A stretch of 64,000 nucleotides of DNA from a virus, in IMG/VR virus record IMGVR_UViG_3300025674_000019, positions 32,001-96,000 of that record, one strand, 5' to 3'. The position numbers and the translations under genes were made by a program. This document shows, piece by piece, positions 1 to 64,000 of this stretch. The number at the start of each line of letters is the position of its first letter. Within the stretch, counting starts at the first letter, position 1. The notes beneath the pieces were generated by a model, which searched no databases, was not told the DNA's origin, and saw only the letters and a list, made by a program, of their open reading frames with translations.

Positions 1-184
1 GGTTCTCTATCTCGTACAAAGTCGCCACGGATGCGTAAGTATCATACTCTTCTCCTCTATCATCAACAGAGTACACGAACACTTCCGAGCGAATTTCTTG
101 AGCATCAGTTACCTCAAGAGTGGTCTGAGGCTTATTGTCCGCATTGATTGTGCTAACCCTAGATAACTGAAGAGATGCTGCCAT
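1..184 (-). CDS. 5' part of a hypothetical, probably virion, protein (MAASLQLSRVSTINADNKPQTTLEV...) running off the window's left edge
   Basis: Open frame from the ATG at 184 to position 1, with GGGAG 6 nt upstream. Missing from the ORF track because it is truncated. Confidence 0.7.
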   Translation of the reverse strand, partial: MAASLQLSRVSTINADNKPQTTLEVTDAQEIRSEVFVYSVDDRGEEYDTYASVATLYEIEN

Positions 185-713
185 GGTTTACTCCCTTGGG
201 ATAGATGCTAGCCTGCGCTCTACAGGCTTATCAATTATAAGCGCACAAGGTAAGGGTTTTGTAAAAAACCTTAAGCCGGGCAATCTTAAAGGAGGTGCGC
301 GCCTGCAGTTCATGTACGAAGAGACGCTCTCTTGGATCGAGAGTGTAGACGTAGACTCTTCTCAAATAGGCGTAGTAGTGATGGAGGGTCCTGCTTACTC
401 CGCTAACACTAAGGCTTTCTCGATGGGAGAGGCCTACGGTATCTTTAAGTTTCTGTGCGCCTCTGAGTATTGCCTTGAACCGCTTACACCAAGCCCAAAA
501 GAGCTAAAAAAATATCTAACAGGTACAGGCGACGCAAAGAAGCCCAAGATGAAAGCCTTTGCAGGTGTTCTAGGCTGCCCCAGCAAGCAAGAAGATATCT
601 GTGATTCCTGGGCCGCAGGCCTCCTTGGCTGGGACGTCCTTCACAAGAGCAACACTCCCGGAACTAGGGCCGCCCTGGAGGTAATCTCTAAGGTGCAGAA
701 GGAACATAGCTAG
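183..713 (+). CDS. RuvC-like Holliday junction resolvase
   Basis: RuvC catalytic pattern: GIDASLRSTG, VVMEGPAY, KKYLTGTGDAKK and DICDSWAAG. Confidence 0.85.
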   Translation: MVYSLGIDASLRSTGLSIISAQGKGFVKNLKPGNLKGGARLQFMYEETLSWIESVDVDSSQIGVVVMEGPAYSANTKAFSMGEAYGIFKFLCASEYCLEPLTPSPKELKKYLTGTGDAKKPKMKAFAGVLGCPSKQEDICDSWAAGLLGWDVLHKSNTPGTRAALEVISKVQKEHS

Positions 714-2445
714 CAAGAAGCGGAAGCTCGTTACCATGTACTGTCTTAAACGTAAGGCGAAAGAAGAGGTCGTAAGAGGCGGCGGTAACGTTATACCCGT
801 CCGCCCCTATGACAATGTACAGGATAGTCTTAGCCCTATCTTCTTCCGTCTGTATCAGTAGATTCCCCGTGAGAGTTGTGCCGCTATAGGTTAGGTCCTC
901 GCTGTTTCTATAATACCCTGGCTCTGACTTTACTGGCCCGTTATCTGTAATTTCACTAGATGAAGGGCATGCCCCGAAGATGTCGTTCACATTACCTATA
1001 GCCGTATATACTATCCTGGACTCTCCTAGATCCGCGTACTCCTGTATCTTTGATCGGTACTTAGCTACTTGGACTAAGACGGCTATGGGCTTAGAAGTAT
1101 CGCTTAAGTACGGGCTACCGGAAACAGAGATAGAGTCTAAATAGTAAGATCTACCAGTAGGTATCTCAGGGATGTCTAAGCTCACTGGTATAGCAAGCAA
1201 GTACTGGTTATTTCCTAAGTCCAGTATGTCGTTTGATAGGCTGTTGCCTTCGACAGAAGTAGAGTTAACTACCAAGCTACTCAGCCTAAAGGTGCTCTCA
1301 TAGCTTTCAATGGCACCTCCAAGCTCTGTGCTGGCTACGCCAGTATTGCTTAGAGTAATAGTAGAGTTTGCAGCGTTCTTTACATCGTCCGCATCCACTG
1401 CGCCAATGCCGTGAACAATGATCTTAGTTCCTGTGTAAGACGCAACTGGAATTAAGAACTCTTCTGGAGGAGCTCCCGCGTCCTCCAGGTCGATAGACCC
1501 CCAAGAAGGTGTCGCCCCTTCGCCAAAGTACTCTGTGCCGTCTATAAGGACTGTATCGCTAGAGGCTACCGAGTCAAATGGGAAGGTCGTTCTATTTGGC
1601 TCTAAGATATAAGCTACAAGACTGTCTTGCTCATCAAAGCGAACGGTAGCCGCATCCAAAGAGTACTCTAGCCCGCCTACATTGATAGCTACCGGGTGAT
1701 TGCTGCCGCTAGCTGAAGATAGCTTAGACCTAAAAAGAGCTCCGTCTTCTGTGTCTTTCGTTGTTATCTTAAGGCGGTACTGACTTGGGCTCTTGAAGAG
1801 AGCTTTGTCCCCGTCTGCGCCTGAAATATTGTTTGGCCTGTTAGTATTAGTGAGAAGGTCGTAAAGGCTGGTCACTATGGTGGAATCTTCTACCGCAGGG
1901 TTAGAAGTATTAGCGGCTATAAGATCTAGCGGGTTACTTGCTGCATCAGCTGCGCTGAGTAATGGTAGCCTAAAGCTTATAGAGTCCCCTGGGGATACGA
2001 GCCCTAACTTGGGATTATTGCCATTTGCTACCTCGTCGCTGTAAAAAGCTTCAAAGGCAGATCTGTCTATCGCATACTTCATTCCCGGAACCACCGCCCC
2101 CAGAATGGTGAGCGAAGAACTAGAACTAGGTTGAACGTAGAATGCTGAATCCGCTGCAACCCACTTTACCTCTACAGTACCGTCTATAACGGTACCGCCG
2201 GGCTGCACTGCCTCATTGTAGCTATACGAAAGAAACCCTGCAGACTGCAGAATATCTTCGTACTTTTTTACGTTTCTTTTTAGCTCTTCCGTGCGCAATC
2301 GCAGGTTCTCAGAAGGCCTAGACAGTACAGCCTGGTTTACACTCTGTCCGTTTAAAACAGGCTTGATAGAAGACTGAGTGCTCTCTCCAGAGTCGTACTG
2401 GTCGTCTGCATTATTGTAATTTTTGTTCTTAAATACTACAGGCAT
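688..2445 (-). CDS. hypothetical virion/baseplate protein (585 aa)
   Basis: Long S/T/D/G-rich ORF at the end of the baseplate operon. Confidence 0.6.
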   Translation of the reverse strand: MPVVFKNKNYNNADDQYDSGESTQSSIKPVLNGQSVNQAVLSRPSENLRLRTEELKRNVKKYEDILQSAGFLSYSYNEAVQPGGTVIDGTVEVKWVAADSAFYVQPSSSSSLTILGAVVPGMKYAIDRSAFEAFYSDEVANGNNPKLGLVSPGDSISFRLPLLSAADAASNPLDLIAANTSNPAVEDSTIVTSLYDLLTNTNRPNNISGADGDKALFKSPSQYRLKITTKDTEDGALFRSKLSSASGSNHPVAINVGGLEYSLDAATVRFDEQDSLVAYILEPNRTTFPFDSVASSDTVLIDGTEYFGEGATPSWGSIDLEDAGAPPEEFLIPVASYTGTKIIVHGIGAVDADDVKNAANSTITLSNTGVASTELGGAIESYESTFRLSSLVVNSTSVEGNSLSNDILDLGNNQYLLAIPVSLDIPEIPTGRSYYLDSISVSGSPYLSDTSKPIAVLVQVAKYRSKIQEYADLGESRIVYTAIGNVNDIFGACPSSSEITDNGPVKSEPGYYRNSEDLTYSGTTLTGNLLIQTEEDRAKTILYIVIGADGYNVTAASYDLFFRLTFKTVHGNELPLLASYVPSAP

Positions 2446-2459
2446 GTCTCACTCCGGGC

Positions 2460-4022
2460 CTACACTAGATTGTGCAATAATAATGTGCCTACTGGCAATG
2501 AATCTTGGATAGATCTTATAAGATCTTCTTGCACAGAAAACGTCGTAGGCAAAGACGCCGCTGCTGGGCTGAACTTAATACCCACAAGCTTCCACTTAAG
2601 AAAGTCTTCTGTAAGCGCGGTAGCGAGCACCCTTCTCGTAGCGTCACCTATATTAAAGTGGTAGTCCCCTATCCTCTGCTCAGGGATAACCCACTCATCC
2701 GGGCTCCCTACTACATTATCGTGCTGTCCTGGGATAATCTCCCTATCGAGCTCTTCCACTAGCCCTGGCGCTACATTAAGTGGGATCTCTGGTAGCAAGT
2801 TCTCCTCGTGCCACCAGTCAGTGCTAGCCCCTACGAATACTTGTATGTCGCTGCACAACGGCTCTAGCTTATCGAACTCTAAAGGCTGCCTAGCCGGCTG
2901 CTCCACATCGTCAACTATGTACAGCGCTTGGGAGACGTCTGATCTTAGGCTAAGCCCACTAGCTACCACGTAGTCGCCTAAGTTAGTCGTTACCTTTACG
3001 TTGCCAGAAGGACTCTGAGTCTTAGAAGTGAGCAATTCCTCTCCCACAAAAGACCCTGCCTCGAACACCGGCATGCCTAAGAACAAATTGCACGCAGATA
3101 GTAGAGTCTCTTTAGTAGGCGGAGCTGTGCTTAGTAGAGCCTTTGCTTTTAGGATTTTCCTGTAATGCTCGTCGCTAGGGCGCACAGCAGTAGAGTATCG
3201 GTATCCAAAGTGAGTATAAAGGTACTCAGTATCTTCTACGTAATCATTGGCTATCAAGTAGCAGGTCCTAGACTCCATGGTAAAGAGCCTAGGAGTGACG
3301 TCTAGAGTACTGGCTCCTGCAGAGTAACTAATCCTGGAACACTCCAGAGTGGCCGGGTGCGACGGCTCTAAGATAATCTTGGACTCATCAACTATGGTGA
3401 GCACTCGGCTCGATGAAGATGCTCCCAAATTGGACTGCAAAATGATATCGTCACCTGTAGCCAAGTCTCCTGTCCAGTCACTGTTCTCGCTAGAGACGTC
3501 TAGCCTATAGTAGTCCTGGACGAGCAGAGTGCTCTTCTGCGCTCCCGCCGTATCTAGGGGGTTTGTTCTAAACACAATGTAGACGGAAGACTCTTTTATC
3601 CAGGAGTTGTCCTCGCTGAATAGGCCCATAAAGTTGAAGTCATTCCCTCTATAGATGAAAAAGTCTTCGTTTAGTATGAGTCTAGTAGTGGGATCGTCTG
3701 CCACGTTGCTAACGATAGACGATATAGAGATGAGCTGCCTGGGCGCTTCCATCACGTAGTAGAGGTACAAATCGTTAGTCTGAAAGTCTCTTCCCGTTTT
3801 AAGAAACATAGTATGCCTAGATACAGGGAGAAGCCTTCTCTTAGTATTCCTAGTGCTGACTACGCTGTCTATAGACCTGGACACTGCCGCAGAAGAGAGC
3901 TTACTGTAGCTATCAGAAGCTGAAGAAAAAACTCCCTCTACTAGGGCTTTCACCGCATCGTACTGTTTGAAGTGATTCTTCCAGAAATCACTAACAGTAG
4001 TTAGTAACAGGTCTGAACTCAT
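2460..4022 (-). CDS. putative baseplate wedge protein (520 aa)
   Basis: Translationally coupled downstream of the baseplate J-like gene. The YRKILKA...LLSACNLFLGMP segment resembles wedge proteins. Confidence 0.55.
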   Translation of the reverse strand: MSSDLLLTTVSDFWKNHFKQYDAVKALVEGVFSSASDSYSKLSSAAVSRSIDSVVSTRNTKRRLLPVSRHTMFLKTGRDFQTNDLYLYYVMEAPRQLISISSIVSNVADDPTTRLILNEDFFIYRGNDFNFMGLFSEDNSWIKESSVYIVFRTNPLDTAGAQKSTLLVQDYYRLDVSSENSDWTGDLATGDDIILQSNLGASSSSRVLTIVDESKIILEPSHPATLECSRISYSAGASTLDVTPRLFTMESRTCYLIANDYVEDTEYLYTHFGYRYSTAVRPSDEHYRKILKAKALLSTAPPTKETLLSACNLFLGMPVFEAGSFVGEELLTSKTQSPSGNVKVTTNLGDYVVASGLSLRSDVSQALYIVDDVEQPARQPLEFDKLEPLCSDIQVFVGASTDWWHEENLLPEIPLNVAPGLVEELDREIIPGQHDNVVGSPDEWVIPEQRIGDYHFNIGDATRRVLATALTEDFLKWKLVGIKFSPAAASLPTTFSVQEDLIRSIQDSLPVGTLLLHNLV

Positions 4023-5716
4023 TGGACTATCCCCAAAGAGATGTCAGAAGCTAAGCAATGTACCACGCTGGTACTATCTGATACCTGCAGGCTCTCTAAG
4101 TACCCGTCAGGCAAGCTGTACTCCACGATAGTTGACTCGTACTCATAGTATGGGCTTGAGTCGGAGTAAGAGGTGCTAGTGGTGGGCTTGAAGAAGACTT
4201 TGTTTCCGTCCGGTAGCAGCACAGAATAGGTAAAACTAGACGAGCTAAGGTCTATGTTGATTATGTATGAAGAGTACTCTTCCATGATGTAGTGGACTAC
4301 ATCTGAAAGGTTAAGCTCTTCTTTAGTGGCGGGATACCTAGAGATATACGAAGCTAAATCAGCTTTTACCGTACTCTCAGGCAGGTCTCCCGGCCTGTCT
4401 TCCCTCAGTCTTACCTTTAGAGAGAAGTATATATTCTTTACAGTCGGAGTGTACACTAGCTGGTCCACTCCTAAGGGTAAGATATCGGAAGCGCTAGCCG
4501 TAGTCTCAGCTAGGCTATGTCCTTTAGGGAGTAGCGACATGAAGGTTACCGCTTGGTCTTCCACTCTAGTAAGAATCTTCATGTTCTCCAGAGAGGTCCT
4601 GCAGTAAATAGGGCCAGACAGGCTAGTTAATCCGCTAGTGTCTGTCGGAGTATCGTATCTAAGCCTATACTCAGAGGCCTCTAGAGCATCACCATGCGCT
4701 CTGTCTATCAGTAGCTCTTTCTCCTTGAGCACTACCTCTCTGCCGTCCGAAGTAGTAACTTCGCTGATAAGGCTAAATCCTAGCGCCCGCACATCGGCGG
4801 CCTTAGCGACTGAGGCTGGAGCAGAAGTCTCCGTTCCAACTGTGTCTATATTCTTTGTGTCCTGGTAGTACCCCAAGTTAGCGTAGATGTTGCTCTTCCC
4901 TAAGATCCTTACTTCCGTAGAATTTATAGAGAGAATATCTCTCTTCATAGCGGAAGAGTCTGCTCCGGTAGTACTAACAGACACGCAGGTTTCTAGGGAG
5001 TCTAGTAGGTAGGCCTCTATCCCGGACTTAGAGTACATGCCCCTAGTGGTGAGGGCTCCCTTAATCCTCTGAGCTAAAGAAGAGTTTGTCTCTTCTCCTT
5101 CTGCCGGACTAAAGGCGGTCTTGTTATGCACTCGCACTAGGTTGTCTACGGCAGGGTTCATTCCCTCAAACTCACCTGGAGAGAGAGATGAGCCTATAAA
5201 GCTTACAGTGCCTTCCACGACTATATCGTAGTAGTAGTTCCCTGTAAGCTCTCCGTCGTCTCCTACCTCCTCTAAGAGATCCTCTCCTAGTACAACCAAA
5301 TCCTGGTCTAAGCCTCCCGCCCCAGCGTAGAAGAACTCTACTCCAGTAGTCCTCGTAAAGATTGTGTTTGCAGGGACCACAAACCCCTGTCTTTGGCTCA
5401 CAACTATAGTGGCAACGCCCTGGGAAGTAGTCCCAGCCTTCCTCTCTATAAAGAAGTTACTGGCTATCTCGTCTAGAACTTGGGCACTAGAGCGGTCTTC
5501 TACTTCAGATACTCTACTAATGTCTAAACTATTGACTACTCTTTGAGCTTCCTTCTCTACTAGAAGCGCAACATAAGCAGCAGGCTTAACTACGAGGTCA
5601 TTGAAAAAGGAGCCTTCCCTAAGGTTCGAGTCTCCGATCTTTCCCTGTAAGAAAGCTCGAAGGTATCTCTGCTTATCGAGCACCTCTTGAGTAGTGATCG
5701 TTACGCCATTTAGCAT
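4019..5716 (-). CDS. baseplate J/gp47-like wedge protein
   Basis: LDEIASNFFIERKAG, VVPANTIF and GEETNSSLAQRIKGAL motifs; follows a gp25-like gene. Confidence 0.8.
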   Translation of the reverse strand: MLNGVTITTQEVLDKQRYLRAFLQGKIGDSNLREGSFFNDLVVKPAAYVALLVEKEAQRVVNSLDISRVSEVEDRSSAQVLDEIASNFFIERKAGTTSQGVATIVVSQRQGFVVPANTIFTRTTGVEFFYAGAGGLDQDLVVLGEDLLEEVGDDGELTGNYYYDIVVEGTVSFIGSSLSPGEFEGMNPAVDNLVRVHNKTAFSPAEGEETNSSLAQRIKGALTTRGMYSKSGIEAYLLDSLETCVSVSTTGADSSAMKRDILSINSTEVRILGKSNIYANLGYYQDTKNIDTVGTETSAPASVAKAADVRALGFSLISEVTTSDGREVVLKEKELLIDRAHGDALEASEYRLRYDTPTDTSGLTSLSGPIYCRTSLENMKILTRVEDQAVTFMSLLPKGHSLAETTASASDILPLGVDQLVYTPTVKNIYFSLKVRLREDRPGDLPESTVKADLASYISRYPATKEELNLSDVVHYIMEEYSSYIINIDLSSSSFTYSVLLPDGNKVFFKPTTSTSYSDSSPYYEYESTIVEYSLPDGYLESLQVSDSTSVVHCLASDISLGIVQ

Positions 5717-5717
5717 T

Positions 5718-6170
5718 TTATACCTCTAGGTGTAGAAGGCCTGTCTTTCCGGACTCTGCAACTATAAGTATAGATACTTGGGCTGAATCATTGGTAGGGA
5801 AGGAAATGCTCACCAGATTGACAGACTTAAGGACCGCGTCTTGATCCCCCGGGGTAAAAGAGCTTCTCTGCTCTCTAAGCATGGACTCTTCTATATCTAT
5901 AAGTGCCCTAGAAAAAACTGTAGAGAAACTAGCGGAGTCTGAAGATCCGGCTAGCCTGCCAATACTGCCGCCAAGCTGGGGTCGGAGCGGGTCAGACCCC
6001 TTAGTAGTAAACAGTAGGTAGAGAACTCTAGAGGCCAGCGCGCTGAGGCCGCTAGCCTTAACAATCTCCCCCGACTCGTCCGTGCCGAATACAAAGTTAG
6101 GCTTTAGAGGGCTGAAGGACGTGGGGGACTCCGATGGTTCTAACCCTTCGGGAACTATAGAAATATCCAT
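5718..6170 (-). CDS. gp25/GPW-like baseplate protein
   Basis: LLFTTKGSDPLRPQLGGSI motif; size and position upstream of baseplate J fit. Confidence 0.75.
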   Translation of the reverse strand: MDISIVPEGLEPSESPTSFSPLKPNFVFGTDESGEIVKASGLSALASRVLYLLFTTKGSDPLRPQLGGSIGRLAGSSDSASFSTVFSRALIDIEESMLREQRSSFTPGDQDAVLKSVNLVSISFPTNDSAQVSILIVAESGKTGLLHLEV

Positions 6171-6610
6171 CAGCTAAACTCCTCTCCGTACTCCAGTTCG
6201 TCCTGACCTGCCTGGACCTCTGACTCTCTCTCAGCCTCTGCTAGCTGCTCGGAGAACGCTGTATACTGCTCAGAAATTATGTCTCTATCCGAGTCAGCGC
6301 GCAATCCGGCATTATGCCTACTAGATAATGAGCTAAAAGAAAGGGCCCTCCTAGTAGTAACCAGATCATCATAAGCCATAGAGAAAACTCTGTGGTACAT
6401 ATCTGGGAGAGAGTCAGCCTCTGTAGAGGAAATATACTGGTCGGCCTTGCCTATAAGGTAGCCTAGAACCTGTAAAAATAGCTGTACTTCAGACGGCCTA
6501 AAAGGTGATTGGCCTTCCGCCATCTTTAGAGTCTTAGTCTGTACAGCTTGAAGCGTGGCTGAGATGTCCCTCAACAAAACTAAAGCTGAGCTTAAGTTTT
6601 GCTCACTCAT
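6170..6610 (-). CDS. hypothetical protein
   Basis: 146-aa ORF coupled to both neighbours. Confidence 0.6.
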   Translation of the reverse strand: MSEQNLSSALVLLRDISATLQAVQTKTLKMAEGQSPFRPSEVQLFLQVLGYLIGKADQYISSTEADSLPDMYHRVFSMAYDDLVTTRRALSFSSLSSRHNAGLRADSDRDIISEQYTAFSEQLAEAERESEVQAGQDELEYGEEFS

Positions 6611-7302
6611 TTAAGGCCCCTGTAGGTTAGTACTCTGTCCCTAATTCTTCTCTTGCTGTGAGATATCTGGCCTTGCGTTAGCTTAGCCTTCTTAGACAGC
6701 CCAGACCCAGATAGAACCGGTGCTCCGCCGTATCCGGTAGTGTGCTCGAAGACTACTTTATCCTGGTCATTAAGGTCATGGTAGATGAAGTCCAGCTCTC
6801 CCATGTCAGAGTTAAAGCTCTCAAAGCCAGGAGGAGTAGGCTTAGAAGTACTGTACTGGCCCCGAAGCTCTTCTCTGAATCTACCTACTTCTTTCTGAGA
6901 CCACTTAAGGTCCTCTGAGAGCTCTACTACGGTAGGCATTCTTCCCAGCTTATTCGTTAATTCTTCCTGGCTTGTAAGAAACGTCCCTGTCTTGTACGTC
7001 CTAGACTCAGGCATTCTAGCCACTTGAGTTTCGTAAACAGGCCTGGACAGTCCCTTTAAGTGGTTAGTCACATGCGTGTTTAGCTGTGCCTTTGCCGGGT
7101 CAAAGTTTTTGACAGCGTCAGCGACTATACCTTTAGCCTTGATCTTTAGTACCATCGGGGCGACATTGCCTCCGCCCCACTTGTTAACGGCTTTATTTAT
7201 AGTTCCGTCAAACTGCTTAAGCAGAGGGTTGAGCGTACTTTTACCTGGGTTGGCGTTGTAGGCCTTCCATAGCTCCATGTCTTTGTCTGATCTAGCGCTC
7301 AT
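6607..7302 (-). CDS. phage sigma-70-like RNA polymerase sigma factor
   Basis: Region 2-like AVKNFDPAKAQLNTHV, region 3-like LTNKLGRMPTVVELSEDLKWS, and a C-terminal HTH-like region 4. Confidence 0.75.
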   Translation of the reverse strand: MSARSDKDMELWKAYNANPGKSTLNPLLKQFDGTINKAVNKWGGGNVAPMVLKIKAKGIVADAVKNFDPAKAQLNTHVTNHLKGLSRPVYETQVARMPESRTYKTGTFLTSQEELTNKLGRMPTVVELSEDLKWSQKEVGRFREELRGQYSTSKPTPPGFESFNSDMGELDFIYHDLNDQDKVVFEHTTGYGGAPVLSGSGLSKKAKLTQGQISHSKRRIRDRVLTYRGLK

Positions 7303-7305
7303 GCC

Positions 7306-10300
7306 TTAAGCTCCTTTAATCGGATTAGTACCCTCAATTATAGTCAAGTAGTCTAGTAGTAGACTCTGCCAGTCCCTTCTAGAGTCAGCTAAGTCTGTGT
7401 ATTTAGCTACGTCATCTTGGCTAAAAGACTTGAACACCTGGTTGGGGCCCTGCTCCGTAATGGTAGTAAGCTGTAGTGTAGCTGCCTCGGCCCTCTCTCG
7501 CTCTTCTAGCTGGTCTAGGTACAGGCCAGAGTCTTGTAGATCATCGGAGTCTAGGGCCTTGAGCCGGTTAAGGCTGGAGGCTAATGCCCGAGATCTGCCC
7601 CTAACGGAAGACCCAGGCTCTAGCCCAGGACCCCCTATAAACTGCCTGATTACATCGTAGTACTTTGCGCCAGAGAGGGAGTCTATCCTCGGGTTTAGCC
7701 TTACACCTCTGCCTCTACCGATAGGGTCTAGATTGGCAGCCGTCCTTCCCGCAGTAGCGTAAAAGTCTATATACTGCTCCAGCGTACATACCGGTCTAGA
7801 GCAGTACCGCATAGCATGGTCAGTGCTAGAGAAGTACCTAGAGGCCTCGGGAAGAGGAACTAGCTTGGAGTTCTCCTGATAGCCTTCTTTGCTGAGCCTG
7901 CTTTCATCCACGTTAGGTATTTTTTGGCGGGCTAGTTTGGCGTCGGAATCCCTCATTACGATGAACGAGGGATCCTCAGAATCTACTGATTCCCACCCCA
8001 AGAACTGCTTAAAGTCGAAAGCTGAGGGGTGCAGCAGCAAGGGGTAGTAATCTGGGTTGTCCCTGTCTATTGTCTCGGGGAGAAGGGCGGCTTGCCTCTC
8101 CACGTCCCTTGTCTTCGAAGCTACAGCCTCTCGTAGACCTTCTACGTCTTCTGCAGAAGATGAAACAGATGCGCTTACTGCTTCGAGCCTCGCTTTCAGG
8201 TCAGCTAGCTCTTCTTGGAGAGCTTTATACTCCAATATTGCAGAACGGGTAGCTTCGTCCACCAAGGGAGCCTTACCTATCTCGTTCTTTTTGAATAGCT
8301 GACTGTAGTACTCATTTGCGGTCTGGTAAATCTGCAGAAGGTCCCGAACTTCAGATACCGGCTCTTGGGGCGCCATGTCTAAATTAGCTGCGTCAGACTC
8401 AATGTTCTTGAGAGTCTCTTCTATATGTCGAACCTTACTGATGTTAACAGAAGTCATAGCGCTAGAAGGGGACAGGCTGTGCTGGATAGAGACTATCTCT
8501 CCAAAGATCTGATGTCCTGTCTCGCCATTACTCAGCAAAGAGCAAGGCATGCCCACTACCATATAAGGGTTGAATACAGTAGAAGCGCTCGCAGAAACAG
8601 CTCCATACTTTCTAGATAGGTACTCCTTTTGAGCAACCAAGAAGTAGAGTCCATAGCTGCTAAACCCATTTGTGCTCATCCTCTGAGCGCTTGCTATGGC
8701 CCTGTTAGCTGTCTCTGGGTCTAAGCCTGCAGGTAAAGCTGTAGCTGCTGAGCGGTTTGAAGGGGCTGAGAACCTGGCTGAGTTAGCGTACTTCTGCAAG
8801 TCCATATAGGTTGGGTGCATATTATCTATGACAGGGTTCGGGCCCTTAAAGTACTCCTCCGGAAAGATAAGGTACTCTAAGCCTTCTCTGGCGCTTCCCG
8901 CAGCATTTTGTGCGTGCCCTACCGCTACGCTTGGGTACCCCACTCTAGAAGGATCCATGTTATAGCCTGGGGACTTATTTGTTAAGTTTAGCTTACCGTA
9001 TGGCCCTCTTTTGTTATAATAAAGCCTAGTAGGCTTAGCACTGTAAGAGTCACTAATACTTACAGAGAATGTCATTGAAGGGAATATGGCATTGCATGAC
9101 GGAGGAATAGAGTAAGAGGATATTGGGTTAGTAAGATAGCTAGCTATGCAGAGCCTTCTCTTACTCTTGCTGAGTGCCGAGCTCCATCCTGGGTAGTCTA
9201 TGCCTTCTTCCCCTGGCTTAGACTCTGGCTTAGAGTCGTAAAAGCTGGCGTGAGGTAATCCGTAATTATCGACTTGGTATGCTGGAGGCGCAAGTACTTC
9301 GGTTATACTATAGAAGTACATATTATACAGGTTCTGGATCAAACCTAGGGCGCTCCCTCCTGGTCCGTACTGAGCGCCCGTCTGTCTAACCATAGACTTA
9401 ACGAACTTCTTAGCTTTAGCGCTTCTAAGAAACGGAAATACCCCTCCACCCATGTGGGCCTTTATAGGGTTGTCGGAGTTTGGAATGCCTTCTAGGTACG
9501 GAGAGCAAACCCAGTGCTCTCTGAATCTGAGTAGTCGCATATACCTAGAGAAGAACCCAGTAATCGCAACCTGACTTCCCTGAATAGCCTTCTCTTGGAT
9601 ATCTCTAGCTATCTCTGCACGTATCAGAAGGTCTTGAAACTTCGAGATAGAATCTAACGATCCTCCCTGAGATACCGCTACCGAGATCACATCTCTATTG
9701 ATCCCTTTTAGTAGCGCTTGAGACCTCTGCTCATCTGTGATGGCTCCTTGAAAAGAGCCTACACGGTCCTGCAGCCTGCGTATGCGCCTCTTGTAACTCC
9801 TATCCAGCTGCCCTGCTTTGCTTCTAACGAGCTCTTCCAAAGATTCAGCTGATTGCCTAAGGTCTGACCTAGCTGTGTCTCTCTTTACCCCTAAGCAGAT
9901 GTTAAACACGTTCTCTATAAAGTCGAACGGCCTAGCTAACGGCCTACCTGAGAGGCTCTCTGTGAGGAAAGAGCTAGCGGTCTTGCCTCGTACAACGATC
10001 TGATTAGGGTAATCCTTAGTAGCAGTATTAGATCCTCGCTTCTTCTTTAGAAAAGAGAAGTAGAGGCTAGACAAAACGTTTACATTACTCTCGGCGGTAA
10101 ACCCGCAGCTTTCTCCGTCGGGCTGGTTAGAGTAGCTCTGCCCTGTTATCCTTCCCTCAAAGAGAAGGCACCAAGTAGGGTTATCGTAGTAGTACACATC
10201 TAAATAAAAGATAGCTACATTCAGGTTGTCTTCATCTCCCAGGCCTCTAAGGATAGAGTGAGCAGGTAGAGATAGACTGGCACTGGCGTACCCCCCTGCT

Positions 10301-10398
10301 TGCACAGACACGCTAGCAGAGCTACAGGGTACTCTAACTCCATTTATGTATACTAAGAATCCGCCTAGAGTGGCGTCTCTTCCGTAGTCTGAAGCCAT
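7306..10398 (-). CDS. putative baseplate hub/tail protein (1030 aa)
   Basis: N-terminal VYINGVRVP...LLFEGRITG and later FNPYMVVGMP...GEIVSIQHSL are typical of hub proteins; lies downstream of the tape measure gene. Confidence 0.65.
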   Translation of the reverse strand: MASDYGRDATLGGFLVYINGVRVPCSSASVSVQAGGYASASLSLPAHSILRGLGDEDNLNVAIFYLDVYYYDNPTWCLLFEGRITGQSYSNQPDGESCGFTAESNVNVLSSLYFSFLKKKRGSNTATKDYPNQIVVRGKTASSFLTESLSGRPLARPFDFIENVFNICLGVKRDTARSDLRQSAESLEELVRSKAGQLDRSYKRRIRRLQDRVGSFQGAITDEQRSQALLKGINRDVISVAVSQGGSLDSISKFQDLLIRAEIARDIQEKAIQGSQVAITGFFSRYMRLLRFREHWVCSPYLEGIPNSDNPIKAHMGGGVFPFLRSAKAKKFVKSMVRQTGAQYGPGGSALGLIQNLYNMYFYSITEVLAPPAYQVDNYGLPHASFYDSKPESKPGEEGIDYPGWSSALSKSKRRLCIASYLTNPISSYSIPPSCNAIFPSMTFSVSISDSYSAKPTRLYYNKRGPYGKLNLTNKSPGYNMDPSRVGYPSVAVGHAQNAAGSAREGLEYLIFPEEYFKGPNPVIDNMHPTYMDLQKYANSARFSAPSNRSAATALPAGLDPETANRAIASAQRMSTNGFSSYGLYFLVAQKEYLSRKYGAVSASASTVFNPYMVVGMPCSLLSNGETGHQIFGEIVSIQHSLSPSSAMTSVNISKVRHIEETLKNIESDAANLDMAPQEPVSEVRDLLQIYQTANEYYSQLFKKNEIGKAPLVDEATRSAILEYKALQEELADLKARLEAVSASVSSSAEDVEGLREAVASKTRDVERQAALLPETIDRDNPDYYPLLLHPSAFDFKQFLGWESVDSEDPSFIVMRDSDAKLARQKIPNVDESRLSKEGYQENSKLVPLPEASRYFSSTDHAMRYCSRPVCTLEQYIDFYATAGRTAANLDPIGRGRGVRLNPRIDSLSGAKYYDVIRQFIGGPGLEPGSSVRGRSRALASSLNRLKALDSDDLQDSGLYLDQLEERERAEAATLQLTTITEQGPNQVFKSFSQDDVAKYTDLADSRRDWQSLLLDYLTIIEGTNPIKGA

Positions 10399-10913
10399 TA
10401 GTTTACATCCATATATAGCAGTATAAGAGCAAGCGTTCTCAGTAAGTTAGGTATACCAGTGTGAGCTACATCCATGTTCTCGTGCATTGGAGACTGGAAC
10501 TTGTTGTAGTAGCCACTCTTACTAAGAAGCGCTCTTGCTCGTTCGTACAATACTTGGTAAGACCCTTCGTCCTCCATTAGGCTAGACACTTTTACTACGT
10601 TAGGAAGCGCTGTACCTATAATAGTGTCCGTATTTGCAGCAAACATATGCTTTACCAAGTGTGCGCAGCCATTTGTTGCTAGTAGCTGTATGGCCCTATA
10701 GGCAGCTAGTCTTAGCTCAGGAGTCCTTCCCTGGTCATCCTCAGACACGAGAGAGCCTAGAACTGAGTCCCTAAGTGAGTTTAGCTCTGGGACATCCCCG
10801 ATGTGAGTAGCTATCCGTAGCGCTACCTCCCCTAGAGGGGTTCCCTGAAGAGCGGCGTGGTGCTCCGTCTTGTAGTCGGGCAGGGATATGTCGTAGTCGT
10901 AGGCTAAAGTCAT
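10398..10913 (-). CDS. hypothetical protein in the tail module
   Basis: 171-aa ORF coupled to neighbours. Confidence 0.55.
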   Translation of the reverse strand: MTLAYDYDISLPDYKTEHHAALQGTPLGEVALRIATHIGDVPELNSLRDSVLGSLVSEDDQGRTPELRLAAYRAIQLLATNGCAHLVKHMFAANTDTIIGTALPNVVKVSSLMEDEGSYQVLYERARALLSKSGYYNKFQSPMHENMDVAHTGIPNLLRTLALILLYMDVN

Positions 10914-10917
10914 CTAG

Positions 10918-12258
10918 CTACTCCTGTTTTGGCTGCGGAGTTGGAGAAGACTCCTCAGAGGGGGAGGACTTTGTGTCTGCAGGAGGAGTCTTAGTGCCTG
11001 CTGCAACTGTAGAATTCAGCTTTCTCAGTGCAGCAGTAGCCGCAGCCGTATCCACTTTAGTATCAAAGTTAGTTACTTCCTCAATACTCCTAAATCCTTC
11101 TCTCTGAAAGAGTGCATCCCTCCTAGCCTTCTCGCCGGCTGTCAGGCCCGGTATCTCTGTCTGCCTGTAGGCAGCCCTAAGATCCCTAACTTCTGGCTCA
11201 TTGTTCAGAAGATCTAGTCTCCTTCTTTTTTCTTCAGCAGAGAGGCTGCTATTGCTCTTTATTCTGTTTATCTTATCCTGGAGTGCTCGTCTCGTCTGGA
11301 TAATAGAGTCACTGATATCGCACTTTGAAGCCCTTGGACTTGACAGGAAAGTCCCAGCCTTGGGTGCAGTCCTAGCCGCGGCAGACCCGCCTCTAGCCCG
11401 CATGGCGGCCCTATTAACGCGGCAGTTAGGCTTTCTAACCCCCGAAGCTCTCCTAGGCCGAGGAGGCGGCTTTATTCTTGCTGTGTTCAAGTAATCGTCA
11501 AATGCAGGCAAGGCATCTATGCCCTCGACCTTATCAAAAGAGCTAAGGCTGCCTGTAAAGTACGCATTGTTATAGCTTAAAGCCTGCTTAGGCGTAAGTA
11601 TAACCTCTTTACGCACAAGCATAGAAAAGCCAAAGTTAACCATCATCTCATTCGACGCAGATAAGTTCTGAGATAGGTTAAGGATCCATCCAGATATTAT
11701 TCTATTGTCGTAAACTACCTGGGTGAGTGTTCTATTCTTTGCCGCTGCAGTGCCCCTAAACAAGTAGTCATAGAGCTTAGTAAATATATCCCTGCACGCA
11801 GCATTCCTTGTATTGTACAAGATGCCGGAGAAGCTGTAGGTCCTAGGACTCTCCCCATAGAAAGTAGCTACATAGTTGTCCCCATGAAGAGGCATAGTCT
11901 GTACTTTTTCTGACCTATTCTCGCTCACAGAGCTCAATAGGAATCCTACATACGCAGACCCAGAAGTTATATCTATTCCTGGTATCTGCTCTAAGACCTC
12001 TAGCCTGCTCTTAGAGGCCGGCTCAGTAAAGTACATTCGTGCCTGGGATACCTCTGCAGACTCTGACCCTTCCGTAATATTGTATCTAGGGAGGAGAGCT
12101 TCTACTGACTTTCTAGTAGCGTCTCCCAGCACTGTGTTGATGTACGGGTTTTCGCTACCATCTTCTGGAAGGTTACCCGGAGGTGGAAGGAACTTAGGGT
12201 CGCTGAGTACAGCGCCATTCCTGTAGTAGTTTACATGCTCTCTTATATCAGTCCCCAT
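10918..12258 (-). CDS. putative tail tube initiator/baseplate protein
   Basis: FLLSSVSENRSEKVQ...FYGESPRTYSFSGILYN beta-rich domain; position after the tape measure gene. Confidence 0.5.
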   Translation of the reverse strand: MGTDIREHVNYYRNGAVLSDPKFLPPPGNLPEDGSENPYINTVLGDATRKSVEALLPRYNITEGSESAEVSQARMYFTEPASKSRLEVLEQIPGIDITSGSAYVGFLLSSVSENRSEKVQTMPLHGDNYVATFYGESPRTYSFSGILYNTRNAACRDIFTKLYDYLFRGTAAAKNRTLTQVVYDNRIISGWILNLSQNLSASNEMMVNFGFSMLVRKEVILTPKQALSYNNAYFTGSLSSFDKVEGIDALPAFDDYLNTARIKPPPRPRRASGVRKPNCRVNRAAMRARGGSAAARTAPKAGTFLSSPRASKCDISDSIIQTRRALQDKINRIKSNSSLSAEEKRRRLDLLNNEPEVRDLRAAYRQTEIPGLTAGEKARRDALFQREGFRSIEEVTNFDTKVDTAAATAALRKLNSTVAAGTKTPPADTKSSPSEESSPTPQPKQE

Positions 12259-12475
12259 TTAAGATACCTCCGTCTCCCTTAAATGAAGCTACACTTACAA
12301 AAGAGTCCCCATAGGCAACTGCTGACATTCTGTCATAGTGCCCTGATGTCTCCATGACAAAAGAGCCTTTTTTCCTAAGGTCATTAACCATGAGGCTAAG
12401 GAGTGCTGTAAGCTGGCTCTCAGCTGTAGCAGGGTATGTCTTATAGTAGAGCAAGCTCTCTTCTGACTGTGCCAT
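12248..12475 (-). CDS. hypothetical protein
   Basis: 75-aa ORF between coupled genes. Confidence 0.5.
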   Translation of the reverse strand: MAQSEESLLYYKTYPATAESQLTALLSLMVNDLRKKGSFVMETSGHYDRMSAVAYGDSFVSVASFKGDGGILNGD

Positions 12476-12478
12476 GGC

Positions 12479-15400
12479 TTAGCCCCTTTTAGATATAGCT
12501 GCGGAGTTAGAAGGAGTAGCGAGAGTTGTTAACTTGCTCTTTATAGCTTCTAGGTTATCCCTAGCTGCCTTGGTGTCTTCTATGGCCAGAGCTTTTATGA
12601 TACCTGCTGCGGCCTGTATGAGCATGTTGATCTTAGTTGCTGCTGCAGCTACCGACGTGTCCCCAGATGAGTCTTGTCCTGGTACCGGTGCGCTACCCAT
12701 CATATTAAGCACGCCTTCTCTAAAGCGCTTAGACGCTTCTTTTACCTTCTCAGTATCCCCTTGCTGTAGGCCTGCAAAGGTCCTAGTAAAGAGCTCGCGT
12801 ACTCGCTCCTGTACGTCCCCTGATAATCCAGACATGCTTCCGCCTAGAGTTGACTCTATGCTCTCATCAATCTGCATCTGGCCTCCTGCAGATCTAAGAA
12901 GACTTATCTCTCCTCTTCTCATGAACTTAAGGAAGTTACCAGTAGCGTCGTCTCTGTCTCCAAACAGCCCAGCTAGAGGATTATCCTGAAGCATCTCCTC
13001 TGCCATGCCCTGGCTCTTAGATGCGGCCCCCGTAAGCCCTAGCTCGTTCATTTTAGCTGCGAACTGCTCGTCGTTCAACGCCCTATACTGCAGGTTTTCC
13101 TTAGTTGCCGGCCCCTCCCGTGTAGCCCCAGTAGCTGTAATTATATTTTTAAGGTGGGATTTAAGCTTTTCTTTCTCAGAGCTAGAAAGAGCGTCATACT
13201 TTTTCTTCTGCTCTGATGTCAGTTTAGTATTTATGAACCTTCTTACTGCTAGGTCTTCCTCGCCTACGTATAGCCTTCCCTCTTTTGTTATAAAGTTTCG
13301 CATTTGGGCTGACACCTGCCCAAGTGTTGATCCCAGTTTAGTGTATAGATCGCCAAAGCTTTCTAGTTTTGCTCTAAAGTTTGTTTCGGTCATCTCTGCA
13401 GAGGACCCTGTAAGCAAACTAAGAGTAGACACACTCCCAGTCTCTTTGCCTAGCTTGGCTGCTGCCTCTGCCGACATGTACGCTCTAGCTTGTATCTCAT
13501 CCGGGGTTAGAGCCCGCTTATACGTAACGGAGACTCCTTCTTCCATTAGCGCCTTGTAGGAAGCTTCCGAGCCTCCTCCGGCTTCTAGAAGAGCGAGACC
13601 TGTTAAGCCTACTCTTCCCACTTTACCTAAGAAAGTATTAAGGTTTCCGCCCTCATTCTCCCTCGCTGCAGCGTATACCCCTTCTGTAAGCCTCTTTACC
13701 TCGTCAGGAGAGAGGTCGTTGTACTTAGCGGTAGCCTCCTCAATGGTCATACTAGGGTCTTCTCGCATAAAAGCTTGGATTAGGAAGTGCCTAGCCGTGG
13801 CCGTGGCATCGGATGCGATATCCCTACCTCCGGAAGGACCTTCTAGAGTTCTTTCTCCGGGCCCGAATATGCTTGTGCTTCCGGGGTTATTCGCAATGTG
13901 AAGGCTTGCGAGCCTCTCCGCCCTGTAGACTAGAGCTCTCTGCTCTGGGCTTAGGTTTAAGTTATCGAATTTAGCTCTAGTATATTTAGCAAAAGTGCCT
14001 GTGCCAGCAGCCACCCCTTCTATAACAGTTTCATCAAATGCTCTTCTTACTTGCTCTTGGGTCGTGTCTAGAGAAAGGTTATCTCTTAGCTTGCTAATAG
14101 CTCCAGTGTCTCCTAAGGTTCCTAGCGCTCTTCTGGCTTGGCCTAAAGTTCGCTCAGTAAATCCTGCTTCAGCCATTCTCTCTATCTCAGCCAGCCTCTG
14201 CAGTCTTATGGCGCCAATATCGCGAGAACCTCTGCCGTACAGAGCAGTAGTCAGCCCCTCCACATACTCGTATCTGTCTCCACTGAACCCTTCGTTAAAT
14301 AGATACTCGCCAATAGCTCCACGGCCTTCATTCTCAAAGAAAGCTTGAGATCCTTTGCCAAAGAAGTCGTTGGCAAAAACACTCCGTAGTCGTTGAGCAG
14401 CAAGATTATCGTTCATCTGTCCGTAGCGGTAATCTTCTGAAGTGAAAGCATTGTACAACGTGTCAGTGAAGAATCCTCGTTCACTAATATCCCGAGTGTA
14501 TATCCCACCCCTTCTGTTAGGTCTCAGCAAGCTTCTGCTTGAGTAGTCTGTTCCTCCTATTAACCCGAGGTAGTCGGCGCTACTGTACTGACCTGGGGTA
14601 GCCCCAAACCTATCTCTGGCTTCTCTCCTGAGCATATCTTCTCGTCCAGCAGCTCGATCTGCCTCCAGCCTACCTAGAGACTCAAAGTAGCCAGCTCTAG
14701 CTGTTTCTTGTATCTGCTCTGCGCTTGTAAAGTTTCGGAGAGCTAGTTGATCCAACTCTTGAAGCTGCTGGTTTCTAAACGCTTCTCTACGCCTAGACCT
14801 GCCTTGGCTGTAAGTCTGCAGCTGAGTAAGGACTGCTTTTCCAGACTCTCCGTATAGCTCACTAGCTACTGCATTTAGATCCAGATTGTTTGTGGATAGA
14901 GCTCTTTGCACTATCTCTTCGCCCATCATTCCAAGGCGAGTAGCAGGGTCCATAGAGTTAGCAGCTTCCCTGCTGAGCTTACCTATGTCTCGGCTCAGTA
15001 CGCTCTGGACTAGGCTTCGAGTAGATCTGTCTCTTAGCAGCTTGTTAGCCTCAGGGCCTCTAATCAGCCGCATACCTCTCTTGTTCGCTTCCTCTGGGTT
15101 GAGCCCTAGCTCAACCATTCTCTGCAAAGCGCCCTGGTCAATCTTTAGTTGCCCTGATGCTGGGTCTAAGTAGTACGAGCCCATAGCAAGAGACTGGGCG
15201 TTCCTGGCTGCAAAAGATGCGTGTGCTTGTGTAAGGTTATTAGTATACGCTTCGGCAGACCCGCCTACAGCTGCTTGCTGTGCTGCTGACAAGAATCCGA
15301 ACTGGGAGTTAGCAGTAACAGAGGAAAAGAGAGCTGACTCTACCCCTAGTTGGCCGCCTAAGCCCGCTCCAGCAGTAGTGCTGGCTGCAGCAGAGAGCGT

Positions 15401-16291
15401 CTGGTTTGTAGCTTCTAGCGTTTTGCCTGCTAACCTAGCAGCAGTCACTACCTGCCTAGAGATGTTAAGGGACTTAAACTTATCAAGCTTAACACCCATA
15501 TTCTCTGTGAGCTGCTGCATCTGAAGGGCATCAGCCGGGGATATCCCTTCTCCTAGATCCATTATACTCTTTGTAAGAGTAGCAAGCTGCTTTACTCTGG
15601 ATGCTATAGAAGAAGCACTGCCGGTATGACCCCGCATAAGGCCCATTTCACCGGCCATGCTATGTATCTGATAGACATCCTGCTTGGTGAAGCCAGAACC
15701 TTCAGCAGTAGAGTCGAGGGCATTGACTATTCCCGCGGCGGCAGCGTTTGTCATTCTACCTGTGGTAGGGTCAATCATAGCCCCAGAGGTTATGCCCGAG
15801 TACATCTGACGAATGCCTCGAATATCCCCCATACGGTTCTCGAAGCCTCTGTAGTACTCCGCCCCTGCGTCGAGGAATTTAGCACCCGCCGTGACTGCTA
15901 GTGTAGCAGGGTTAAACATGCCTAGGCCTAAGAGCATGCTAGCGCCTGCAGTGCCTACGCCTGCCGCTAAGCTTCCGTAGTTCAGTAGTTTAGCCGTGCT
16001 CCTAGCATCTAGCTCAGACTTGTAGGCAGAGTATATACCTGCGTCCATCGTCCTAGCATCATAATACCCAGGCTGATTAGTCTGGGGATTAGTCATAAAT
16101 CTGACTGCAGCTTGCTGCGCTTGTGCAGAGAGATAGTCTGTACCTAGAGCTGGGTTGTAGATAGGCACATGCGCGGCAGGCGCTGAGATCTGCGGGGCAG
16201 CCCTGCCATTGTCCATTGGGGAGTATACGCTATTTACGTTGTAAAAGCTCTGGGCTGTAGTAGGGTATACTCCCTGTCCGGACTCATACAT
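12479..16291 (-). CDS. tape-measure-like protein (1270 aa)
   Basis: Long Ala/Gly-rich helical protein directly downstream of a frameshifted chaperone pair. Confidence 0.7.
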   Translation of the reverse strand: MYESGQGVYPTTAQSFYNVNSVYSPMDNGRAAPQISAPAAHVPIYNPALGTDYLSAQAQQAAVRFMTNPQTNQPGYYDARTMDAGIYSAYKSELDARSTAKLLNYGSLAAGVGTAGASMLLGLGMFNPATLAVTAGAKFLDAGAEYYRGFENRMGDIRGIRQMYSGITSGAMIDPTTGRMTNAAAAGIVNALDSTAEGSGFTKQDVYQIHSMAGEMGLMRGHTGSASSIASRVKQLATLTKSIMDLGEGISPADALQMQQLTENMGVKLDKFKSLNISRQVVTAARLAGKTLEATNQTLSAAASTTAGAGLGGQLGVESALFSSVTANSQFGFLSAAQQAAVGGSAEAYTNNLTQAHASFAARNAQSLAMGSYYLDPASGQLKIDQGALQRMVELGLNPEEANKRGMRLIRGPEANKLLRDRSTRSLVQSVLSRDIGKLSREAANSMDPATRLGMMGEEIVQRALSTNNLDLNAVASELYGESGKAVLTQLQTYSQGRSRRREAFRNQQLQELDQLALRNFTSAEQIQETARAGYFESLGRLEADRAAGREDMLRREARDRFGATPGQYSSADYLGLIGGTDYSSRSLLRPNRRGGIYTRDISERGFFTDTLYNAFTSEDYRYGQMNDNLAAQRLRSVFANDFFGKGSQAFFENEGRGAIGEYLFNEGFSGDRYEYVEGLTTALYGRGSRDIGAIRLQRLAEIERMAEAGFTERTLGQARRALGTLGDTGAISKLRDNLSLDTTQEQVRRAFDETVIEGVAAGTGTFAKYTRAKFDNLNLSPEQRALVYRAERLASLHIANNPGSTSIFGPGERTLEGPSGGRDIASDATATARHFLIQAFMREDPSMTIEEATAKYNDLSPDEVKRLTEGVYAAARENEGGNLNTFLGKVGRVGLTGLALLEAGGGSEASYKALMEEGVSVTYKRALTPDEIQARAYMSAEAAAKLGKETGSVSTLSLLTGSSAEMTETNFRAKLESFGDLYTKLGSTLGQVSAQMRNFITKEGRLYVGEEDLAVRRFINTKLTSEQKKKYDALSSSEKEKLKSHLKNIITATGATREGPATKENLQYRALNDEQFAAKMNELGLTGAASKSQGMAEEMLQDNPLAGLFGDRDDATGNFLKFMRRGEISLLRSAGGQMQIDESIESTLGGSMSGLSGDVQERVRELFTRTFAGLQQGDTEKVKEASKRFREGVLNMMGSAPVPGQDSSGDTSVAAAATKINMLIQAAAGIIKALAIEDTKAARDNLEAIKSKLTTLATPSNSAAISKRG

Positions 16292-16652
16292 CAGGTATTT
16301 CCTCTAGCTTTTTAAGCATCTCTGCTGCGCTATCTGTAGATGAGCTCTGGGAGTCTCTAAACCTAGAGTTTCCGGTTACTCTTCCACTTAAATCGTAGGC
16401 GTTGGGGTTGTGTACTACCATGTTGTAGAACTCGGAGAGATTCTTAGTCACCTCGTCCACCATCTCAGGGCTCTTAGTGATCTGAGCTGCGAGGTTAAAT
16501 ATCTCTACTTGTAGCCTTTTCCACGATCTAAGGCGCTCCCGATGTACCATCTCCTCCAATACTGCTGATCTTACTGAGCCTCTGGGAGGCAAGGTGACCC
16601 CTCGGAGAAGTAGCTCTGCCCTAGCGCTACCCCAAGGGGCGCTTAAAAATTT
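16284..16652 (-). CDS. -1 frameshift extension of the tail assembly chaperone (lambda gpT-like part)
   Basis: The -1 frame is open from the slippery heptamer A AAT TTT (16652-16646) into the ORF listed at 16284-16592. Confidence 0.7.
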   Translation of the reverse strand, partial: KFLSAPWGSARAELLLRGVTLPPRGSVRSAVLEEMVHRERLRSWKRLQVEIFNLAAQITKSPEMVDEVTKNLSEFYNMVVHNPNAYDLSGRVTGNSRFRDSQSSSTDSAAEMLKKLEEIPDV

Positions 16653-17266
16653 TCTAGTGCTCTCGCATCGCAGGCCAGGCGGACCTTAGTGTCAAACCGG
16701 TTCATAGTCTGAGCTAGAGCAATGAACACCGGCTGAGGGAGAGATGAGATAAAGTCCCAGCGGTCCTTCCACTCCAGGTCTAGCTCTGCGCGATTGTCGT
16801 CGGATGGGTATGTATGCGGAAAAGTCTTATCCGCAAAGCTGGCTAGGCATGAAGCCAAGTTGATCCTCGATGCTAAGTGGGCGATCTCTGCGTCCGTGCG
16901 AGGTTGAATCTCACGCAGCATCTCAATTAGGCGGTCGCCGTCCACGGTAGTGCGAGTACGAATCTTAAATACTCGCCCTGCCATGCGGTAAGTCTCTTCG
17001 TAGAAACCGTTAGTCATAACGGTATCTAGGATCCTTGCTGCGTCTTTGAGGTCGAGATTATGATCCGAGCACTCCATCTTCCACATCTCTAGAGGAGTAG
17101 AGTACGTACTAGAGATAGCCTCAGCGAGTGCGTCCAGGTTCTCCTGCTCTGCCATCTCCTCAGGAGTTGGTTCTTCACTGACATCTTCTGTTGTGATAAA
17201 CTTCTCTACGTCAATGGACTTCGAGCCTAGTTTGACGCTAGCGAGGTCCGTAATCTTACCTGACAT
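16643..17266 (-). CDS. tail assembly chaperone (lambda gpG-like)
   Basis: Acidic 207-aa protein upstream of the tape measure gene, ending GAA AAT TTT TAA on a slippery site; AGGAG RBS. Confidence 0.7.
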   Translation of the reverse strand: MSGKITDLASVKLGSKSIDVEKFITTEDVSEEPTPEEMAEQENLDALAEAISSTYSTPLEMWKMECSDHNLDLKDAARILDTVMTNGFYEETYRMAGRVFKIRTRTTVDGDRLIEMLREIQPRTDAEIAHLASRINLASCLASFADKTFPHTYPSDDNRAELDLEWKDRWDFISSLPQPVFIALAQTMNRFDTKVRLACDARALENF

Positions 17267-17285
17267 GTATTTCTCCTAGGAGTAT

Positions 17286-17450
17286 ATGATGATCCATTCC
17301 GACATGGATGACCGAGATAAGCGCCAGAAAGATCTAGAGGATCTTCTGGAGCCAGAGCTAAACATAGAAGATGGTGTTCCTACTGTCGAGGGTAAAAAGT
17401 TAGCGGACGAAATCATAGAGCCGCTAGAAGAGGTAGAGGTAGATCTCTAA
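17286..17450 (+). CDS. small acidic hypothetical protein (54 aa, MMIHSDMDDRDKRQ...)
   Basis: AGGAG RBS; its TAA overlaps the next gene's ATG (TAATG). Confidence 0.6.
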   Translation: MMIHSDMDDRDKRQKDLEDLLEPELNIEDGVPTVEGKKLADEIIEPLEEVEVDL

Positions 17451-17962
17451 TGCCAGAAGTAATTAGTCCTAATACATTAATTAAGTCTTACAACCAGGGT
17501 GATAAGTTCCTTATTAACCCTAAGTTTACTGCACAAGCTTGGGAAGAAAGCTACGCTCGCCTTGGTGAGCTGCTTGCAGAAATAGACGACGGCAGAATGC
17601 TTATGGTAGTAGGCTTACCAAGTTCAGGTAAGACTACATTCATAGAGAACCACTCAGAAGAGTTGGAAGACTACGACGTTATCTTTGATGGAGGCTTTCC
17701 AAGTAAGATAGGCCGTAGCGCCGTAACTAATATAGCTAAGGGAGCGGGGTGGGAGGTAGATGCTCTTTACCTAGACACCCCGTATAACGTCTGCCGTAAT
17801 CGAAACCATAGGAACGCAAACGGTCAGCGTATACCCTTTGAAGCTTTTAAGCTAGTGGCTAGAAGCTTTAGTGAACCTAAAAGCTTTGAAGGGTTTAACT
17901 CTATTCGCAGAGTTAGCGGAACCAGCTCTAGACAGCGAGAGGTGGGCCTAGAGGCTGGCTAG
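17450..17962 (+). CDS. P-loop kinase (AAA_33/polynucleotide-kinase-like)
   Basis: Walker A GLPSSGKT, VIFDG, LDTPYNVCRNRN and EPKSFEGF. Confidence 0.75.
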   Translation: MPEVISPNTLIKSYNQGDKFLINPKFTAQAWEESYARLGELLAEIDDGRMLMVVGLPSSGKTTFIENHSEELEDYDVIFDGGFPSKIGRSAVTNIAKGAGWEVDALYLDTPYNVCRNRNHRNANGQRIPFEAFKLVARSFSEPKSFEGFNSIRRVSGTSSRQREVGLEAG

Positions 17963-18734
17963 GAGGAGTCTCGGCAAATGCACTTGGAACCCCAGAGTCG
18001 GAAAGCTGGTCGTAGCCTATATATCCAAGACCTAGAGCTGCTAACCCGCCGAGCCCTGCTCTCTGCATCTTAACGTTTTTGAGCTGCTTAGATAAGCCTG
18101 AGCCTATGCGCTGCTCAGCAGTCAACGCGCCTTTAGCTTCTGCGAGAGCTTTCTGCTCAGCAGCTAAAGCCTCCCTAGCTGCCGCTTGCTCAGCCTGCTG
18201 TGCTTCTCGAAGTGCTTGAATATCACGTGTTAGTACCTCGGATTGTGTTCTATATGAGCGCATTTGTCTCTTTGCGGCTTGTTCTGCTTCTACAGCACGC
18301 TCTACTTTCATCATTTCCTTTGAAAGGTCTCTACTCGTATCTCTGAATCTGCCTCTGTAGTTTTCACCTATCCTTCGTGCCCTCTCAAGCTCACTTTCAA
18401 GTCCTTGGCGAGCTCTCAATTGATCGGCGGCCCCGCTCCTCATGAGATTTATTTCTGATATAAGAGCCTCCCGAGCCGCTGCTTGCTCCGCTTTGAGGGC
18501 TTTCATCTGCTCTCGTAGCATTGGTGCTTCGGACCTAGTAGTGGCTAGTTCTTGCATTTGAGTAGGAGTCAGGTTACTTGCTCTAGCTTCTGCTGCAGAG
18601 GGAATAAAGCGCCTTTTTGAGGACTCCTTAATAAGCACTTCAAGGGCAGTCTGACCGATGTCACTATCAATTGAAGCTGTCTTAAGGAAGTCTAGAGCTC
18701 CTTGTAAGTAAGAATCGTGAGCTAGCTTAGTCAT
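17928..18734 (-). CDS. K-x-A-motif coiled-coil protein with a C-terminal Gly-rich membrane helix
   Basis: YLQGALDFLKTAS near the N-terminus, a long coiled coil, then AGLGGLAALGLGYIGY. Confidence 0.6.
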   Translation of the reverse strand: MTKLAHDSYLQGALDFLKTASIDSDIGQTALEVLIKESSKRRFIPSAAEARASNLTPTQMQELATTRSEAPMLREQMKALKAEQAAAREALISEINLMRSGAADQLRARQGLESELERARRIGENYRGRFRDTSRDLSKEMMKVERAVEAEQAAKRQMRSYRTQSEVLTRDIQALREAQQAEQAAAREALAAEQKALAEAKGALTAEQRIGSGLSKQLKNVKMQRAGLGGLAALGLGYIGYDQLSDSGVPSAFAETPPSQPLGPPLAV

Positions 18735-18796
18735 TGGTGGTACTCCTGCTGAGATGGGTGAGGCCTATTTTCAGTAATTATAGTAAAAGCTAATCT

Positions 18797-18837
18797 AAAA
18801 AAAAAAACGCCCGAGTAGCGTAAAGCTGTAAGGGCGC
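18797..18837 (-). terminator. intrinsic terminator
   Basis: CGCCC...GGGCG stem followed by a T11 tract, downstream of gene 18870-19427. Confidence 0.6.
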
Positions 18838-18869
18838 TTAATTCAAAAAACTCACTGGGAGTTTAGAGC

Positions 18870-19427
18870 TTAGCTTAGAGCTTTGTACGCCCCATAGCCG
18901 AGACCACTCAATGCTGCGGTACCTCCGAGAGCGAGAGCGAGATTCCTCTGGCGCTCTGCAGCTGCTTCTTCCTCTGCTTGAGCAGCAGCGAGAGCCTGAG
19001 CCTGAGCTGCCGCGATCTCATCGCTGTCGTCGAGAGCAGAGGAGATTCCTAGGCCTGCTGCGGTAAGAGCTCCTGCGCCAACAGCTCCCAGACCAAGGTC
19101 GCCCAATCCTTGAGCTCTGCGTTCAGCCATTCGGCCAGCTGCCCCAAGAATACCACGATTTTTCATAGCGTCACGTAGGGCAGCGGCCTCGCCGCCGGCG
19201 AACGCGGGCATAGTTAGTGACTTCATTTTTAAAGCCTCTCGAGCTGCGCCCACATCCTTACCCAAGAGCTTGGCTGCGCCCCCCTCGACTAACTTCTTAG
19301 CGCCTGCCCTAAGGCCCTGAAGAGCGACCTTCTCCAGCTCATTGTAGCTAGCTACTTTGATCTGTGGGTCAACGTTTAGCTGAGAAAGAGTTTCTGCAAC
19401 ACCCTGTAAATATGCCTGATTACTCAT
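18870..19427 (-). CDS. K-x-A-motif protein with two Gly-zipper membrane helices
   Basis: AYLQG, IKVAS and LEKVA motifs; helices LGLGAVGAGALTAAGLG and LALGGTAALSGLGYGAYKAL. Confidence 0.6.
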   Translation of the reverse strand: MSNQAYLQGVAETLSQLNVDPQIKVASYNELEKVALQGLRAGAKKLVEGGAAKLLGKDVGAAREALKMKSLTMPAFAGGEAAALRDAMKNRGILGAAGRMAERRAQGLGDLGLGAVGAGALTAAGLGISSALDDSDEIAAAQAQALAAAQAEEEAAAERQRNLALALGGTAALSGLGYGAYKALS

Positions 19428-19478
19428 TTTCTAACCCTTTCGTAAGTTAGGTTTAAAGCTCGGTACCAAGCCTGGCCG

Positions 19479-19507
19479 CGTAATAAATTAATCCAGGCTG
19501 TTATAAG
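19479..19507 (+). promoter_or_regulatory. phage bipartite promoter copy
   Basis: CGTAAT-N14-TGT-TATAAG. Confidence 0.55.
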
Positions 19508-19537
19508 TATATGTCTGCTGCCACTTAGGAGTCCAGC

Positions 19538-19720
19538 ATGCTGAGAGAAATTCTCTCGTTTACTAAAACAATAGGCAAGTATTGCCTTTCTGCTCTAGAA
19601 TTTCTAGGTAGTGCTACAGGCATGGGTGCGCTAAGCTTCCTCAGCATAGTTTACAACCCCTTCATGCTAATTATTACTGTACCTGTAGGCATATACTTGT
19701 ACGTAGAGGGTGAACGTTGA
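19538..19720 (+). CDS. small membrane protein
   Basis: AGGAG RBS; hydrophobic 60-aa ORF. Confidence 0.55.
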   Translation: MLREILSFTKTIGKYCLSALEFLGSATGMGALSFLSIVYNPFMLIITVPVGIYLYVEGER

Positions 19721-19733
19721 CTGGAGATTAAAT

Positions 19734-20453
19734 ATGGAACTAAGTACAGAAGCACTAGAAGCTGCGTGCAAACTAGCATATGAACTAGGCCAGCAGCGTG
19801 CAAATAATGACTGGGACCTTCTTACGAAAGAAGCTAGCTGGAGGCAGCTGGGGTCTGAGTTCCTGGGGGGAGCTAAGGCTTTGGCTAACCGGCAGACATT
19901 CCAGTCAGGTAGGCAAGCAGCCAGAAGCGCTATGGAAAACCCAGCACTTACGGGCGCTGCTGGTGGGTTTAAAGACCTTGCTAGAACTGCCGGACAACAG
20001 ATGGCTCAGCCTTTTAAGAATGTGTACCAGACATTTAGGGGTAAAGGGTACCAAGGAGCTGTATCCCGAGGAGACGCTAATGTAGAGGCGGCGGCTAAGA
20101 GGCTTCAGGCTGCTACTACCACTGAAGCTAAGCAGATTGCCCAGAAAGAGCTGGCAGAAGCCCAGCGAGCGCTAGATACTCAACTCAAGAGCTTCGGCAG
20201 CTATGGTTTCTCTAGCCCTCAAGCGGCAAGAGCTGCAGGGTCTAGAAACTACTTTGGGGCAGGCGGAGCGCTAGAAGGCCAAGCGGGTAACGTCGCAGCT
20301 GCGGTTGGCGCTGGTGCTCTAGGTACAGCGGGAATATACGGTGCTGGGCAAATGGTCGCTGGGTCTCCGCAAAATACATACGTAACTAACGTGCAGTCTC
20401 AGCAGGCCCCGCATGAGTACTACCTGAACCAGCTAAGCGGCATGTTCTCGTAG
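19734..20453 (+). CDS. K-x-A-motif protein with a Gly-rich membrane helix
   Basis: ATG at 19734 with GGAG RBS; CKLAYELG and TKEASW motifs; helix AAAVGAGALGTAGIYGAG. Confidence 0.6.
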   Translation: MELSTEALEAACKLAYELGQQRANNDWDLLTKEASWRQLGSEFLGGAKALANRQTFQSGRQAARSAMENPALTGAAGGFKDLARTAGQQMAQPFKNVYQTFRGKGYQGAVSRGDANVEAAAKRLQAATTTEAKQIAQKELAEAQRALDTQLKSFGSYGFSSPQAARAAGSRNYFGAGGALEGQAGNVAAAVGAGALGTAGIYGAGQMVAGSPQNTYVTNVQSQQAPHEYYLNQLSGMFS

Positions 20454-20455
20454 TG

Positions 20456-20485
20456 CGCAAAACAGAGGGTTCAGTCTGACATAAG
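20456..20485 (+). promoter_or_regulatory. phage bipartite promoter copy
   Basis: CGCAAA-N15-TGA-CATAAG. Confidence 0.65.
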
Positions 20486-20525
20486 AATATGTCGGGGCAT
20501 TATAGCCCATTATAAGGAGAATCAG

Positions 20526-20939
20526 ATGGCACGTCTGACCTACCTTAATAAAGATCTCGCCGGTATTGGCGGGTCAAACGCGCTTACGCGCGTAAACATT
20601 GAGATCCATAAGCTTGGTCTCGATGTAGAGTACCACCTCGATGCACTGCTCTCTGCCGAGCGGGACATTGAAGACGGGTACTCAGCCCTCGTTGGAGAGT
20701 GGCACTTCCACAACAAGTGGATCAAAGTGCTTAGCTCCAGGCTCATTAAGCTAAAGGCTAAGGCGAAATCTATTCGTGAAAGCCTTGAGCGAGCAATCGA
20801 GGAGGAGCCTCCTGTTCGCACGGGTAGGCTTACTCGTGAGTGGCTTCGCTATGAGAGGGGTTGTGGCTCTAAGCCCGATCAAACTCGTAGCCGAGTTGCC
20901 CGCATTCGCTCCATCGAGCGCAGGGTGGTGCGTCGATGA
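20526..20939 (+). CDS. hypothetical protein
   Basis: AAGGAG RBS; first gene after the promoter. Confidence 0.65.
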   Translation: MARLTYLNKDLAGIGGSNALTRVNIEIHKLGLDVEYHLDALLSAERDIEDGYSALVGEWHFHNKWIKVLSSRLIKLKAKAKSIRESLERAIEEEPPVRTGRLTREWLRYERGCGSKPDQTRSRVARIRSIERRVVRR

Positions 20940-21247
20940 GTGAGAGAGGGTGGGATCTCGAAACTCCCATCTTGGTCTTTCTAGTCGGGGTAGCCCTCGT
21001 TGGTCTTGGCATTGGCCTCCTCGGGATGGCTAAGGAAGACCAAGCTCCCTCGCAGCCGGCGGAGCCTCGCTTCTACGAGGTTCACTGCGAGGGTCCTGAT
21101 GGGTGGGAGAAGTTCACCGTAGACTTCAATGCTTACGGTAAGCCTCGCTCCTTTCGTCAGGGCGTGATGCGCTTTGAGACTACTCAAGGCGTTGAGGTGC
21201 ATGGCAGTAACTGTATCGCCAAGCACCCAGCGGAGTGGCGTCGATGA
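20936..21247 (+). CDS. membrane-anchored hypothetical protein
   Basis: ATGA overlap with the previous gene; N-terminal TM helix. Confidence 0.6.
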   Translation: MSERGWDLETPILVFLVGVALVGLGIGLLGMAKEDQAPSQPAEPRFYEVHCEGPDGWEKFTVDFNAYGKPRSFRQGVMRFETTQGVEVHGSNCIAKHPAEWRR

Positions 21248-21636
21248 TCGGTGTTGCGGGTGCCGGAAAGACACAGGTTGTTAAAAGCCTCCAGGGGCAG
21301 CCTGTAGATTTCTCTCCGCCTCGTCAGCCCTTCTCTCGGGTATTTGTATCAGGAATACCAATGAGCGAGGAGGACACAGTTAGGCATGAGGACAATATGT
21401 GCCTCTCTAACTTCGACGAGGCGGAGGAGGAACTCCGGAAAGCGCTTATGCTCTTGGCCGAGGCTAAGAAGCTCGCGCAGGCCGGGGATCTTCCGGGAGC
21501 GAATGAATCTCTTCATCGGGTAAAGAGCCATGCTTCTGAAGCCAAAGAGTACGCTCAAGGCTGTAGGGAGTGGGTTCAGGGTGTGCCCTTGGGTACAGCT
21601 CTGCCCGAAGATATAGTTGACTACGAGGACGCTTAG
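21244..21636 (+). CDS. hypothetical protein
   Basis: ATGA overlap at 21244; an alternative start exists at 21361. Confidence 0.5.
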   Translation: MIGVAGAGKTQVVKSLQGQPVDFSPPRQPFSRVFVSGIPMSEEDTVRHEDNMCLSNFDEAEEELRKALMLLAEAKKLAQAGDLPGANESLHRVKSHASEAKEYAQGCREWVQGVPLGTALPEDIVDYEDA

Positions 21637-21933
21637 ATGCAGTTCGTAGTCTCTGTCTCTTGGAGAGAAAATCTCCGTAAGCTTATATCCGTCCTTGTTA
21701 ACCTAGAAGAGGATAAGCTTGCGGAGAAAGAGGCCAAGGAGTTCGAGCTTGCTCACTTCTACCTCGAAGGCTTCTACAAGAAGCATCTGCCCTTCGCACT
21801 AGACACTATTCTAGATAAAAGTGAAGGGCAGGTACTGAAGTCCTACGTGTGGCGCGTAGAGGCTGCGAATCAAACCGCTGGGGTATGGGAAGTAGAAAAG
21901 GCTCTAGCAGCCCTTACTGGCCCCCTACCCTAG
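21637..21933 (+). CDS. hypothetical protein
   Basis: Abuts the previous stop codon; GAGG RBS. Confidence 0.55.
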   Translation: MQFVVSVSWRENLRKLISVLVNLEEDKLAEKEAKEFELAHFYLEGFYKKHLPFALDTILDKSEGQVLKSYVWRVEAANQTAGVWEVEKALAALTGPLP

Positions 21934-22158
21934 CGGTTTGTCCGCTTTTTTTAGCTCTCGCTCTAAGTACCAGATGGCCTTACGTAGATCTTCTTTTTTT
22001 AGCTCAGGATTTTTGATTCCAGCTCTAAGGATATACTTAATAGCGTTTCCAAGAGAGAAGTTAAGGCCGAAGTCCTCGATGATATCGATCACTTCATACT
22101 TACCGCCCTGGTAATGGTCAGGATGGTTTACCGTCTCCTTGGATTGCTGGAAGCTCAC
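21925..22158 (-). CDS. DUF3310 (SaV-like) protein
   Basis: VNHPDHY...FSLGNAIKYILRAG...EDLRKAIWYL; probable GTG start at 22158 with GGAG RBS. Confidence 0.8.
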   Translation of the reverse strand: MSFQQSKETVNHPDHYQGGKYEVIDIIEDFGLNFSLGNAIKYILRAGIKNPELKKEDLRKAIWYLERELKKADKPLG

Positions 22159-24097
22159 AGGCGTCTCCGTCGCAGAACTCGTCGTCTTTTTCATGAGAAC
22201 TAGTTTCGATTCGGAGGGGTTTGCAGTTGGCCTGTAGTGACTCATACTCTTCCTTTGTGATCTTGATGTATGGAGCCTGGGGGTAGATGGTGCCAGGATC
22301 AATCTTCAAGAAGCTAACGCTCTTCATGGAGTCTTCAAAGCACTCCAAGCAGAGCTTAATGTCCGCGGCTTCCTCAGGCTTAAAGGTCACCGTAATAGAG
22401 ACTTGATTGTCAGCCCAGTAGCGCTGAATCTGAGCGGCGTTGTGCATCTGCTCCCAGATAGAGACATCTTCCTTGGCCTTCTCAAAGTGCTCTTCTTTGA
22501 TTGGAAAGCTTACAACGTAGGTGTTGTTAGCGTACTGGTCTTTCTCTACAGGAAAGCCAGCCTCTTGTGCAATCCCTAGAAGAGGGCTCTCTTCATTCAC
22601 ACGGATATTACGGATGTAATACTCGCTGTGTGGGTAGTGAATGCCCGGAGTTGCGCCTGCAAGAAGACTCACAGTACCGCTAGGCTTTACACTAGTAGTC
22701 TTCTTAGACCTAGGAACGCAGAGCCAGTCACTATACTGCGCGTCAAGCTGCTGCAGGTACTTGTACCCTCTATTACAGAGCTTGAGGTACGACCGCCTTC
22801 CGTACTTTGCGATTGCCTGGACAATGCCGGACTGTGAGCATCCGATTCTACGGTTGCGCATCATCACAGCGTTAGTGCGCTTATTATGTGTAGGAATAAG
22901 AGTGACTGTCTTTGCGTAGAGATATGCAAACTTCAGAGTTCGTAGATAGTCTTTCTCTGAATCGTGGTTAGCCGGGAAGGTCTCCACTAGGCAGCATAGC
23001 TCGAAGCTCTCAAGGCTCTGCTCGCCGCATGGGTTAGTTCCCTCTACAAGTGCATCCTTGTAGTCTGGGGCATCCGCCATCCGAGAGTAGTTACGAGCGT
23101 GGTCAATCCAGAACATGCCGATGTCAGAGCCCTCGCCAATGCGCTTAGCGACATACTCATAGTCCATGCCCTCCCAGGCGCGGATAGAGTTGTTACTTGC
23201 CCAGCGATGGGACATGAGCATCTCTTGATCGTCTTTGAGCGTGATGAACTCTTGGTCGTCAGGATCGCCAAGCATAATCTCAGCCGTGCGGCGAATACCG
23301 CCTGCTACTACGCATTTTCCAATGAGATTAAAGATGTCAACGATGGTTGCGCTACTGATCAGGTAGGGCTTCTCGTCCTTAGGCATAAGGAGCTTGGTCA
23401 GGTCACTGACGAGCAACTCCAGTGGCCCTGACCCAGAGCTAATACCTCCAAAGGTCTTGAGTGGCGTACCTTTAGGCCGAATACGAGAGTAGTCGATGCT
23501 CTTAGGGTACAAGCCATTACGGACGAAGCTCTCAAGGATAGTCTTAATAAGCTCTACCCAGGACTCGCGCGTGTCTTCGACGATAAACTCTTCGGTGCTG
23601 TACTCAGGAGTAAAGATACTTACAGTGCCTGCGCCGTTGGTGTCTCCACCTACGCCGACACCCAGCATGCTCATATCCATGAGAAAGCAGAAGGGTGCGC
23701 TGAAGTCACTCGCGAGGTTTTTAGTGCTTACAAAAGCGCAGTTATTAAGGCAGGCGCCTCCGACCTTTTCTAGAGCTTTGCTGCCCATTGACCAGAGGCC
23801 TCGCCCTGGGGGGAGGAACTTGAACTCCCACATCCTGCGGTACATCTCTTGAGCAGAGCGCTGAGCTTTGCTGTCGCTCCAAGGAAGCAGCAAGGACTGG
23901 CAGTGGTTCTTTTGTGTAGTATACACGCCCTCTACCACGCGCTTACAGGTCTGCCAGAACTCTTCAGAAGTTCCATCACCTAGATCTCGTGCGTAAGTGC
24001 GCTTGTAGGTAAAGTAGCCTAGAGGCCCCCATGCTGGCTGTGTGTCTTTAAACTCTTCGAGGAACTTATCATCTAAATGAAAGAGTGCTCTTTGCAT
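22118..24097 (-). CDS. nrdJ: class II (adenosylcobalamin-dependent) ribonucleotide reductase, monomeric RTPR type
   Basis: FLPPGRGLW, GTNPCGEQSL, VKPSGTVSLLAG and C-terminal FCDGDAC. Confidence 0.92.
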   Translation of the reverse strand: MQRALFHLDDKFLEEFKDTQPAWGPLGYFTYKRTYARDLGDGTSEEFWQTCKRVVEGVYTTQKNHCQSLLLPWSDSKAQRSAQEMYRRMWEFKFLPPGRGLWSMGSKALEKVGGACLNNCAFVSTKNLASDFSAPFCFLMDMSMLGVGVGGDTNGAGTVSIFTPEYSTEEFIVEDTRESWVELIKTILESFVRNGLYPKSIDYSRIRPKGTPLKTFGGISSGSGPLELLVSDLTKLLMPKDEKPYLISSATIVDIFNLIGKCVVAGGIRRTAEIMLGDPDDQEFITLKDDQEMLMSHRWASNNSIRAWEGMDYEYVAKRIGEGSDIGMFWIDHARNYSRMADAPDYKDALVEGTNPCGEQSLESFELCCLVETFPANHDSEKDYLRTLKFAYLYAKTVTLIPTHNKRTNAVMMRNRRIGCSQSGIVQAIAKYGRRSYLKLCNRGYKYLQQLDAQYSDWLCVPRSKKTTSVKPSGTVSLLAGATPGIHYPHSEYYIRNIRVNEESPLLGIAQEAGFPVEKDQYANNTYVVSFPIKEEHFEKAKEDVSIWEQMHNAAQIQRYWADNQVSITVTFKPEEAADIKLCLECFEDSMKSVSFLKIDPGTIYPQAPYIKITKEEYESLQANCKPLRIETSSHEKDDEFCDGDACELPAIQGDGKPS

Positions 24098-24786
24098 ACT
24101 GCGTATGTCTCCGGAAACTTTTCCTGTACGTATTCGGCCATCGCTTCAGCCATGACTCGAATCTCCCACTGCGCATCTTCCGCTAAGCGTAGCTTTAAAA
24201 ACTTGATTACATTCAGCAGGTTAGCGGTGGCCCAATACTCTGTGTACAGCGATTGTGGTAGGACCGACCTTGCTTGCTCTCTCGCCACCCCGGCGTCGAG
24301 AAGGTCGTGATACAATTTTAGAGATGCTTTAGAGTGGCTGGCAATGGCATCTGAAGCCCTTAAAGGCCAGATCATCGTAGCCCCGTGAATTGCATTGATT
24401 TCTGGGTCAAAGTTTTCTTTCTCAACACTCGCCTGTCGGTTGTTCTTGTGCTGCTCGCGAAAGACTTTGGGGTTATAGAACTCAATACTCTCTGAAGTAT
24501 ATCTTCTAGAAACCTCGTTGTAGCTCCAGGTCCTGTGCCTCATATGTTGCTTAGCGACATACATAGGCACTTTGATCTTAAAGCTCATGGTGCAATGCTC
24601 AAAAGGACTGGTGTGCTTATGTTCTGCTAGGTACCCGATGAGCTTTCTGTCTCGCGGACTGAGCTCCTCTAACTCTGGAGTGTCGCTCATGAAAGAGACT
24701 CTTGCAGCGTCTGCTACCACCTTGTCCACGCCCATGTGCTGAAGTAAACTTACGTAACCTATGTTATCGCCATAGATGAACTTCAC
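24073..24786 (-). CDS. thyX: flavin-dependent thymidylate synthase
   Basis: HTSPFEH and the ThyX motif RHRTWSYNEVSRRY. Confidence 0.95.
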   Translation of the reverse strand: MKFIYGDNIGYVSLLQHMGVDKVVADAARVSFMSDTPELEELSPRDRKLIGYLAEHKHTSPFEHCTMSFKIKVPMYVAKQHMRHRTWSYNEVSRRYTSESIEFYNPKVFREQHKNNRQASVEKENFDPEINAIHGATMIWPLRASDAIASHSKASLKLYHDLLDAGVAREQARSVLPQSLYTEYWATANLLNVIKFLKLRLAEDAQWEIRVMAEAMAEYVQEKFPETYAVCKEHSFI

Positions 24787-24819
24787 GTTCTACCCTTTCA
24801 GAAAGAGAGTCGCGAAACT

Positions 24820-26631
24820 ATGTCTGCTACCAAATTTAAAGTCAAGCAAGTCAAGAACGACTCTGAGACAGGGTTAGAAGCCTTCGTTGAGTTGCCCATT
24901 GACCAAGAAGAAACCACTCGCTTGATGCCCAGTGGAGGGAGCGTAGATATCGGGTCTAGCACCTTTAACTGGGGAGATGCCTACCTTGGGGACTTGGAGT
25001 GTGGCGTTATCTCGTGCCTATCGATTAACGCCTCTAACGGAGATATACCAATATCTACTAACCTAGACGTTCAAGGGTTCATAACTGCGTCAAGTACGAT
25101 AAGTACGTCCGGTGTTCTGGTGTCGAATGAGCTAAGGGCGCAGGAAGGTTTTGGTATCAACATAACTTCGGATACGAACGTTATTGTTGATATCGACCAT
25201 AATGACAATAGTCTTGGCGGTAACTACTTTAAGGTTAGAAAAGACTTTGAAGACCCTAGCGGACCTGTTGATCTACTTACTCTCGCTGAGAGCGGTAACC
25301 TAGAGGTACTCGGAGACATAAGTGCTGCTAGCCTTAGCCTGACGGGAGAGGTAAGTGCAGCAGACCTATCCTTGTCTGGCAGTGTATCTACAGACTTATC
25401 TCTAGACGGAAAGCTAGAAGCTTCCGGAGAAGATCCTCTGATTATAGATGCTTCTAGTGTTGTAATAGAAAACTCCAAGACAGCTAATACGTCTTCAGTA
25501 ACCCTGAGAGACAGTATTAACGCAAATAGCTCTATCTCTTTAATAGAGGGAGAGGGCCTATTCGGAGAAGCGAGTAACTATGGCTTCCAGTTAGAGTATA
25601 ATGGAAGGCTCATGCCTAATAGCTTATCCCTAAGGAGTGGCTATGGGACTCTTACTGCCGATATCTTTACCGTTGTAAGAGATGTAAGCGGCGTTCCTTC
25701 ATCCGATATAGAGTTCAAGGGTCTTATTACCTCAGATAATGATACGGCAGCAGAGCAAGGGGGCGTTCGGAGCACCTACTTCGGGGGAGGGCCTGGGTCG
25801 CAAAACGCTATACGGCTCACTACAGTAGACGGGAATGGTAACTTTAACCCGCACACCACAGATACTGGCACTTTCTATGTAAATGGGCCCAAGGGTGACG
25901 ACGGTAAGCTTTCCATAGAGGCTTTCGATATAGACCTAGTTACAGACGGGCACGTACGTGTAGCCCTGGATCACAATAGCAACGGGACTTTCCAGGTCAA
26001 GGATAGTAACAACGACATAGTGTTCAGGGCGAGAACTGGTACTGTGGATAGGCTTCTAGTGGAAAGCTCCCTAGAGACAGCCATAGATAATGCTACTGTA
26101 TCGAATAATAATAGCCTTAGACTGCTGGTGGTAGACCCTACGGGGCATATATACAAGAGTGATGAAAACTCGCACTTGCTACTTAACGCTCCTTTTACAG
26201 GAACCCATGTTTACGCTTCTGCCGACGAGTTACCTCTGGGCTCTAGTGTAAGTCTAGATGCGGGCACGCTTGCGCTAACTACAAGCGCATCCCAGGCTAA
26301 CTGCGTAGGTATAGTACAGAGTAAAGAGCTGGCTACAGAGGATAGCCCACATACTACCTCTCTAGGAGAAGTAATTACCTCTGGCAACATCTACTACGTC
26401 GCAGCAGTAGGTGACTCCATCAAAGGAGGCTTGCGAGGCTTCAAAGTCTGCAACGAAGGCGGAGATATCTCTGCGGGCGACCTACTCGTTACTAGCTCTG
26501 TGTCGGGACGACTCATGAAGCAGGCTGATGATGTGGTCCGAGCGAGCACTGTTGGTAAAGCCATGCAGTCCGTAACCTTTAACGATCAAGGCCAGGCAGA
26601 TAATGTCTACGGCTTTCTCTACTGCGGGTGA
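24820..26631 (+). CDS. tail fibre/spike protein with a C-terminal intramolecular-chaperone (peptidase G2-like) domain
   Basis: Beta-rich G/S/D repeats; C-terminal FTGTH...VCNEGGDISAGDLLVTS...MKQADD...TVGKA...YCG. Confidence 0.65.
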   Translation: MSATKFKVKQVKNDSETGLEAFVELPIDQEETTRLMPSGGSVDIGSSTFNWGDAYLGDLECGVISCLSINASNGDIPISTNLDVQGFITASSTISTSGVLVSNELRAQEGFGINITSDTNVIVDIDHNDNSLGGNYFKVRKDFEDPSGPVDLLTLAESGNLEVLGDISAASLSLTGEVSAADLSLSGSVSTDLSLDGKLEASGEDPLIIDASSVVIENSKTANTSSVTLRDSINANSSISLIEGEGLFGEASNYGFQLEYNGRLMPNSLSLRSGYGTLTADIFTVVRDVSGVPSSDIEFKGLITSDNDTAAEQGGVRSTYFGGGPGSQNAIRLTTVDGNGNFNPHTTDTGTFYVNGPKGDDGKLSIEAFDIDLVTDGHVRVALDHNSNGTFQVKDSNNDIVFRARTGTVDRLLVESSLETAIDNATVSNNNSLRLLVVDPTGHIYKSDENSHLLLNAPFTGTHVYASADELPLGSSVSLDAGTLALTTSASQANCVGIVQSKELATEDSPHTTSLGEVITSGNIYYVAAVGDSIKGGLRGFKVCNEGGDISAGDLLVTSSVSGRLMKQADDVVRASTVGKAMQSVTFNDQGQADNVYGFLYCG

Positions 26632-26635
26632 TGCT

Positions 26636-27202
26636 ATGAACTACATTGAAGATACTATAGGTGAAGAGCTAGAGAAGACTGCTCTGAAGGGGCTTAGGCA
26701 AGCTATAGCTAATAATAAAGGTAAATCGACATTAATCGGAGCTACCGTAGGTCTGCCTGTAGCTTACTCTCTGCTGCAGTCTGCTAGGGAGGCAGACAGA
26801 GAAGCTGGTGGAATCCCTCAAGCGCTAGATGACGCTATGGACGGAGTAGACTCCGGACTAGATGAGGTGGATCGGATTATAGATGAGGGCTTTTCAGATA
26901 AACAAAAAGCGCTAGCTGCTTTGGGAGCTTTGGGTCTCGCTGGGGTTGGCGGGTACAAAGCGTATAAGAGTCTGAGTGGAAGGGAGAAGGTGTCTAAGTT
27001 GAGTCCAGCAACTAAAGATGCCCTAAAAACTGTAGTTCCATTCTACCTTGGAGTGGGCGGCCTAGGCACCGCTGCCTACTATGGGACTAGGAGCCCAGGG
27101 GGTGACAGTCAAGGCGAAAAGAAGGAAAAAAAGAAGAAAGAGGATACCTTTAAGTTGCTTAAGGAATTAGCCAAAAAAGAGTTATATGCTCGGTTCTACT
27201 AA
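26636..27202 (+). CDS. K-x-A-motif protein with three hydrophobic Gly-rich helices
   Basis: ELEKTALKG and EKVS motifs; ALGALGLAGVGGYKAYK and YLGVGGLGTAAYYG helices. Confidence 0.6.
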   Translation: MNYIEDTIGEELEKTALKGLRQAIANNKGKSTLIGATVGLPVAYSLLQSAREADREAGGIPQALDDAMDGVDSGLDEVDRIIDEGFSDKQKALAALGALGLAGVGGYKAYKSLSGREKVSKLSPATKDALKTVVPFYLGVGGLGTAAYYGTRSPGGDSQGEKKEKKKKEDTFKLLKELAKKELYARFY

Positions 27203-27656
27203 TATTAAGTCTAAATACTTAAGTACAAGAGTTAGTCAGTGTGAGCTTCTCGCGGAGCAGAGCACCTGCCCTCGCCGTAAGATAGCTGCTATGCTCATAG
27301 ACCCAGAGACTAACAGCATAGTTGCTGACGGGTACAATGGGCCTCCCAGGGGTGCAGGGTCCTTATGTGGGGAGACCGACTGCCTAAGAGAGACTATGCA
27401 CGTTAAGTCGGGTACTTCCCTAGAGATAGGGTGTCACCATGCTGAGATGAACTGCATACTGAATGCAGCTCGCCAAGGGAACAAGACCTCTGGGCGAGTG
27501 ATGATAGTTACTGCAGAGCCTTGTCTCATGTGCGCAAAGGCGATACACCACGCCGGAATAAGCGCAGTGTATCTAGTAGAAGGCGGGTACTCTGGGGCTA
27601 TAAGAACTGGGGTAGAGTACCTGAGGCAGAACGGAGTAGAGGTAGTTAAGTACTGA
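27186..27656 (+). CDS. dCMP deaminase
   Basis: STCPRRK, GYNGPP, and zinc motifs HAEMN and PCLMC. Confidence 0.9.
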   Translation: MLGSTNIKSKYLSTRVSQCELLAEQSTCPRRKIAAMLIDPETNSIVADGYNGPPRGAGSLCGETDCLRETMHVKSGTSLEIGCHHAEMNCILNAARQGNKTSGRVMIVTAEPCLMCAKAIHHAGISAVYLVEGGYSGAIRTGVEYLRQNGVEVVKY

Positions 27657-27658
27657 CT

Positions 27659-29788
27659 CTACTTCTTTCTTTTAGCTTTGCCTTTGGACTTGCGCTCTAG
27701 GGCTGCGCGCAACGCTGGAATACCTACAGCTGCAGCGCCGGTAGCTGCAAGAGCGCCTCCGACTGTATATGGGTTATCAACTGCGTAGTTGCTAGCGCTA
27801 CGTAGGCCGCGCATAGCGCTATCTCCTAGTGATGACCCAGTTGCGGCTAAGTACCTTCCAGCCTGGCCTAGTAGGTTAGCTTCATCAGAAAAAGGCGTAG
27901 TCAGTGTTTGCTGTACGCTCTCAGCTGCACTGTCTATTGGGCTTCTATCTCTGTTATAGAGGTATAGAGCTGTGCCTAGACCAGTAGCGCCTACTGCAGC
28001 TTTACCCGCATCGCCAGCGGCCGCGCGTAAGGCTTGCTCTTGAGCATCTAAAAGATCCCTAGAGTACTGCTCCTGGGCTGTATTGAACTGCTGGGTATAC
28101 TCATCTTTGACCTGCTTTCGGGTGCTCTTGGTCTTTGCTTGACCCTTAAGCTCCTTTAGCTGTTGCTTCAAGAAATCTCTTCTAGACTGGTCACCAGCGG
28201 AGAGGGTTTTTTGGCTAACTAAGTCCTTAAGATCTTTCTCCATGCGCTGAACTTGCCTTGTAGCCTTATCCCTGCGCTTTACTACTTCTTCAGCTACTGC
28301 TTTAGTGTCTTCAGCTAGGTTCTTTGGGGCTGATTTCCCTGCTGCCCTTAGGCGGCCTGCAGCCGTATACCGCTTTGCTAGCATATCTAAGAGGCTAGCA
28401 GTCTTTGGCATCTCAGGGGCTACAGGCTGAGAGATATTAACCTGGCCAAGTAGCTGAGGGGCAGCAGCCTGGGCTTCTTCAGCGCTGTACCCCATGTTAG
28501 TGAGGTAAGCCACGATCTCGTTGTAGCTCTGGTTGTAGGCTTCTAGCTGCTTGTCGTACTCAAGTTGCTCTGGAGTTTTATCCGGAATGGCTTCAACCTG
28601 AGGGGCCGCTGCTTCTGGGCTAGCATACATTTGGCTGTACGCTGAGTACACCTCTTCTGGGCTGTAACCCATGGAGATATAATCTTCTGGGCTGTAGGTT
28701 TGTACCTGAGGCTCGTAGCCCATAGACGAGTAGCCCTGCTGGGTGTCGAAGGTAACCTCTGGCTCATAGCCCATAGAAGCGTACTGGTCTTGGGAGTAAG
28801 AGGGCTCTGCCTCGTAAGCCATGTTGATGTAGTCTTCTGGGCTGTAAGTCTGAACCTCGGGCTCGTAACCCATAGTCTCATACTCTGAAGGAGCAGAGCT
28901 AAACATGTAGTTCTGCATAGTCTCTTTAGGTGCGTAGTAATTAGCCATGCCGTCGGCGGGCTCTGGCTGGTACTCCTCCAGATCTTCATTCTCGTACATG
29001 GGCTCGTAGTCAGAGACTGCGGCCAGCTTAAAGAGGTCTCTAGCGGACCGAAATCTGTTGCTACTACCCATAATAACTATCTCCATTGATGACTGCTTAA
29101 TAAGTGAACTCGCAGCGAGGTTAAGGGCTCTCATGGCCTGAAGTCGTTGGTGATCCGCCTGCTCGGCAGCGTTAAGTACTCTGCCCATACGCTTCTCTAG
29201 GTACTCCCTGTCCGAGAGTAGCCGCTTATTCTTACGCCTAGAGACCCGCTCTACTATGTTTTTTATATCTCTGTACTCACCGACTCCTTGACCTAGGAGC
29301 CTTTGGTCTACGTACACGCTGGAGTTACGGTCCCACTTCTGATTGCCTAACTCAGCTGCGGCATATCCAGGGTCGTAAAACACACCGCCGCCAACTGATG
29401 GCGCGCGCCTATCAGCGGGGTCTGTCCAACCATGAGTTCGCAATGCTGCAGTTACAACCCTCGATTGAGTGCCTGGGACAGAGTACGTTTGGCTAATCCC
29501 CTGCTGTATCTGAGCGATGCCCTTGCCAGTAGCAGAGGGGGCTGCCGGAGGAGGAGTAAGGTTCTCCTTGAGAGGGGCTGGCTCAGGCTTTCCTAATGGT
29601 ACCGCTACTTGAGGCTCTGGCTCTCCCATAGGTACTGGAGGTGCAAGCGCCTGGTTGGGTTGCGCGGGCATATCATCTTTGAGACCGGGCTCTTGCATCG
29701 CGCTATTATTCTGGCGCCCGATCTCCTGAGCAAGTTTCTCATCCTGCTCATGATCATAAGGATCGCCGTCCATAGTAAGGTAAGGCAT
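27659..29788 (-). CDS. K-x-A-motif modular protein (709 aa) with Tyr/Glu repeats and C-terminal Gly-rich helices
   Basis: IKQSS, FKLAA and PKTAS junctions; MGYEPEVQTYSPEDY repeats. Confidence 0.6.
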   Translation of the reverse strand: MPYLTMDGDPYDHEQDEKLAQEIGRQNNSAMQEPGLKDDMPAQPNQALAPPVPMGEPEPQVAVPLGKPEPAPLKENLTPPPAAPSATGKGIAQIQQGISQTYSVPGTQSRVVTAALRTHGWTDPADRRAPSVGGGVFYDPGYAAAELGNQKWDRNSSVYVDQRLLGQGVGEYRDIKNIVERVSRRKNKRLLSDREYLEKRMGRVLNAAEQADHQRLQAMRALNLAASSLIKQSSMEIVIMGSSNRFRSARDLFKLAAVSDYEPMYENEDLEEYQPEPADGMANYYAPKETMQNYMFSSAPSEYETMGYEPEVQTYSPEDYINMAYEAEPSYSQDQYASMGYEPEVTFDTQQGYSSMGYEPQVQTYSPEDYISMGYSPEEVYSAYSQMYASPEAAAPQVEAIPDKTPEQLEYDKQLEAYNQSYNEIVAYLTNMGYSAEEAQAAAPQLLGQVNISQPVAPEMPKTASLLDMLAKRYTAAGRLRAAGKSAPKNLAEDTKAVAEEVVKRRDKATRQVQRMEKDLKDLVSQKTLSAGDQSRRDFLKQQLKELKGQAKTKSTRKQVKDEYTQQFNTAQEQYSRDLLDAQEQALRAAAGDAGKAAVGATGLGTALYLYNRDRSPIDSAAESVQQTLTTPFSDEANLLGQAGRYLAATGSSLGDSAMRGLRSASNYAVDNPYTVGGALAATGAAAVGIPALRAALERKSKGKAKRKK
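28660..28885 (-). repeat. coding tandem repeats (MGYEPEV[Q]TYSPEDY-like)
   Basis: Recurrent ggctcgtagcccat and tcttctgggctgta units on the + strand. Confidence 0.7.
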
Positions 29789-29892
29789 AGTAACTCCTGA
29801 GAGTATGTCTTTATAAATGTTATGAAGAAGGATAATAGCGGGAAAGTAAAGAGAGTGTCCTCCCTATAATTAGGCAAAGAGAGGAGGACTGT

Positions 29893-30528
29893 ATGTGGTC
29901 TGATAAGGGTAAACGTTCGTGGCTGGCCAGCTTTGTGTTCCTGACACTCGTGGTTGGCCTTATATTCTTTCTAACCTTCCTAGAGGTTCCTGATAAAAAT
30001 AAAGACCTCATCACCAGCATTATAGGGATGATCGTCGGCAGCATCAGCACTGTGATCTCGATCTTTGTAGGTAGAGATCCGGATGATGTCAAAGACCTAA
30101 AAGAGGCTATACAAGAGCTTAACAGTGACCGTAATGCGCTCATAGAGAGGCTGCGAGACGCCCAGCTAGATAAAGAGACTCTGCGCAAGCAGCTTGAGGC
30201 ACTACAGACTCAGGTGATTGAGAGGCTCAGTATCTTTGTTGGAGAACACAGGCTAGCCGAAGTGGGCGGAGCAGACATACAGTTAAGCCCAGAGGTAGAG
30301 CGCTGGATGCCTAAGCCGCACGAGACGCCCATGCCTAACTCGGTAAGTCCGCTACCACGAAAGCATACTCAGCGCAACCCTACTCCTCCGGTGCCCTCTG
30401 GAGGCAGAGTCCCCTCAACGCAGCCTCCAGGGTCTAGCCCGGCGGTCCAGCCTCAAAAAGCTCCTAAGCCAGAGAAGCAAGAGCCCCTTGATGATTGGAT
30501 GGATCTCTTTGGTAAGCCAGAGGACTAG
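29893..30528 (+). CDS. two-TM membrane protein with coiled coil (holin-like)
   Basis: GAGGAGG RBS; two N-terminal TM helices, a coiled coil and a Pro-rich tail. Confidence 0.55.
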   Translation: MWSDKGKRSWLASFVFLTLVVGLIFFLTFLEVPDKNKDLITSIIGMIVGSISTVISIFVGRDPDDVKDLKEAIQELNSDRNALIERLRDAQLDKETLRKQLEALQTQVIERLSIFVGEHRLAEVGGADIQLSPEVERWMPKPHETPMPNSVSPLPRKHTQRNPTPPVPSGGRVPSTQPPGSSPAVQPQKAPKPEKQEPLDDWMDLFGKPED

Positions 30529-30563
30529 CCTATCCTTTGGTCTTTAACCAGGGGAGGCTAATC

Positions 30564-30659
30564 ATGGATGTAATACTTCCAGTATCTGTACTGGCTGCCG
30601 CCTACTGCAGCATTATTCTAGAAGCTGTTAAAGAGTACCGTAGGCGGTCTGAAAGCTAA
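30564..30659 (+). CDS. small hydrophobic peptide (31 aa, MDVILPVSVLAAAY...)
   Basis: GGGGAGG RBS. Confidence 0.45.
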   Translation: MDVILPVSVLAAAYCSIILEAVKEYRRRSES

Positions 30660-30668
30660 AAAATAGAG

Positions 30669-31151
30669 TTACTCCTCAGAAGAGTTAACTCTACTCATAA
30701 TCTCTAGGTCCTCTGCGCTAAGAGAAGCTCTTAGGATCTTATGTAAGGCCTCCGAGTGGGGGCCTGGAACCTCCGGTTCCTGCGTCCACGCTAGCGGAGC
30801 GTCCTGAGCCTTTAATACTGGCTCTAAGTCTGGCTCTAAGCCTGTATCTAATATCTCAGGAAGAAAGTCCTCGGTATCCAGAGGAGTATCTTCCTCAGGT
30901 GTACTTTCCGGAATCCTTGCCGCGGATAATACGCCTGGGTTGAACTCACGTAATGCGATGTAGATGAGCGTACGTATAACCAGGCTAGGAGTGACCTTAA
31001 AGTCAGACTCTAACGCCAACGCATCGGCTAGGTTACCCAGTTCTTCGCGCTGAGCGCGGGTTAATCGAAAAGAAGTGACGGTAATATCGCCGTGGGCCGT
31101 AAGTTTAAGCTGTCGGTCCATATCTAACAATAGTTTTCTGGTTATCTTCAA
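30669..31151 (-). CDS. ribbon-helix-helix DNA-binding protein with an acidic tail
   Basis: TVTSFRLTRAQREELGNLA...TPSLVIRTLIYIAL strand-helix-helix pattern; TTG start with GGAGG RBS. Confidence 0.6.
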   Translation of the reverse strand: MKITRKLLLDMDRQLKLTAHGDITVTSFRLTRAQREELGNLADALALESDFKVTPSLVIRTLIYIALREFNPGVLSAARIPESTPEEDTPLDTEDFLPEILDTGLEPDLEPVLKAQDAPLAWTQEPEVPGPHSEALHKILRASLSAEDLEIMSRVNSSEE

Positions 31152-31259
31152 GGCTAGGAGCCTCCTCTCTCGTTTTGCATTATTGCAGTACTTTAAGTAG
31201 CAATATCAGATTGTATTATGTGTAGTTTAGCATACTTAAGTCTAAAATACAAAAGTTCA

Positions 31260-32100
31260 GTGTCGATACTTTCCGGAAAATAGATGTTCAGTAGTAAAAT
31301 GCATTACGTAATGCATTTTTGCTACATCTAGGTTACACACACATGTAACTAAACGTCGTAGACTGTATACAATTTCTGCTACATCTATGTATACTTTCCG
31401 TTTTTCCGTTATACTTTCCGGAAAATAGGTCTGAATAATATCATACACTTAACTGTACTTTCCGTTTTTTCCGCCTATTTTCCGAAATGGATTTCCTTTT
31501 TAATATCATATAGTTACAGCGAAAAATGGCCTACTTTCCGTTTTTTTCGGAAAATACCTATATATAGGTACTGAGCCCTACTTTTTTTTTCACTCGCCAA
31601 AGGGGCCCGTGAGGGGTACTAAAAATAGTTTAATTTTTTTACTTCCTGTATAGGTGTTCAGGTGAGTATATATCGTACTACCTACTGTAATAACCCTTAG
31701 CTTTGGACTTAGGCTTAAGTTTGCATGTAAGGGCAGTAGTTGGACTCCAGAGTATACACAAAGAGTCAACAACTAACTTAAAAAACCAGTAATTCCCTCG
31801 CGCGTAACGTATATATAGGTATATAAGTATTTCCCTGAAAAAGAGGAAAATAGGGTAAAATAGGGGCTAACCCCATAGAATCACTGGGAAAATACTTTCC
31901 GGAAAGTATAAACAGAAAACGGAAAGTAGCCGTAAGTCTATGTAATTGTTAAGATCTATTTTCCGGAAAGTATGGACCAAAAACGGAAAGTATACATAGA
32001 TGTATCTTTTGCTCAGCCTACTTTCCGGAAAGTAGAGCTAAAAAAACGGAAAGTATACATTCCAGTAGCAAAAGCAGCCTTCAACTACTTTCCGTAATAC
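31260..32100. repeat. AT-rich symmetric iteron/palindrome array (candidate replication origin or centromere)
   Basis: Over a dozen TACTTTCCG/CGGAAAGTA half-sites, full palindromes at 31892-31909 and 32018-32035, and a ~53-bp imperfect inverted repeat at 31380-31432 / 31952-32004. Confidence 0.75.
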
Positions 32101-32112
32101 AAAACCCTCGGA

Positions 32113-33183
32113 TCACCTAAATACAACGCTAAGAGTCCGGTTCCGTATGTTGGCCAGCCTGTCACAGTCATATACTGACAGCTCAACCCTGGAGGCTAGC
32201 CCATAGCCTCCAGCCTTCGACCAGATATCAAAGGCGTCCTCCGGATGCGGGTACTCGGTAGCGGTATGCAGTCGGCCTCTTACGACTTCATGCTCGCCCT
32301 CTAGCTTTGGCTCACCGTTGCACAGCAGCTTATCTATTGTCATAGTGAAGACCTCCAGCAGCATGTTCCTCTTATGACGTTCGCTGCCGCCGCCAATCTT
32401 AGAGAAGTCATCTTCAGATATACTGCCGTAGATCAGCTTACTGTAGTAGATAGAGTGAAAGAACTCTGAGCACGTACTTAAGGGTTTCTTCCAAAGTCTA
32501 TCCTCTGAAGGTATATCCTCTACAAACTCCCCGCCCTCTCTGTCGCACATATAGACTTTGATCTTTACGGTGTCAGTCTCTGCGTCCCAGAAAAGATCGG
32601 AGATTGTCTTACGACCCTCTATGTAGCCCACACCCTTATTTACTGTGTAGAGTACGCTTCCATTCGGATATATATGAAAGACGCAGAACCTACTCTCTAG
32701 CTGAGGGAGCGCCTTGAGGCACACAGCTCTGCCGTAGGTATATACCGGAAGTTCATGCATCGGAGTCTCCCGGTAGTAAGGGGACACTGCAGGTACGTAA
32801 TACAGTATGTTTCCGCACGGATCATTAGAGTCCCTCTCATCCAGGTACTCTCCTACGTACTCATCTAGGTCCCACTCGTTACTAGGGTCGAACATAGCGA
32901 TGTACTTAGGGTCGTCCGCAGCAGCCCAACCCGAGTAGATCGGATCTCTTAGCTCAGGCTTCCAGTAGCTTGCTTCCGCAGAGTAGACAGCACTCTTTAC
33001 TGCTTTGATACTACTTCCACCTCTAACGTTATCTCTAGCGATAACTGGCATTCTATTATCTTGAGTAAACGCAAACCCATATAGGCTCGCCATAAAAGGG
33101 CTGAAATCAAATGGTCTTTTCACTGCTAACTCTCCGTATATACTAAAAAAAAAGATCTCTCTAGGTGTAGCGTCCGGTGACAT
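32113..33183 (-). CDS. hypothetical protein (356 aa)
   Basis: Long ORF with no recognisable motif; start codon uncertain. Confidence 0.6.
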   Translation of the reverse strand: MSPDATPREIFFFSIYGELAVKRPFDFSPFMASLYGFAFTQDNRMPVIARDNVRGGSSIKAVKSAVYSAEASYWKPELRDPIYSGWAAADDPKYIAMFDPSNEWDLDEYVGEYLDERDSNDPCGNILYYVPAVSPYYRETPMHELPVYTYGRAVCLKALPQLESRFCVFHIYPNGSVLYTVNKGVGYIEGRKTISDLFWDAETDTVKIKVYMCDREGGEFVEDIPSEDRLWKKPLSTCSEFFHSIYYSKLIYGSISEDDFSKIGGGSERHKRNMLLEVFTMTIDKLLCNGEPKLEGEHEVVRGRLHTATEYPHPEDAFDIWSKAGGYGLASRVELSVYDCDRLANIRNRTLSVVFR

Positions 33184-34184
33184 TCCCAGTCGTGGCGACT
33201 GGGAGATGTTGCCTAGCAGATAGAAAAGTTACGCCTAAGCGTCAGTTTTCTGTCTGAGCAAATGCGCCTGTTAGTACTTATAGCCGGAGTTACCCCGACC
33301 TAGCATCAGAGATCTTCTAAGTGTACGTGTGTACCTGTAGAGGTATTTTCTACGGGTCTCTTTCACTTTACCTAGCGGCGACGTACCTTCGCCATAACTC
33401 AAGATCCTCTAAGCGTAGCTTTCCCTGAGGACAGAGCTCGATTGCGCGAGCTCAGGCCGTAGGGGACGGGGCAACTACTACTCCAGGGTAGTGCCCCGCT
33501 CTGCTACTATACGAGCTTAAACCAGTGGTTGATGTAACCTCAACCTGATTCTCAGGGTTCTCGAATTTAGTTTAGTGGACTGATTTTATCTCAGCAGTAT
33601 TACAACAGAATCCTCTAGATGTAGCTGTTCGTGCCAGGTGGTCGTCTCTACCGACCAAAACCTGGAACAGACGGACATATGTCAATATGTCCGGGTGCCG
33701 AACGTACTGCCAATAACAGAGTGTCTGAAGTAGCTTCAGACTAACCTCAGGATTCTTACATCGCCCTCTAGTTGCTAGGTTTCTTATCCGGCGGTGGACA
33801 CACGGGTCACCCGCCGGATAAGGCATCGTTCTTTCGTCCTCCGAAAAATGATGGAATCCTAACGCCTCGACTATAGCTATAGCTGAAGTGGCTCCAGCCT
33901 AATATCAGGGCGGGTGCCTCTACTTTCTAGCTTAAATTTATTAATGGCTAATTAATAAATTTAGCAAGTAGTGAGCAGAGACCTGCACATTGTATTAGCC
34001 TCGGTGTGCCTCCGAGTTGTACCTCAGGCAGCCGCCTACATGTCTAAGTAGACTAGCATTATATTGCGAGATCTTAGAACGACCTCCAGCAGGGGTAACC
34101 CCTGCCTGCATCGCGGCATAAAGTGGTACTAGCTTTACCGGGACGTGACCCCGGCGGCTCTATTAGTAAGGAGAGCCTGCTAGG
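33180..34184 (+). ncRNA. candidate large structured non-coding RNA A (~970 nt)
   Basis: No credible ORF; many perfect stems, nested helices and end-to-end pairing. G-U wobbles mostly favour the + strand. Confidence 0.55.
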
Positions 34185-34854
34185 TCCCTCCCTCTACTAA
34201 CGAGAGAAGGATCTGCTCCGGGTGGACTACTACTCCGGAAGCAGAGAACTCAAGGGTAAGAGACCGGCCGTCCAGCCCATCGTCCCGAAGGTGATGGTAC
34301 ATGTCCTTGTCGATCTTTCTTCCTCGGTAGAAGTACTCTACCTTTAGCCCAGACAGCGGGTCAAGCTCTGATCGACCGGACCCGGCAACCTCCTCAGAAG
34401 CGGTTCCCTCCAGGCGAGAGATGACGCTATTGCAGGCCTCAACAAGCTTAGGAGTCGCTCCCCACACGTAGGCTCCCATGTAGGTGAGGTACCCCTTCTT
34501 GCTGAGCCAAGAGAAGGCGTGAGTGCCGTCATGGCCAGCCGTCTCATTTCTATGCCTGTGAGAGCTATCGCAGAGAAACTCATCATTCAGCATCGGGAAG
34601 ATCTCATCATCCACGTTCTGCCGGATCTGAGGCCCCATGTACCCTCTAGTACGTAGAAAGGTAGTCGCGCCATTGATCATCTGAATAAGGATACTGGCGA
34701 GACCTGTGGCTGCTGCCCAGGACTGTGTGTTTGTGAACTCGTCACAAATGATATGGGCAATGACCTCTTCTTGTAGGATAGTGGAGTGCTCCTCATTACT
34801 CATATCGACTCTGATACCAGAGTTATTAAGAGATATAGGCTGTGCGTTAGGCAT
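34180..34854 (-). CDS. hypothetical protein, possibly DNA-binding (MPNAQPISL...)
   Basis: GGAGG RBS before the ATG at 34854; the ORF-track extension upstream is probably leader sequence. Confidence 0.6.
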   Translation of the reverse strand: MPNAQPISLNNSGIRVDMSNEEHSTILQEEVIAHIICDEFTNTQSWAAATGLASILIQMINGATTFLRTRGYMGPQIRQNVDDEIFPMLNDEFLCDSSHRHRNETAGHDGTHAFSWLSKKGYLTYMGAYVWGATPKLVEACNSVISRLEGTASEEVAGSGRSELDPLSGLKVEYFYRGRKIDKDMYHHLRDDGLDGRSLTLEFSASGVVVHPEQILLSLVEGGT

Positions 34855-35080
34855 AGCGTTTTTTCCTCCAGCTGGAAGGATATAGGGTATAATCTCCCCT
34901 AGGTATAGTTGGCGGATCCTTCCGCGCGGAGGTTTGCGTAGGAATACGTAGTATTCTCGTAGCAACTCGTAGCTTCGGAGGGAGAGCTGACTGTACTGTG
35001 AAGTCAACGTTCCGGAAAGCTGAGGTAACCTCAGCACTATCTCGGGAGATTGACCTGAGCTAAGGCGCCCAGATCAAATT

Positions 35081-35109
35081 CTTATAACAAATTAATCCTG
35101 ATTTTTGCG
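35081..35109 (-). promoter_or_regulatory. phage bipartite promoter copy
   Basis: CGCAAA-N14-TGT-TATAAG on the minus strand. Confidence 0.65.
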
Positions 35110-35493
35110 CGCAGGCATCTTTGTCTTTGCGCCTACTTTTCTGTAAGCCTCATCAAGCACATCTACTCCGAGGGCAGACGACTTCCAGTAATGGTCCGGT
35201 GCGGTCAGAGCCCAAGCAATCAGGGTAGTTACTCTCTCTACGTACTCAGAGTCCTCAACCATCATATAGTAAGGGACAAGGATCTTCAGGTCCATGCCAT
35301 CACCGTCCTCTGAGTCCCCATAGGTTACAACTAGGTCCTGCTTTGAGACTTGAGCTATGTTTGGGTCTACGGCACCCAATAGCTTTCTAAGGGTCTCTAA
35401 TATCCTAAGAAAGAAAAGTATAACTCTGAACTTAATTACTTTTATTACGCTTTCTTTTTCTGGCACGCCTAGCCTCCTTGTTCCTCTGCTCAT
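35092..35493 (-). CDS. hypothetical protein (start uncertain)
   Basis: ORF within a tightly packed minus-strand operon. Confidence 0.5.
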   Translation of the reverse strand: MSRGTRRLGVPEKESVIKVIKFRVILFFLRILETLRKLLGAVDPNIAQVSKQDLVVTYGDSEDGDGMDLKILVPYYMMVEDSEYVERVTTLIAWALTAPDHYWKSSALGVDVLDEAYRKVGAKTKMPARKNQD

Positions 35494-35794
35494 AGTTCCA
35501 TCTTGCGGACCTTAGCCTGCACTGATCCCCACAGTATTTCCTGCCAGGAGCTTGAGGCAAGTCGCACTTAAAGAAAGAGCACACGGGAACCTCCGTAGGC
35601 TCACATACGGGCTCTGGGAGGGCTTCCTTGGGGGGCTCGGCCACGGGCTCAGGCTCAACGTAAGGGCCTCTGCCTGGGCAACCCAAAAAGAAGCACTCCT
35701 TAAACTTCCTTGGAAATCTAAACTTTTGGAGCTGGTCCCTACAGATCCATTCCTCTCCGTACCAAATGACTTTGCAGGGTGGCTTTGTATTCAT
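35432..35794 (-). CDS. Cys-rich putative zinc-binding protein
   Basis: CFFLGCPG and CSFFKC...YCGDQC; basic tail. Confidence 0.55.
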   Translation of the reverse strand: MNTKPPCKVIWYGEEWICRDQLQKFRFPRKFKECFFLGCPGRGPYVEPEPVAEPPKEALPEPVCEPTEVPVCSFFKCDLPQAPGRKYCGDQCRLRSARWNYEQRNKEARRARKRKRNKSN

Positions 35795-35802
35795 ATGTGT
35801 AC

Positions 35803-36282
35803 CTACTCATAGTGGGGCACCTCTGTATCTTGGTGCTGTCCTGGAGTATCTTCTACCAGAATCTCCATTTCACTTCCCCCCAATACTGAATAGATGTCGC
35901 CCCCGTGCTCGTCCTTCCACTTATTCTTTAGGTATTCTCTAAGCTTAGACTCTGCGCCCTCGGAGTACTCGAAGGGTATTGTATCCCTAAGATGACTAGT
36001 GTTGTACCACCAACCACCTTCTTCAGGCCCTCCGTAGTGGCGAGTAATTGTATATACAGATAGGTATTTTACTTTAGCCTCGCCCGAAGTGCTACAGAGC
36101 GGAGGGTCCTCTTGGTCTAGAACCTCTAGCCCCATCCTATCTTTATACTTATACTCTAAGTAGTTAGTGATCTGAGAGGGGTCATCGTACTCGGCCTCGT
36201 AGGGAATAGCTTCTATTGGGGTCTTACTGCCCTGGGTATTACTGTATGCACATAGGTACCTGATGGCCACTGTTAGCTCCAC
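35803..36282 (-). CDS. hypothetical phage protein
   Basis: YGGPEEGGWWY motif, which is common in phage hypotheticals. Confidence 0.6.
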   Translation of the reverse strand: MELTVAIRYLCAYSNTQGSKTPIEAIPYEAEYDDPSQITNYLEYKYKDRMGLEVLDQEDPPLCSTSGEAKVKYLSVYTITRHYGGPEEGGWWYNTSHLRDTIPFEYSEGAESKLREYLKNKWKDEHGGDIYSVLGGSEMEILVEDTPGQHQDTEVPHYE

Positions 36283-36536
36283 TCTGCTTTGATCTTGCTG
36301 ATCATAATTCTAGTCTCTTCTAGCGCGGCGTACTCCAGGGCACTTGCCATTGTCCCCGGATCTAGAGATAGCTTAATCTCTATTACACCGCAGGGGTACT
36401 GATCCCCATGCTCTTTATGGTGAGCCATGTACTCTTCGGCTTTTTCCCTTGCGTCGAAGTACTTAATAAACCAGAACTTATTGTTCCTATCTACCCTCAG
36501 CCTGTAGAGCCTTTGAGCTTCAGTTGCCACCAGCAA
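36273..36536 (-). CDS. hypothetical protein
   Basis: Coupled ORF. Confidence 0.5.
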   Translation of the reverse strand: MLVATEAQRLYRLRVDRNNKFWFIKYFDAREKAEEYMAHHKEHGDQYPCGVIEIKLSLDPGTMASALEYAALEETRIMISKIKAEWS

Positions 36537-36792
36537 CCTTCTCTAGGTAGCGCATGAAGCTTATCCAGCCGTATGCCGATATGTCAGGGCTGGCATCTTT
36601 AAGAAGAAGGGAAGTGTAGAACTCTTCCTTAACCTCCTTCTTACCGATGATAGACCGCTGAGACTTATCCCAGAGCTTTTTGAAGTCCCCGTAAGTGTAG
36701 GCGGCGTTCCTGCAGGCAATCAGCAGGCATATCTCGGCGGGAGTGAAACCTTCTAGATCTACAGCCCACTCAGGCATGTCACTCCTCTTCAT
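36520..36792 (-). CDS. hypothetical protein
   Basis: Coupled ORF. Confidence 0.55.
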   Translation of the reverse strand: MKRSDMPEWAVDLEGFTPAEICLLIACRNAAYTYGDFKKLWDKSQRSIIGKKEVKEEFYTSLLLKDASPDISAYGWISFMRYLEKVAGGN

Positions 36793-36967
36793 TTCTAGAA
36801 CTGATCACGCCGTCCATAAACGATACAAAGGCTGCCTTTACTTGAGCATCTGTCCTCAGTAATTCTGCACCAATCTTACGAGTGAGCTCTAGCTCCGCCT
36901 TGATGTAGTGCTCAGGCGGAAGCTTCTCTTGGCTTTCTTTACTACGAGTACTTTCGTCTATAGCCAT
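36779..36967 (-). CDS. hypothetical protein (MAIDESTRSKE...)
   Basis: GGAG RBS at the ATG at 36967; the upstream part of the ORF-track call belongs to other genes. Confidence 0.55.
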   Translation of the reverse strand: MAIDESTRSKESQEKLPPEHYIKAELELTRKIGAELLRTDAQVKAAFVSFMDGVISSRNEEE

Positions 36968-36980
36968 ATTTATTCTCCAG

Positions 36981-37073
36981 CTAATATAAGTAAAGCAGAG
37001 TTGCAGCAGCTCCCAAGAGCACTGCAAAAAGAACACAGCTGCCGTACATAGCGACTTTGTATACTGTTTCCAT
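36981..37073 (-). CDS. small membrane peptide (METVYKVAMYG..., 30 aa)
   Basis: AAGGAG RBS; hydrophobic. Confidence 0.5.
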   Translation of the reverse strand: METVYKVAMYGSCVLFAVLLGAAATLLYLY

Positions 37074-37092
37074 GGGAAGGGCTCCTTATCTG

Positions 37093-37260
37093 TCAAAGGG
37101 CCAAGCAGTACATGAGGGAAATTCTTAGTGTAAGATAGACCACCGCATAAAACAATGTTGTAACCAACATATCCGATAGGCCTGTGTACACACTGATGTA
37201 CGCATACGCGTAGCAGGTAACAAAGAGGGCGATAACGCCTGCGAGCACCATGCCGAACAT
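37093..37260 (-). CDS. small two-TM membrane protein (MFGMVLAGVIAL..., 55 aa)
   Basis: AAGGAGGAG RBS; hydrophobic. Confidence 0.55.
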   Translation of the reverse strand: MFGMVLAGVIALFVTCYAYAYISVYTGLSDMLVTTLFYAVVYLTLRISLMYCLAL

Positions 37261-37369
37261 GCACTCCTCCTTTAAGCGTAAAGTAGTTGCGGCTGACTGT
37301 TACTCTTCTATGAGCACGCCACCAGCCTGTACGATTTGAGCTGCTTCTTCACACCGTAGGCAACTATAC

Positions 37370-37441
37370 TGGGCCGCCCGGGACTCGAACCCGGAACCAA
37401 TGGATTAAAAGTCCACTGCTCTACCATTGAGCTAGCAGCCC
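37370..37441 (-). tRNA. tRNA-Lys(UUU)
   Basis: Cloverleaf GGGCTGC...TTT...GGTTCGAGTCC; CCA not encoded. Confidence 0.93.
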
Positions 37442-37464
37442 ATGCGCCCCTAGCGGGGCGCTGA

Positions 37465-38889
37465 CTAAAAGTCGTCTGTCAGCAAGACGTAGGAACTATA
37501 CGCTGTTAGGGCCGACAATGCTAGGGTCGTTATACCAAGAATCTTATGGCCAGTAGGATATCTCTCCCCCCAGGTGGACAAGCCTCCATGCACAGAAAGA
37601 TCCCCTGTGTTTAGGCAGAGGTTACCTTCTTGCTTATAGTCACGACCACAATCTCTGTAGTACTCACCCGCCAACCAGTTGCCCGCAGCTACCAAAGAGA
37701 GCAGGCCCCCTAGAACTACAACAGGGTAGTTCCACTCCCCGGGCGCTTCACTGTAGTCCACCAGGCCCCTCGTTACGGCTATTCGGCCCGGCTCTACTTC
37801 GGAGTACCTATCGTATGAGCTAAGAGTGTGGATACCCAAGCCATCCTTAAGCACGTGAGTGTAGCCCCAGCCTGGAAGAGAGTCCTGTAGATATTCTCTT
37901 AGAGAATGCAGCTCAGCTTCTCTACTAGCCACCTCTCGAGTTTTCTCCGCTATGGCGGGAGACTCTACGTCTATACCGTAGGCCTCTATCTCTTCATCAA
38001 GGTACTCTTGATATCCGAATAGCTGTAGGTGCTCTAGGACTGCAGCCTTCAGAGTAGCCCCGGACACGCTATCGAAGCCCTGTACCTCTCGCAGCGCGGC
38101 TAGGTGTGATTCTCTGCCGATAGGCTCAACCCTGGGAGAGTTAAGTATCTCAAGAAATCTACTATACTTCCTAGAGTAGTCCCTCAGGTACAGCTTGTAG
38201 TGCTGTACTTTACGCAGGGCGAGATCAGAGTAGTCTGGGTACTGAATTAAATTGTCCCATAACCTGAGGCGCTCGCTAGCGCTTATACTCGGGTCAGAGT
38301 CAGATTGGGTAGCGTTCTCCAGAGCTCTCATAGCCTCCAGGTCCATAGACCGAGAAGCCCTTAGCTCTGCTACTCTAGTTGCATCAAGTAATAACCCTTC
38401 TCTTCCCTGGCGAGAGAAGCTAACAGGCGCCTCCCCTTCCCTGGTAGTAGCGTTTAGCTTCAGAAAGAAAGCGAGCCTTCTAGACAGCTCACCAGTGTTA
38501 CCTATAGAAGAAGACTCGCTGAAGACACTTGTGCCTTCTAGTGATCTAAAAACCTCTAAAGATAACCTTCCAGCTAAAAGCCTGCCTGCCACTACCCAGT
38601 CTGCCCCGACAGTTCTGCCTATATTTACAGAGCACATGTCGGAGCAGTCTTCTAGCTCAGTGCCTTCAGGCAGCAAAGCCTCTACGTTCTCACTACTGAG
38701 AGTCCTATAGGCGGCAGGGTCCGAGATAGTCCTGCGCACTTGCCCAGTGAGATCTATCGCAGCAGTATCTCCCTGTATATTTAGAACTAGTACACGTGGA
38801 AGGCTAGAGGACCTCTCTACTGGCTTGGGCCCTGCGCCACAGCCAAGCAGAAAAGATAAACTAGTAATGCCTACGAATAAGTATCGCAA
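37465..38889 (-). CDS. putative lipoprotein with a TolB-N/CsgG-like domain and C-terminal TM segments
   Basis: Lipobox-like FLLGC; LEDCSDMCSVNIGRTVGADWVVAG motif; probable TTG start. Confidence 0.55.
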   Translation of the reverse strand: MRYLFVGITSLSFLLGCGAGPKPVERSSSLPRVLVLNIQGDTAAIDLTGQVRRTISDPAAYRTLSSENVEALLPEGTELEDCSDMCSVNIGRTVGADWVVAGRLLAGRLSLEVFRSLEGTSVFSESSSIGNTGELSRRLAFFLKLNATTREGEAPVSFSRQGREGLLLDATRVAELRASRSMDLEAMRALENATQSDSDPSISASERLRLWDNLIQYPDYSDLALRKVQHYKLYLRDYSRKYSRFLEILNSPRVEPIGRESHLAALREVQGFDSVSGATLKAAVLEHLQLFGYQEYLDEEIEAYGIDVESPAIAEKTREVASREAELHSLREYLQDSLPGWGYTHVLKDGLGIHTLSSYDRYSEVEPGRIAVTRGLVDYSEAPGEWNYPVVVLGGLLSLVAAGNWLAGEYYRDCGRDYKQEGNLCLNTGDLSVHGGLSTWGERYPTGHKILGITTLALSALTAYSSYVLLTDDF

Positions 38890-39049
38890 AGCCAAGCAAC
38901 AAGAACCAGCCAATGCCCGTCCACCCTGCAAAGATATTAAGCAGGAAGATACCGGGGGTACGGCGCAGCTTACGGGAGCTAGCGATTATACTCGGTAGGA
39001 AGTAGGCTACAGTTATACCAAAGCCGATTACTAGAGCTTCAACGCTCAT
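38861..39049 (-). CDS. superinfection immunity protein (T4 Imm family)
   Basis: YFLPSIIA..R.....IFLLNIFAGWTGIGW signature. Confidence 0.85.
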   Translation of the reverse strand: MSVEALVIGFGITVAYFLPSIIASSRKLRRTPGIFLLNIFAGWTGIGWFLLLGFAILIRRHY

Positions 39050-39200
39050 CGCGCTTATTCCTCAATTGCTTGAGTGCCCACTTCGGAGGGTTCTTCATAA
39101 GATAAACCTTTTGAAGAAACTCCAAAGGATCTTTATATTCTGACTGGTTACTCCAGTTGCTTAGTACTTCAGGGTGCAACCCTTTGTGCGTCTCTTTCAT
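39039..39200 (-). CDS. small hypothetical protein (MKETHKGLHPE..., 53 aa)
   Basis: AAGGAGG RBS. Confidence 0.5.
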   Translation of the reverse strand: MKETHKGLHPEVLSNWSNQSEYKDPLEFLQKVYLMKNPPKWALKQLRNKRDER

Positions 39201-39223
39201 AGTTCCTCCTTTGAAGAGACAAG

Positions 39224-39297
39224 CGTACCAGGCAGGGCTCGAACCTGCGACCCTCGGCTTAGGAGGCCGATGCTCTATCCATCTGAGCTACTGGTAC
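39224..39297 (-). tRNA. tRNA-Arg(CCU)
   Basis: Cloverleaf with anticodon loop CT-CCT-AA. Confidence 0.92.
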
Positions 39298-39356
39298 CTA
39301 TGTCCGGGTTTACCGGACTGAGGGCACTTAGTCCAGAACTTCTACTAGCTCAAGAC

Positions 39357-39557
39357 TTACTCCTCCGTATACCCATCGAACCAAGGCCCAAACCTCTTAG
39401 TTCTACGCACAGCCTCAGGACTGGTAGCTGTGCGGCTACTTGTCTCTGGGTCCCTGCAGTGAGCCTGAGCTTCTTCCTCAGTGAGCCCTGTCTGCCCGTA
39501 GTCTCTACGAGAAGAGTCCCTGTAGAAGCGAACTATTTTATAAGTCGCCACTACCAT
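39357..39557 (-). CDS. hypothetical phage protein
   Basis: YKIVRFY...TGLTEEEAQAHCRDPETSS...WFDGY pattern. Confidence 0.6.
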   Translation of the reverse strand: MVVATYKIVRFYRDSSRRDYGQTGLTEEEAQAHCRDPETSSRTATSPEAVRRTKRFGPWFDGYTEE

Positions 39558-39795
39558 ACCCGCTCTTAGGCCCACGCACATGATCGAGCATAGCTTCCCA
39601 GTCCTCAGCAAATGTCACTAAGTCTGATAGATAGTTCTCTTGAACCATCTTATACGAATTCCTAGGGGACACCCTAGGCTCCTTACCCTGAGACTGCTCC
39701 ATAAGCTTGGAGAACTCTTCGTAGCTAAGTCCAGCTTTAGCGCAGATCAACTGAAGCGCTCTTTCTGCCGGAGTATAGTTTCGACCTCTAGCCAT
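39538..39795 (-). CDS. hypothetical protein
   Basis: 85-aa ORF within the operon. Confidence 0.5.
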   Translation of the reverse strand: MARGRNYTPAERALQLICAKAGLSYEEFSKLMEQSQGKEPRVSPRNSYKMVQENYLSDLVTFAEDWEAMLDHVRGPKSGYGSGDL

Positions 39796-39869
39796 AACAC
39801 ACGATACCCGTGCTTTTGTAGCATCTACTGCTTTCGTTGTTCATGCTTTACCTCCATGAACAGAGTGAG

Positions 39870-39943
39870 TACTCGGAGTGGGACTTGAACCCACGACCCC
39901 CGGTATGTAAGACCGGTGCTCTAACCAACTGAGCTACCCGAGT
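39870..39943 (-). tRNA. tRNA-Val(UAC)
   Basis: Cloverleaf with anticodon arm CCGGT-CTTACAT-ACCGG. Confidence 0.9.
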
Positions 39944-40003
39944 ATAGATTCCCCACCTCAATGGAGCTTAGTGCAGTAATATTAATAAACGAGGCGGGGA
40001 AAG

Positions 40004-40076
40004 TGCTGGAAGAGGGACTTGAACCCCCGGCCGGCTGATTACAAATCAGCAGCTCTACCAACTGAGCTATTCCAGC
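40004..40076 (-). tRNA. tRNA-Thr(UGU)
   Basis: Cloverleaf with anticodon TGT. Confidence 0.92.
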
Positions 40077-40194
40077 TTAGGTCCCGCAGTACTAGGCTAC
40101 CCTGCGGAGCGGTAATGGGCAAAAGGAGGAAAATCCCAAGACCCTTTGGCTTAAACTGCTCACCACAAACAATATGCACCTCCGAATCGCCTAC

Positions 40195-40276
40195 TGCCCC
40201 GGGCCGGACTCGAACCGGCACGCCTCTCGGCGGGAGATTTTAAGTCTCCTGTGTCTACCGGTTCCACCACCAGGGC
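40195..40276 (-). tRNA. tRNA-Leu(UAA)
   Basis: Type II cloverleaf with a long variable arm; anticodon TAA. Confidence 0.92.
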
Positions 40277-40315
40277 ATATCCTTCCTTTCCTAGTATCAA
40301 TGGCGTATATGCGCG

Positions 40316-40507
40316 TCAACACATTTCTGCAAGCCAAGACTCTCCTGAGGGAGTAACTCGCCAAGTGGCATCGCCCATAGTAACAATGGCGTAGGTTTCT
40401 GAAGGCTTCGATACTACTTTGAAGCCCCACTTGTTATCTTTAGAGTCTTTCGTAAGAAACTCGACGCCCTTAAGGACGATATCTACATTCTTTCTTCTAT
40501 TTTTCAT
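40316..40507 (-). CDS. hypothetical protein
   Basis: Coupled ORF. Confidence 0.5.
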   Translation of the reverse strand: MKNRRKNVDIVLKGVEFLTKDSKDNKWGFKVVSKPSETYAIVTMGDATWRVTPSGESWLAEMC

Positions 40508-41057
40508 CTATATCCTTTGGCCACCAATAAGGAGGCTCCGCGTTAGTCCAAGTGGCAAACTTAGCTTTGTCTGCTACGTAGAACTTCCTATAAGACCCCA
40601 CAGGGTCACTAGGATCTTTAAGATGCTCAAGCTCAGGCCCGAATGCTAGATAAGGGGGCGTAACCTTATCCTGCCTAGGGAACAAGCACCTTCCCTCTAA
40701 CCTAAGCCCTAGAGCAAACCTAAAGGCCAACTTAGCTACGCGGTAACTCTTATGCTGAGTACCGAATCTAAGCCTCTGCTGGCTACTCATGCCTATAGAA
40801 TGCCTGTAAGCCCATTTAAAATTAGGCCAGCTCTCTCCTACCCAGATCGTGCACCCATGCTTATGGTGTGCCGTCTTATAGAGGAACTTAAGCCCCTCTG
40901 GGAGCTGCTCTCTAGGGACGTTTATTAGCCCCATGCGCATCCTTACAGCTGTACACAGCATTTGAGCTGTCTCTAGCTGCATTAAAGTGACGTGTTGATC
41001 GCACAACCACCCTGCTGCTTTGAGAGGATTATGGTCCAGATAAAATACGTTCAACAT
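40497..41057 (-). CDS. pyrimidine-dimer DNA glycosylase/endonuclease V-like protein, copy 2
   Basis: NVFYLD...CDQHV...ETAQML, YKTAH, YRKFY...K...ATW...PYWW. Confidence 0.7.
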   Translation of the reverse strand: MLNVFYLDHNPLKAAGWLCDQHVTLMQLETAQMLCTAVRMRMGLINVPREQLPEGLKFLYKTAHHKHGCTIWVGESWPNFKWAYRHSIGMSSQQRLRFGTQHKSYRVAKLAFRFALGLRLEGRCLFPRQDKVTPPYLAFGPELEHLKDPSDPVGSYRKFYVADKAKFATWTNAEPPYWWPKDIDEK

Positions 41058-41602
41058 TTTTCTTTAGGCCACCAGGGTGGCGGCTCAGAGTTAGTCCAGG
41101 TGGCAAACTTAGCTTTGTCTGCTATGTAGAACCTCCTGTATGACCCCGCCGGGTCCATCGGGTTCTTTAGGTGCTCTAGTGCTGGACCGAATGCCATATA
41201 GGGAGGAGTAGTAGTCATAGACTCAGGGAGAATAAAGTTATGCTCCTTTCTCTCTTTATGCAGGAACAACCAAGCATCCTTAGCGACCCGAAAGCTTTTA
41301 TGCCTCGTACCAAATCGCTGCTTGTGTTGCGCGTGCATTTGAATAACGTGCATAAACAGCCATTGAAAGTTACTAAAGCACTCTCCCACCCATTTAGTAC
41401 TGCCGTGCTTAGGATGAGCCGTCTTGTAGAGAAACTTAAGCTCGTCGGGAAGCTCTTCTCTTGGAGTATCCTCCAGGCTCATGTGAACTCTAATAGCCGT
41501 ACACATCATCTGTGCAGACTCTAGAATCATCTTAGAGACATGTTGATCACACAGCCAAGTAGCGGCTATAACTGGGTCGTCATCAAGGTAGAATACGTTC
41601 AC
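41051..41602 (-). CDS. pyrimidine-dimer DNA glycosylase/endonuclease V-like protein, copy 1
   Basis: MNVFYLDDDP...CDQHVSKMILESAQM; paralogue of the adjacent gene. Confidence 0.72.
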   Translation of the reverse strand: MNVFYLDDDPVIAATWLCDQHVSKMILESAQMMCTAIRVHMSLEDTPREELPDELKFLYKTAHPKHGSTKWVGECFSNFQWLFMHVIQMHAQHKQRFGTRHKSFRVAKDAWLFLHKERKEHNFILPESMTTTPPYMAFGPALEHLKNPMDPAGSYRRFYIADKAKFATWTNSEPPPWWPKEKC

Positions 41603-41967
41603 TAGAACTTCTTGAGAACTCGGTGCACTTCGTAGTAGCTAAGGGCTCCGCGCTCTTCTATATCTGTGATTTCGTCTCCCAGACGTATAAACTGGTAAGA
41701 CGTGTCCAGGCCTTGAGAGTCTAGCCATCTAAGGTAGTAGACTACTCTGTCTATCTTAGGATTGTCACAGAACTCGTACCACCTGGTATTCACAGAGGAG
41801 AACTCAACCAACTCTTCTTCCTCTTGCATGGTACAAAAGACGAACTTAAGCGTGTCAAGGATAGAGTCTTTACCCTCTCCTGTAACCCAAAGCTCATACT
41901 CTTCAGTCTTTCTAGAAAGCTCTTCGCTAGTAGAGAAGACCAGGGTAACATCGCTTCTATAGCTCAT
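41602..41967 (-). CDS. hypothetical phage protein
   Basis: MSYRSDV...FIRLGDEITDIEERG pattern. Confidence 0.6.
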   Translation of the reverse strand: MSYRSDVTLVFSTSEELSRKTEEYELWVTGEGKDSILDTLKFVFCTMQEEEELVEFSSVNTRWYEFCDNPKIDRVVYYLRWLDSQGLDTSYQFIRLGDEITDIEERGALSYYEVHRVLKKF

Positions 41968-41972
41968 CTAAA

Positions 41973-42054
41973 TGCCCAGGGAGGGAATCGAACCCTCACG
42001 CCCGAAGGCACAGGAACCTAAATCCTGCGCGTCTACCAATTCCGCCACCTGGGC
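41973..42054 (-). tRNA. tRNA-Leu(UAG)
   Basis: Type II cloverleaf; anticodon TAG. Confidence 0.92.
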
Positions 42055-42167
42055 AGGCCCAAGCACATTGGCAGCTTTGACTCTAAAGGTCAATAGGCTC
42101 GTATAGAGCTTCTTATAATAGAGTTCAGCATAGCACATGCTCATCTCCTAAAAGACATTAGCAAAAG

Positions 42168-42243
42168 CTTATGACAGCAAACTAATAGCTTTTGCTATTG
42201 ATTAGTCATAGCTAAAAGAAAAGTTCCTTAGGCTTTTCTTTAA
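42168..42243 (-). promoter_or_regulatory. terminator+promoter module
   Basis: AAAGAAAAGCCTAAGGAACTTTTCTTTTAGCT, then AGCAAA-N14-TGT-CATAAG. Confidence 0.6.
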
Positions 42244-42250
42244 ACTAGAT

Positions 42251-42460
42251 TTATTCCTTACTGTACCACCCTACCCAGACAAAGCCGAACAGGGGTGATA
42301 TGAACATTGGGATTGCGATCACATCAGGGATCCATGGAGAACCCTTAATCGCAATACAGCTCGCTGCCAAGCAGCCCAGGAGTACCTGGATTTCCCGGTT
42401 GAAGAGCTGCTTGAGTATCTCTCCCCAGCTCATCTCGGGCTCGTGCTCGGGCTCGCTCAA
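42251..42460 (-). CDS. small two-TM membrane protein
   Basis: Coupled to the upstream gene; hydrophobic. Confidence 0.5.
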   Translation of the reverse strand: MSEPEHEPEMSWGEILKQLFNREIQVLLGCLAASCIAIKGSPWIPDVIAIPMFISPLFGFVWVGWYSKE

Positions 42461-43575
42461 CTCTCGCCACCTTCCTTAGCTGCGAGCTTAGCGTGGATCC
42501 GGGCGTGGATCCGGGCGATCTTGAGGACACTCTCGGTATCCTCCATCGCCTCGAATGGATCCCCAGGTAGATCCAAGGTGAAGGCCCACGCCTTCTCCGA
42601 GCACCTGCTCCCTCGGCCCTTGTAGAAGCGAGCCTTCTCAGCAAGCTCAGGAAACTCCTTCTCAAGGATGAGCATCGTCTCGCGGTGACGAATGCTCTGC
42701 CGAGCGGCTGGGTCCGCGCTCACGTAGAGGTTGACCTCTCGGTCGTACCCTGGGATAGAGAAGAGCCTGCGTGCACACCCATCTTTATTTTCCCAGGACC
42801 CCTTAGGGAGGTACTTAACCTCACCCTCAGAGATCTCCCTTGGCAGGAGAATGTCAACATCCGATAGGCCATTAGCGTCAGCTAGGCCACCAGATACGTG
42901 GACACACCCGAAGGGTAGTTCTCCGACAACATCGTCAAAGATGTCGTCCTGGGTCTGAAAGCTCGCACCCCACTTCAGGAGCCTCTTGCGATACTCACGG
43001 ATCCAGCCGTAGCTGGCTCCGCGCCTCTCCAAGTGGCCGGGAGCCAAAAGCACCATCCAGGAGCGGACATTATGAAGGCGGTCCCGCCTCCAGTCTACTT
43101 CCCGGTGGATCCTCCGGTACTCCTCGAAGGCTTCAAGCACCTTCCCAGAGGTACCCATAGCTCTCAGGACATTGAGAGCTGTGTCCACCTCCTGGACCTC
43201 CATCGAACGCCACCAGAAGTCAGCGTTGAAGCAGGGCCCAACCGCCTCACCGAGGCTGCGGATCGCCTGACGAAGATCCACCTGAAACCCAGCAAGCTTG
43301 GTCTCCAGAGAGTACTCTTCGTCTTGGCAATTGATGAGCGCTCGGACCATCTCGTCACAGAGGCTCTCACTCTCGTCGCCGCCTTCAGAGAGCAGCTGAT
43401 CTACGAGCACCTCAACCCAGGAGCGCTCTTCGACCTCGCAGGCACCTTCGCCTGCTTTGAGGACAGTACCGTCCTCTAAGTCTTGCTGGTAGATCTTGTC
43501 GAGATCCCAGCCCTGACCTGCAACGCCAATACGGGCGTTCTTTTTAGTATCTGAGGTTCCCCCAGTTGCAGACAT
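42457..43575 (-). CDS. protein with a C-terminal GrpB/Pol-beta-like nucleotidyltransferase domain
   Basis: VHVSGG...SDVDILL and EVNLYV...EFPELAEKARFYKG; AGGAGG RBS. Confidence 0.5.
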   Translation of the reverse strand: MSATGGTSDTKKNARIGVAGQGWDLDKIYQQDLEDGTVLKAGEGACEVEERSWVEVLVDQLLSEGGDESESLCDEMVRALINCQDEEYSLETKLAGFQVDLRQAIRSLGEAVGPCFNADFWWRSMEVQEVDTALNVLRAMGTSGKVLEAFEEYRRIHREVDWRRDRLHNVRSWMVLLAPGHLERRGASYGWIREYRKRLLKWGASFQTQDDIFDDVVGELPFGCVHVSGGLADANGLSDVDILLPREISEGEVKYLPKGSWENKDGCARRLFSIPGYDREVNLYVSADPAARQSIRHRETMLILEKEFPELAEKARFYKGRGSRCSEKAWAFTLDLPGDPFEAMEDTESVLKIARIHARIHAKLAAKEGGES

Positions 43576-43603
43576 AATGACCTCCTAAAGCCATGTCCAA
43601 TTT

Positions 43604-43633
43604 CTTATACCAGATCCAACCCTAAGATTTGTG
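43604..43633 (-). promoter_or_regulatory. phage bipartite promoter copy
   Basis: CACAAA-N15-TGG-TATAAG. Confidence 0.6.
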
Positions 43634-43654
43634 TGTACGGTAATGGAGGGTAGC

Positions 43655-44515
43655 ATGCTTACTTTTAGTGAGTTGGAAGTTTCGCCTAGTGAGATCGACG
43701 ACCTTTACGACAGGGGATTTGCTAAGAATACCAAACACTTAGAATCAGGCTTCTATGCTTTCAAGTCTGGCAATCAGTCAGCTCTTGTTCATTGCAGAGG
43801 AGACTACATCGACCTCATAGAGTCAAAGGGGCTCACCTTCCAAGGAGTAAAGCCAAGGGACTCTAAGCAAACTTGCATGATGTTCTCTATGGCTAACTAC
43901 CCGCTCACTGTAGCTATGGGCGCAGCTGGAACAGGTAAGACAACGCTAGCGTGCGCCTTTGCCCTTCACTCCCACTTTAAGAAAGACAATAACATAGTAC
44001 TACTGAAGCCTACTTCTTTTACTACAAAGATGAGCAACGCCATAGCACCTATACCCGGAGACCATCGTGAGAAGATGGCTGGGTACATAGATTCATACTT
44101 ATTTGCTATGAACAATATACTAGGTGAAAACTTTGAGCATTACCTCTTTCAGCTGGAAGAAGAGAAGAAGCTAGTCTACCAACCCCTTGAACTTGTTAGG
44201 GGAATGAACTTTGATAAGAGTACTATCATCATCGATGAAGCCCAGAATACTACACCCCATGAGTTACTTACTGTTATATCCCGTGTAGCAGAATCAAGTA
44301 AGATCATAGTGATGGGTGACCTACAGCAAATAGACATAGGTCTAGAGCCAGAAGAGACAGGGCTAGGCTGCCTTCTAGACTCAGACCTATTTTGGGACAG
44401 CCCTCACTGCGGAGCCATAGAGCTAGACTCTCAGTACCGAGGCCCACTGGCAGAACTAGCGGGAGAAATACTAAAGGATCTCTACGCGCAAAAAGAACCC
44501 ATCAAAATGGCATAA
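43655..44515 (+). CDS. phoH: PhoH-like ATPase
   Basis: GAAGTGKT, VRGMNF, IIIDEAQN, ISRVAESSK and GDLQQID. Confidence 0.9.
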   Translation: MLTFSELEVSPSEIDDLYDRGFAKNTKHLESGFYAFKSGNQSALVHCRGDYIDLIESKGLTFQGVKPRDSKQTCMMFSMANYPLTVAMGAAGTGKTTLACAFALHSHFKKDNNIVLLKPTSFTTKMSNAIAPIPGDHREKMAGYIDSYLFAMNNILGENFEHYLFQLEEEKKLVYQPLELVRGMNFDKSTIIIDEAQNTTPHELLTVISRVAESSKIIVMGDLQQIDIGLEPEETGLGCLLDSDLFWDSPHCGAIELDSQYRGPLAELAGEILKDLYAQKEPIKMA

Positions 44516-44516
44516 G
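44487..44516 (+). promoter_or_regulatory. phage bipartite promoter copy upstream of ncRNA B
   Basis: CGCAAA-N15-TGG-CATAAG. Confidence 0.65.
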
Positions 44517-44521
44517 TATAT

Positions 44522-45160
44522 GAGTGAAGCATTTATGTAGTGTAGCGGCCTACCGGTTGCGCATGGACTTCACTTTTGCTGTGCTGCGAAGCATAGCGCG
44601 ACGGCCACACCTGCAGCAGATTCGTCTGTGGCGTTCAGCAGGGAAAAGCTCAGAGGTCTGCCGAAGACTATCTACCTGGGCTGGGGCTTGGTATCCCTAT
44701 TTAACAAAATTACCAGGCGGTGCGCTGAGGAGTGCACTGGAGCTTGACGTAGTCACGTAAAGCTATAGCCTGGCAGCTTCGGCTGTCAGCAGTTCGAGAG
44801 GACTGAGCGGGGGAGAGGGTCTCGCTGCAAAACAAAAGACACTCTACGATCAGCTTAAGTGACATTTGCTGAGCGTTTTCCAGTGTAGTGGTGCGGCACT
44901 CACAATGGATAAGTAATGGGAAAACTTCGGGCTCGTCCCGGAGTTCCGTGCAATAGGCGAAAGCCTACCCACGTCGGGGACAATAACAAGCAAAACCGGC
45001 GGCTAGAAGAGAAAGGTGCGCACCTTATATAGGGCAATCCGAATATCTTAGCAGAGCCTCGGCAGGCCATTGGTAACTGTCGGGTAGATGCCTCTCGGTG
45101 GAGGCTGCTCTAAAGGAAGGTTGAAGCGCTAAGAACTGGCTCACTTTGGTGGGTCTTTCT
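44522..45160 (+). ncRNA. candidate large structured non-coding RNA B (~640 nt)
   Basis: Has its own promoter and terminator, UUCG/GNRA-capped hairpins and long-range helices; no credible ORF. Confidence 0.7.
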
Positions 45161-45175
45161 CTGACGCGTGGAGGC

Positions 45176-45237
45176 CTTTTCTTTAGCTCTTACACCTGAT
45201 GATAGACGTAAATTGGTACCTCCAAATTGGCATAAGC
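45176..45237 (+). repeat. cassette boundary module (TTTAGCT...GATAGACG + promoter)
   Basis: Near-identical to 45927-45991 and 46975-47040. Confidence 0.7.
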
Positions 45238-45302
45238 ATCTGAACCAAAAAAAGGGCTTACACAGCCCACTTCTACGCAGGCCTAAGGCCGAGGAGAGAG
45301 AT

Positions 45303-45887
45303 ATGTCTGACTATCTTTTTAGTGGGTACTTTAATAATCAGAATCTACTAAGCGGGTCCGCTACGGGACTCTTCGACAACCGACACCTCCAGGACCTCCT
45401 GGAGGAGGGCCTAGAGCCCACGGAGGTTGACTGGGGAGGGGACTCCCGTCGCTGCTGGGCCTGGTGCCCAGAGGAGGTAGCCACTAGAAATCCAGGCTTC
45501 GGAAGACCAGTAAGATGGCGCAGGGGCCGCGGAGCCCCAGAAGCAATCACTTTCGGAGGGGCGGTGTTTACCTCCCGCGAGTGGAAGAAAAGCACAGTCG
45601 CGAGGAGGAGAGCCGGTGCGCGCTCAAGAAAGTGGGAGGAGCCTCAGCAGAGGCCCTCGTTCACTTTTCTGCTGCGCAGGCGCGCAGAGGAAAAGAGCTG
45701 TAGTGTAGCCAAGCTACTACTCCAGCAACTGCGCATAGAAAGGCTGACCCACCTGCCGCGGTGGGACGGGGGGCTAGAGCCTCTCCGGAAGGCTATTATG
45801 GCCGCCGAGTGGCAAGGGCTGCCATACGGCCACAGCTTCCAGAGTTTCTGGGAGTGGTGGGCAGTCCACATCCACCCCAGGCTCTAG
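45303..45887 (+). CDS. hypothetical protein
   Basis: GAGGAG RBS at the ATG at 45303. Confidence 0.6.
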   Translation: MSDYLFSGYFNNQNLLSGSATGLFDNRHLQDLLEEGLEPTEVDWGGDSRRCWAWCPEEVATRNPGFGRPVRWRRGRGAPEAITFGGAVFTSREWKKSTVARRRAGARSRKWEEPQQRPSFTFLLRRRAEEKSCSVAKLLLQQLRIERLTHLPRWDGGLEPLRKAIMAAEWQGLPYGHSFQSFWEWWAVHIHPRL

Positions 45888-45926
45888 GCCCGGGGCGGGG
45901 CCTGAACCCGCTCTCGGAGCCCTGCC

Positions 45927-45991
45927 CTTTTTTAGCTCTTACATCCGATGATAGACGCAAAACAGGGGTAGCAAATTGGCATAAGTATATG
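45927..45991 (+). repeat. cassette boundary module with promoter
   Basis: TTTTTTAGCTCTTACATCCGATGATAGACGCAAAACAGGGGTAGCAAATTGGCATAAG. Confidence 0.75.
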
Positions 45992-46027
45992 AAGCGATTG
46001 TTTAACAGCACACAAAGGAGTTTCAAA

Positions 46028-46561
46028 GTGCTGAATTTCTTCAAGAACCTCTTTCGCCCTGCCCTCCCTCCCGTCACCTCCGGGAACATTCTCTACGGGG
46101 ATTTCCCCGGGTACAAGACCTGGTTCTGTTCTAACGAGATTCCGGTCGAGATCGGGGAGCGCGTTCACGCGATCACCAACCACCGCTGCGACGAGCTCTC
46201 GCTGGAGAGCGAGGCGCTGGCGGCGAGGGACGCAGGGCAGCCCCTGGTTCCAGTAACCCTCAAGACCCCTCGCGGGGACCTACGAGGATTCTGCTGGCAC
46301 CACTCAGGCTGTAACGGCCGCGACAGCATCGCGGCCCTACTGACCTTCGGGTCAGTCGAGGACCTTCTCGTTCAGATCGCGGAGCGAAAGCTCCTCAATC
46401 ATTTCGAGTGGGAGGGCAAGCTGTATTCAATCACTTCAAGCGATTGGACCCAAGAGCACGTCGTGCGGGCCGCGAGGCCTCTCACCGACCGAGAGCGGCG
46501 GAAGCCCACTGAGGCGGAAGCGGAGCTGGTGTGGGACGTGAGCTACACGAGGAGCATGTAA
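46028..46561 (+). CDS. hypothetical protein
   Basis: AAGGAG RBS at the GTG at 46028; GC-rich codon usage. Confidence 0.6.
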   Translation: MLNFFKNLFRPALPPVTSGNILYGDFPGYKTWFCSNEIPVEIGERVHAITNHRCDELSLESEALAARDAGQPLVPVTLKTPRGDLRGFCWHHSGCNGRDSIAALLTFGSVEDLLVQIAERKLLNHFEWEGKLYSITSSDWTQEHVVRAARPLTDRERRKPTEAEAELVWDVSYTRSM

Positions 46562-46563
46562 TA

Positions 46564-46683
46564 ATGTTAGGGACGTGGATCTTTTTGGGGTGGAGCTTCG
46601 CCGTCTACTGGCGTCTCTACGAAATGTTCAACCAGCTCCGTAAGGGGGAGCGCGAGTGGAAGGAGAGAGAAAATGAGATTTAA
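46564..46683 (+). CDS. small membrane peptide (MLGTWIFLGW..., 39 aa)
   Basis: GAGGAG upstream; fills the gap in the operon. Confidence 0.45.
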   Translation: MLGTWIFLGWSFAVYWRLYEMFNQLRKGEREWKERENEI

Positions 46684-46855
46684 AGAGTGGCTCCGTAAAA
46701 CGGGATTAAAGGCAGGCATCGTTTGCCTGCTGTGCGTAATCTTATGCCGACTCCTAGGGAGCACAGCGATGGGGAGCCTGCTATCTGGCGGGTGGCTATT
46801 CGGAAGCATCTATTTTATCGATGATTACTTCTATAGAATTAAGGAGAATGGGTAA
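46673..46855 (+). CDS. small membrane protein
   Basis: AAGGAG RBS; hydrophobic. Confidence 0.5.
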   Translation: MRFKEWLRKTGLKAGIVCLLCVILCRLLGSTAMGSLLSGGWLFGSIYFIDDYFYRIKENG

Positions 46856-46935
46856 TGATTGCGTATGTACTGATTAAGATTATTGTCGGCGTTAGCCTCC
46901 TCGTCGGAGGACTCATTATTGCCGACAAGCTCTAA
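46855..46935 (+). CDS. small TM peptide (MIAYVLIKIIVG..., 26 aa)
   Basis: TAATG coupling; AAGGAG RBS. Confidence 0.45.
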   Translation: MIAYVLIKIIVGVSLLVGGLIIADKL

Positions 46936-46954
46936 AAACCCACAACCACCCAAC

Positions 46955-47040
46955 AAAGAAAAGCCTAAGGAACTTTTCTTTTAGCTATGACGCCTGACGA
47001 TAGACGCAAAACAGGGGTAGCAAAATGGCATAAGTATATG
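46955..47040 (+). repeat. terminator hairpin + cassette boundary module + promoter
   Basis: AAAGAAAAGCCTAAGGAACTTTTCTTTTAGCT...GATAGACGCAAAACAGGGGTAGCAAAATGGCATAAG. Confidence 0.75.
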
Positions 47041-47093
47041 ATCCGGGGAATTTCTCCCCGAAAAGACCCGGGGATAACCCCGGAGAAAGGGTA

Positions 47094-47528
47094 ATGCGTA
47101 TGAACGCTGCCCAACTCGCTGAGATTTTCTTTTATTGTTCCTGTGGCGCATTTGTCGCCACCATGGCGCTCACCCACACGATCTCATTCTTCTCCCGCAG
47201 ATCGCTACGGCTGAAGTCACTCCACCGACAGGTGGCAGAATACAAGGGTCTAGCAAATGACTATGAAGCACGAGTCAGGGAGCTCACTAAAGAGCTACAA
47301 GGCACCGCTAGAGAGCTGTACCATGTGAAGCGTGAATACTCCGAGAGCGTGCGCTCCCACGAGGCAAGGTTCGTCCTTCTGGGGGAGGTAGAAGAGAAGA
47401 ATGCCAATCTCAACGGGACTGTAAAGACTCTGTCCGAGCGTCTCAAGGTGCTCTCCTCTCAATACCAAAAGCTACTTAAAAATCATATGGCAAACGGGGG
47501 AACCCGAATAATGGGAGAGGCAAAATGA
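47094..47528 (+). CDS. membrane-anchored coiled-coil protein
   Basis: N-terminal TM helix, then heptad-rich helix. Confidence 0.6.
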   Translation: MRMNAAQLAEIFFYCSCGAFVATMALTHTISFFSRRSLRLKSLHRQVAEYKGLANDYEARVRELTKELQGTARELYHVKREYSESVRSHEARFVLLGEVEEKNANLNGTVKTLSERLKVLSSQYQKLLKNHMANGGTRIMGEAK

Positions 47529-47617
47529 TTATTACCATAGCATGGGTTTTCTCTAAGTTGATAGCGGGATGCCTGATCTTAATCCTAATGTTGGCAGTCC
47601 ATGACCGCCTAACCTAA
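47525..47617 (+). CDS. small TM peptide (MIITIAWVFSKL..., 30 aa)
   Basis: ATGA coupling; GGGAGAGG RBS. Confidence 0.45.
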   Translation: MIITIAWVFSKLIAGCLILILMLAVHDRLT

Positions 47618-47655
47618 CCCCCCAACCCCCAAAGCCCTGACAAGGCTGCGGGGTT

Positions 47656-47688
47656 AAAGAGAAGCCTAAGGAACTTTTCTTTAGCTAT
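47656..47688 (+). terminator. terminator hairpin from the cassette module
   Basis: AAAGAGAAGCCTAAGGAACTTTTCTTTAGCT. Confidence 0.6.
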
Positions 47689-47697
47689 CAAAGCTAC

Positions 47698-47922
47698 TTA
47701 GACTTTCTCTAAGCACCCCATGCACATATACCCAAAGGCTGTCTCTACGCCTTCATCTAAGCCAGTCGCAGCTTCTTTAAGTCCACCTGCAACGGCTTCT
47801 TCTTCAGTAGTCTCTACCAGAGTCTCAGGCGCAGCGGTGTCGTCCCCGCATACTTCGCACTCATAAATCTCACAAGAGAATACTAGACCTGTAGCTTCTT
47901 CTTTAAAGAAGTGCGAGTTCAT
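47698..47922 (-). CDS. small zinc-ribbon protein
   Basis: CEVCG...CMGC. Confidence 0.5.
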   Translation of the reverse strand: MNSHFFKEEATGLVFSCEIYECEVCGDDTAAPETLVETTEEEAVAGGLKEAATGLDEGVETAFGYMCMGCLEKV

Positions 47923-48158
47923 AGCTCAACGACGGTATTGGGATTAGGGAAGTTCTTATTGCAGTGAGGGCACTCAAGCTTATGCTCTTCCGGTACCTCT
48001 TCCAGGGCCTCCATACTCCAGCTAGACACTCCGCCCTTTTCCATAGGAGTCTCGATGAAGGCTCTCTCCGCAGCCTTCTCGTCTTCTGTAATATAGATGC
48101 GCTCAACCGACATGCCTAAACCTGTGGTGCCAGTTGCCTTTACGCACTTAGTAGTCAT
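47919..48158 (-). CDS. small zinc-ribbon protein
   Basis: GAGG RBS; ECPHCNK. Confidence 0.5.
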   Translation of the reverse strand: MTTKCVKATGTTGLGMSVERIYITEDEKAAERAFIETPMEKGGVSSWSMEALEEVPEEHKLECPHCNKNFPNPNTVVEL

Positions 48159-48166
48159 CGTTACCT

Positions 48167-48514
48167 CTAGTCGTTAAAGGGCTCTCTAAAAGCCACTGTC
48201 CAGTTACGGAACCCTACGCTTTCTTTTAGCTTAGAGTTCAGCTCCTCTAGCTTCAAGTACAAGTGCTTCTTGCGTATGTACTCACCAGAGAAGTATATAC
48301 CTCTTTTGTTTATATACAGGATAGCCCTGCTAGATGGCAAGGGAAACCAGTTACTTCCAAAGCCCTTGTTTCGAGCATTGAAGTAGTTCTTAAGCATGTC
48401 AAGGATCAAGTGGTTATCCCTGTCAGGCTCCAAGACTTCTAAGCATTCCAGCAGCCCAGCCTTAAACTCGCTATCTTTAACTATCTTAAGTATATTGTGA
48501 TGCCAGCACCGCAT
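48167..48514 (-). CDS. hypothetical protein
   Basis: AAGGAGG RBS. Confidence 0.55.
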   Translation of the reverse strand: MRCWHHNILKIVKDSEFKAGLLECLEVLEPDRDNHLILDMLKNYFNARNKGFGSNWFPLPSSRAILYINKRGIYFSGEYIRKKHLYLKLEELNSKLKESVGFRNWTVAFREPFND

Positions 48515-48588
48515 TGTACCTCCTTAGATTTTTTGCAGTGTAGCAAATGCACTTATAATTTAGTACCCTCCTAGAAAGGCCAAGCCAA

Positions 48589-48951
48589 ATGAATATTAGT
48601 ATAAGGTTGGAGACTGTGTTTAAGTCTCTAGCAGGCGCAGTACTGCCGCTAGCTCTTTGGCTTATAAATCTCAACCTAGAGGTGTCGGAACTTACAAGCA
48701 CCGTATCTAGGCTAGAAAAAACACAGGTGCCAGCAGTAACGCAGGTAACCAAGCAAGTAGCCACGCTAGAGTCTGACGTGTCTAGACTTAAAGAGAAAGT
48801 ATCCGGGTTAAAGGTAGACTACGAAAAAGTGAGCGCCCGGGCTGCAGAGAATACTACAACAATCACTGAAATGCGTGTAAGCCTCAAGTATATTGAAGAG
48901 GGCATAAGGATCATCAAATCAAGGGTCCTTGGACCCTCTTCTTCTGACTAG
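48589..48951 (+). CDS. TM-anchored coiled-coil protein (possibly lysis-related)
   Basis: N-terminal TM helix and a coiled coil. Confidence 0.55.
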   Translation: MNISIRLETVFKSLAGAVLPLALWLINLNLEVSELTSTVSRLEKTQVPAVTQVTKQVATLESDVSRLKEKVSGLKVDYEKVSARAAENTTTITEMRVSLKYIEEGIRIIKSRVLGPSSSD

Positions 48952-48962
48952 ACGAGGACCGC

Positions 48963-49265
48963 ATGGAAAAGAGAACCTACGACTCAGCAATCATAGTTAT
49001 CTTGGCCTTTGTGCTTACTACTCTAGTAGCTAGCTTTGGGGCCAGTAACCCTCACGCAGAAAGCTCTCTTTACAGAGTGTACCCGCCAATCGTCCAAGAC
49101 TACGGGTCCCCCTCGATAGAGCCAAAGCCTGCTACTCCCTCTAACGAAGAGCTTATAGACGCGCTTAAAGAGCGCAATCTAGAGATGGCTAGAGCGAGGG
49201 AAGCAGCTCTTCTGCTGGAAGCAGAAGTACGAGAGATGGTGGAGACCATGGAGATGGCCCCCTAG
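48963..49265 (+). CDS. TM-anchored hypothetical protein
   Basis: GAGG RBS; N-terminal hydrophobic helix. Confidence 0.55.
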   Translation: MEKRTYDSAIIVILAFVLTTLVASFGASNPHAESSLYRVYPPIVQDYGSPSIEPKPATPSNEELIDALKERNLEMARAREAALLLEAEVREMVETMEMAP

Positions 49266-49266
49266 A

Positions 49267-50649
49267 TCACCTGTACTGAGGCGGCCCGTAAGCAGGCATC
49301 TGCTGATACGCGCCTTGAGCGCCTCCACCTAAGTATCCCATTTGCTGAGCGGCACCTACGGCTTGGTTGACGTAAGGCATAGCCTGATTTACGTAGTTAC
49401 CCGCTTGAGCGATGTAATTACTGTAGCTGTCCTGAGGCTCTTCTGAGCTGCCTAGGAACTTGTTTAATAAGTACCCGCCACCGAGAAGACCTAGACCTGC
49501 AATACCACCCTTTAGGTACCTACCAGACCTAAGGGCCCTGGCCTCCGCCTGAGTAGCTCTGGTTTCTGCCGCTGTTAGCTTACCCGCAGCGGCAGCTTCT
49601 CTCTCTGCTGCCTTTCTTTCCGCCAGCGCCATGCGCCTCTTGTAGGCGGCCTCCTGCTTAGCTAGTGCCTCCTGTTGTTGGGCCGTATACTGATCTTTAA
49701 GCCTGGCTCTAGTCTCAGCAGTAGCATCCCGTACCGCTGTATTCTGCCTCTGCGTTCTTCTAGAAGGACCTCTTGATTGTTGCCTGGCCGGAGCTTGCTG
49801 CTGCGGCTGCACTGGCTGCTGCACTGGAGCAGCTGGCTGCGCTGGAGCTGCTGGTCTTGTACTTGTAGCCGTAGGCGCGTTATTTTGGCGGCCCATAAAG
49901 TCTTTATAAATCCTATTACCAGAGCGCGACCCGACCATCCGCGCCCTTTCTCTTCCGCTCATGTTATTTATATTAGTATACTCTGCAGGACCTAACCCAA
50001 AGAAGCCCCTGCGGGCTACTCTTCCTGTGCCGCTATCCGCCATACTGTACTGATTAAAGCTCATAGCCGCAGTCTTAGCGCCTTCTAGAGTATCAAAGGT
50101 GCCGTAGGTATACGCGCCGGTTTTATCATAGGTAGTATACCTACCCTGATCCTCTACGACTACGCATCCGTTATCTAGGGTAAGCCTACCTAAAGTATGC
50201 CCCGAGACCTTCTCCATGATGGCAAGGTCATTGAGGGACATAGAAGCCTTTTTCTTTTGGCTGCTAGGTGGAGCCTCGCTGGCATACTTATTCTGAAGAT
50301 ATTCAGGGCTTTGTGAGTAATAGTCTTGCCACATCTCGTCACCATAATCCATCATCTGTTGAGGTAAGTAGACTTCGTCCCCTCGTCCTTGACCTAGAGT
50401 TTCCCGCACGTCGGCCTGAGCGCTGGATATTCCACCAGCTCCTCCCAGTATAGCCGCCGTCCTGTTGCCTCCTCGCAGTAGGGCTGAAGATCCTCCGCCT
50501 ATAAGAGCACCAGTAATAGCTGCTCTACCTATGTCACGAGAGTCAAGGCCGCTAGAAAGAATTTCAGATGCGGCCCCAGAGGCTGCGCCTACGCCTGAAC
50601 CTATGGCTCCGCTAAGCAGAGCCCTTCTTAAGTCTGACTGTTTACGCAT
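49267..50649 (-). CDS. K-x-A-motif modular protein with Gly zippers (460 aa)
   Basis: GAIGSGVGAASGA zipper; NKYAS, KKASM, EKVSG and AKTAA motifs; helix GGIAGLGLLGGGYLL. Confidence 0.6.
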   Translation of the reverse strand: MRKQSDLRRALLSGAIGSGVGAASGAASEILSSGLDSRDIGRAAITGALIGGGSSALLRGGNRTAAILGGAGGISSAQADVRETLGQGRGDEVYLPQQMMDYGDEMWQDYYSQSPEYLQNKYASEAPPSSQKKKASMSLNDLAIMEKVSGHTLGRLTLDNGCVVVEDQGRYTTYDKTGAYTYGTFDTLEGAKTAAMSFNQYSMADSGTGRVARRGFFGLGPAEYTNINNMSGRERARMVGSRSGNRIYKDFMGRQNNAPTATSTRPAAPAQPAAPVQQPVQPQQQAPARQQSRGPSRRTQRQNTAVRDATAETRARLKDQYTAQQQEALAKQEAAYKRRMALAERKAAEREAAAAGKLTAAETRATQAEARALRSGRYLKGGIAGLGLLGGGYLLNKFLGSSEEPQDSYSNYIAQAGNYVNQAMPYVNQAVGAAQQMGYLGGGAQGAYQQMPAYGPPQYR

Positions 50650-50655
50650 ATTTCC

Positions 50656-51480
50656 TCACAGCTGCCTAATGCTAGACTGCATCATCTTGGTAAAGTTTAG
50701 GTTTGTTTTACCAGTAAGCTCAATGGCTCTGATGCCTGACTCTAGAGATACTACCTCATCACTGGGAGTATCTGTGCCGCATAGCGCATATTGGTAAGTA
50801 CCTTGGTTAGTTAGCTTAAATACATTACCAAAAATGTTCTTGTGATACTTAGTAATATTCCCGGCCTTTATAGCGTGCTCTCCTCCATCCCATATGTTTG
50901 AGCAAGAGATACCGCCTACAGCAAGGCAGCCCTTAACATCGTTCCAGAAGTATTGATTATTCTGGATATCTGCGGGGCCCTCCATATAGATATCTACATA
51001 GATTATATCGTATTTTTCTCCTGCCTTGTTCGCCTTCTGCAGGAACTTATTAGCGTCTTCCCCGACTAAACGAGTGTTAGCGTCAGGCATGAACTCAAAG
51101 TGCTCCTGGGCTACCTGGAACATGAGCGGGCGAAGGTCTACTATAGTCTTCTGCACTTCTGGAAAGTTATCTATCCAGAACTTAGGAAGGCTGCCTCCGC
51201 CCATTCCCAAGAATAATACTTTCTTAGGACTAGGGTGAAGCGCCGACATAAAGCACATCTTTTGGATGTACTCTAGCTCAGGTATATTAGGGCTAGATAA
51301 ATTAAGCCGGGATTGTACCCCGGTAGCGTTCTTCTTAGTGAACTGTATATCTTTGAAGATCCCGTCCCTAAGAAGCACAAAGACTTTGCCGTGAGAGTCT
51401 TCGTACTCATCTAGGTACTCTTCTTCTGCGTAGTACGCTACCTTAGTCTGGTAGTTAGGTTCTGCTCTAACTAGTTTTTT
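50656..51480 (-). CDS. spermidine-synthase-like SAM-dependent methyltransferase domain; no start codon of its own, probably entered by slippage from the upstream gene
   Basis: VLFLGMGGGSL, GEDANKFL, YDIIYVD and LAVGGISCSN; the frame is open back to the A9 run at 51475-51483. Confidence 0.7.
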   Translation of the reverse strand, partial: KKLVRAEPNYQTKVAYYAEEEYLDEYEDSHGKVFVLLRDGIFKDIQFTKKNATGVQSRLNLSSPNIPELEYIQKMCFMSALHPSPKKVLFLGMGGGSLPKFWIDNFPEVQKTIVDLRPLMFQVAQEHFEFMPDANTRLVGEDANKFLQKANKAGEKYDIIYVDIYMEGPADIQNNQYFWNDVKGCLAVGGISCSNIWDGGEHAIKAGNITKYHKNIFGNVFKLTNQGTYQYALCGTDTPSDEVVSLESGIRAIELTGKTNLNFTKMMQSSIRQL

Positions 51481-52433
51481 TTTAAGTTGGATTTCTTAGT
51501 AAAGTTATTTACTAGAGCAGCGGCTAGTGCGGCTACCCCCGCTGGAAGAGCCACGTTCTTGCCGATTGAAGACATCAAGTCCTGCGCGGGATCTCCAGTA
51601 GGGGCGGGGAACACAATATTGTTAGACACTGCTGCCCCGCTAGAAGCACCTGGGGACATAGAGACTGGAAGTTGGTTAACCGAGTGAGCTGCTTGCTGCC
51701 TAGCCTGCTCCTGCTGAGCAAGTAAAGTGTCAAGCTTAGTTCCTAGCCTGTCTACTTTGGCCATCGCAGACTCGGCGTTAAACCCGCTCTGCCTTCTAAT
51801 CTGAGCGCGCTGCATGTGCCTGGGAATAGAAGGCTTATCCCTCATAGTAGCTACAGCAAGATCATTAATTTGATCCTGAAGGTACTGCAAGTTTAAGCCA
51901 CCGTCCATTTGAGCTGTTTTCTTCCTAGCGCTGCCGTCAGCTTTCTGGTTCTTAGGCCAAAGCTCTCGGCGCGACCAGTAGTTAGCACTGAACTTATCGT
52001 CCTTGCCTTTGATCCCCGCACTACGAGCAAGGTAGCTCTTCTTCGCCTTTGCAGAGTAGTTATGCTTATATCCGCGAGCACCAAAGTTAACTACTTTGAC
52101 CTTGTCGCCCTTTTTAGCCAGCACTCGCTTTTTGTACTTGCTACCCTTAGGTGCTGCCTTTGGCTTGTTGTACCCGGGAAAGATCTCGTCCCTGTATTTT
52201 AGCTTACCAGAGGGAAGCCGCTCTACTCCTTCTGGGGCTGCGGTTTTCTCTACTATTGAGCTTTCAGGAATACCTCTTTGCTCTGCTAAAACGCTCTTCC
52301 ACTTACTTCCATACCTCTTTTTAAGGCTAAGTATATTCTTGTTATTTGGGTCATAACTCATGCCGCGGAGGGAAGCCTCCGCGGTCTTCTCAAGCAGATT
52401 CTGTAGTAGCCTAACACTAGGGTCGGTGCTCAT
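51471..52433 (-). CDS. K-x-A-motif modular protein containing a DUF5754-like basic module
   Basis: LEKTA, VEKTAA and KKTAQ motifs; VVNFGARGY...SYLAR...KFSANYWSRRELW. Confidence 0.6.
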   Translation of the reverse strand: MSTDPSVRLLQNLLEKTAEASLRGMSYDPNNKNILSLKKRYGSKWKSVLAEQRGIPESSIVEKTAAPEGVERLPSGKLKYRDEIFPGYNKPKAAPKGSKYKKRVLAKKGDKVKVVNFGARGYKHNYSAKAKKSYLARSAGIKGKDDKFSANYWSRRELWPKNQKADGSARKKTAQMDGGLNLQYLQDQINDLAVATMRDKPSIPRHMQRAQIRRQSGFNAESAMAKVDRLGTKLDTLLAQQEQARQQAAHSVNQLPVSMSPGASSGAAVSNNIVFPAPTGDPAQDLMSSIGKNVALPAGVAALAAALVNNFTKKSNLKKN

Positions 52434-52472
52434 AAGTACTCCTGTCTCTTTACTAATACTAATTATATAGAC

Positions 52473-55400
52473 TCAGTCGCCCAACTTGCTGCGCTTTTTA
52501 CCTTTGTGCAAGCCGTGATCTGCGTGCTGCTCGCCTTCACGAGTAGCTTTGTTCTTCTTACGAATCGCCGCCTTTAGCTTATTGCGACCCTTCTTAGAAG
52601 ACTTTAGCGCGTCTATAGACTTAGCTGGTAGGTAGACCCCTTTGCTCTTGGCTTCTTTAGTGGTTAGATCTTGCTTGCTGCGCATAGCTCTAGCTACCTG
52701 TAGTAGCTTAGCTGCGTTTTCGTTAGCTCTAGACACTATACCAGGATCCATCTCTCCTGTTTCTACGTTAAATTCATCCCCAGCAACCTGGACCCCGCCC
52801 CCTATACCGATGCCTTTAATCTCAGTATCCAGCTGGTTAGCCAGACCACCAAGTGCTAAAGCAGACCTGGGTGTGCCCGCACCAGATAGGAGAGCGTAAG
52901 GCTTGTACTGCTGGTTCTCTTTATCTAGTGTCCTGTGAAGGAACTGCATTACTCTACCACTGGGACCATAGTTAAATACGGGGGTAGACAGAACCATAGC
53001 GTCTGCGTCGGTTAATCTTTTCTTATAATCATCGTACCAGTCTGTATCCCAGTCGTAGGTATCAGGCATGTCCCCCATATCACGCATGTCCATCCAGTCA
53101 ACTTCGGCACCTTGGCTCTCCAGATAGTCCCTGTAAGTTTCTGCAAGTGCGCGAGACCTAGACAGCTCCTCAGGGTCGTTACCTGTGGAGCCGCTTAGGA
53201 TAGCCACCCTAAGCCTGTTTTTTGCTGCCTCTGAGGCTAAAGATTTTGCAGCAGCAAGCTTTTTCAAATCAGATGCATATGTCATAGAACCCTCCTTTTT
53301 ACGCTCACCGCTCCACTGCCAGTCTTGCTTAGTCCATTTCTTAAGCTTGTTATTCTTAGCAGTGGGCTTTTTGCCTTTGTACCTTCCGCCTGAGTCTTTA
53401 TAGTACTTTACAGCTAGCTGAGCTGCACGAGCAGACCACTTGCCGCCCATCTTAGCCTTTGCCCGTGCCTTAGCTGCAGCCCACTTCTTAGGGTCTCGCT
53501 TAGTAGCGGTGCCTTTGGGCTTTTTGGCTTTGGAGGTCTTCTCGGAGCCGCCCATAGCGTATAACCCAGCAGCCCCTAATCCTGCGACGGGGATACCTAG
53601 CATTAAGGCTCTTCTTAGTTCCGGGTTGTTAGCAGCTGCAGCCGCGACTTCCTCTGCTGCAGAAGCCATTGTAGGCTGGCTAGCAACAGCTTCTCTTAGG
53701 GACTCTGTAGCCTGAGTACTTGGAGGAGGAGATACCTTAGAAAGAGCTGTGTCCACAGGCTGCATTCGCTGCTGTCTTTGCACTACCCTCTCAAGGGGGG
53801 TAGGCGTAACTACTGGAGTAGGGGCAACTACTGGGGTAGGAGCGACTGGAGCCCTGGAAACTGGAGTAGGAGCAACTACTGGGGTAGGCGTAACTACTGG
53901 AGTAGGGGAGACTGGAGCCCTGGAAACTGGAGTAGGAGCAACTACTGGGGTAGGCGTAACTACTGGAGTAGGGGCAACTACTGGAGTAGGCTTAGGCCTA
54001 ACCACCGGAGCACTAAAGTCTAGCGCTAGTTGCTCACTTCTAGGGGCGACAGCCGCGGACTCCGCAGACGCAGAGACCCTCCGCACAGGGCCAGCTGCAG
54101 GCTCAAATAAGAATCTTTGCCCCCTCTCAGTTGTCTGAGTAGGCAGTACCACAGGAGCTGGGGCGGGGGCGGCAAGCTGTGCTTGGACCTGAGCTTTAGC
54201 TCTTTCTTGAGCTCTAGCCTTATCTCTCCGTAGCCTGCGTATACGGTTGTCTTCCTTTACTCTGCGCATAGCCTCAGCTCTGGCACCCTCCGCAGCCTGG
54301 TACTCTCTCCTTAGTTGACCTAAGCTATCAGGAGATAAAGGCTTGAGGTTATGTTCCCACATATGGTTTATACCTAGTGGATCTTTGCTACTAAAGGTGA
54401 GCTCATTCCACCTCTGGTATAGAGGGTCCTGCTTTTGGACGTACATCTCTATTTCTCTCTGAAGAGGATGCGCTGCCCCTATTTGAGAGCTATGAATTCT
54501 TTCAGAACCTACGCGGCCCATATTCAGCTCATTCTCTAGAATCTTAAGCCCTCCACCACCACTTCTACCCTTATTAAGAGAGTTGACTACGCTAGAGGTT
54601 ATCTGCTCTGCTGATGCCTGAGGGTTAGCTGCCTTTGCGCCCTCAACGAGGCGCTGAACAGTCTCTAGCGCATTACCTTTGAGCTTAGCTTGCTTAGTTA
54701 CACTGGCGTTCTTCTGCATAGAAGACGCTATAGCACTAGATAGTTTATAGTTATTTTTCATAGCAGTACCGTCTCCTCCCGCAAACACGGAGGCCGCTAC
54801 CCCGCCCCCAGCCATACCTGTACCAACGAGGGCATTCATCCAGTTAGCCCCAGTAGAACCTAGATCTTTGTACCGACTGTTTATGTACTTACGGCCTCCA
54901 GCCCCAAGAGCCAAGCCGCCGATAGCTCCTGCGAGTGCTCCCTGAGCACCCTTGTTTTCTCCAGAGGCTGCGTACCCGGCGAGGGCCCCCGTAGCAGCGT
55001 CGAAAGCTCTGAACTTCATAGAAGCAGACTTGCGCATAACAGACTCCATCGGTGCTTGGCTATACAGCCTTTTAGGGGCTCCTCCAGTGCTTTTAGGGCC
55101 AAACCTCATAGTAGCCCCAAGTAGAGCACCTCGTGCCTTTTGCTTAGCTCCTTGAACTCGCTTCTCTATAGAGGCAGCTAGCCGGCCGCTAATAGTATTC
55201 TCCCGGTTCCATTGCCTACGCTGCTCCGGAGTCATACTCCTAAGCCTGTTTCTCTCGGCTATAGCTAGACTAGACCTAGTCCTAAGTTCTCTACCTAGAC
55301 CAGCCTCTACTGCGCCAACAGACGGAATTAAGGTCTGAGCTTTTTGGGCTACTTGATCAGTAAGGGTGGTCCCCCTCCGTATAGCCCCATCTTGGAGGGC

Positions 55401-58400
55401 ATTCAGCACCTCTCGATGGCCTGCAGCTACTCCTTTATTCGCATAAGCGTCAATAGCCCTCTGGGTATCTTTAGCTACGTAGGACAAGTCATCTACCTTA
55501 TCTATAGCTTGCCTGGCCCTATTTGCTATATCTTTATGTACTGTTTGCCAGCCCCTAGGATCTAGTGTTCTGCCTAAGCGACTTCCTATATTTTCTAGGT
55601 TAAGAAGCAATCCCGGTAGCTCCGCCACTGCAAGGGTACCCTGAGGGCTAAGAGGCGCAGCCAAAGGGTTATACATAGCCATTACGTTAGCGGCAGTCTC
55701 AGATAAAGACGCATGCTGACTAAAAGGGTTTACGGCCCTAGACACCTCTCTTTGTATATTTTTAACTTTTCTAGGAGCCTGAGCAGTCTCCCAGAGTATC
55801 CTACCCAAGGCTTGCCTACGGGTAAGGTTATCCGTCTTCTGAACAAATGGCGTTATATCCTTAACGTGCCCGGCGCCTATCAGGCTGAGGTAAGCCTGCT
55901 CTAGAGTCTCTAAGTTTTTTTGCTTTATGTAGTTTCCTAGTACTCCCGCCGTTTTTGATCTGAGGCCTTTTTCTACTATAGCTTTTTTTAGGCGAGACCC
56001 CGCGTCCTCCCTAGCCATAACAAACTCCACTATCTGCTTGGAGTACAGGTTGTCGCTGGGGAAGTGTAGGCCAGCCTGAAGCCTGCTGTGCTGTATAGTG
56101 TGCCCTAGCTTCTCCCATAACTCCGAGTACTCAGGGTACTTCTCAGTGTAGAAGGCTTGTAGTCCGTAACCCATCATCGCATGGCCTGAAGGGTAGCTAG
56201 GTGTATCTGAGCTAGGAGGAGGCATTACATTTAGATTTACGCCATGGTACTCAGCGAGAGACCAAGGCCTAGGCCGCAGGAAGATGTACTTAAGGTCAAA
56301 GGCTATCTTGTTAAAGTCTTCGTAGATACCTTCCGCTTGGTCTTTGAGCGGATCGATACCTAGTTCTTCGCAGACTATGTAGAATAGCTGCTCTGGCTCT
56401 CGATCACACATCATCATAGTAGGTTCATCTATGATGGGGTTGTCCATGTGATACTTAACTTCTAGCAACTCTTCTCTAGTAGCCTCAGAGTCGTTAGGCG
56501 GATAGTCGGGCTTAGGTAGATACTCGGTAGGTATAGTAAGAACTTTGCGCTTCTGCTTGATGTAGGGCTGGAAGTCCGGGGCTACTTCTGTGGTGTACTT
56601 TAGGTTGGCTATAGCACTAGCTAGCCCTGCGGTTTTTAGGGCACCACTAAACATTTCGGGCGTGTAACCAGATGAACTGTATGCTCCCTCGCGCATACCG
56701 GCATGGTACTTTTTTAGCCCTTCTTCCAGCGTTTTATTTTCTACTAGCTTGATTAGAGGCACATCCCCGTAAGAAACAGGGCCCCTAGTAATTACCATAT
56801 CCGGGTTAGCCTTTAGTCCCTGTTTGAGCCACCCCTGCGACGCAACAGCAGATCTAGAAGCCATCAATTTCTCGGCTTGCTTGCGTGGTATGCCAGTTAC
56901 AGAGATAGGGTATACACTAATAGCTGCAAAATCATTTAATGAGTGCGGTGTGCTCGCGGTAGGGGCTCGCCCAAGGCCTCCCCATCTAATCTGTTGTGGG
57001 CCAGGTGCAAAGGCAGGGTTTTGCACCCCCCTAGCAGTTATAGATCTCGCGCCCATTCCCATTGATGACTCTTGGAGTATTGCGTTTAGCTCCTCCAGGC
57101 CCAGCTTATATTCTTTACCTAGAGCTTCTGCCGAGGCAGAGGCGGGGTTGATCCCTCTGTTCTTTAGGTATCCCTCCAATTTCTCAGGAGATATAGTAAA
57201 CATAGCATGAAAATCCACCAGGTCATCAGCACTCTGGGTAGGTGCAGTAGCTGGTGCGGGGGCATGAGCGGGAGCCGGCTTTGGTGGCGGTGGAGGAGGA
57301 CCGGCAGGCTTTTTCTTTATAGCGCTAGCTAAGCCTTTTAGCTTACCCCTGCCTAGGTACGCTCCGGCAGCAGTTAAACCAGCTCCAGCTAACCAAGGTG
57401 CCCAAGAAGACTCTTGCGGTTGGGCAGGGCTGTAAGCCTTAGGCTGGCTAGTATTATTGCCCCTGTAAGCCTTGTAAGCCCTGTAACCTCCGTAACCAAG
57501 TGCTCCGGCAGCGGCAGCTCCTGCTGCGTAAGCACCTAGGCCTGGGCCTTGGTTAGTAGTTTGGGCGCTAGCTGTTTTCTCAATTATAGCACTAGCTAGC
57601 CCTGCGGTTTTTAGGTGAGCAGGTAGTCCTGCAAGGAAACTATCTATCCTACCTGCCACTCCTTTCTGACCTTGCTGCATTAAGTAGGGAATAACATTGT
57701 CCTGTAATCCTAGGCTATCTTGCCACTCAGTATGCCCTCTTTTACGCAGAGTTTCCCTGAGCACCCTCTTATGGTACAGGCCCGTTTTACCCGGGTTTAC
57801 GGCTGCCATAGCAGAATTTGCAATATGAGGAATTGCGCCTTGCCTGCCATACAGAGCCGCGTACGCATCCTGCACTGGAAAGCTAGCGTCTCGGTTTCTA
57901 AGGGCGCCTAAGCCATAATATGCTTCAAACTCTTTTTGCTTGGCATCTAAGACTTTTCCTAGCGCCTCTTGGTCCTGAGAAAACCTTTTTGCAGAAGCAT
58001 CCGCTTTAGCTTGGTCAAACTTAAATGGGTCCTTACCCCTTACGTAAGAGCTAGCTTGTTCTTCAGTGTAGCCCATGCGCTTAGTAAGATGCTGGTGCAG
58101 CTTCTGAGAATCCGACATGGCAGCAGTGCCAGCAGTGCCAGCAGTGCCAGCAGGCTTCTTCTTTATAGCGCTAGCTAAGCCTTTTAGCTTACCTCTACCT
58201 AAGTAAGCTCCGGCAGCAGTTAGGCCAGCCCCAGCTAACCAAGGTGCCCAAGAAGACTCTTGCGGTTGGGCAGGGCTGTAAGCCTTAGGCTGGCTAGTAT
58301 TATTGCCTCTGTAAGCCTTGTAAGCCCTGTAACCTCCGTAACCAAGTGCTCCGGCAGCGGCAGCTCCTGCTGCGTAAGCACCTAGACCTGGTCCTTGGTT

Positions 58401-59507
58401 AGTAGTTTGGGCGCTAGCTGTTTTCTCGTACTTCTCCACATCAACTCCCCAGTTCCTCAGAGCAGCAGCTCTACGCTTAGTAGGGTTCTTTAAGTACTGA
58501 GCTAAGTGCCTAGCCTTAAAGCTCTTCCAGCGCTTGATCTGCCTCTCATCATCGTCTGTACGGCGTCCCCTTGAGTACCTCTCGTACCACTGCAACCAGC
58601 CCTTAGGGTCTTGCTTATTGATCCAGTGCTCAGGCCACTCCTTCATGGAAGCTTCACTCGGAGCGTCACCGTACACTTGGTCGTAGACTCCTAGCTCCTT
58701 TAGTTGCTCTGGAGATAAGTCTGGGGTGAAGTCGGATTCACTAGCACTCTTCTCCAGTATGGCCCTATGTAGCTTAAGCCTACCAGCAGCTTCTTCTGCA
58801 AGCAGTGCCTCATATACATCTAGCTCTTCAGAGCCAAGAACCTCAGGAGCTTCTTTAGAGATAAACTCGCTACGCATTAGCTGAGGCCCCCACTCAAAAT
58901 TAGAGGGATCAAGCTCGTATAAGTGACCCTTGCGTCCTTTGTAGACCTTCTCAAAAGCCCCTGGGTACTGCTCCGTCATATGAAGAGTAGGATCACCATT
59001 ATAGGTACTTTGCTCAAAATCGGAGTCTCTCCAAGGTGCCATAAATGAGATAGCTTGTGCTCTACTAGGGGTACCAAACACTACAGGCTCATCTTCTGCT
59101 AAGTAGTGAGGCCTAGCTTCAAACTTATCTATCTTATTCTGACTTCCGTGGTAGATACGAGAAGGGGCTTCAGGGGCATCAAATTGTTTTTGATACTCTA
59201 TTTTTTCCTGCACGGCTTTTCTAAGTGCGTTCGCCTCTTCTTCAGACATATCTGAGTAGGTAGCAGAGGTCTTCTCGGCTATAGCCTCAGCCAGCTTATC
59301 CTTCTTGCTTCTATTAGTATCCCTACTGACTACTCGCCAGTTGCTAGGGTCGTTACTACCACCTCGGCTCAAAGGCACTTTGTGGTCTACTTCTTGGCCA
59401 GGCTTAGTGTCAGAGTTTCTATTAGCCTTGTTACGCATGGCTCTGCGCTTCTTTTGCTCTGGCTTAGAATGATACTCTTTGTATTCTTTCTTGTAGTCTC
59501 TAGCCAT
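52473..59507 (-). CDS. 2344-aa modular polyprotein: HNH, ART-like, DPxGW domain, TM repeats, PAP2 phosphatase, Pro/Thr linker, DUF5872-like, FMN reductase
   Basis: EVDHKVPLSRGGSND; YHGS...HLYEL; DPKGWLQWY...DDERQIKRW; RPRP, PSYPSGH and SRLQAGLHFPSD; KWSARAAQL; ILSGS...LSTPVFNY. GGAGG RBS. Confidence 0.8.
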   Translation of the reverse strand: MARDYKKEYKEYHSKPEQKKRRAMRNKANRNSDTKPGQEVDHKVPLSRGGSNDPSNWRVVSRDTNRSKKDKLAEAIAEKTSATYSDMSEEEANALRKAVQEKIEYQKQFDAPEAPSRIYHGSQNKIDKFEARPHYLAEDEPVVFGTPSRAQAISFMAPWRDSDFEQSTYNGDPTLHMTEQYPGAFEKVYKGRKGHLYELDPSNFEWGPQLMRSEFISKEAPEVLGSEELDVYEALLAEEAAGRLKLHRAILEKSASESDFTPDLSPEQLKELGVYDQVYGDAPSEASMKEWPEHWINKQDPKGWLQWYERYSRGRRTDDDERQIKRWKSFKARHLAQYLKNPTKRRAAALRNWGVDVEKYEKTASAQTTNQGPGLGAYAAGAAAAGALGYGGYRAYKAYRGNNTSQPKAYSPAQPQESSWAPWLAGAGLTAAGAYLGRGKLKGLASAIKKKPAGTAGTAGTAAMSDSQKLHQHLTKRMGYTEEQASSYVRGKDPFKFDQAKADASAKRFSQDQEALGKVLDAKQKEFEAYYGLGALRNRDASFPVQDAYAALYGRQGAIPHIANSAMAAVNPGKTGLYHKRVLRETLRKRGHTEWQDSLGLQDNVIPYLMQQGQKGVAGRIDSFLAGLPAHLKTAGLASAIIEKTASAQTTNQGPGLGAYAAGAAAAGALGYGGYRAYKAYRGNNTSQPKAYSPAQPQESSWAPWLAGAGLTAAGAYLGRGKLKGLASAIKKKPAGPPPPPPKPAPAHAPAPATAPTQSADDLVDFHAMFTISPEKLEGYLKNRGINPASASAEALGKEYKLGLEELNAILQESSMGMGARSITARGVQNPAFAPGPQQIRWGGLGRAPTASTPHSLNDFAAISVYPISVTGIPRKQAEKLMASRSAVASQGWLKQGLKANPDMVITRGPVSYGDVPLIKLVENKTLEEGLKKYHAGMREGAYSSSGYTPEMFSGALKTAGLASAIANLKYTTEVAPDFQPYIKQKRKVLTIPTEYLPKPDYPPNDSEATREELLEVKYHMDNPIIDEPTMMMCDREPEQLFYIVCEELGIDPLKDQAEGIYEDFNKIAFDLKYIFLRPRPWSLAEYHGVNLNVMPPPSSDTPSYPSGHAMMGYGLQAFYTEKYPEYSELWEKLGHTIQHSRLQAGLHFPSDNLYSKQIVEFVMAREDAGSRLKKAIVEKGLRSKTAGVLGNYIKQKNLETLEQAYLSLIGAGHVKDITPFVQKTDNLTRRQALGRILWETAQAPRKVKNIQREVSRAVNPFSQHASLSETAANVMAMYNPLAAPLSPQGTLAVAELPGLLLNLENIGSRLGRTLDPRGWQTVHKDIANRARQAIDKVDDLSYVAKDTQRAIDAYANKGVAAGHREVLNALQDGAIRRGTTLTDQVAQKAQTLIPSVGAVEAGLGRELRTRSSLAIAERNRLRSMTPEQRRQWNRENTISGRLAASIEKRVQGAKQKARGALLGATMRFGPKSTGGAPKRLYSQAPMESVMRKSASMKFRAFDAATGALAGYAASGENKGAQGALAGAIGGLALGAGGRKYINSRYKDLGSTGANWMNALVGTGMAGGGVAASVFAGGDGTAMKNNYKLSSAIASSMQKNASVTKQAKLKGNALETVQRLVEGAKAANPQASAEQITSSVVNSLNKGRSGGGGLKILENELNMGRVGSERIHSSQIGAAHPLQREIEMYVQKQDPLYQRWNELTFSSKDPLGINHMWEHNLKPLSPDSLGQLRREYQAAEGARAEAMRRVKEDNRIRRLRRDKARAQERAKAQVQAQLAAPAPAPVVLPTQTTERGQRFLFEPAAGPVRRVSASAESAAVAPRSEQLALDFSAPVVRPKPTPVVAPTPVVTPTPVVAPTPVSRAPVSPTPVVTPTPVVAPTPVSRAPVAPTPVVAPTPVVTPTPLERVVQRQQRMQPVDTALSKVSPPPSTQATESLREAVASQPTMASAAEEVAAAAANNPELRRALMLGIPVAGLGAAGLYAMGGSEKTSKAKKPKGTATKRDPKKWAAAKARAKAKMGGKWSARAAQLAVKYYKDSGGRYKGKKPTAKNNKLKKWTKQDWQWSGERKKEGSMTYASDLKKLAAAKSLASEAAKNRLRVAILSGSTGNDPEELSRSRALAETYRDYLESQGAEVDWMDMRDMGDMPDTYDWDTDWYDDYKKRLTDADAMVLSTPVFNYGPSGRVMQFLHRTLDKENQQYKPYALLSGAGTPRSALALGGLANQLDTEIKGIGIGGGVQVAGDEFNVETGEMDPGIVSRANENAAKLLQVARAMRSKQDLTTKEAKSKGVYLPAKSIDALKSSKKGRNKLKAAIRKKNKATREGEQHADHGLHKGKKRSKLGD
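53800..54000 (-). repeat. coding tandem repeats (PTPVV[A/T], PVSRAPV)
   Basis: 18-nt units of the type actactgg(a/g)gtagg. Confidence 0.75.
57301..58427 (-). repeat. 281-bp near-identical direct repeat (57301-57581 and 58147-58427)
   Basis: Both copies encode EKTASAQTTNQGPGLG...KKKPAG. Confidence 0.85.
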
Positions 59508-59549
59508 GGTTCCTCCGGGTTAAGCACTATAAGTATACGCCTAATAGTA

Positions 59550-59578
59550 CACCAAAAAACTCGTTCTTATGTCATAAG
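59550..59578 (+). promoter_or_regulatory. phage bipartite promoter copy (weaker upstream box)
   Basis: CACCAA-N14-TGT-CATAAG. Confidence 0.45.
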
Positions 59579-59606
59579 AATCTAGACATGCCCTTTAGGA
59601 GGTAAC

Positions 59607-60098
59607 ATGCGCCAGTCTGATGCAGACTACCTTACTATGCTCAGCGCTATTGCTGACTACGTCAGAAGTAATCCTCAAGACTATTACAATACCCAGAAGA
59701 TCGCAGGGTATATCCGTAGCGTGATGGGTGAGGAGAAACTTCCAAAGGAAAGAAGCGGAAGGATCTTCTCCGAGCTCTACGCTCGTAAAATATTCACTAG
59801 GAACAAGTATATGACTAGCGGAAAGCTGAAGAGCTACTTGGTCTATGTAGACCTCCGCAGTATCGAAAGGACTCTTGCACTTGCAGAAGAGAGCCCCGTA
59901 AAAGAGGCCAAGAAGGCTGTAAGGTCAGAGATTAGAGTATCTTACACTCTAGGGGGAGAGCCCGTTTCGGCTGAGTTCTATAAAAAGTTCTCAAGTCGAT
60001 TTACAGAAGAAGAGAAAGGTGCTAGCTACACCTTTAGAGGATCTAGCATCCCCGGAGGCCTCAACGCCCTTATTGAGTCTGTTCTTGAAGCCGACTAG
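59607..60098 (+). CDS. hypothetical protein, possible winged-helix DNA-binding protein
   Basis: AGGAGG RBS; helix-helix-helix-wing-like N-terminus. Confidence 0.55.
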   Translation: MRQSDADYLTMLSAIADYVRSNPQDYYNTQKIAGYIRSVMGEEKLPKERSGRIFSELYARKIFTRNKYMTSGKLKSYLVYVDLRSIERTLALAEESPVKEAKKAVRSEIRVSYTLGGEPVSAEFYKKFSSRFTEEEKGASYTFRGSSIPGGLNALIESVLEAD

Positions 60099-60115
60099 AT
60101 AAGGAGGCCTTCCTT

Positions 60116-60188
60116 GGGCTTGTAGCTCAGTGGTCAGAGCGACCGTCTCATAAACGGTTGGTCGTGGGTTCAATCCCCACCGAGCCCA
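60116..60188 (+). tRNA. tRNA with CAU anticodon (Ile2 or elongator Met)
   Basis: Cloverleaf GGGCTTG...CTCATAA...CGAGCCCA; lacks initiator features. Confidence 0.9.
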
Positions 60189-60353
60189 TTATTTTTTTAG
60201 ATCAGAGTACTTATCGTATTTTCCGTAGTCTTTGTCTTTTACCCAAGAGGGCAGAGGGAACTCTTCATCCTTTTTTTTAGCTTCCTTCTCAAAGCTTCCC
60301 TTGATGTCTTTATCGTAGTCAACGTACTTATCATCTGTTCCGTATTTAACCAC
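60189..60353 (-). CDS. small charged hypothetical protein
   Basis: GGAG RBS at the GTG at 60353, coupled to the upstream gene. Confidence 0.45.
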   Translation of the reverse strand: MVKYGTDDKYVDYDKDIKGSFEKEAKKKDEEFPLPSWVKDKDYGKYDKYSDLKK

Positions 60354-62445
60354 AGGTATTCTCCGGAGATTGTAGGTGCTCAGATGCATCTAGTCCCTCT
60401 AGAGCATCTGAAAACATTGAGAAGGAGCTTCCAGAAGAGATAGCTCCCGTAGAGATATTAGCAGTATTACTTAAAGAGGAATCCACCGACAACTGATCCG
60501 AGGGGTTAGACCCGCTTTCAGAGCTAAACAAAAGACTAAACGCAGAGAATAGTCTCTCTATAATCTCAGCTGTTTCTGAGGTAGCAACAAGCACAGCTCC
60601 GCAGACAGACTCACCGTTAGCAAACCAAGCGTAGTCAGAGGTATCAGCTTCGTTAGCAACCGCAGCTTCGTAGCCTGCTTTCTGCGTGTTTAAGTAGTCC
60701 TCTACGGCTTTCTTGATACCAGCAGCACCGCCGTTAGACGTGAAAGTGACTACACTCGCACCCAGTTCTAAGTTAAGAAGTTTCTCTATGAGGTAGTTAA
60801 CATTAAGCAGTACCTGCAGTACACCTCTAAGCTTATCAATGAGCCGTATGTAGAGATTAATAATCTGCTGAATAGCATTACTGGCTGTACTTAAGAAGGA
60901 TCTCAAGTACTCTACTAACTTGTTGAAGTACACTTTTAGATCATCAAAGACCGGAAAAGTCCAGTCCTTGCCGTACTTTAGCCAGTTGGGCGGAACACCC
61001 TCTGAGATTAAGGGTCTAGCAGATAGGTTAGGGTTCACCGGTATTCTTATAGATACTGGAGATGAGTACCTAACGATCTCTTCATCAGGGTTGTTTAAGA
61101 CGTAAGCCCCGTCTTCTAGGAAGTATCTATTGTACTTAACCCTGAGCTTTAAACTGTATGTCGACCCTTGAAGCAAGAATTGGCCAGAGGAGTCAGAGCT
61201 TATAGTCTCCTGACTAGAGTTTATTGCCAGCTCTAGCGCAGAGGCGTTACCAAAAGTAGGAAAACCTCCGGAGGCTACTGGGTCTAGGCCTTCAAAGTTA
61301 TTATCTCTGTACTTATCAAATGGCTGGAAAAGCTGGGCTTTCTGCGTAGGATCGGCAACTGTAGAAGGGTCCTGAACTACGTAGAGATCGTAAGTCTCTC
61401 CTGCATACTTAACCAAAGACGGGTACAGATCAGTACCTTCTAAGGCTCCGGAAGGATTATTGAGATCCACAAAGAGATCAGCGCTTGCCAAGGCGTCGTC
61501 ATACCCTACGACTTTCACTCTAGAGATAGCAGGCTTGGCCGGGGATAGCTGAGGGTCGTCATCAAAGAACTTGCTGTACCCCGAGATTAGGAGCTTTTGT
61601 ATCTGCTCCCAGGTAGTTAGTACTTCCTGGGCCGAGGGGAACCCAGCCTTTACGAGGAGCCCTGCAGACCAACCCAAAGTCTCTGTAGGCCTGTTAAAGT
61701 CCTTTTCGTCACTGAAGCTCTTGCTAAAGGTATCCAAGAAGGTAGCAGAGCCTTGCATGTTTCGGCCGGACTGGCTGAAGCCCACGAGCTGATCACGCAG
61801 ATTTTCCCTAGTAAGGAAGCCGGGCAGACTACCATCGGACCCATCTGCGGCTACAAAAGCTTTATCCACTACCTTAGCAAAGCCGTTAACTATGCTGGTG
61901 TCTATATCACTAGGCCCTACTGTGCTTCCATTCGGGCTTGGGATAATTGGAGGTATAGCAAGGACTCTAACCTTAGCGTCTACCTTAAATATATTAAGTA
62001 TACTAGTAATCCTGTTAAGGACTTCTTCGAGCAGGATCTTTAGCGCATCTTCTAGGCTTATAACTAGGGCCCTGAGGGCTTCCAGGATAGTCTTGGCAGT
62101 CTCTAGAGCAGAGACAATCTTCTCTAAGGTAGCACCGATACCTGAGACGGTATCTTTTACTGCCTCGGGGATACCGACTTTTAGAGTAAGTGGGCCTTGG
62201 TAGCTGATGCTTAAGTCTTCCAGGCTCTGCGAGCCTAAAACCTGCTCTAACGTATTGTTTATGCTAGATAACTTACTTATTGGGCTGGTAGCTCCGATAG
62301 TAGATACTAGGTTCTGTGTCTTACTTGTTATGCTTACTCCAAGCTGAGGCTCAAGGGAGTCAGTAAACCCAGTAAGAGTCCTATTAAGTCCGGCCACAGC
62401 CTGAGTCGGAGTGGTCCCAGTGTCGTACTTAGTTGATCTTGCCAC
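60346..62445 (-). CDS. hypothetical virion/baseplate protein (699 aa)
   Basis: Follows the spike gene; helical termini around a beta-rich core. Confidence 0.55.
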   Translation of the reverse strand: MARSTKYDTGTTPTQAVAGLNRTLTGFTDSLEPQLGVSITSKTQNLVSTIGATSPISKLSSINNTLEQVLGSQSLEDLSISYQGPLTLKVGIPEAVKDTVSGIGATLEKIVSALETAKTILEALRALVISLEDALKILLEEVLNRITSILNIFKVDAKVRVLAIPPIIPSPNGSTVGPSDIDTSIVNGFAKVVDKAFVAADGSDGSLPGFLTRENLRDQLVGFSQSGRNMQGSATFLDTFSKSFSDEKDFNRPTETLGWSAGLLVKAGFPSAQEVLTTWEQIQKLLISGYSKFFDDDPQLSPAKPAISRVKVVGYDDALASADLFVDLNNPSGALEGTDLYPSLVKYAGETYDLYVVQDPSTVADPTQKAQLFQPFDKYRDNNFEGLDPVASGGFPTFGNASALELAINSSQETISSDSSGQFLLQGSTYSLKLRVKYNRYFLEDGAYVLNNPDEEIVRYSSPVSIRIPVNPNLSARPLISEGVPPNWLKYGKDWTFPVFDDLKVYFNKLVEYLRSFLSTASNAIQQIINLYIRLIDKLRGVLQVLLNVNYLIEKLLNLELGASVVTFTSNGGAAGIKKAVEDYLNTQKAGYEAAVANEADTSDYAWFANGESVCGAVLVATSETAEIIERLFSAFSLLFSSESGSNPSDQLSVDSSLSNTANISTGAISSGSSFSMFSDALEGLDASEHLQSPENTCG

Positions 62446-62581
62446 GAGACCGCTCCAGTTCGTCTACTATCTTTTTTAGCTCTTTAGCCTGCTCTCGCAT
62501 AAAACCCTCCACTATTTTTGGAAGGGCATCTTTGATAAATTCTAAGTCTTCCCTAAGTTTCTGCTCCCTAGTCCTAGACAT
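62429..62581 (-). CDS. small helical protein (MSRTREQKLREDL..., 50 aa)
   Basis: TGATG coupling; GGAGG RBS. Confidence 0.55.
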   Translation of the reverse strand: MSRTREQKLREDLEFIKDALPKIVEGFMREQAKELKKIVDELERSRGKIN

Positions 62582-64000
62582 CACAGGCCTCCTAGAATAG
62601 TAGTCTGGCTCTCTATAGATGGGATAAGCCCAGACATAGTCCCGACAAAGTATCCGCCAGGGGCTGTAGGCTTAGGAGGATCCCCAGGAGCAGCATGAGT
62701 GTGAGAGTCCAAAGCCAGAAGTAGGGCCTGCAAAAAAGCGGCCATCGTCCCGTACTTGCACGCACCGGATAGCACTGGATTCTGTACTGCAGGGACATGA
62801 GGGGTGAATGACCAAGGGTCCGGGGTCCCGGGTATAAGGCTAGGCGGCACTGCTGGAAAGTTACCTACTAGAACTTTAGGGGAGTTAACAACCGTAGAGT
62901 ACGCTCCACCTGTAAGAGTAGGGAAAACTGGGTTACTTATTACTGTAGCCCCGTTTAAGGAGGGGTTTATACCAAGAGCTGGAGTAGTCTCTAAGCGTAT
63001 ATCTCCGCCTACAGTGTTCACTAGGAACTTACCGCCAGCACTAAGGTGAGTGCCAACTCTAACCACATGTGAACCAGCAGAGGTTATGTCTTCTCTGCTA
63101 GCAACGTTAGCAGGGGAGGCAGCTACTACAGGGTTCTGGAAAACAGTAGGTCCAGTAACTGTAGTATTTTTGTAACCGCCCACGCTAGTCGAGTCAGTGC
63201 CAGATACATTTACTTCTCGCTCCCCAAGTATATTAGTAGAGCTAGAATTATATGCAGTTGTGGAGATAGAACTAGCCTCTATGGCTACTTCCCCAGGAGC
63301 CTCTATCCTTTGGTTCTCTGAAGAAGACTGAGGCCCGAGGTTACGTATAGCGCCGTCAGGAGTCTGTAGGCTTACGCTTGTACCTCTAAGGAGTATATCC
63401 CCGTCCGGGTCTATGGTTATGCCGTGGCCATTAGCTGAAACTACTTCTAAGTTATTACCCAACCTCAGCTTTATAGGCTTATCCCTGGCTCCTTCTGACT
63501 GAGTAATAGGGCTAGAGTGCTCTAACCTAGTGGACCCGCTAAACTCCAGCGCAAACTCACCGTTATCATCAGGGGTAATAGTCAGACTACCCATAGCTGT
63601 AGAGAGCCTGAAGCTAGAGCAGTCTAGAGCCACTTCTCCAGTGAGCTTATTAGTTGTTACCTTAGCAGTCTCTGAGTCTAGAACATTGATGCCGCCCTTA
63701 AGGATCTTAAGAGAGTTTCCGCCTTCGGCTCTGTATATGTAATCCCCAGGAAGCGCTTCTGCTGGAGTAAGGGCTCTGTGAGAGTCAGAGCCTCTTCTCA
63801 CATAGTTAAGATCAGCGAGATGCCTAGATAGTTCGGTGTTGTCTACTTCTACTTCGCTGGATCCTAGAGCTAAAAGATCCCCAGGCACCTGCCGAGTGTA
63901 GCTTCCAGGGACACACCCCAGAATTATATACTCGTCAAACTCACCTTTTAGTAGGGCGACCTGGGAGCCAGGCCTATACATGGAGATCTGAGAGCTAGCT
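62581..64000 (-). CDS. baseplate central spike (gpV/gp5-like), 5'-truncated by the window edge
   Basis: PGSQVALL...YIILG OB-fold end, beta-helix-like repeats, and a C-terminal H-x-H motif (LDSHTH). Confidence 0.65.
   Translation of the reverse strand, partial: ASSQISMYRPGSQVALLKGEFDEYIILGCVPGSYTRQVPGDLLALGSSEVEVDNTELSRHLADLNYVRRGSDSHRALTPAEALPGDYIYRAEGGNSLKILKGGINVLDSETAKVTTNKLTGEVALDCSSFRLSTAMGSLTITPDDNGEFALEFSGSTRLEHSSPITQSEGARDKPIKLRLGNNLEVVSANGHGITIDPDGDILLRGTSVSLQTPDGAIRNLGPQSSSENQRIEAPGEVAIEASSISTTAYNSSSTNILGEREVNVSGTDSTSVGGYKNTTVTGPTVFQNPVVAASPANVASREDITSAGSHVVRVGTHLSAGGKFLVNTVGGDIRLETTPALGINPSLNGATVISNPVFPTLTGGAYSTVVNSPKVLVGNFPAVPPSLIPGTPDPWSFTPHVPAVQNPVLSGACKYGTMAAFLQALLLALDSHTHAAPGDPPKPTAPGGYFVGTMSGLIPSIESQTTILGGL

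Follow-up and report, generated by a model that had tools for sequence, protein, structure and literature searches.

Among the phage systems closest to the locus described here, the internal proteins of bacteriophage T4 and its protein Alt carry a capsid-targeting leader that is removed by gp21, with one leader on each small protein and cleavage sites of the form L/I-x-E; to our knowledge T4 has no multi-enzyme polyprotein. Enzymes including an ADP-ribosyltransferase (ART) are loaded into the T4 prohead, where a short motif is the site of trimming, and are then injected, a course similar to the one proposed below. Polyproteins of eukaryotic RNA viruses are likewise single translation products cut at short repeated sites, but they share no homology with the protein described here, contain embedded proteases, and yield proteins for replication and the capsid, not accessory cargo. 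The protein is related to two known kinds, the polyvalent proteins and protease-processed head cargo. Polyvalent proteins combine many unrelated enzymatic domains in one phage polypeptide, have been proposed to be delivered with the DNA for immediate action, and show mosaic, fast-changing architectures that include ART-type domains and nucleases, as described in PMC5512222, which also names Alt as a packaged ART. Iyer, Burroughs, Anand, de Souza and Aravind (2017) likened them to viral polyproteins; their processing is attributed to a peptidase embedded in the chain, either a zincin-like MPTase or a C-terminal assemblin-like domain, and they are often anchored via MuF or portal domains (PMC5512222). 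The main text of that paper contains no terms for PAP2 or for flavodoxin/FMN reductase. In the giant phages phiKZ and SPN3US, a three-residue motif, A-X-E, marks the sites at which the head protease acts on the capsid protein, on the portal, on abundant internal or ejection proteins and on the protease itself. Cutting follows the Glu, nearly all cuts remove N-terminal propeptides, and the virions contain a multisubunit RNA polymerase (PMC10052503). A literature search for phage polyproteins cut by a prohead or maturation protease led only to the SPN3US/T4 work and to the paper on polyvalent proteins, and to nothing on K-x-A. The words 'protease', 'polyprotein', 'FMN' and 'Nudix' do not occur in the main text of the paper on the RNA-polymerase-encoding Caudovirales clade, to which the present phage probably belongs.

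The window analyzed here is a stretch of 64,000 nucleotides from an uncultured, aquatic phage (IMG/VR record IMGVR_UViG_3300025674_000019, positions 32,001 to 96,000 of that record). One open reading frame on its minus strand (52473..59507), starting with ATG, encodes 2344 amino acids plus a stop codon, and the original prediction of a single polyprotein of unrelated modules, with a K-x-A motif at their boundaries, agrees with what was found: about a dozen unrelated enzyme and membrane modules in one chain. The explanation that we favor, at slightly better than an even chance, is a late-made precursor from which the head protease would release roughly 12 pieces that travel in the capsid. The chain would be made late in infection as a single polypeptide of 2344 residues and would be cut by a head-maturation protease at K-x-[AS]-[SAG], most often E/Q-K-T-A-S, into some twelve products (HNH-like, ART-fold, PAP2, FMN reductase, a very basic conserved domain, Gly/Ala-rich hydrophobic hairpins and others without a functional call), which would remain in the capsid and enter the host along with the DNA. 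All pieces could then be loaded by one incorporation event, and a site this short would allow modules to be added, lost or swapped with the rest undisturbed. We infer the cleavage, the bond cut, the packaging and the delivery of the pieces to the host from the observations presented below.

All modules lie on the minus strand and are described from the N-terminus. Module 1 (residues 1-81, 59265..59507, ending ...AIAEKTS) is HNH nuclease-like, as had been predicted: residues 36-72 match Pfam HNH (PF01844) with E 1e-3 and 19.6 bits, below the cut-off of 21.4, and the module matches PHROG HNH families at 3.6e-6 to 4e-3 and phrog_4590 at 1.3e-12. It is also the first module in P0003, whose N-terminus is identical to that of the polyprotein (MARDYKKEYKEYHSK), and in P0013-P0018. 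Module 2 (residues 82-255, 58743..59264, ending ...AILEKSA) is the YHGS domain, without a match in a Pfam search, for which an ADP-ribosyltransferase-like fold had been proposed. The segment between the two motifs was modeled by AF2 as one domain with a pLDDT of 95.7 and low confidence only in the last ~4 residues. The 50 rows listed by a wide VIA-align search with this model were, judged by title, almost all ART, PARP, Tpt1 or RES-type proteins (Z 3.3-6.8), and the top rows of Foldseek were Arr, TreX and Tpt1 at E>=0.04. The model thus indicates an ADP-ribosyltransferase-like fold, the call being limited to likeness of fold because the Z scores are moderate (best 6.8). Catalytic residues of ARTs are H-Y-E/D or R-S-E; in the YHGS domain H39-G40-S41, E98 and E133 are at least 90% conserved among 52 sequences, and the aromatic residue of strand 2 is Phe, not Tyr. 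The domain forms 401 representative clusters at E<=1e-3. Module 3 (residues 256-364, 58416..58742, ending ...YEKTA), the predicted DPKGW...RQIKRW domain, is a module conserved in relatives but without an assigned family (no match in a Pfam search). It is also found in P0002, P0006 and P0018, and the copies in L001 and L002, two contigs of related phages, are 74-80% identical; there the gene ends at the junction of this module.

Modules 4 (residues 365-453, 58149..58415, ending ...KKKPA, with a weak DUF1206 match at 7e-4) and 6 (residues 647-735, 57303..57569) are the two copies of a Gly/Ala-rich two-helix unit encoded by a 288-nt direct repeat, as expected from the duplication noted earlier; the copies are identical in amino acids over 94 residues, and both are under purifying selection. 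Between them lie module 5 (residues 454-635, 57603..58148, ending ...AHLKTA) and an 11-residue spacer, GLASAIIEKTA (residues 636-646, 57570..57602), which is flanked by two copies of the motif. Module 7 (residues 736-960, 56628..57302, ending ...GALKTA) has a Pro-rich start followed by a domain with 32% identity to residues 508-824 of P0004. A 31-nt stretch at 56610..56640 is identical to 57585-57615, both encoding an LKTAGLASAI junction, so that junction DNA can spread by duplication. Module 8 (residues 961-1187, 55947..56627, ending ...LRSKTA) is a PAP2 domain of the class A acid phosphatase/haloperoxidase type; this part of the prediction is well borne out by Pfam PAP2 (PF01569; 2e-6, 28 bits against a cut-off of 27.2), by the PDB (acid phosphatase 7f18, 1.4e-6) and by the three intact catalytic motifs KX6RP, PSGH and SRX5HX3D (KYIFLRPRP, PSYPSGH and SRLQAGLHFPSD), the positions of which are invariant or at least 90% conserved in alignment A2. 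Module 9 (residues 1188-1495, 308 aa, 55023..55946, ending ...VMRKSA) has no match of at least 50% among five other polyproteins; as for modules 5 and 7, a Pfam search of its segment found no family. Module 10 (residues 1496-1601, 54705..55022, ending ...SMQKNA), with hydrophobic peaks at residues 1520-1577, was predicted to be a Gly zipper, and a Gly-zipper_YMGG match does fall here but is weak (E 0.0036). Module 11 (residues 1602-1992, 53532..54704, ending ...GGSEKTS) comprises a charged, coiled part, PTPVV repeats encoded by 18-nt tandem Pro/Thr repeats (53786-54001), and one strong hydrophobic helix (residues 1967-1985), matching the predicted Pro/Thr linker and transmembrane segment.

The C-terminal part is composite. 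Module 12a (~residues 1993-2085, 53253..53531), the basic 'core' domain KGTATKRDP...WQWSGE, is shared more widely within the family than any other module (80-94% identity in P0002-P0006, 91-92% in L001 and L002). The DUF5872-like label given to it earlier was not upheld, as Pfam returned no match to residues 1993-2092 at E up to 10 or to the whole protein at E up to 1. Module 12b (~residues 2086-2286, 52650..53252) is an NADPH-dependent FMN reductase, an insertion that separates the core domain from its basic tail; the predicted reductase is well above the Pfam cut-off (FMN_red, PF03358, 4.2e-14, 52.8 bits against 24), matches YhdA/azoreductase in the PDB at ~1e-3, and is missing at this position in L001, L002, P0003 and P0006. 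The Lys/Arg-rich tail KGVYLPAK...KKRSKLGD (module 12c, ~residues 2287-2344, 52476..52649) is 61-79% identical in P0003, P0006 and L001. The core domain also occurs as standalone proteins of 184-197 aa with a leader of ~12 residues ending K-[LI]-A-A, and other proteins of the window have short N-terminal leaders ending K-[TV]-A-S; both resemble the T4 leaders. The next gene (51471..52433, minus strand) belongs to the same system; it encodes a small protein (320 aa) that is built of several modules and carries the motifs EKTAE, EKTAA and KKTAQ. In the polyproteins P0013-P0017 the middle module of this protein is part of the fused chain, and one segment of the protein has a match at 1.9e-20 to phrog_220 ('minor head protein and DNA pilot'). 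This phrog_220-like gene and a weak tape-measure-like gene (4.7e-4) lie on the same strand as the polyprotein; most neighbors have no family. Atlas look-ups gave unnamed viral clusters only, plus DUF6886 on 27% of one cluster, and were not used as evidence.

An assembly chimera, or separate genes run together by sequencing errors, might be suspected in a metagenomic sequence in which a 288-nt repeat and 18-nt tandem repeats lie inside the frame and for which the matching region lies at contig ends in L001 and L002. We regard this as highly improbable, since a single frame is open across 7 kb, two sequencing runs from other studies contain 0.89 and 0.79 of the sampled 31-mers, and junctions are shared with five other polyproteins (1316-2234 aa) that come from separate assemblies. 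Moreover, the 288-nt copies differ at 15 nt, of which 13 lie within the 94 shared codons and are all synonymous; they are therefore not collapsed copies. Runs X4-X15 contained small shares of the words, including one RNA run at 0.11, and were not counted as evidence. Searches of the phage collection with the polyprotein gene (megablast) and with the C-terminal module (tblastn) gave no match.

The motif K-x-[AS]-[SG] occurs at residues 79, 253, 362, 451, 633, 644, 733, 958, 1185, 1493, 1588, 1599 and 1990. For K[TSN][AS][SG], eight copies were counted against 0.88 expected (none of 2000 shuffles reached this number); they are located between modules, one of them inside the duplicated unit, in keeping with the predicted motif at nearly every module boundary. 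Some junctions are degenerate (KPAG, KLSS, KEAK), and P0003 has none after its HNH module, which speaks against cleavage into cargo. In the AF2 models of the YHGS and PAP2 modules the motifs border the folded cores or lie beyond them, as the prediction required of the domain boundaries; for PAP2 the core spans ~residues 984-1174 and both flanking motifs lie in stretches of low pLDDT. The codons of the motif differ from junction to junction while the residues stay the same, which indicates selection at the protein level. A DNA recombination signal as the sole cause of the motif was rejected on the same ground. Among 95 non-redundant sites from 35 family proteins (leaving out P0007, a weak match, and P0008, a fragment of the window itself) only K, T, A/S and S/A/G are conserved and the flanks are not, the conserved classes being fixed by the search expression itself.

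Modules are shuffled at the motif. The five other metagenomic polyproteins and 29 shorter relatives contain the same modules in other orders with K-T-[AS]-[SAG] between them, and the HNH, FMN-reductase, PAP2 and DPKGW modules each have at least four different neighbors, again with the motif in between. Comparison with relatives, which gain, lose and reorder modules at the motif, thus supports the predicted hotspot for module acquisition, and many modules are also found as small standalone proteins, as had been expected. In the five other polyproteins, 21 of 63 homology breakpoints are at most 10 aa from K[TS][AS] (5.4 expected); two figures weigh against the cargo reading here, namely the 42 of 63 breakpoints that are not within 10 aa and the result for the strict motif (8 of 63 against 3.5 expected). 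In L001 and L002 the stop codon of the DPKGW gene is at or adjoining that junction. Single-linkage clustering of the segments of the 35 proteins cut at the loose motif (P0007 and P0008 again excluded) merged most of them into one cluster.

The chain may instead stay uncut, as a multidomain polyvalent protein that works, and may be delivered, in one piece, K-T-A-S being a favored, inherited flexible linker. Polyvalent proteins can combine 2-15 domains, and some of them enter the virion without processing, e.g., the N4 virion RNA polymerase (PMC5512222); the present chain, with HNH, ART-fold, PAP2, FMN reductase and at least six further modules, falls within this range. Several junctions are degenerate, and the 31-nt exact repeat at two junctions shows that junction DNA is spreadable by duplication. 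We nevertheless consider an uncut chain unlikely, since a passive linker would leave unexplained both the enrichment of K-x-A in head genes alone and its conserved place close to the N-terminus of both the capsid protein and the protease in six of six relatives (see below), and the constant residues behind varying codons and the stop codons at or adjoining a junction in relatives also argue against it. The chain further differs from polyvalent proteins in that searches with Pfam and PHROGs recognized no embedded peptidase and no MuF or portal anchor, and in having a short repeated site at nearly every junction that agrees with the site presumed for a head protease outside the chain.

Evidence for that site comes from six relatives with a head module, namely G001, four further IMG/VR loci and Salmonella phage Arash. 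The same class of motif is present in their head genes, and in these relatives K-x-A is enriched in head genes only. In G001, which shares 35 ORFs in synteny with this phage, the head module contains 30 K.A[SAG] against 7.1 expected, whereas the 113 other ORFs contain 38 against 44.9; its own polyprotein region is not enriched (9 against 7.1), a result that does not favor cargo cleavage. The G001 protease matches phrog_18299 ('head maturation protease') at 9.3e-12 and carries the motif at residues 31 and 231. K-x-A is found at residues 28-33 of the protease and residues 17-27 of the capsid protein in 6/6 relatives, in which protease identity goes as low as 42%. Arash gp220, gp223 and gp225 have 7, 6 and 5 sites (0/300 shuffles each), while its tail genes are not enriched. 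No match to Pfam S77, S78 or Phage_capsid was found in G001 and G002, because their head genes are too divergent for these models, and none to PDB sequences for the G001 protease. PHROGs on nine putative tail genes of G001 were mostly uninformative, and these neighbors are therefore not called sheath or tube. As in phiKZ and SPN3US, a motif is thus shared by the presumed head-protease substrates of the relatives, and beta/beta' are encoded beside their head genes; the motif differs, being K-x-A/S followed by S/A/G, and since the sites in the polyprotein lie between a dozen folded modules, every piece would itself be a product. The predicted release by cleavage therefore stands by inference, the junctions matching the pattern in relatives' head genes and at their capsid and protease N-termini; against it stands that this phage's record, 61% complete, contains no homologue of the relatives' protease, though by synteny its genome presumably encodes one. 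Signal peptidase I was rejected as the cutting enzyme, since Lys at -3 does not fit its rule.

The chain could also be cut at the motifs, by the head protease or another, with the pieces acting late in the cell or membrane, e.g., in anchoring or membrane assembly, and not as capsid cargo. Several hydrophobic Gly/Ala hairpins, which would be unusual capsid contents, and one strong hydrophobic helix fit such a role; neither the whole protein nor its segments showed a recognizable peptidase, MuF, capsid-targeting or portal-binding domain (Pfam, PHROGs), and metabolic-type modules (FMN reductase, PAP2 and, in relatives, Nudix) need no injection. A homologue of the polyprotein is absent from Arash (P0001 gave no match to its genome), which counts against cargo as well. 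We hold this course to be quite improbable, because head proteases of studied phages act within proheads on proteins already incorporated (PMC10052503), a segment of the next gene matches the 'minor head protein and DNA pilot' family, and 116 proteins are present in purified virions of the cultured relative Arash, RNA polymerase subunits and several enzymes among them (PMC10585845).

Beyond a capsid-loaded precursor in this phage, we tentatively propose, as an idea somewhat more likely to be wrong than right, a clade-wide K-x-A address-and-cut code in RNA-polymerase-encoding aquatic phages, by which site-flanked domains would be spliced into a capsid-loaded polyprotein, released as cargo, and moved between phages much faster than core genes. 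Several family members show no enrichment of the loose K.A[SAG], e.g., P0003-P0006, which use K-T-S-S, and among 16 other giant YHGS-carrying proteins it is enriched in only three (P0045, P0059, P0068); the wider code is therefore a lead only. Modules are 74-92% identical between phages while other shared proteins average about 40%, which suggests an exchange market of cargo modules. Unlike the usual nucleases and transferases, the proposed cargo set includes a PAP2 phosphatase, an FMN reductase, Nudix hydrolases and an ART-fold family not yet classified, and would point to early host manipulation via small molecules or lipids. The code is directly testable in cultured phage Arash, which bears the same head-gene motif. 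If the junctions are protease sites, K-x-A/S with a small residue after it would be a new specificity for a head protease, readable from sequence, from which mature virion proteomes could be predicted across a large clade of uncultured phages, and many enzymes would be loadable into a capsid via one precursor. Should the code hold across the clade, it would amount to a natural plug-in system delivering enzymes into bacteria, with soluble PAP2 phosphatase, FMN reductase, Nudix hydrolases and membrane-inserting glycine-zipper hairpins as unexpected cargo.

The polyprotein gene is one uninterrupted ORF of 2344 codons (52473-59507, minus strand) in a virus record of 97,789 nt (CheckV completeness 61%) that also contains phage genes, namely a baseplate wedge family and ribonucleotide reductase. 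The original prediction of a single ORF stringing together modules with a recurrent junction motif is confirmed. K-x-[AS]-[SG] occurs at 13 places in the polyprotein, and K[TSN][AS][SG] was observed eight times against 0.88 expected, a count reached by none of 2000 shuffles; one of these eight sites belongs to a duplicated unit. Because the codons of the motif vary between junctions, it is the peptide that is conserved and not the DNA, the exception being two LKTAGLASAI junctions that share an exact repeat of 31 nt. The flanks of 95 non-redundant sites (35 family proteins) held almost no information apart from E, S or Q being slightly favored ahead of the Lys, the regular expression used already fixing the core residue classes. 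The downstream neighbor (51471-52433) has three junction-type sites, its middle module is found fused within the polyproteins P0013-P0017, and the gene is part of the same system. Directly upstream, on the opposite strand, a 163-aa ORF (59607-60098, plus strand) that matched no family breaks the minus-strand gene run.

The PAP2 module was recovered in Pfam (2e-6) and by a class A acid phosphatase in the PDB (1.4e-6); its catalytic motifs are legible in the translation and fall at positions that do not vary when the module is aligned with 25 shorter relatives (168-253 aa). The FMN reductase module was matched in Pfam (4.2e-14), and confirmation of the HNH module was weaker, with a Pfam hit just under the cut-off and matches to several PHROG HNH families. 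The label 'DUF5872-like', previously given to a basic module, found no support in a Pfam search; no other part of the polyprotein family is shared as widely as this basic module.

An ADP-ribosyltransferase (ART)-like fold had been proposed for the YHGS module and is accepted from the AF2 model (pLDDT 95.7) and a structural search against representatives, in which the matches listed were almost all of the ART fold (Z 3.3-6.8) and included Tpt1/KptA, TreX, Arr, the catalytic domains of pertussis and diphtheria toxins, and PARPs. Foldseek gave the same kind of matches, but with E values of at least 0.04. Since the Z scores are moderate and the Foldseek E values weak, the predicted likeness is one of fold, and no catalytic activity is assigned. 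No Pfam family was found for the module or for any of 51 aligned relatives. At E ≤ 1e-3 the YHGS family comprises 401 representative clusters; some members are short proteins, and others are part of proteins as long as 2637 aa. In giant YHGS-bearing phage proteins (P0045, P0059, P0068, P0073, P0084, P0086) the partners are RNA polymerase beta'-like parts, SNF2 helicases, ligase-like parts and kinases. EK[QTSA]A[SA]-like strings occur between the parts of such proteins, with significant enrichment in only three of 16 tested. The YHGS model also aligns (Z 4.3) to a chain of 1071 residues in the cyanophage A4 pre-ejectosome (PDB 9k3a_B), a hint that a YHGS-like domain may be present in a capsid-internal ejection protein of solved structure.

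Structure prediction agreed with the placement of motifs at domain boundaries in both segments modeled. In the AF2 model, the stretch bounded by the motifs at residues 79 and 253 forms one compact domain, with low confidence only in the last ~4 residues. When the PAP2 module was modeled with ~20 extra residues per side, the confident core spanned approximately residues 984-1174, and both flanking KTAG motifs fell in the low-confidence flanks.

The ORF does include an assembly hazard, PTPVV[AT] units encoded by 18-nt tandem repeats (53786-54001), which are likely a length-variable linker. That the long ORF is an assembly artefact is nevertheless highly improbable. Independent polyproteins share junctions with it, and two runs of other studies contain 0.89 and 0.79 of the sampled 31-mers. 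The duplicated Gly/Ala-rich unit, correctly noted at the outset, consists of two 288-nt copies with 15 differing positions; 13 differences fall in the 94 shared codons and all 13 are synonymous, which shows that both copies are under purifying selection and counts against a collapsed or chimeric assembly.

A length-matched search yielded five further polyproteins (1316-2234 aa; one weak match was dropped) and a search for shorter proteins yielded 30, including one fragment of the window's own polyprotein. Module gain, loss and reordering at the motifs were found as anticipated: the same modules occur in many orders, and a K-T/E/Q/I-A/S-S/A/G site separates them in nearly all joins, the join after HNH in the metagenomic polyprotein P0003 being an exception. 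Next after HNH comes the YHGS domain, FMN reductase, a Gly zipper, the basic core or another module. The module ahead of FMN reductase can be HNH, Nudix, the basic tail, the core or a further FMN reductase, and PAP2 and the DPKGW domain were each seen in five or six contexts. The DPKGW gene of two related IMG/VR contigs has its stop codon at or adjoining the position of the polyprotein's ...VEKYEKTAS, and the basic core is a separate next gene without the FMN reductase inserted in the window's version. In a blind count of the ends of alignments with at least 50% identity in the five other polyproteins, 21 of 63 lay no more than 10 residues from K[TS][AS] against 5.4 expected, and 8 of the same 63 for the originally proposed strict motif against 3.5 expected; the remaining ends are near degenerate sites or blurred through alignment over-extension. 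Many family members, but not the window's polyprotein, share a ~90-aa tail starting ...AY.[IV]G.KLA.A.F after the last K-T-[AS]-S site (5087-6559 and 789-1787 in the polyprotein-region loci L001 and L002, respectively; P0010, P0019, P0020, P0022, P0027-P0029, P0034, P0035), which may be a targeting or anchoring module.

The source record ends before the head genes, and the related phage G001 was therefore used for comparison, a 147-kb contig that has 35 syntenic ORFs (~40% mean identity) and whose multi-module ORF has junctions of the same style. Its head module contains 30 K.A[SAG] strings against 7.1 expected, whereas the other 113 ORFs contain 38 against 44.9. The product of one gene in this module hits a 'head maturation protease' family (9.3e-12) and has the motif at residues 31 and 231, immediately before and after the protease domain. 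In four further loci and Salmonella phage Arash (protease identity 74% down to 42%), K-x-A is kept at residues 28-33 of the protease and, despite changing surroundings, at residues 17-27 of the capsid protein; with G001 counted, one of the six capsid sites is K-I-A-T. Three Arash head genes each carry between five and seven sites, counts that 0 of 300 shuffles reached, compared with none to two in its tail genes. By analogy, this layout, with short capsid and protease leaders and many sites within scaffold-like proteins, is the way in which known head proteases mark their substrates; in SPN3US, the head protease is described as cutting itself after A-X-E, as well as the capsid protein, portal and ejection proteins (PMC10052503).

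Arash (OQ632216.1), a cultured 'orphan' phage, has a head module (gp216-gp226) related to the aquatic clade's, with an RNA polymerase subunit gene interspersed among the head genes. Over residues 30-219 the Arash protease, for which the only annotation is 'structural protein', shows 53% identity. Just upstream of the G001 head module (L007, 10610-15025), a 1471-aa ORF joins RNA polymerase beta (Rpb2 domains) to the beta' N-terminal part (Rpb1 domains 1-2). In the window, five proteins (17928-18734, 18870-19427 and 27659-29788, minus strand; 19710-20453 and 26603-27202, plus strand) have a short N-terminal AYLQG, SYLQG or AYELG leader ending K-T/V-A-S/L, followed by an Ala-rich stretch and, at the C-terminus, a hydrophobic Gly/Ala helix; from their sequences they look like further protease-trimmed head cargo.

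In the proposed mechanism, the precursor would be synthesized late and taken into the prohead, where the head protease would cut it at K-x-A/S sites into ~12 pieces, later to be ejected together with the DNA. Herpesvirus assemblin cleaves between Ala and Ser, and the polyprotein may by analogy be cut at the bond after Ala/Ser. The basic core and tail, kept in nearly every family member, are candidates for prohead targeting. The module string of the original interpretation stands, with its boundary motifs, and release by cleavage is suggested by the relatives' head genes. Processing without packaging is distinctly unlikely. For purified Arash virions 116 proteins are reported, RNA polymerase subunits and several enzymes among them (PMC10585845), and enzyme-rich capsids are therefore plausible in this phage group. 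A search of the Arash genome found no polyprotein homologue.

Many-domain phage proteins delivered with the DNA are described as 'polyvalent proteins', whose processing is there ascribed to embedded peptidases (PMC5512222). The proposed working of the polyprotein is similar, but in Pfam and PHROG searches the 2344-aa chain showed neither an embedded peptidase nor the usual anchors, so that a defining feature is absent. An uncut polyvalent protein with the motif as a favored linker is a minor, rather unlikely reading. T4 and phiKZ/SPN3US provide known examples of protease-trimmed head cargo such as is proposed here, but their cleavage motifs differ, and the trimming there mostly removes N-terminal propeptides. 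A literature search of incomplete coverage found no published description of such a polyprotein. Judged from sequence, the new elements would be the regular beads-on-a-string build with a putative trans-acting site at almost every junction, K-x-A/S as that site, the types of cargo, and the closeness of cargo modules between phages otherwise ~40% identical on average. The modules are 74-92% identical to their counterparts in G001 and G002, another related phage contig, whereas the other 34 ORFs common with G001 average ~40% (large terminase 59.5%, ribonucleotide reductase 62.7%). This gap suggests either lateral exchange of cargo modules among these phages or very strong constraint.
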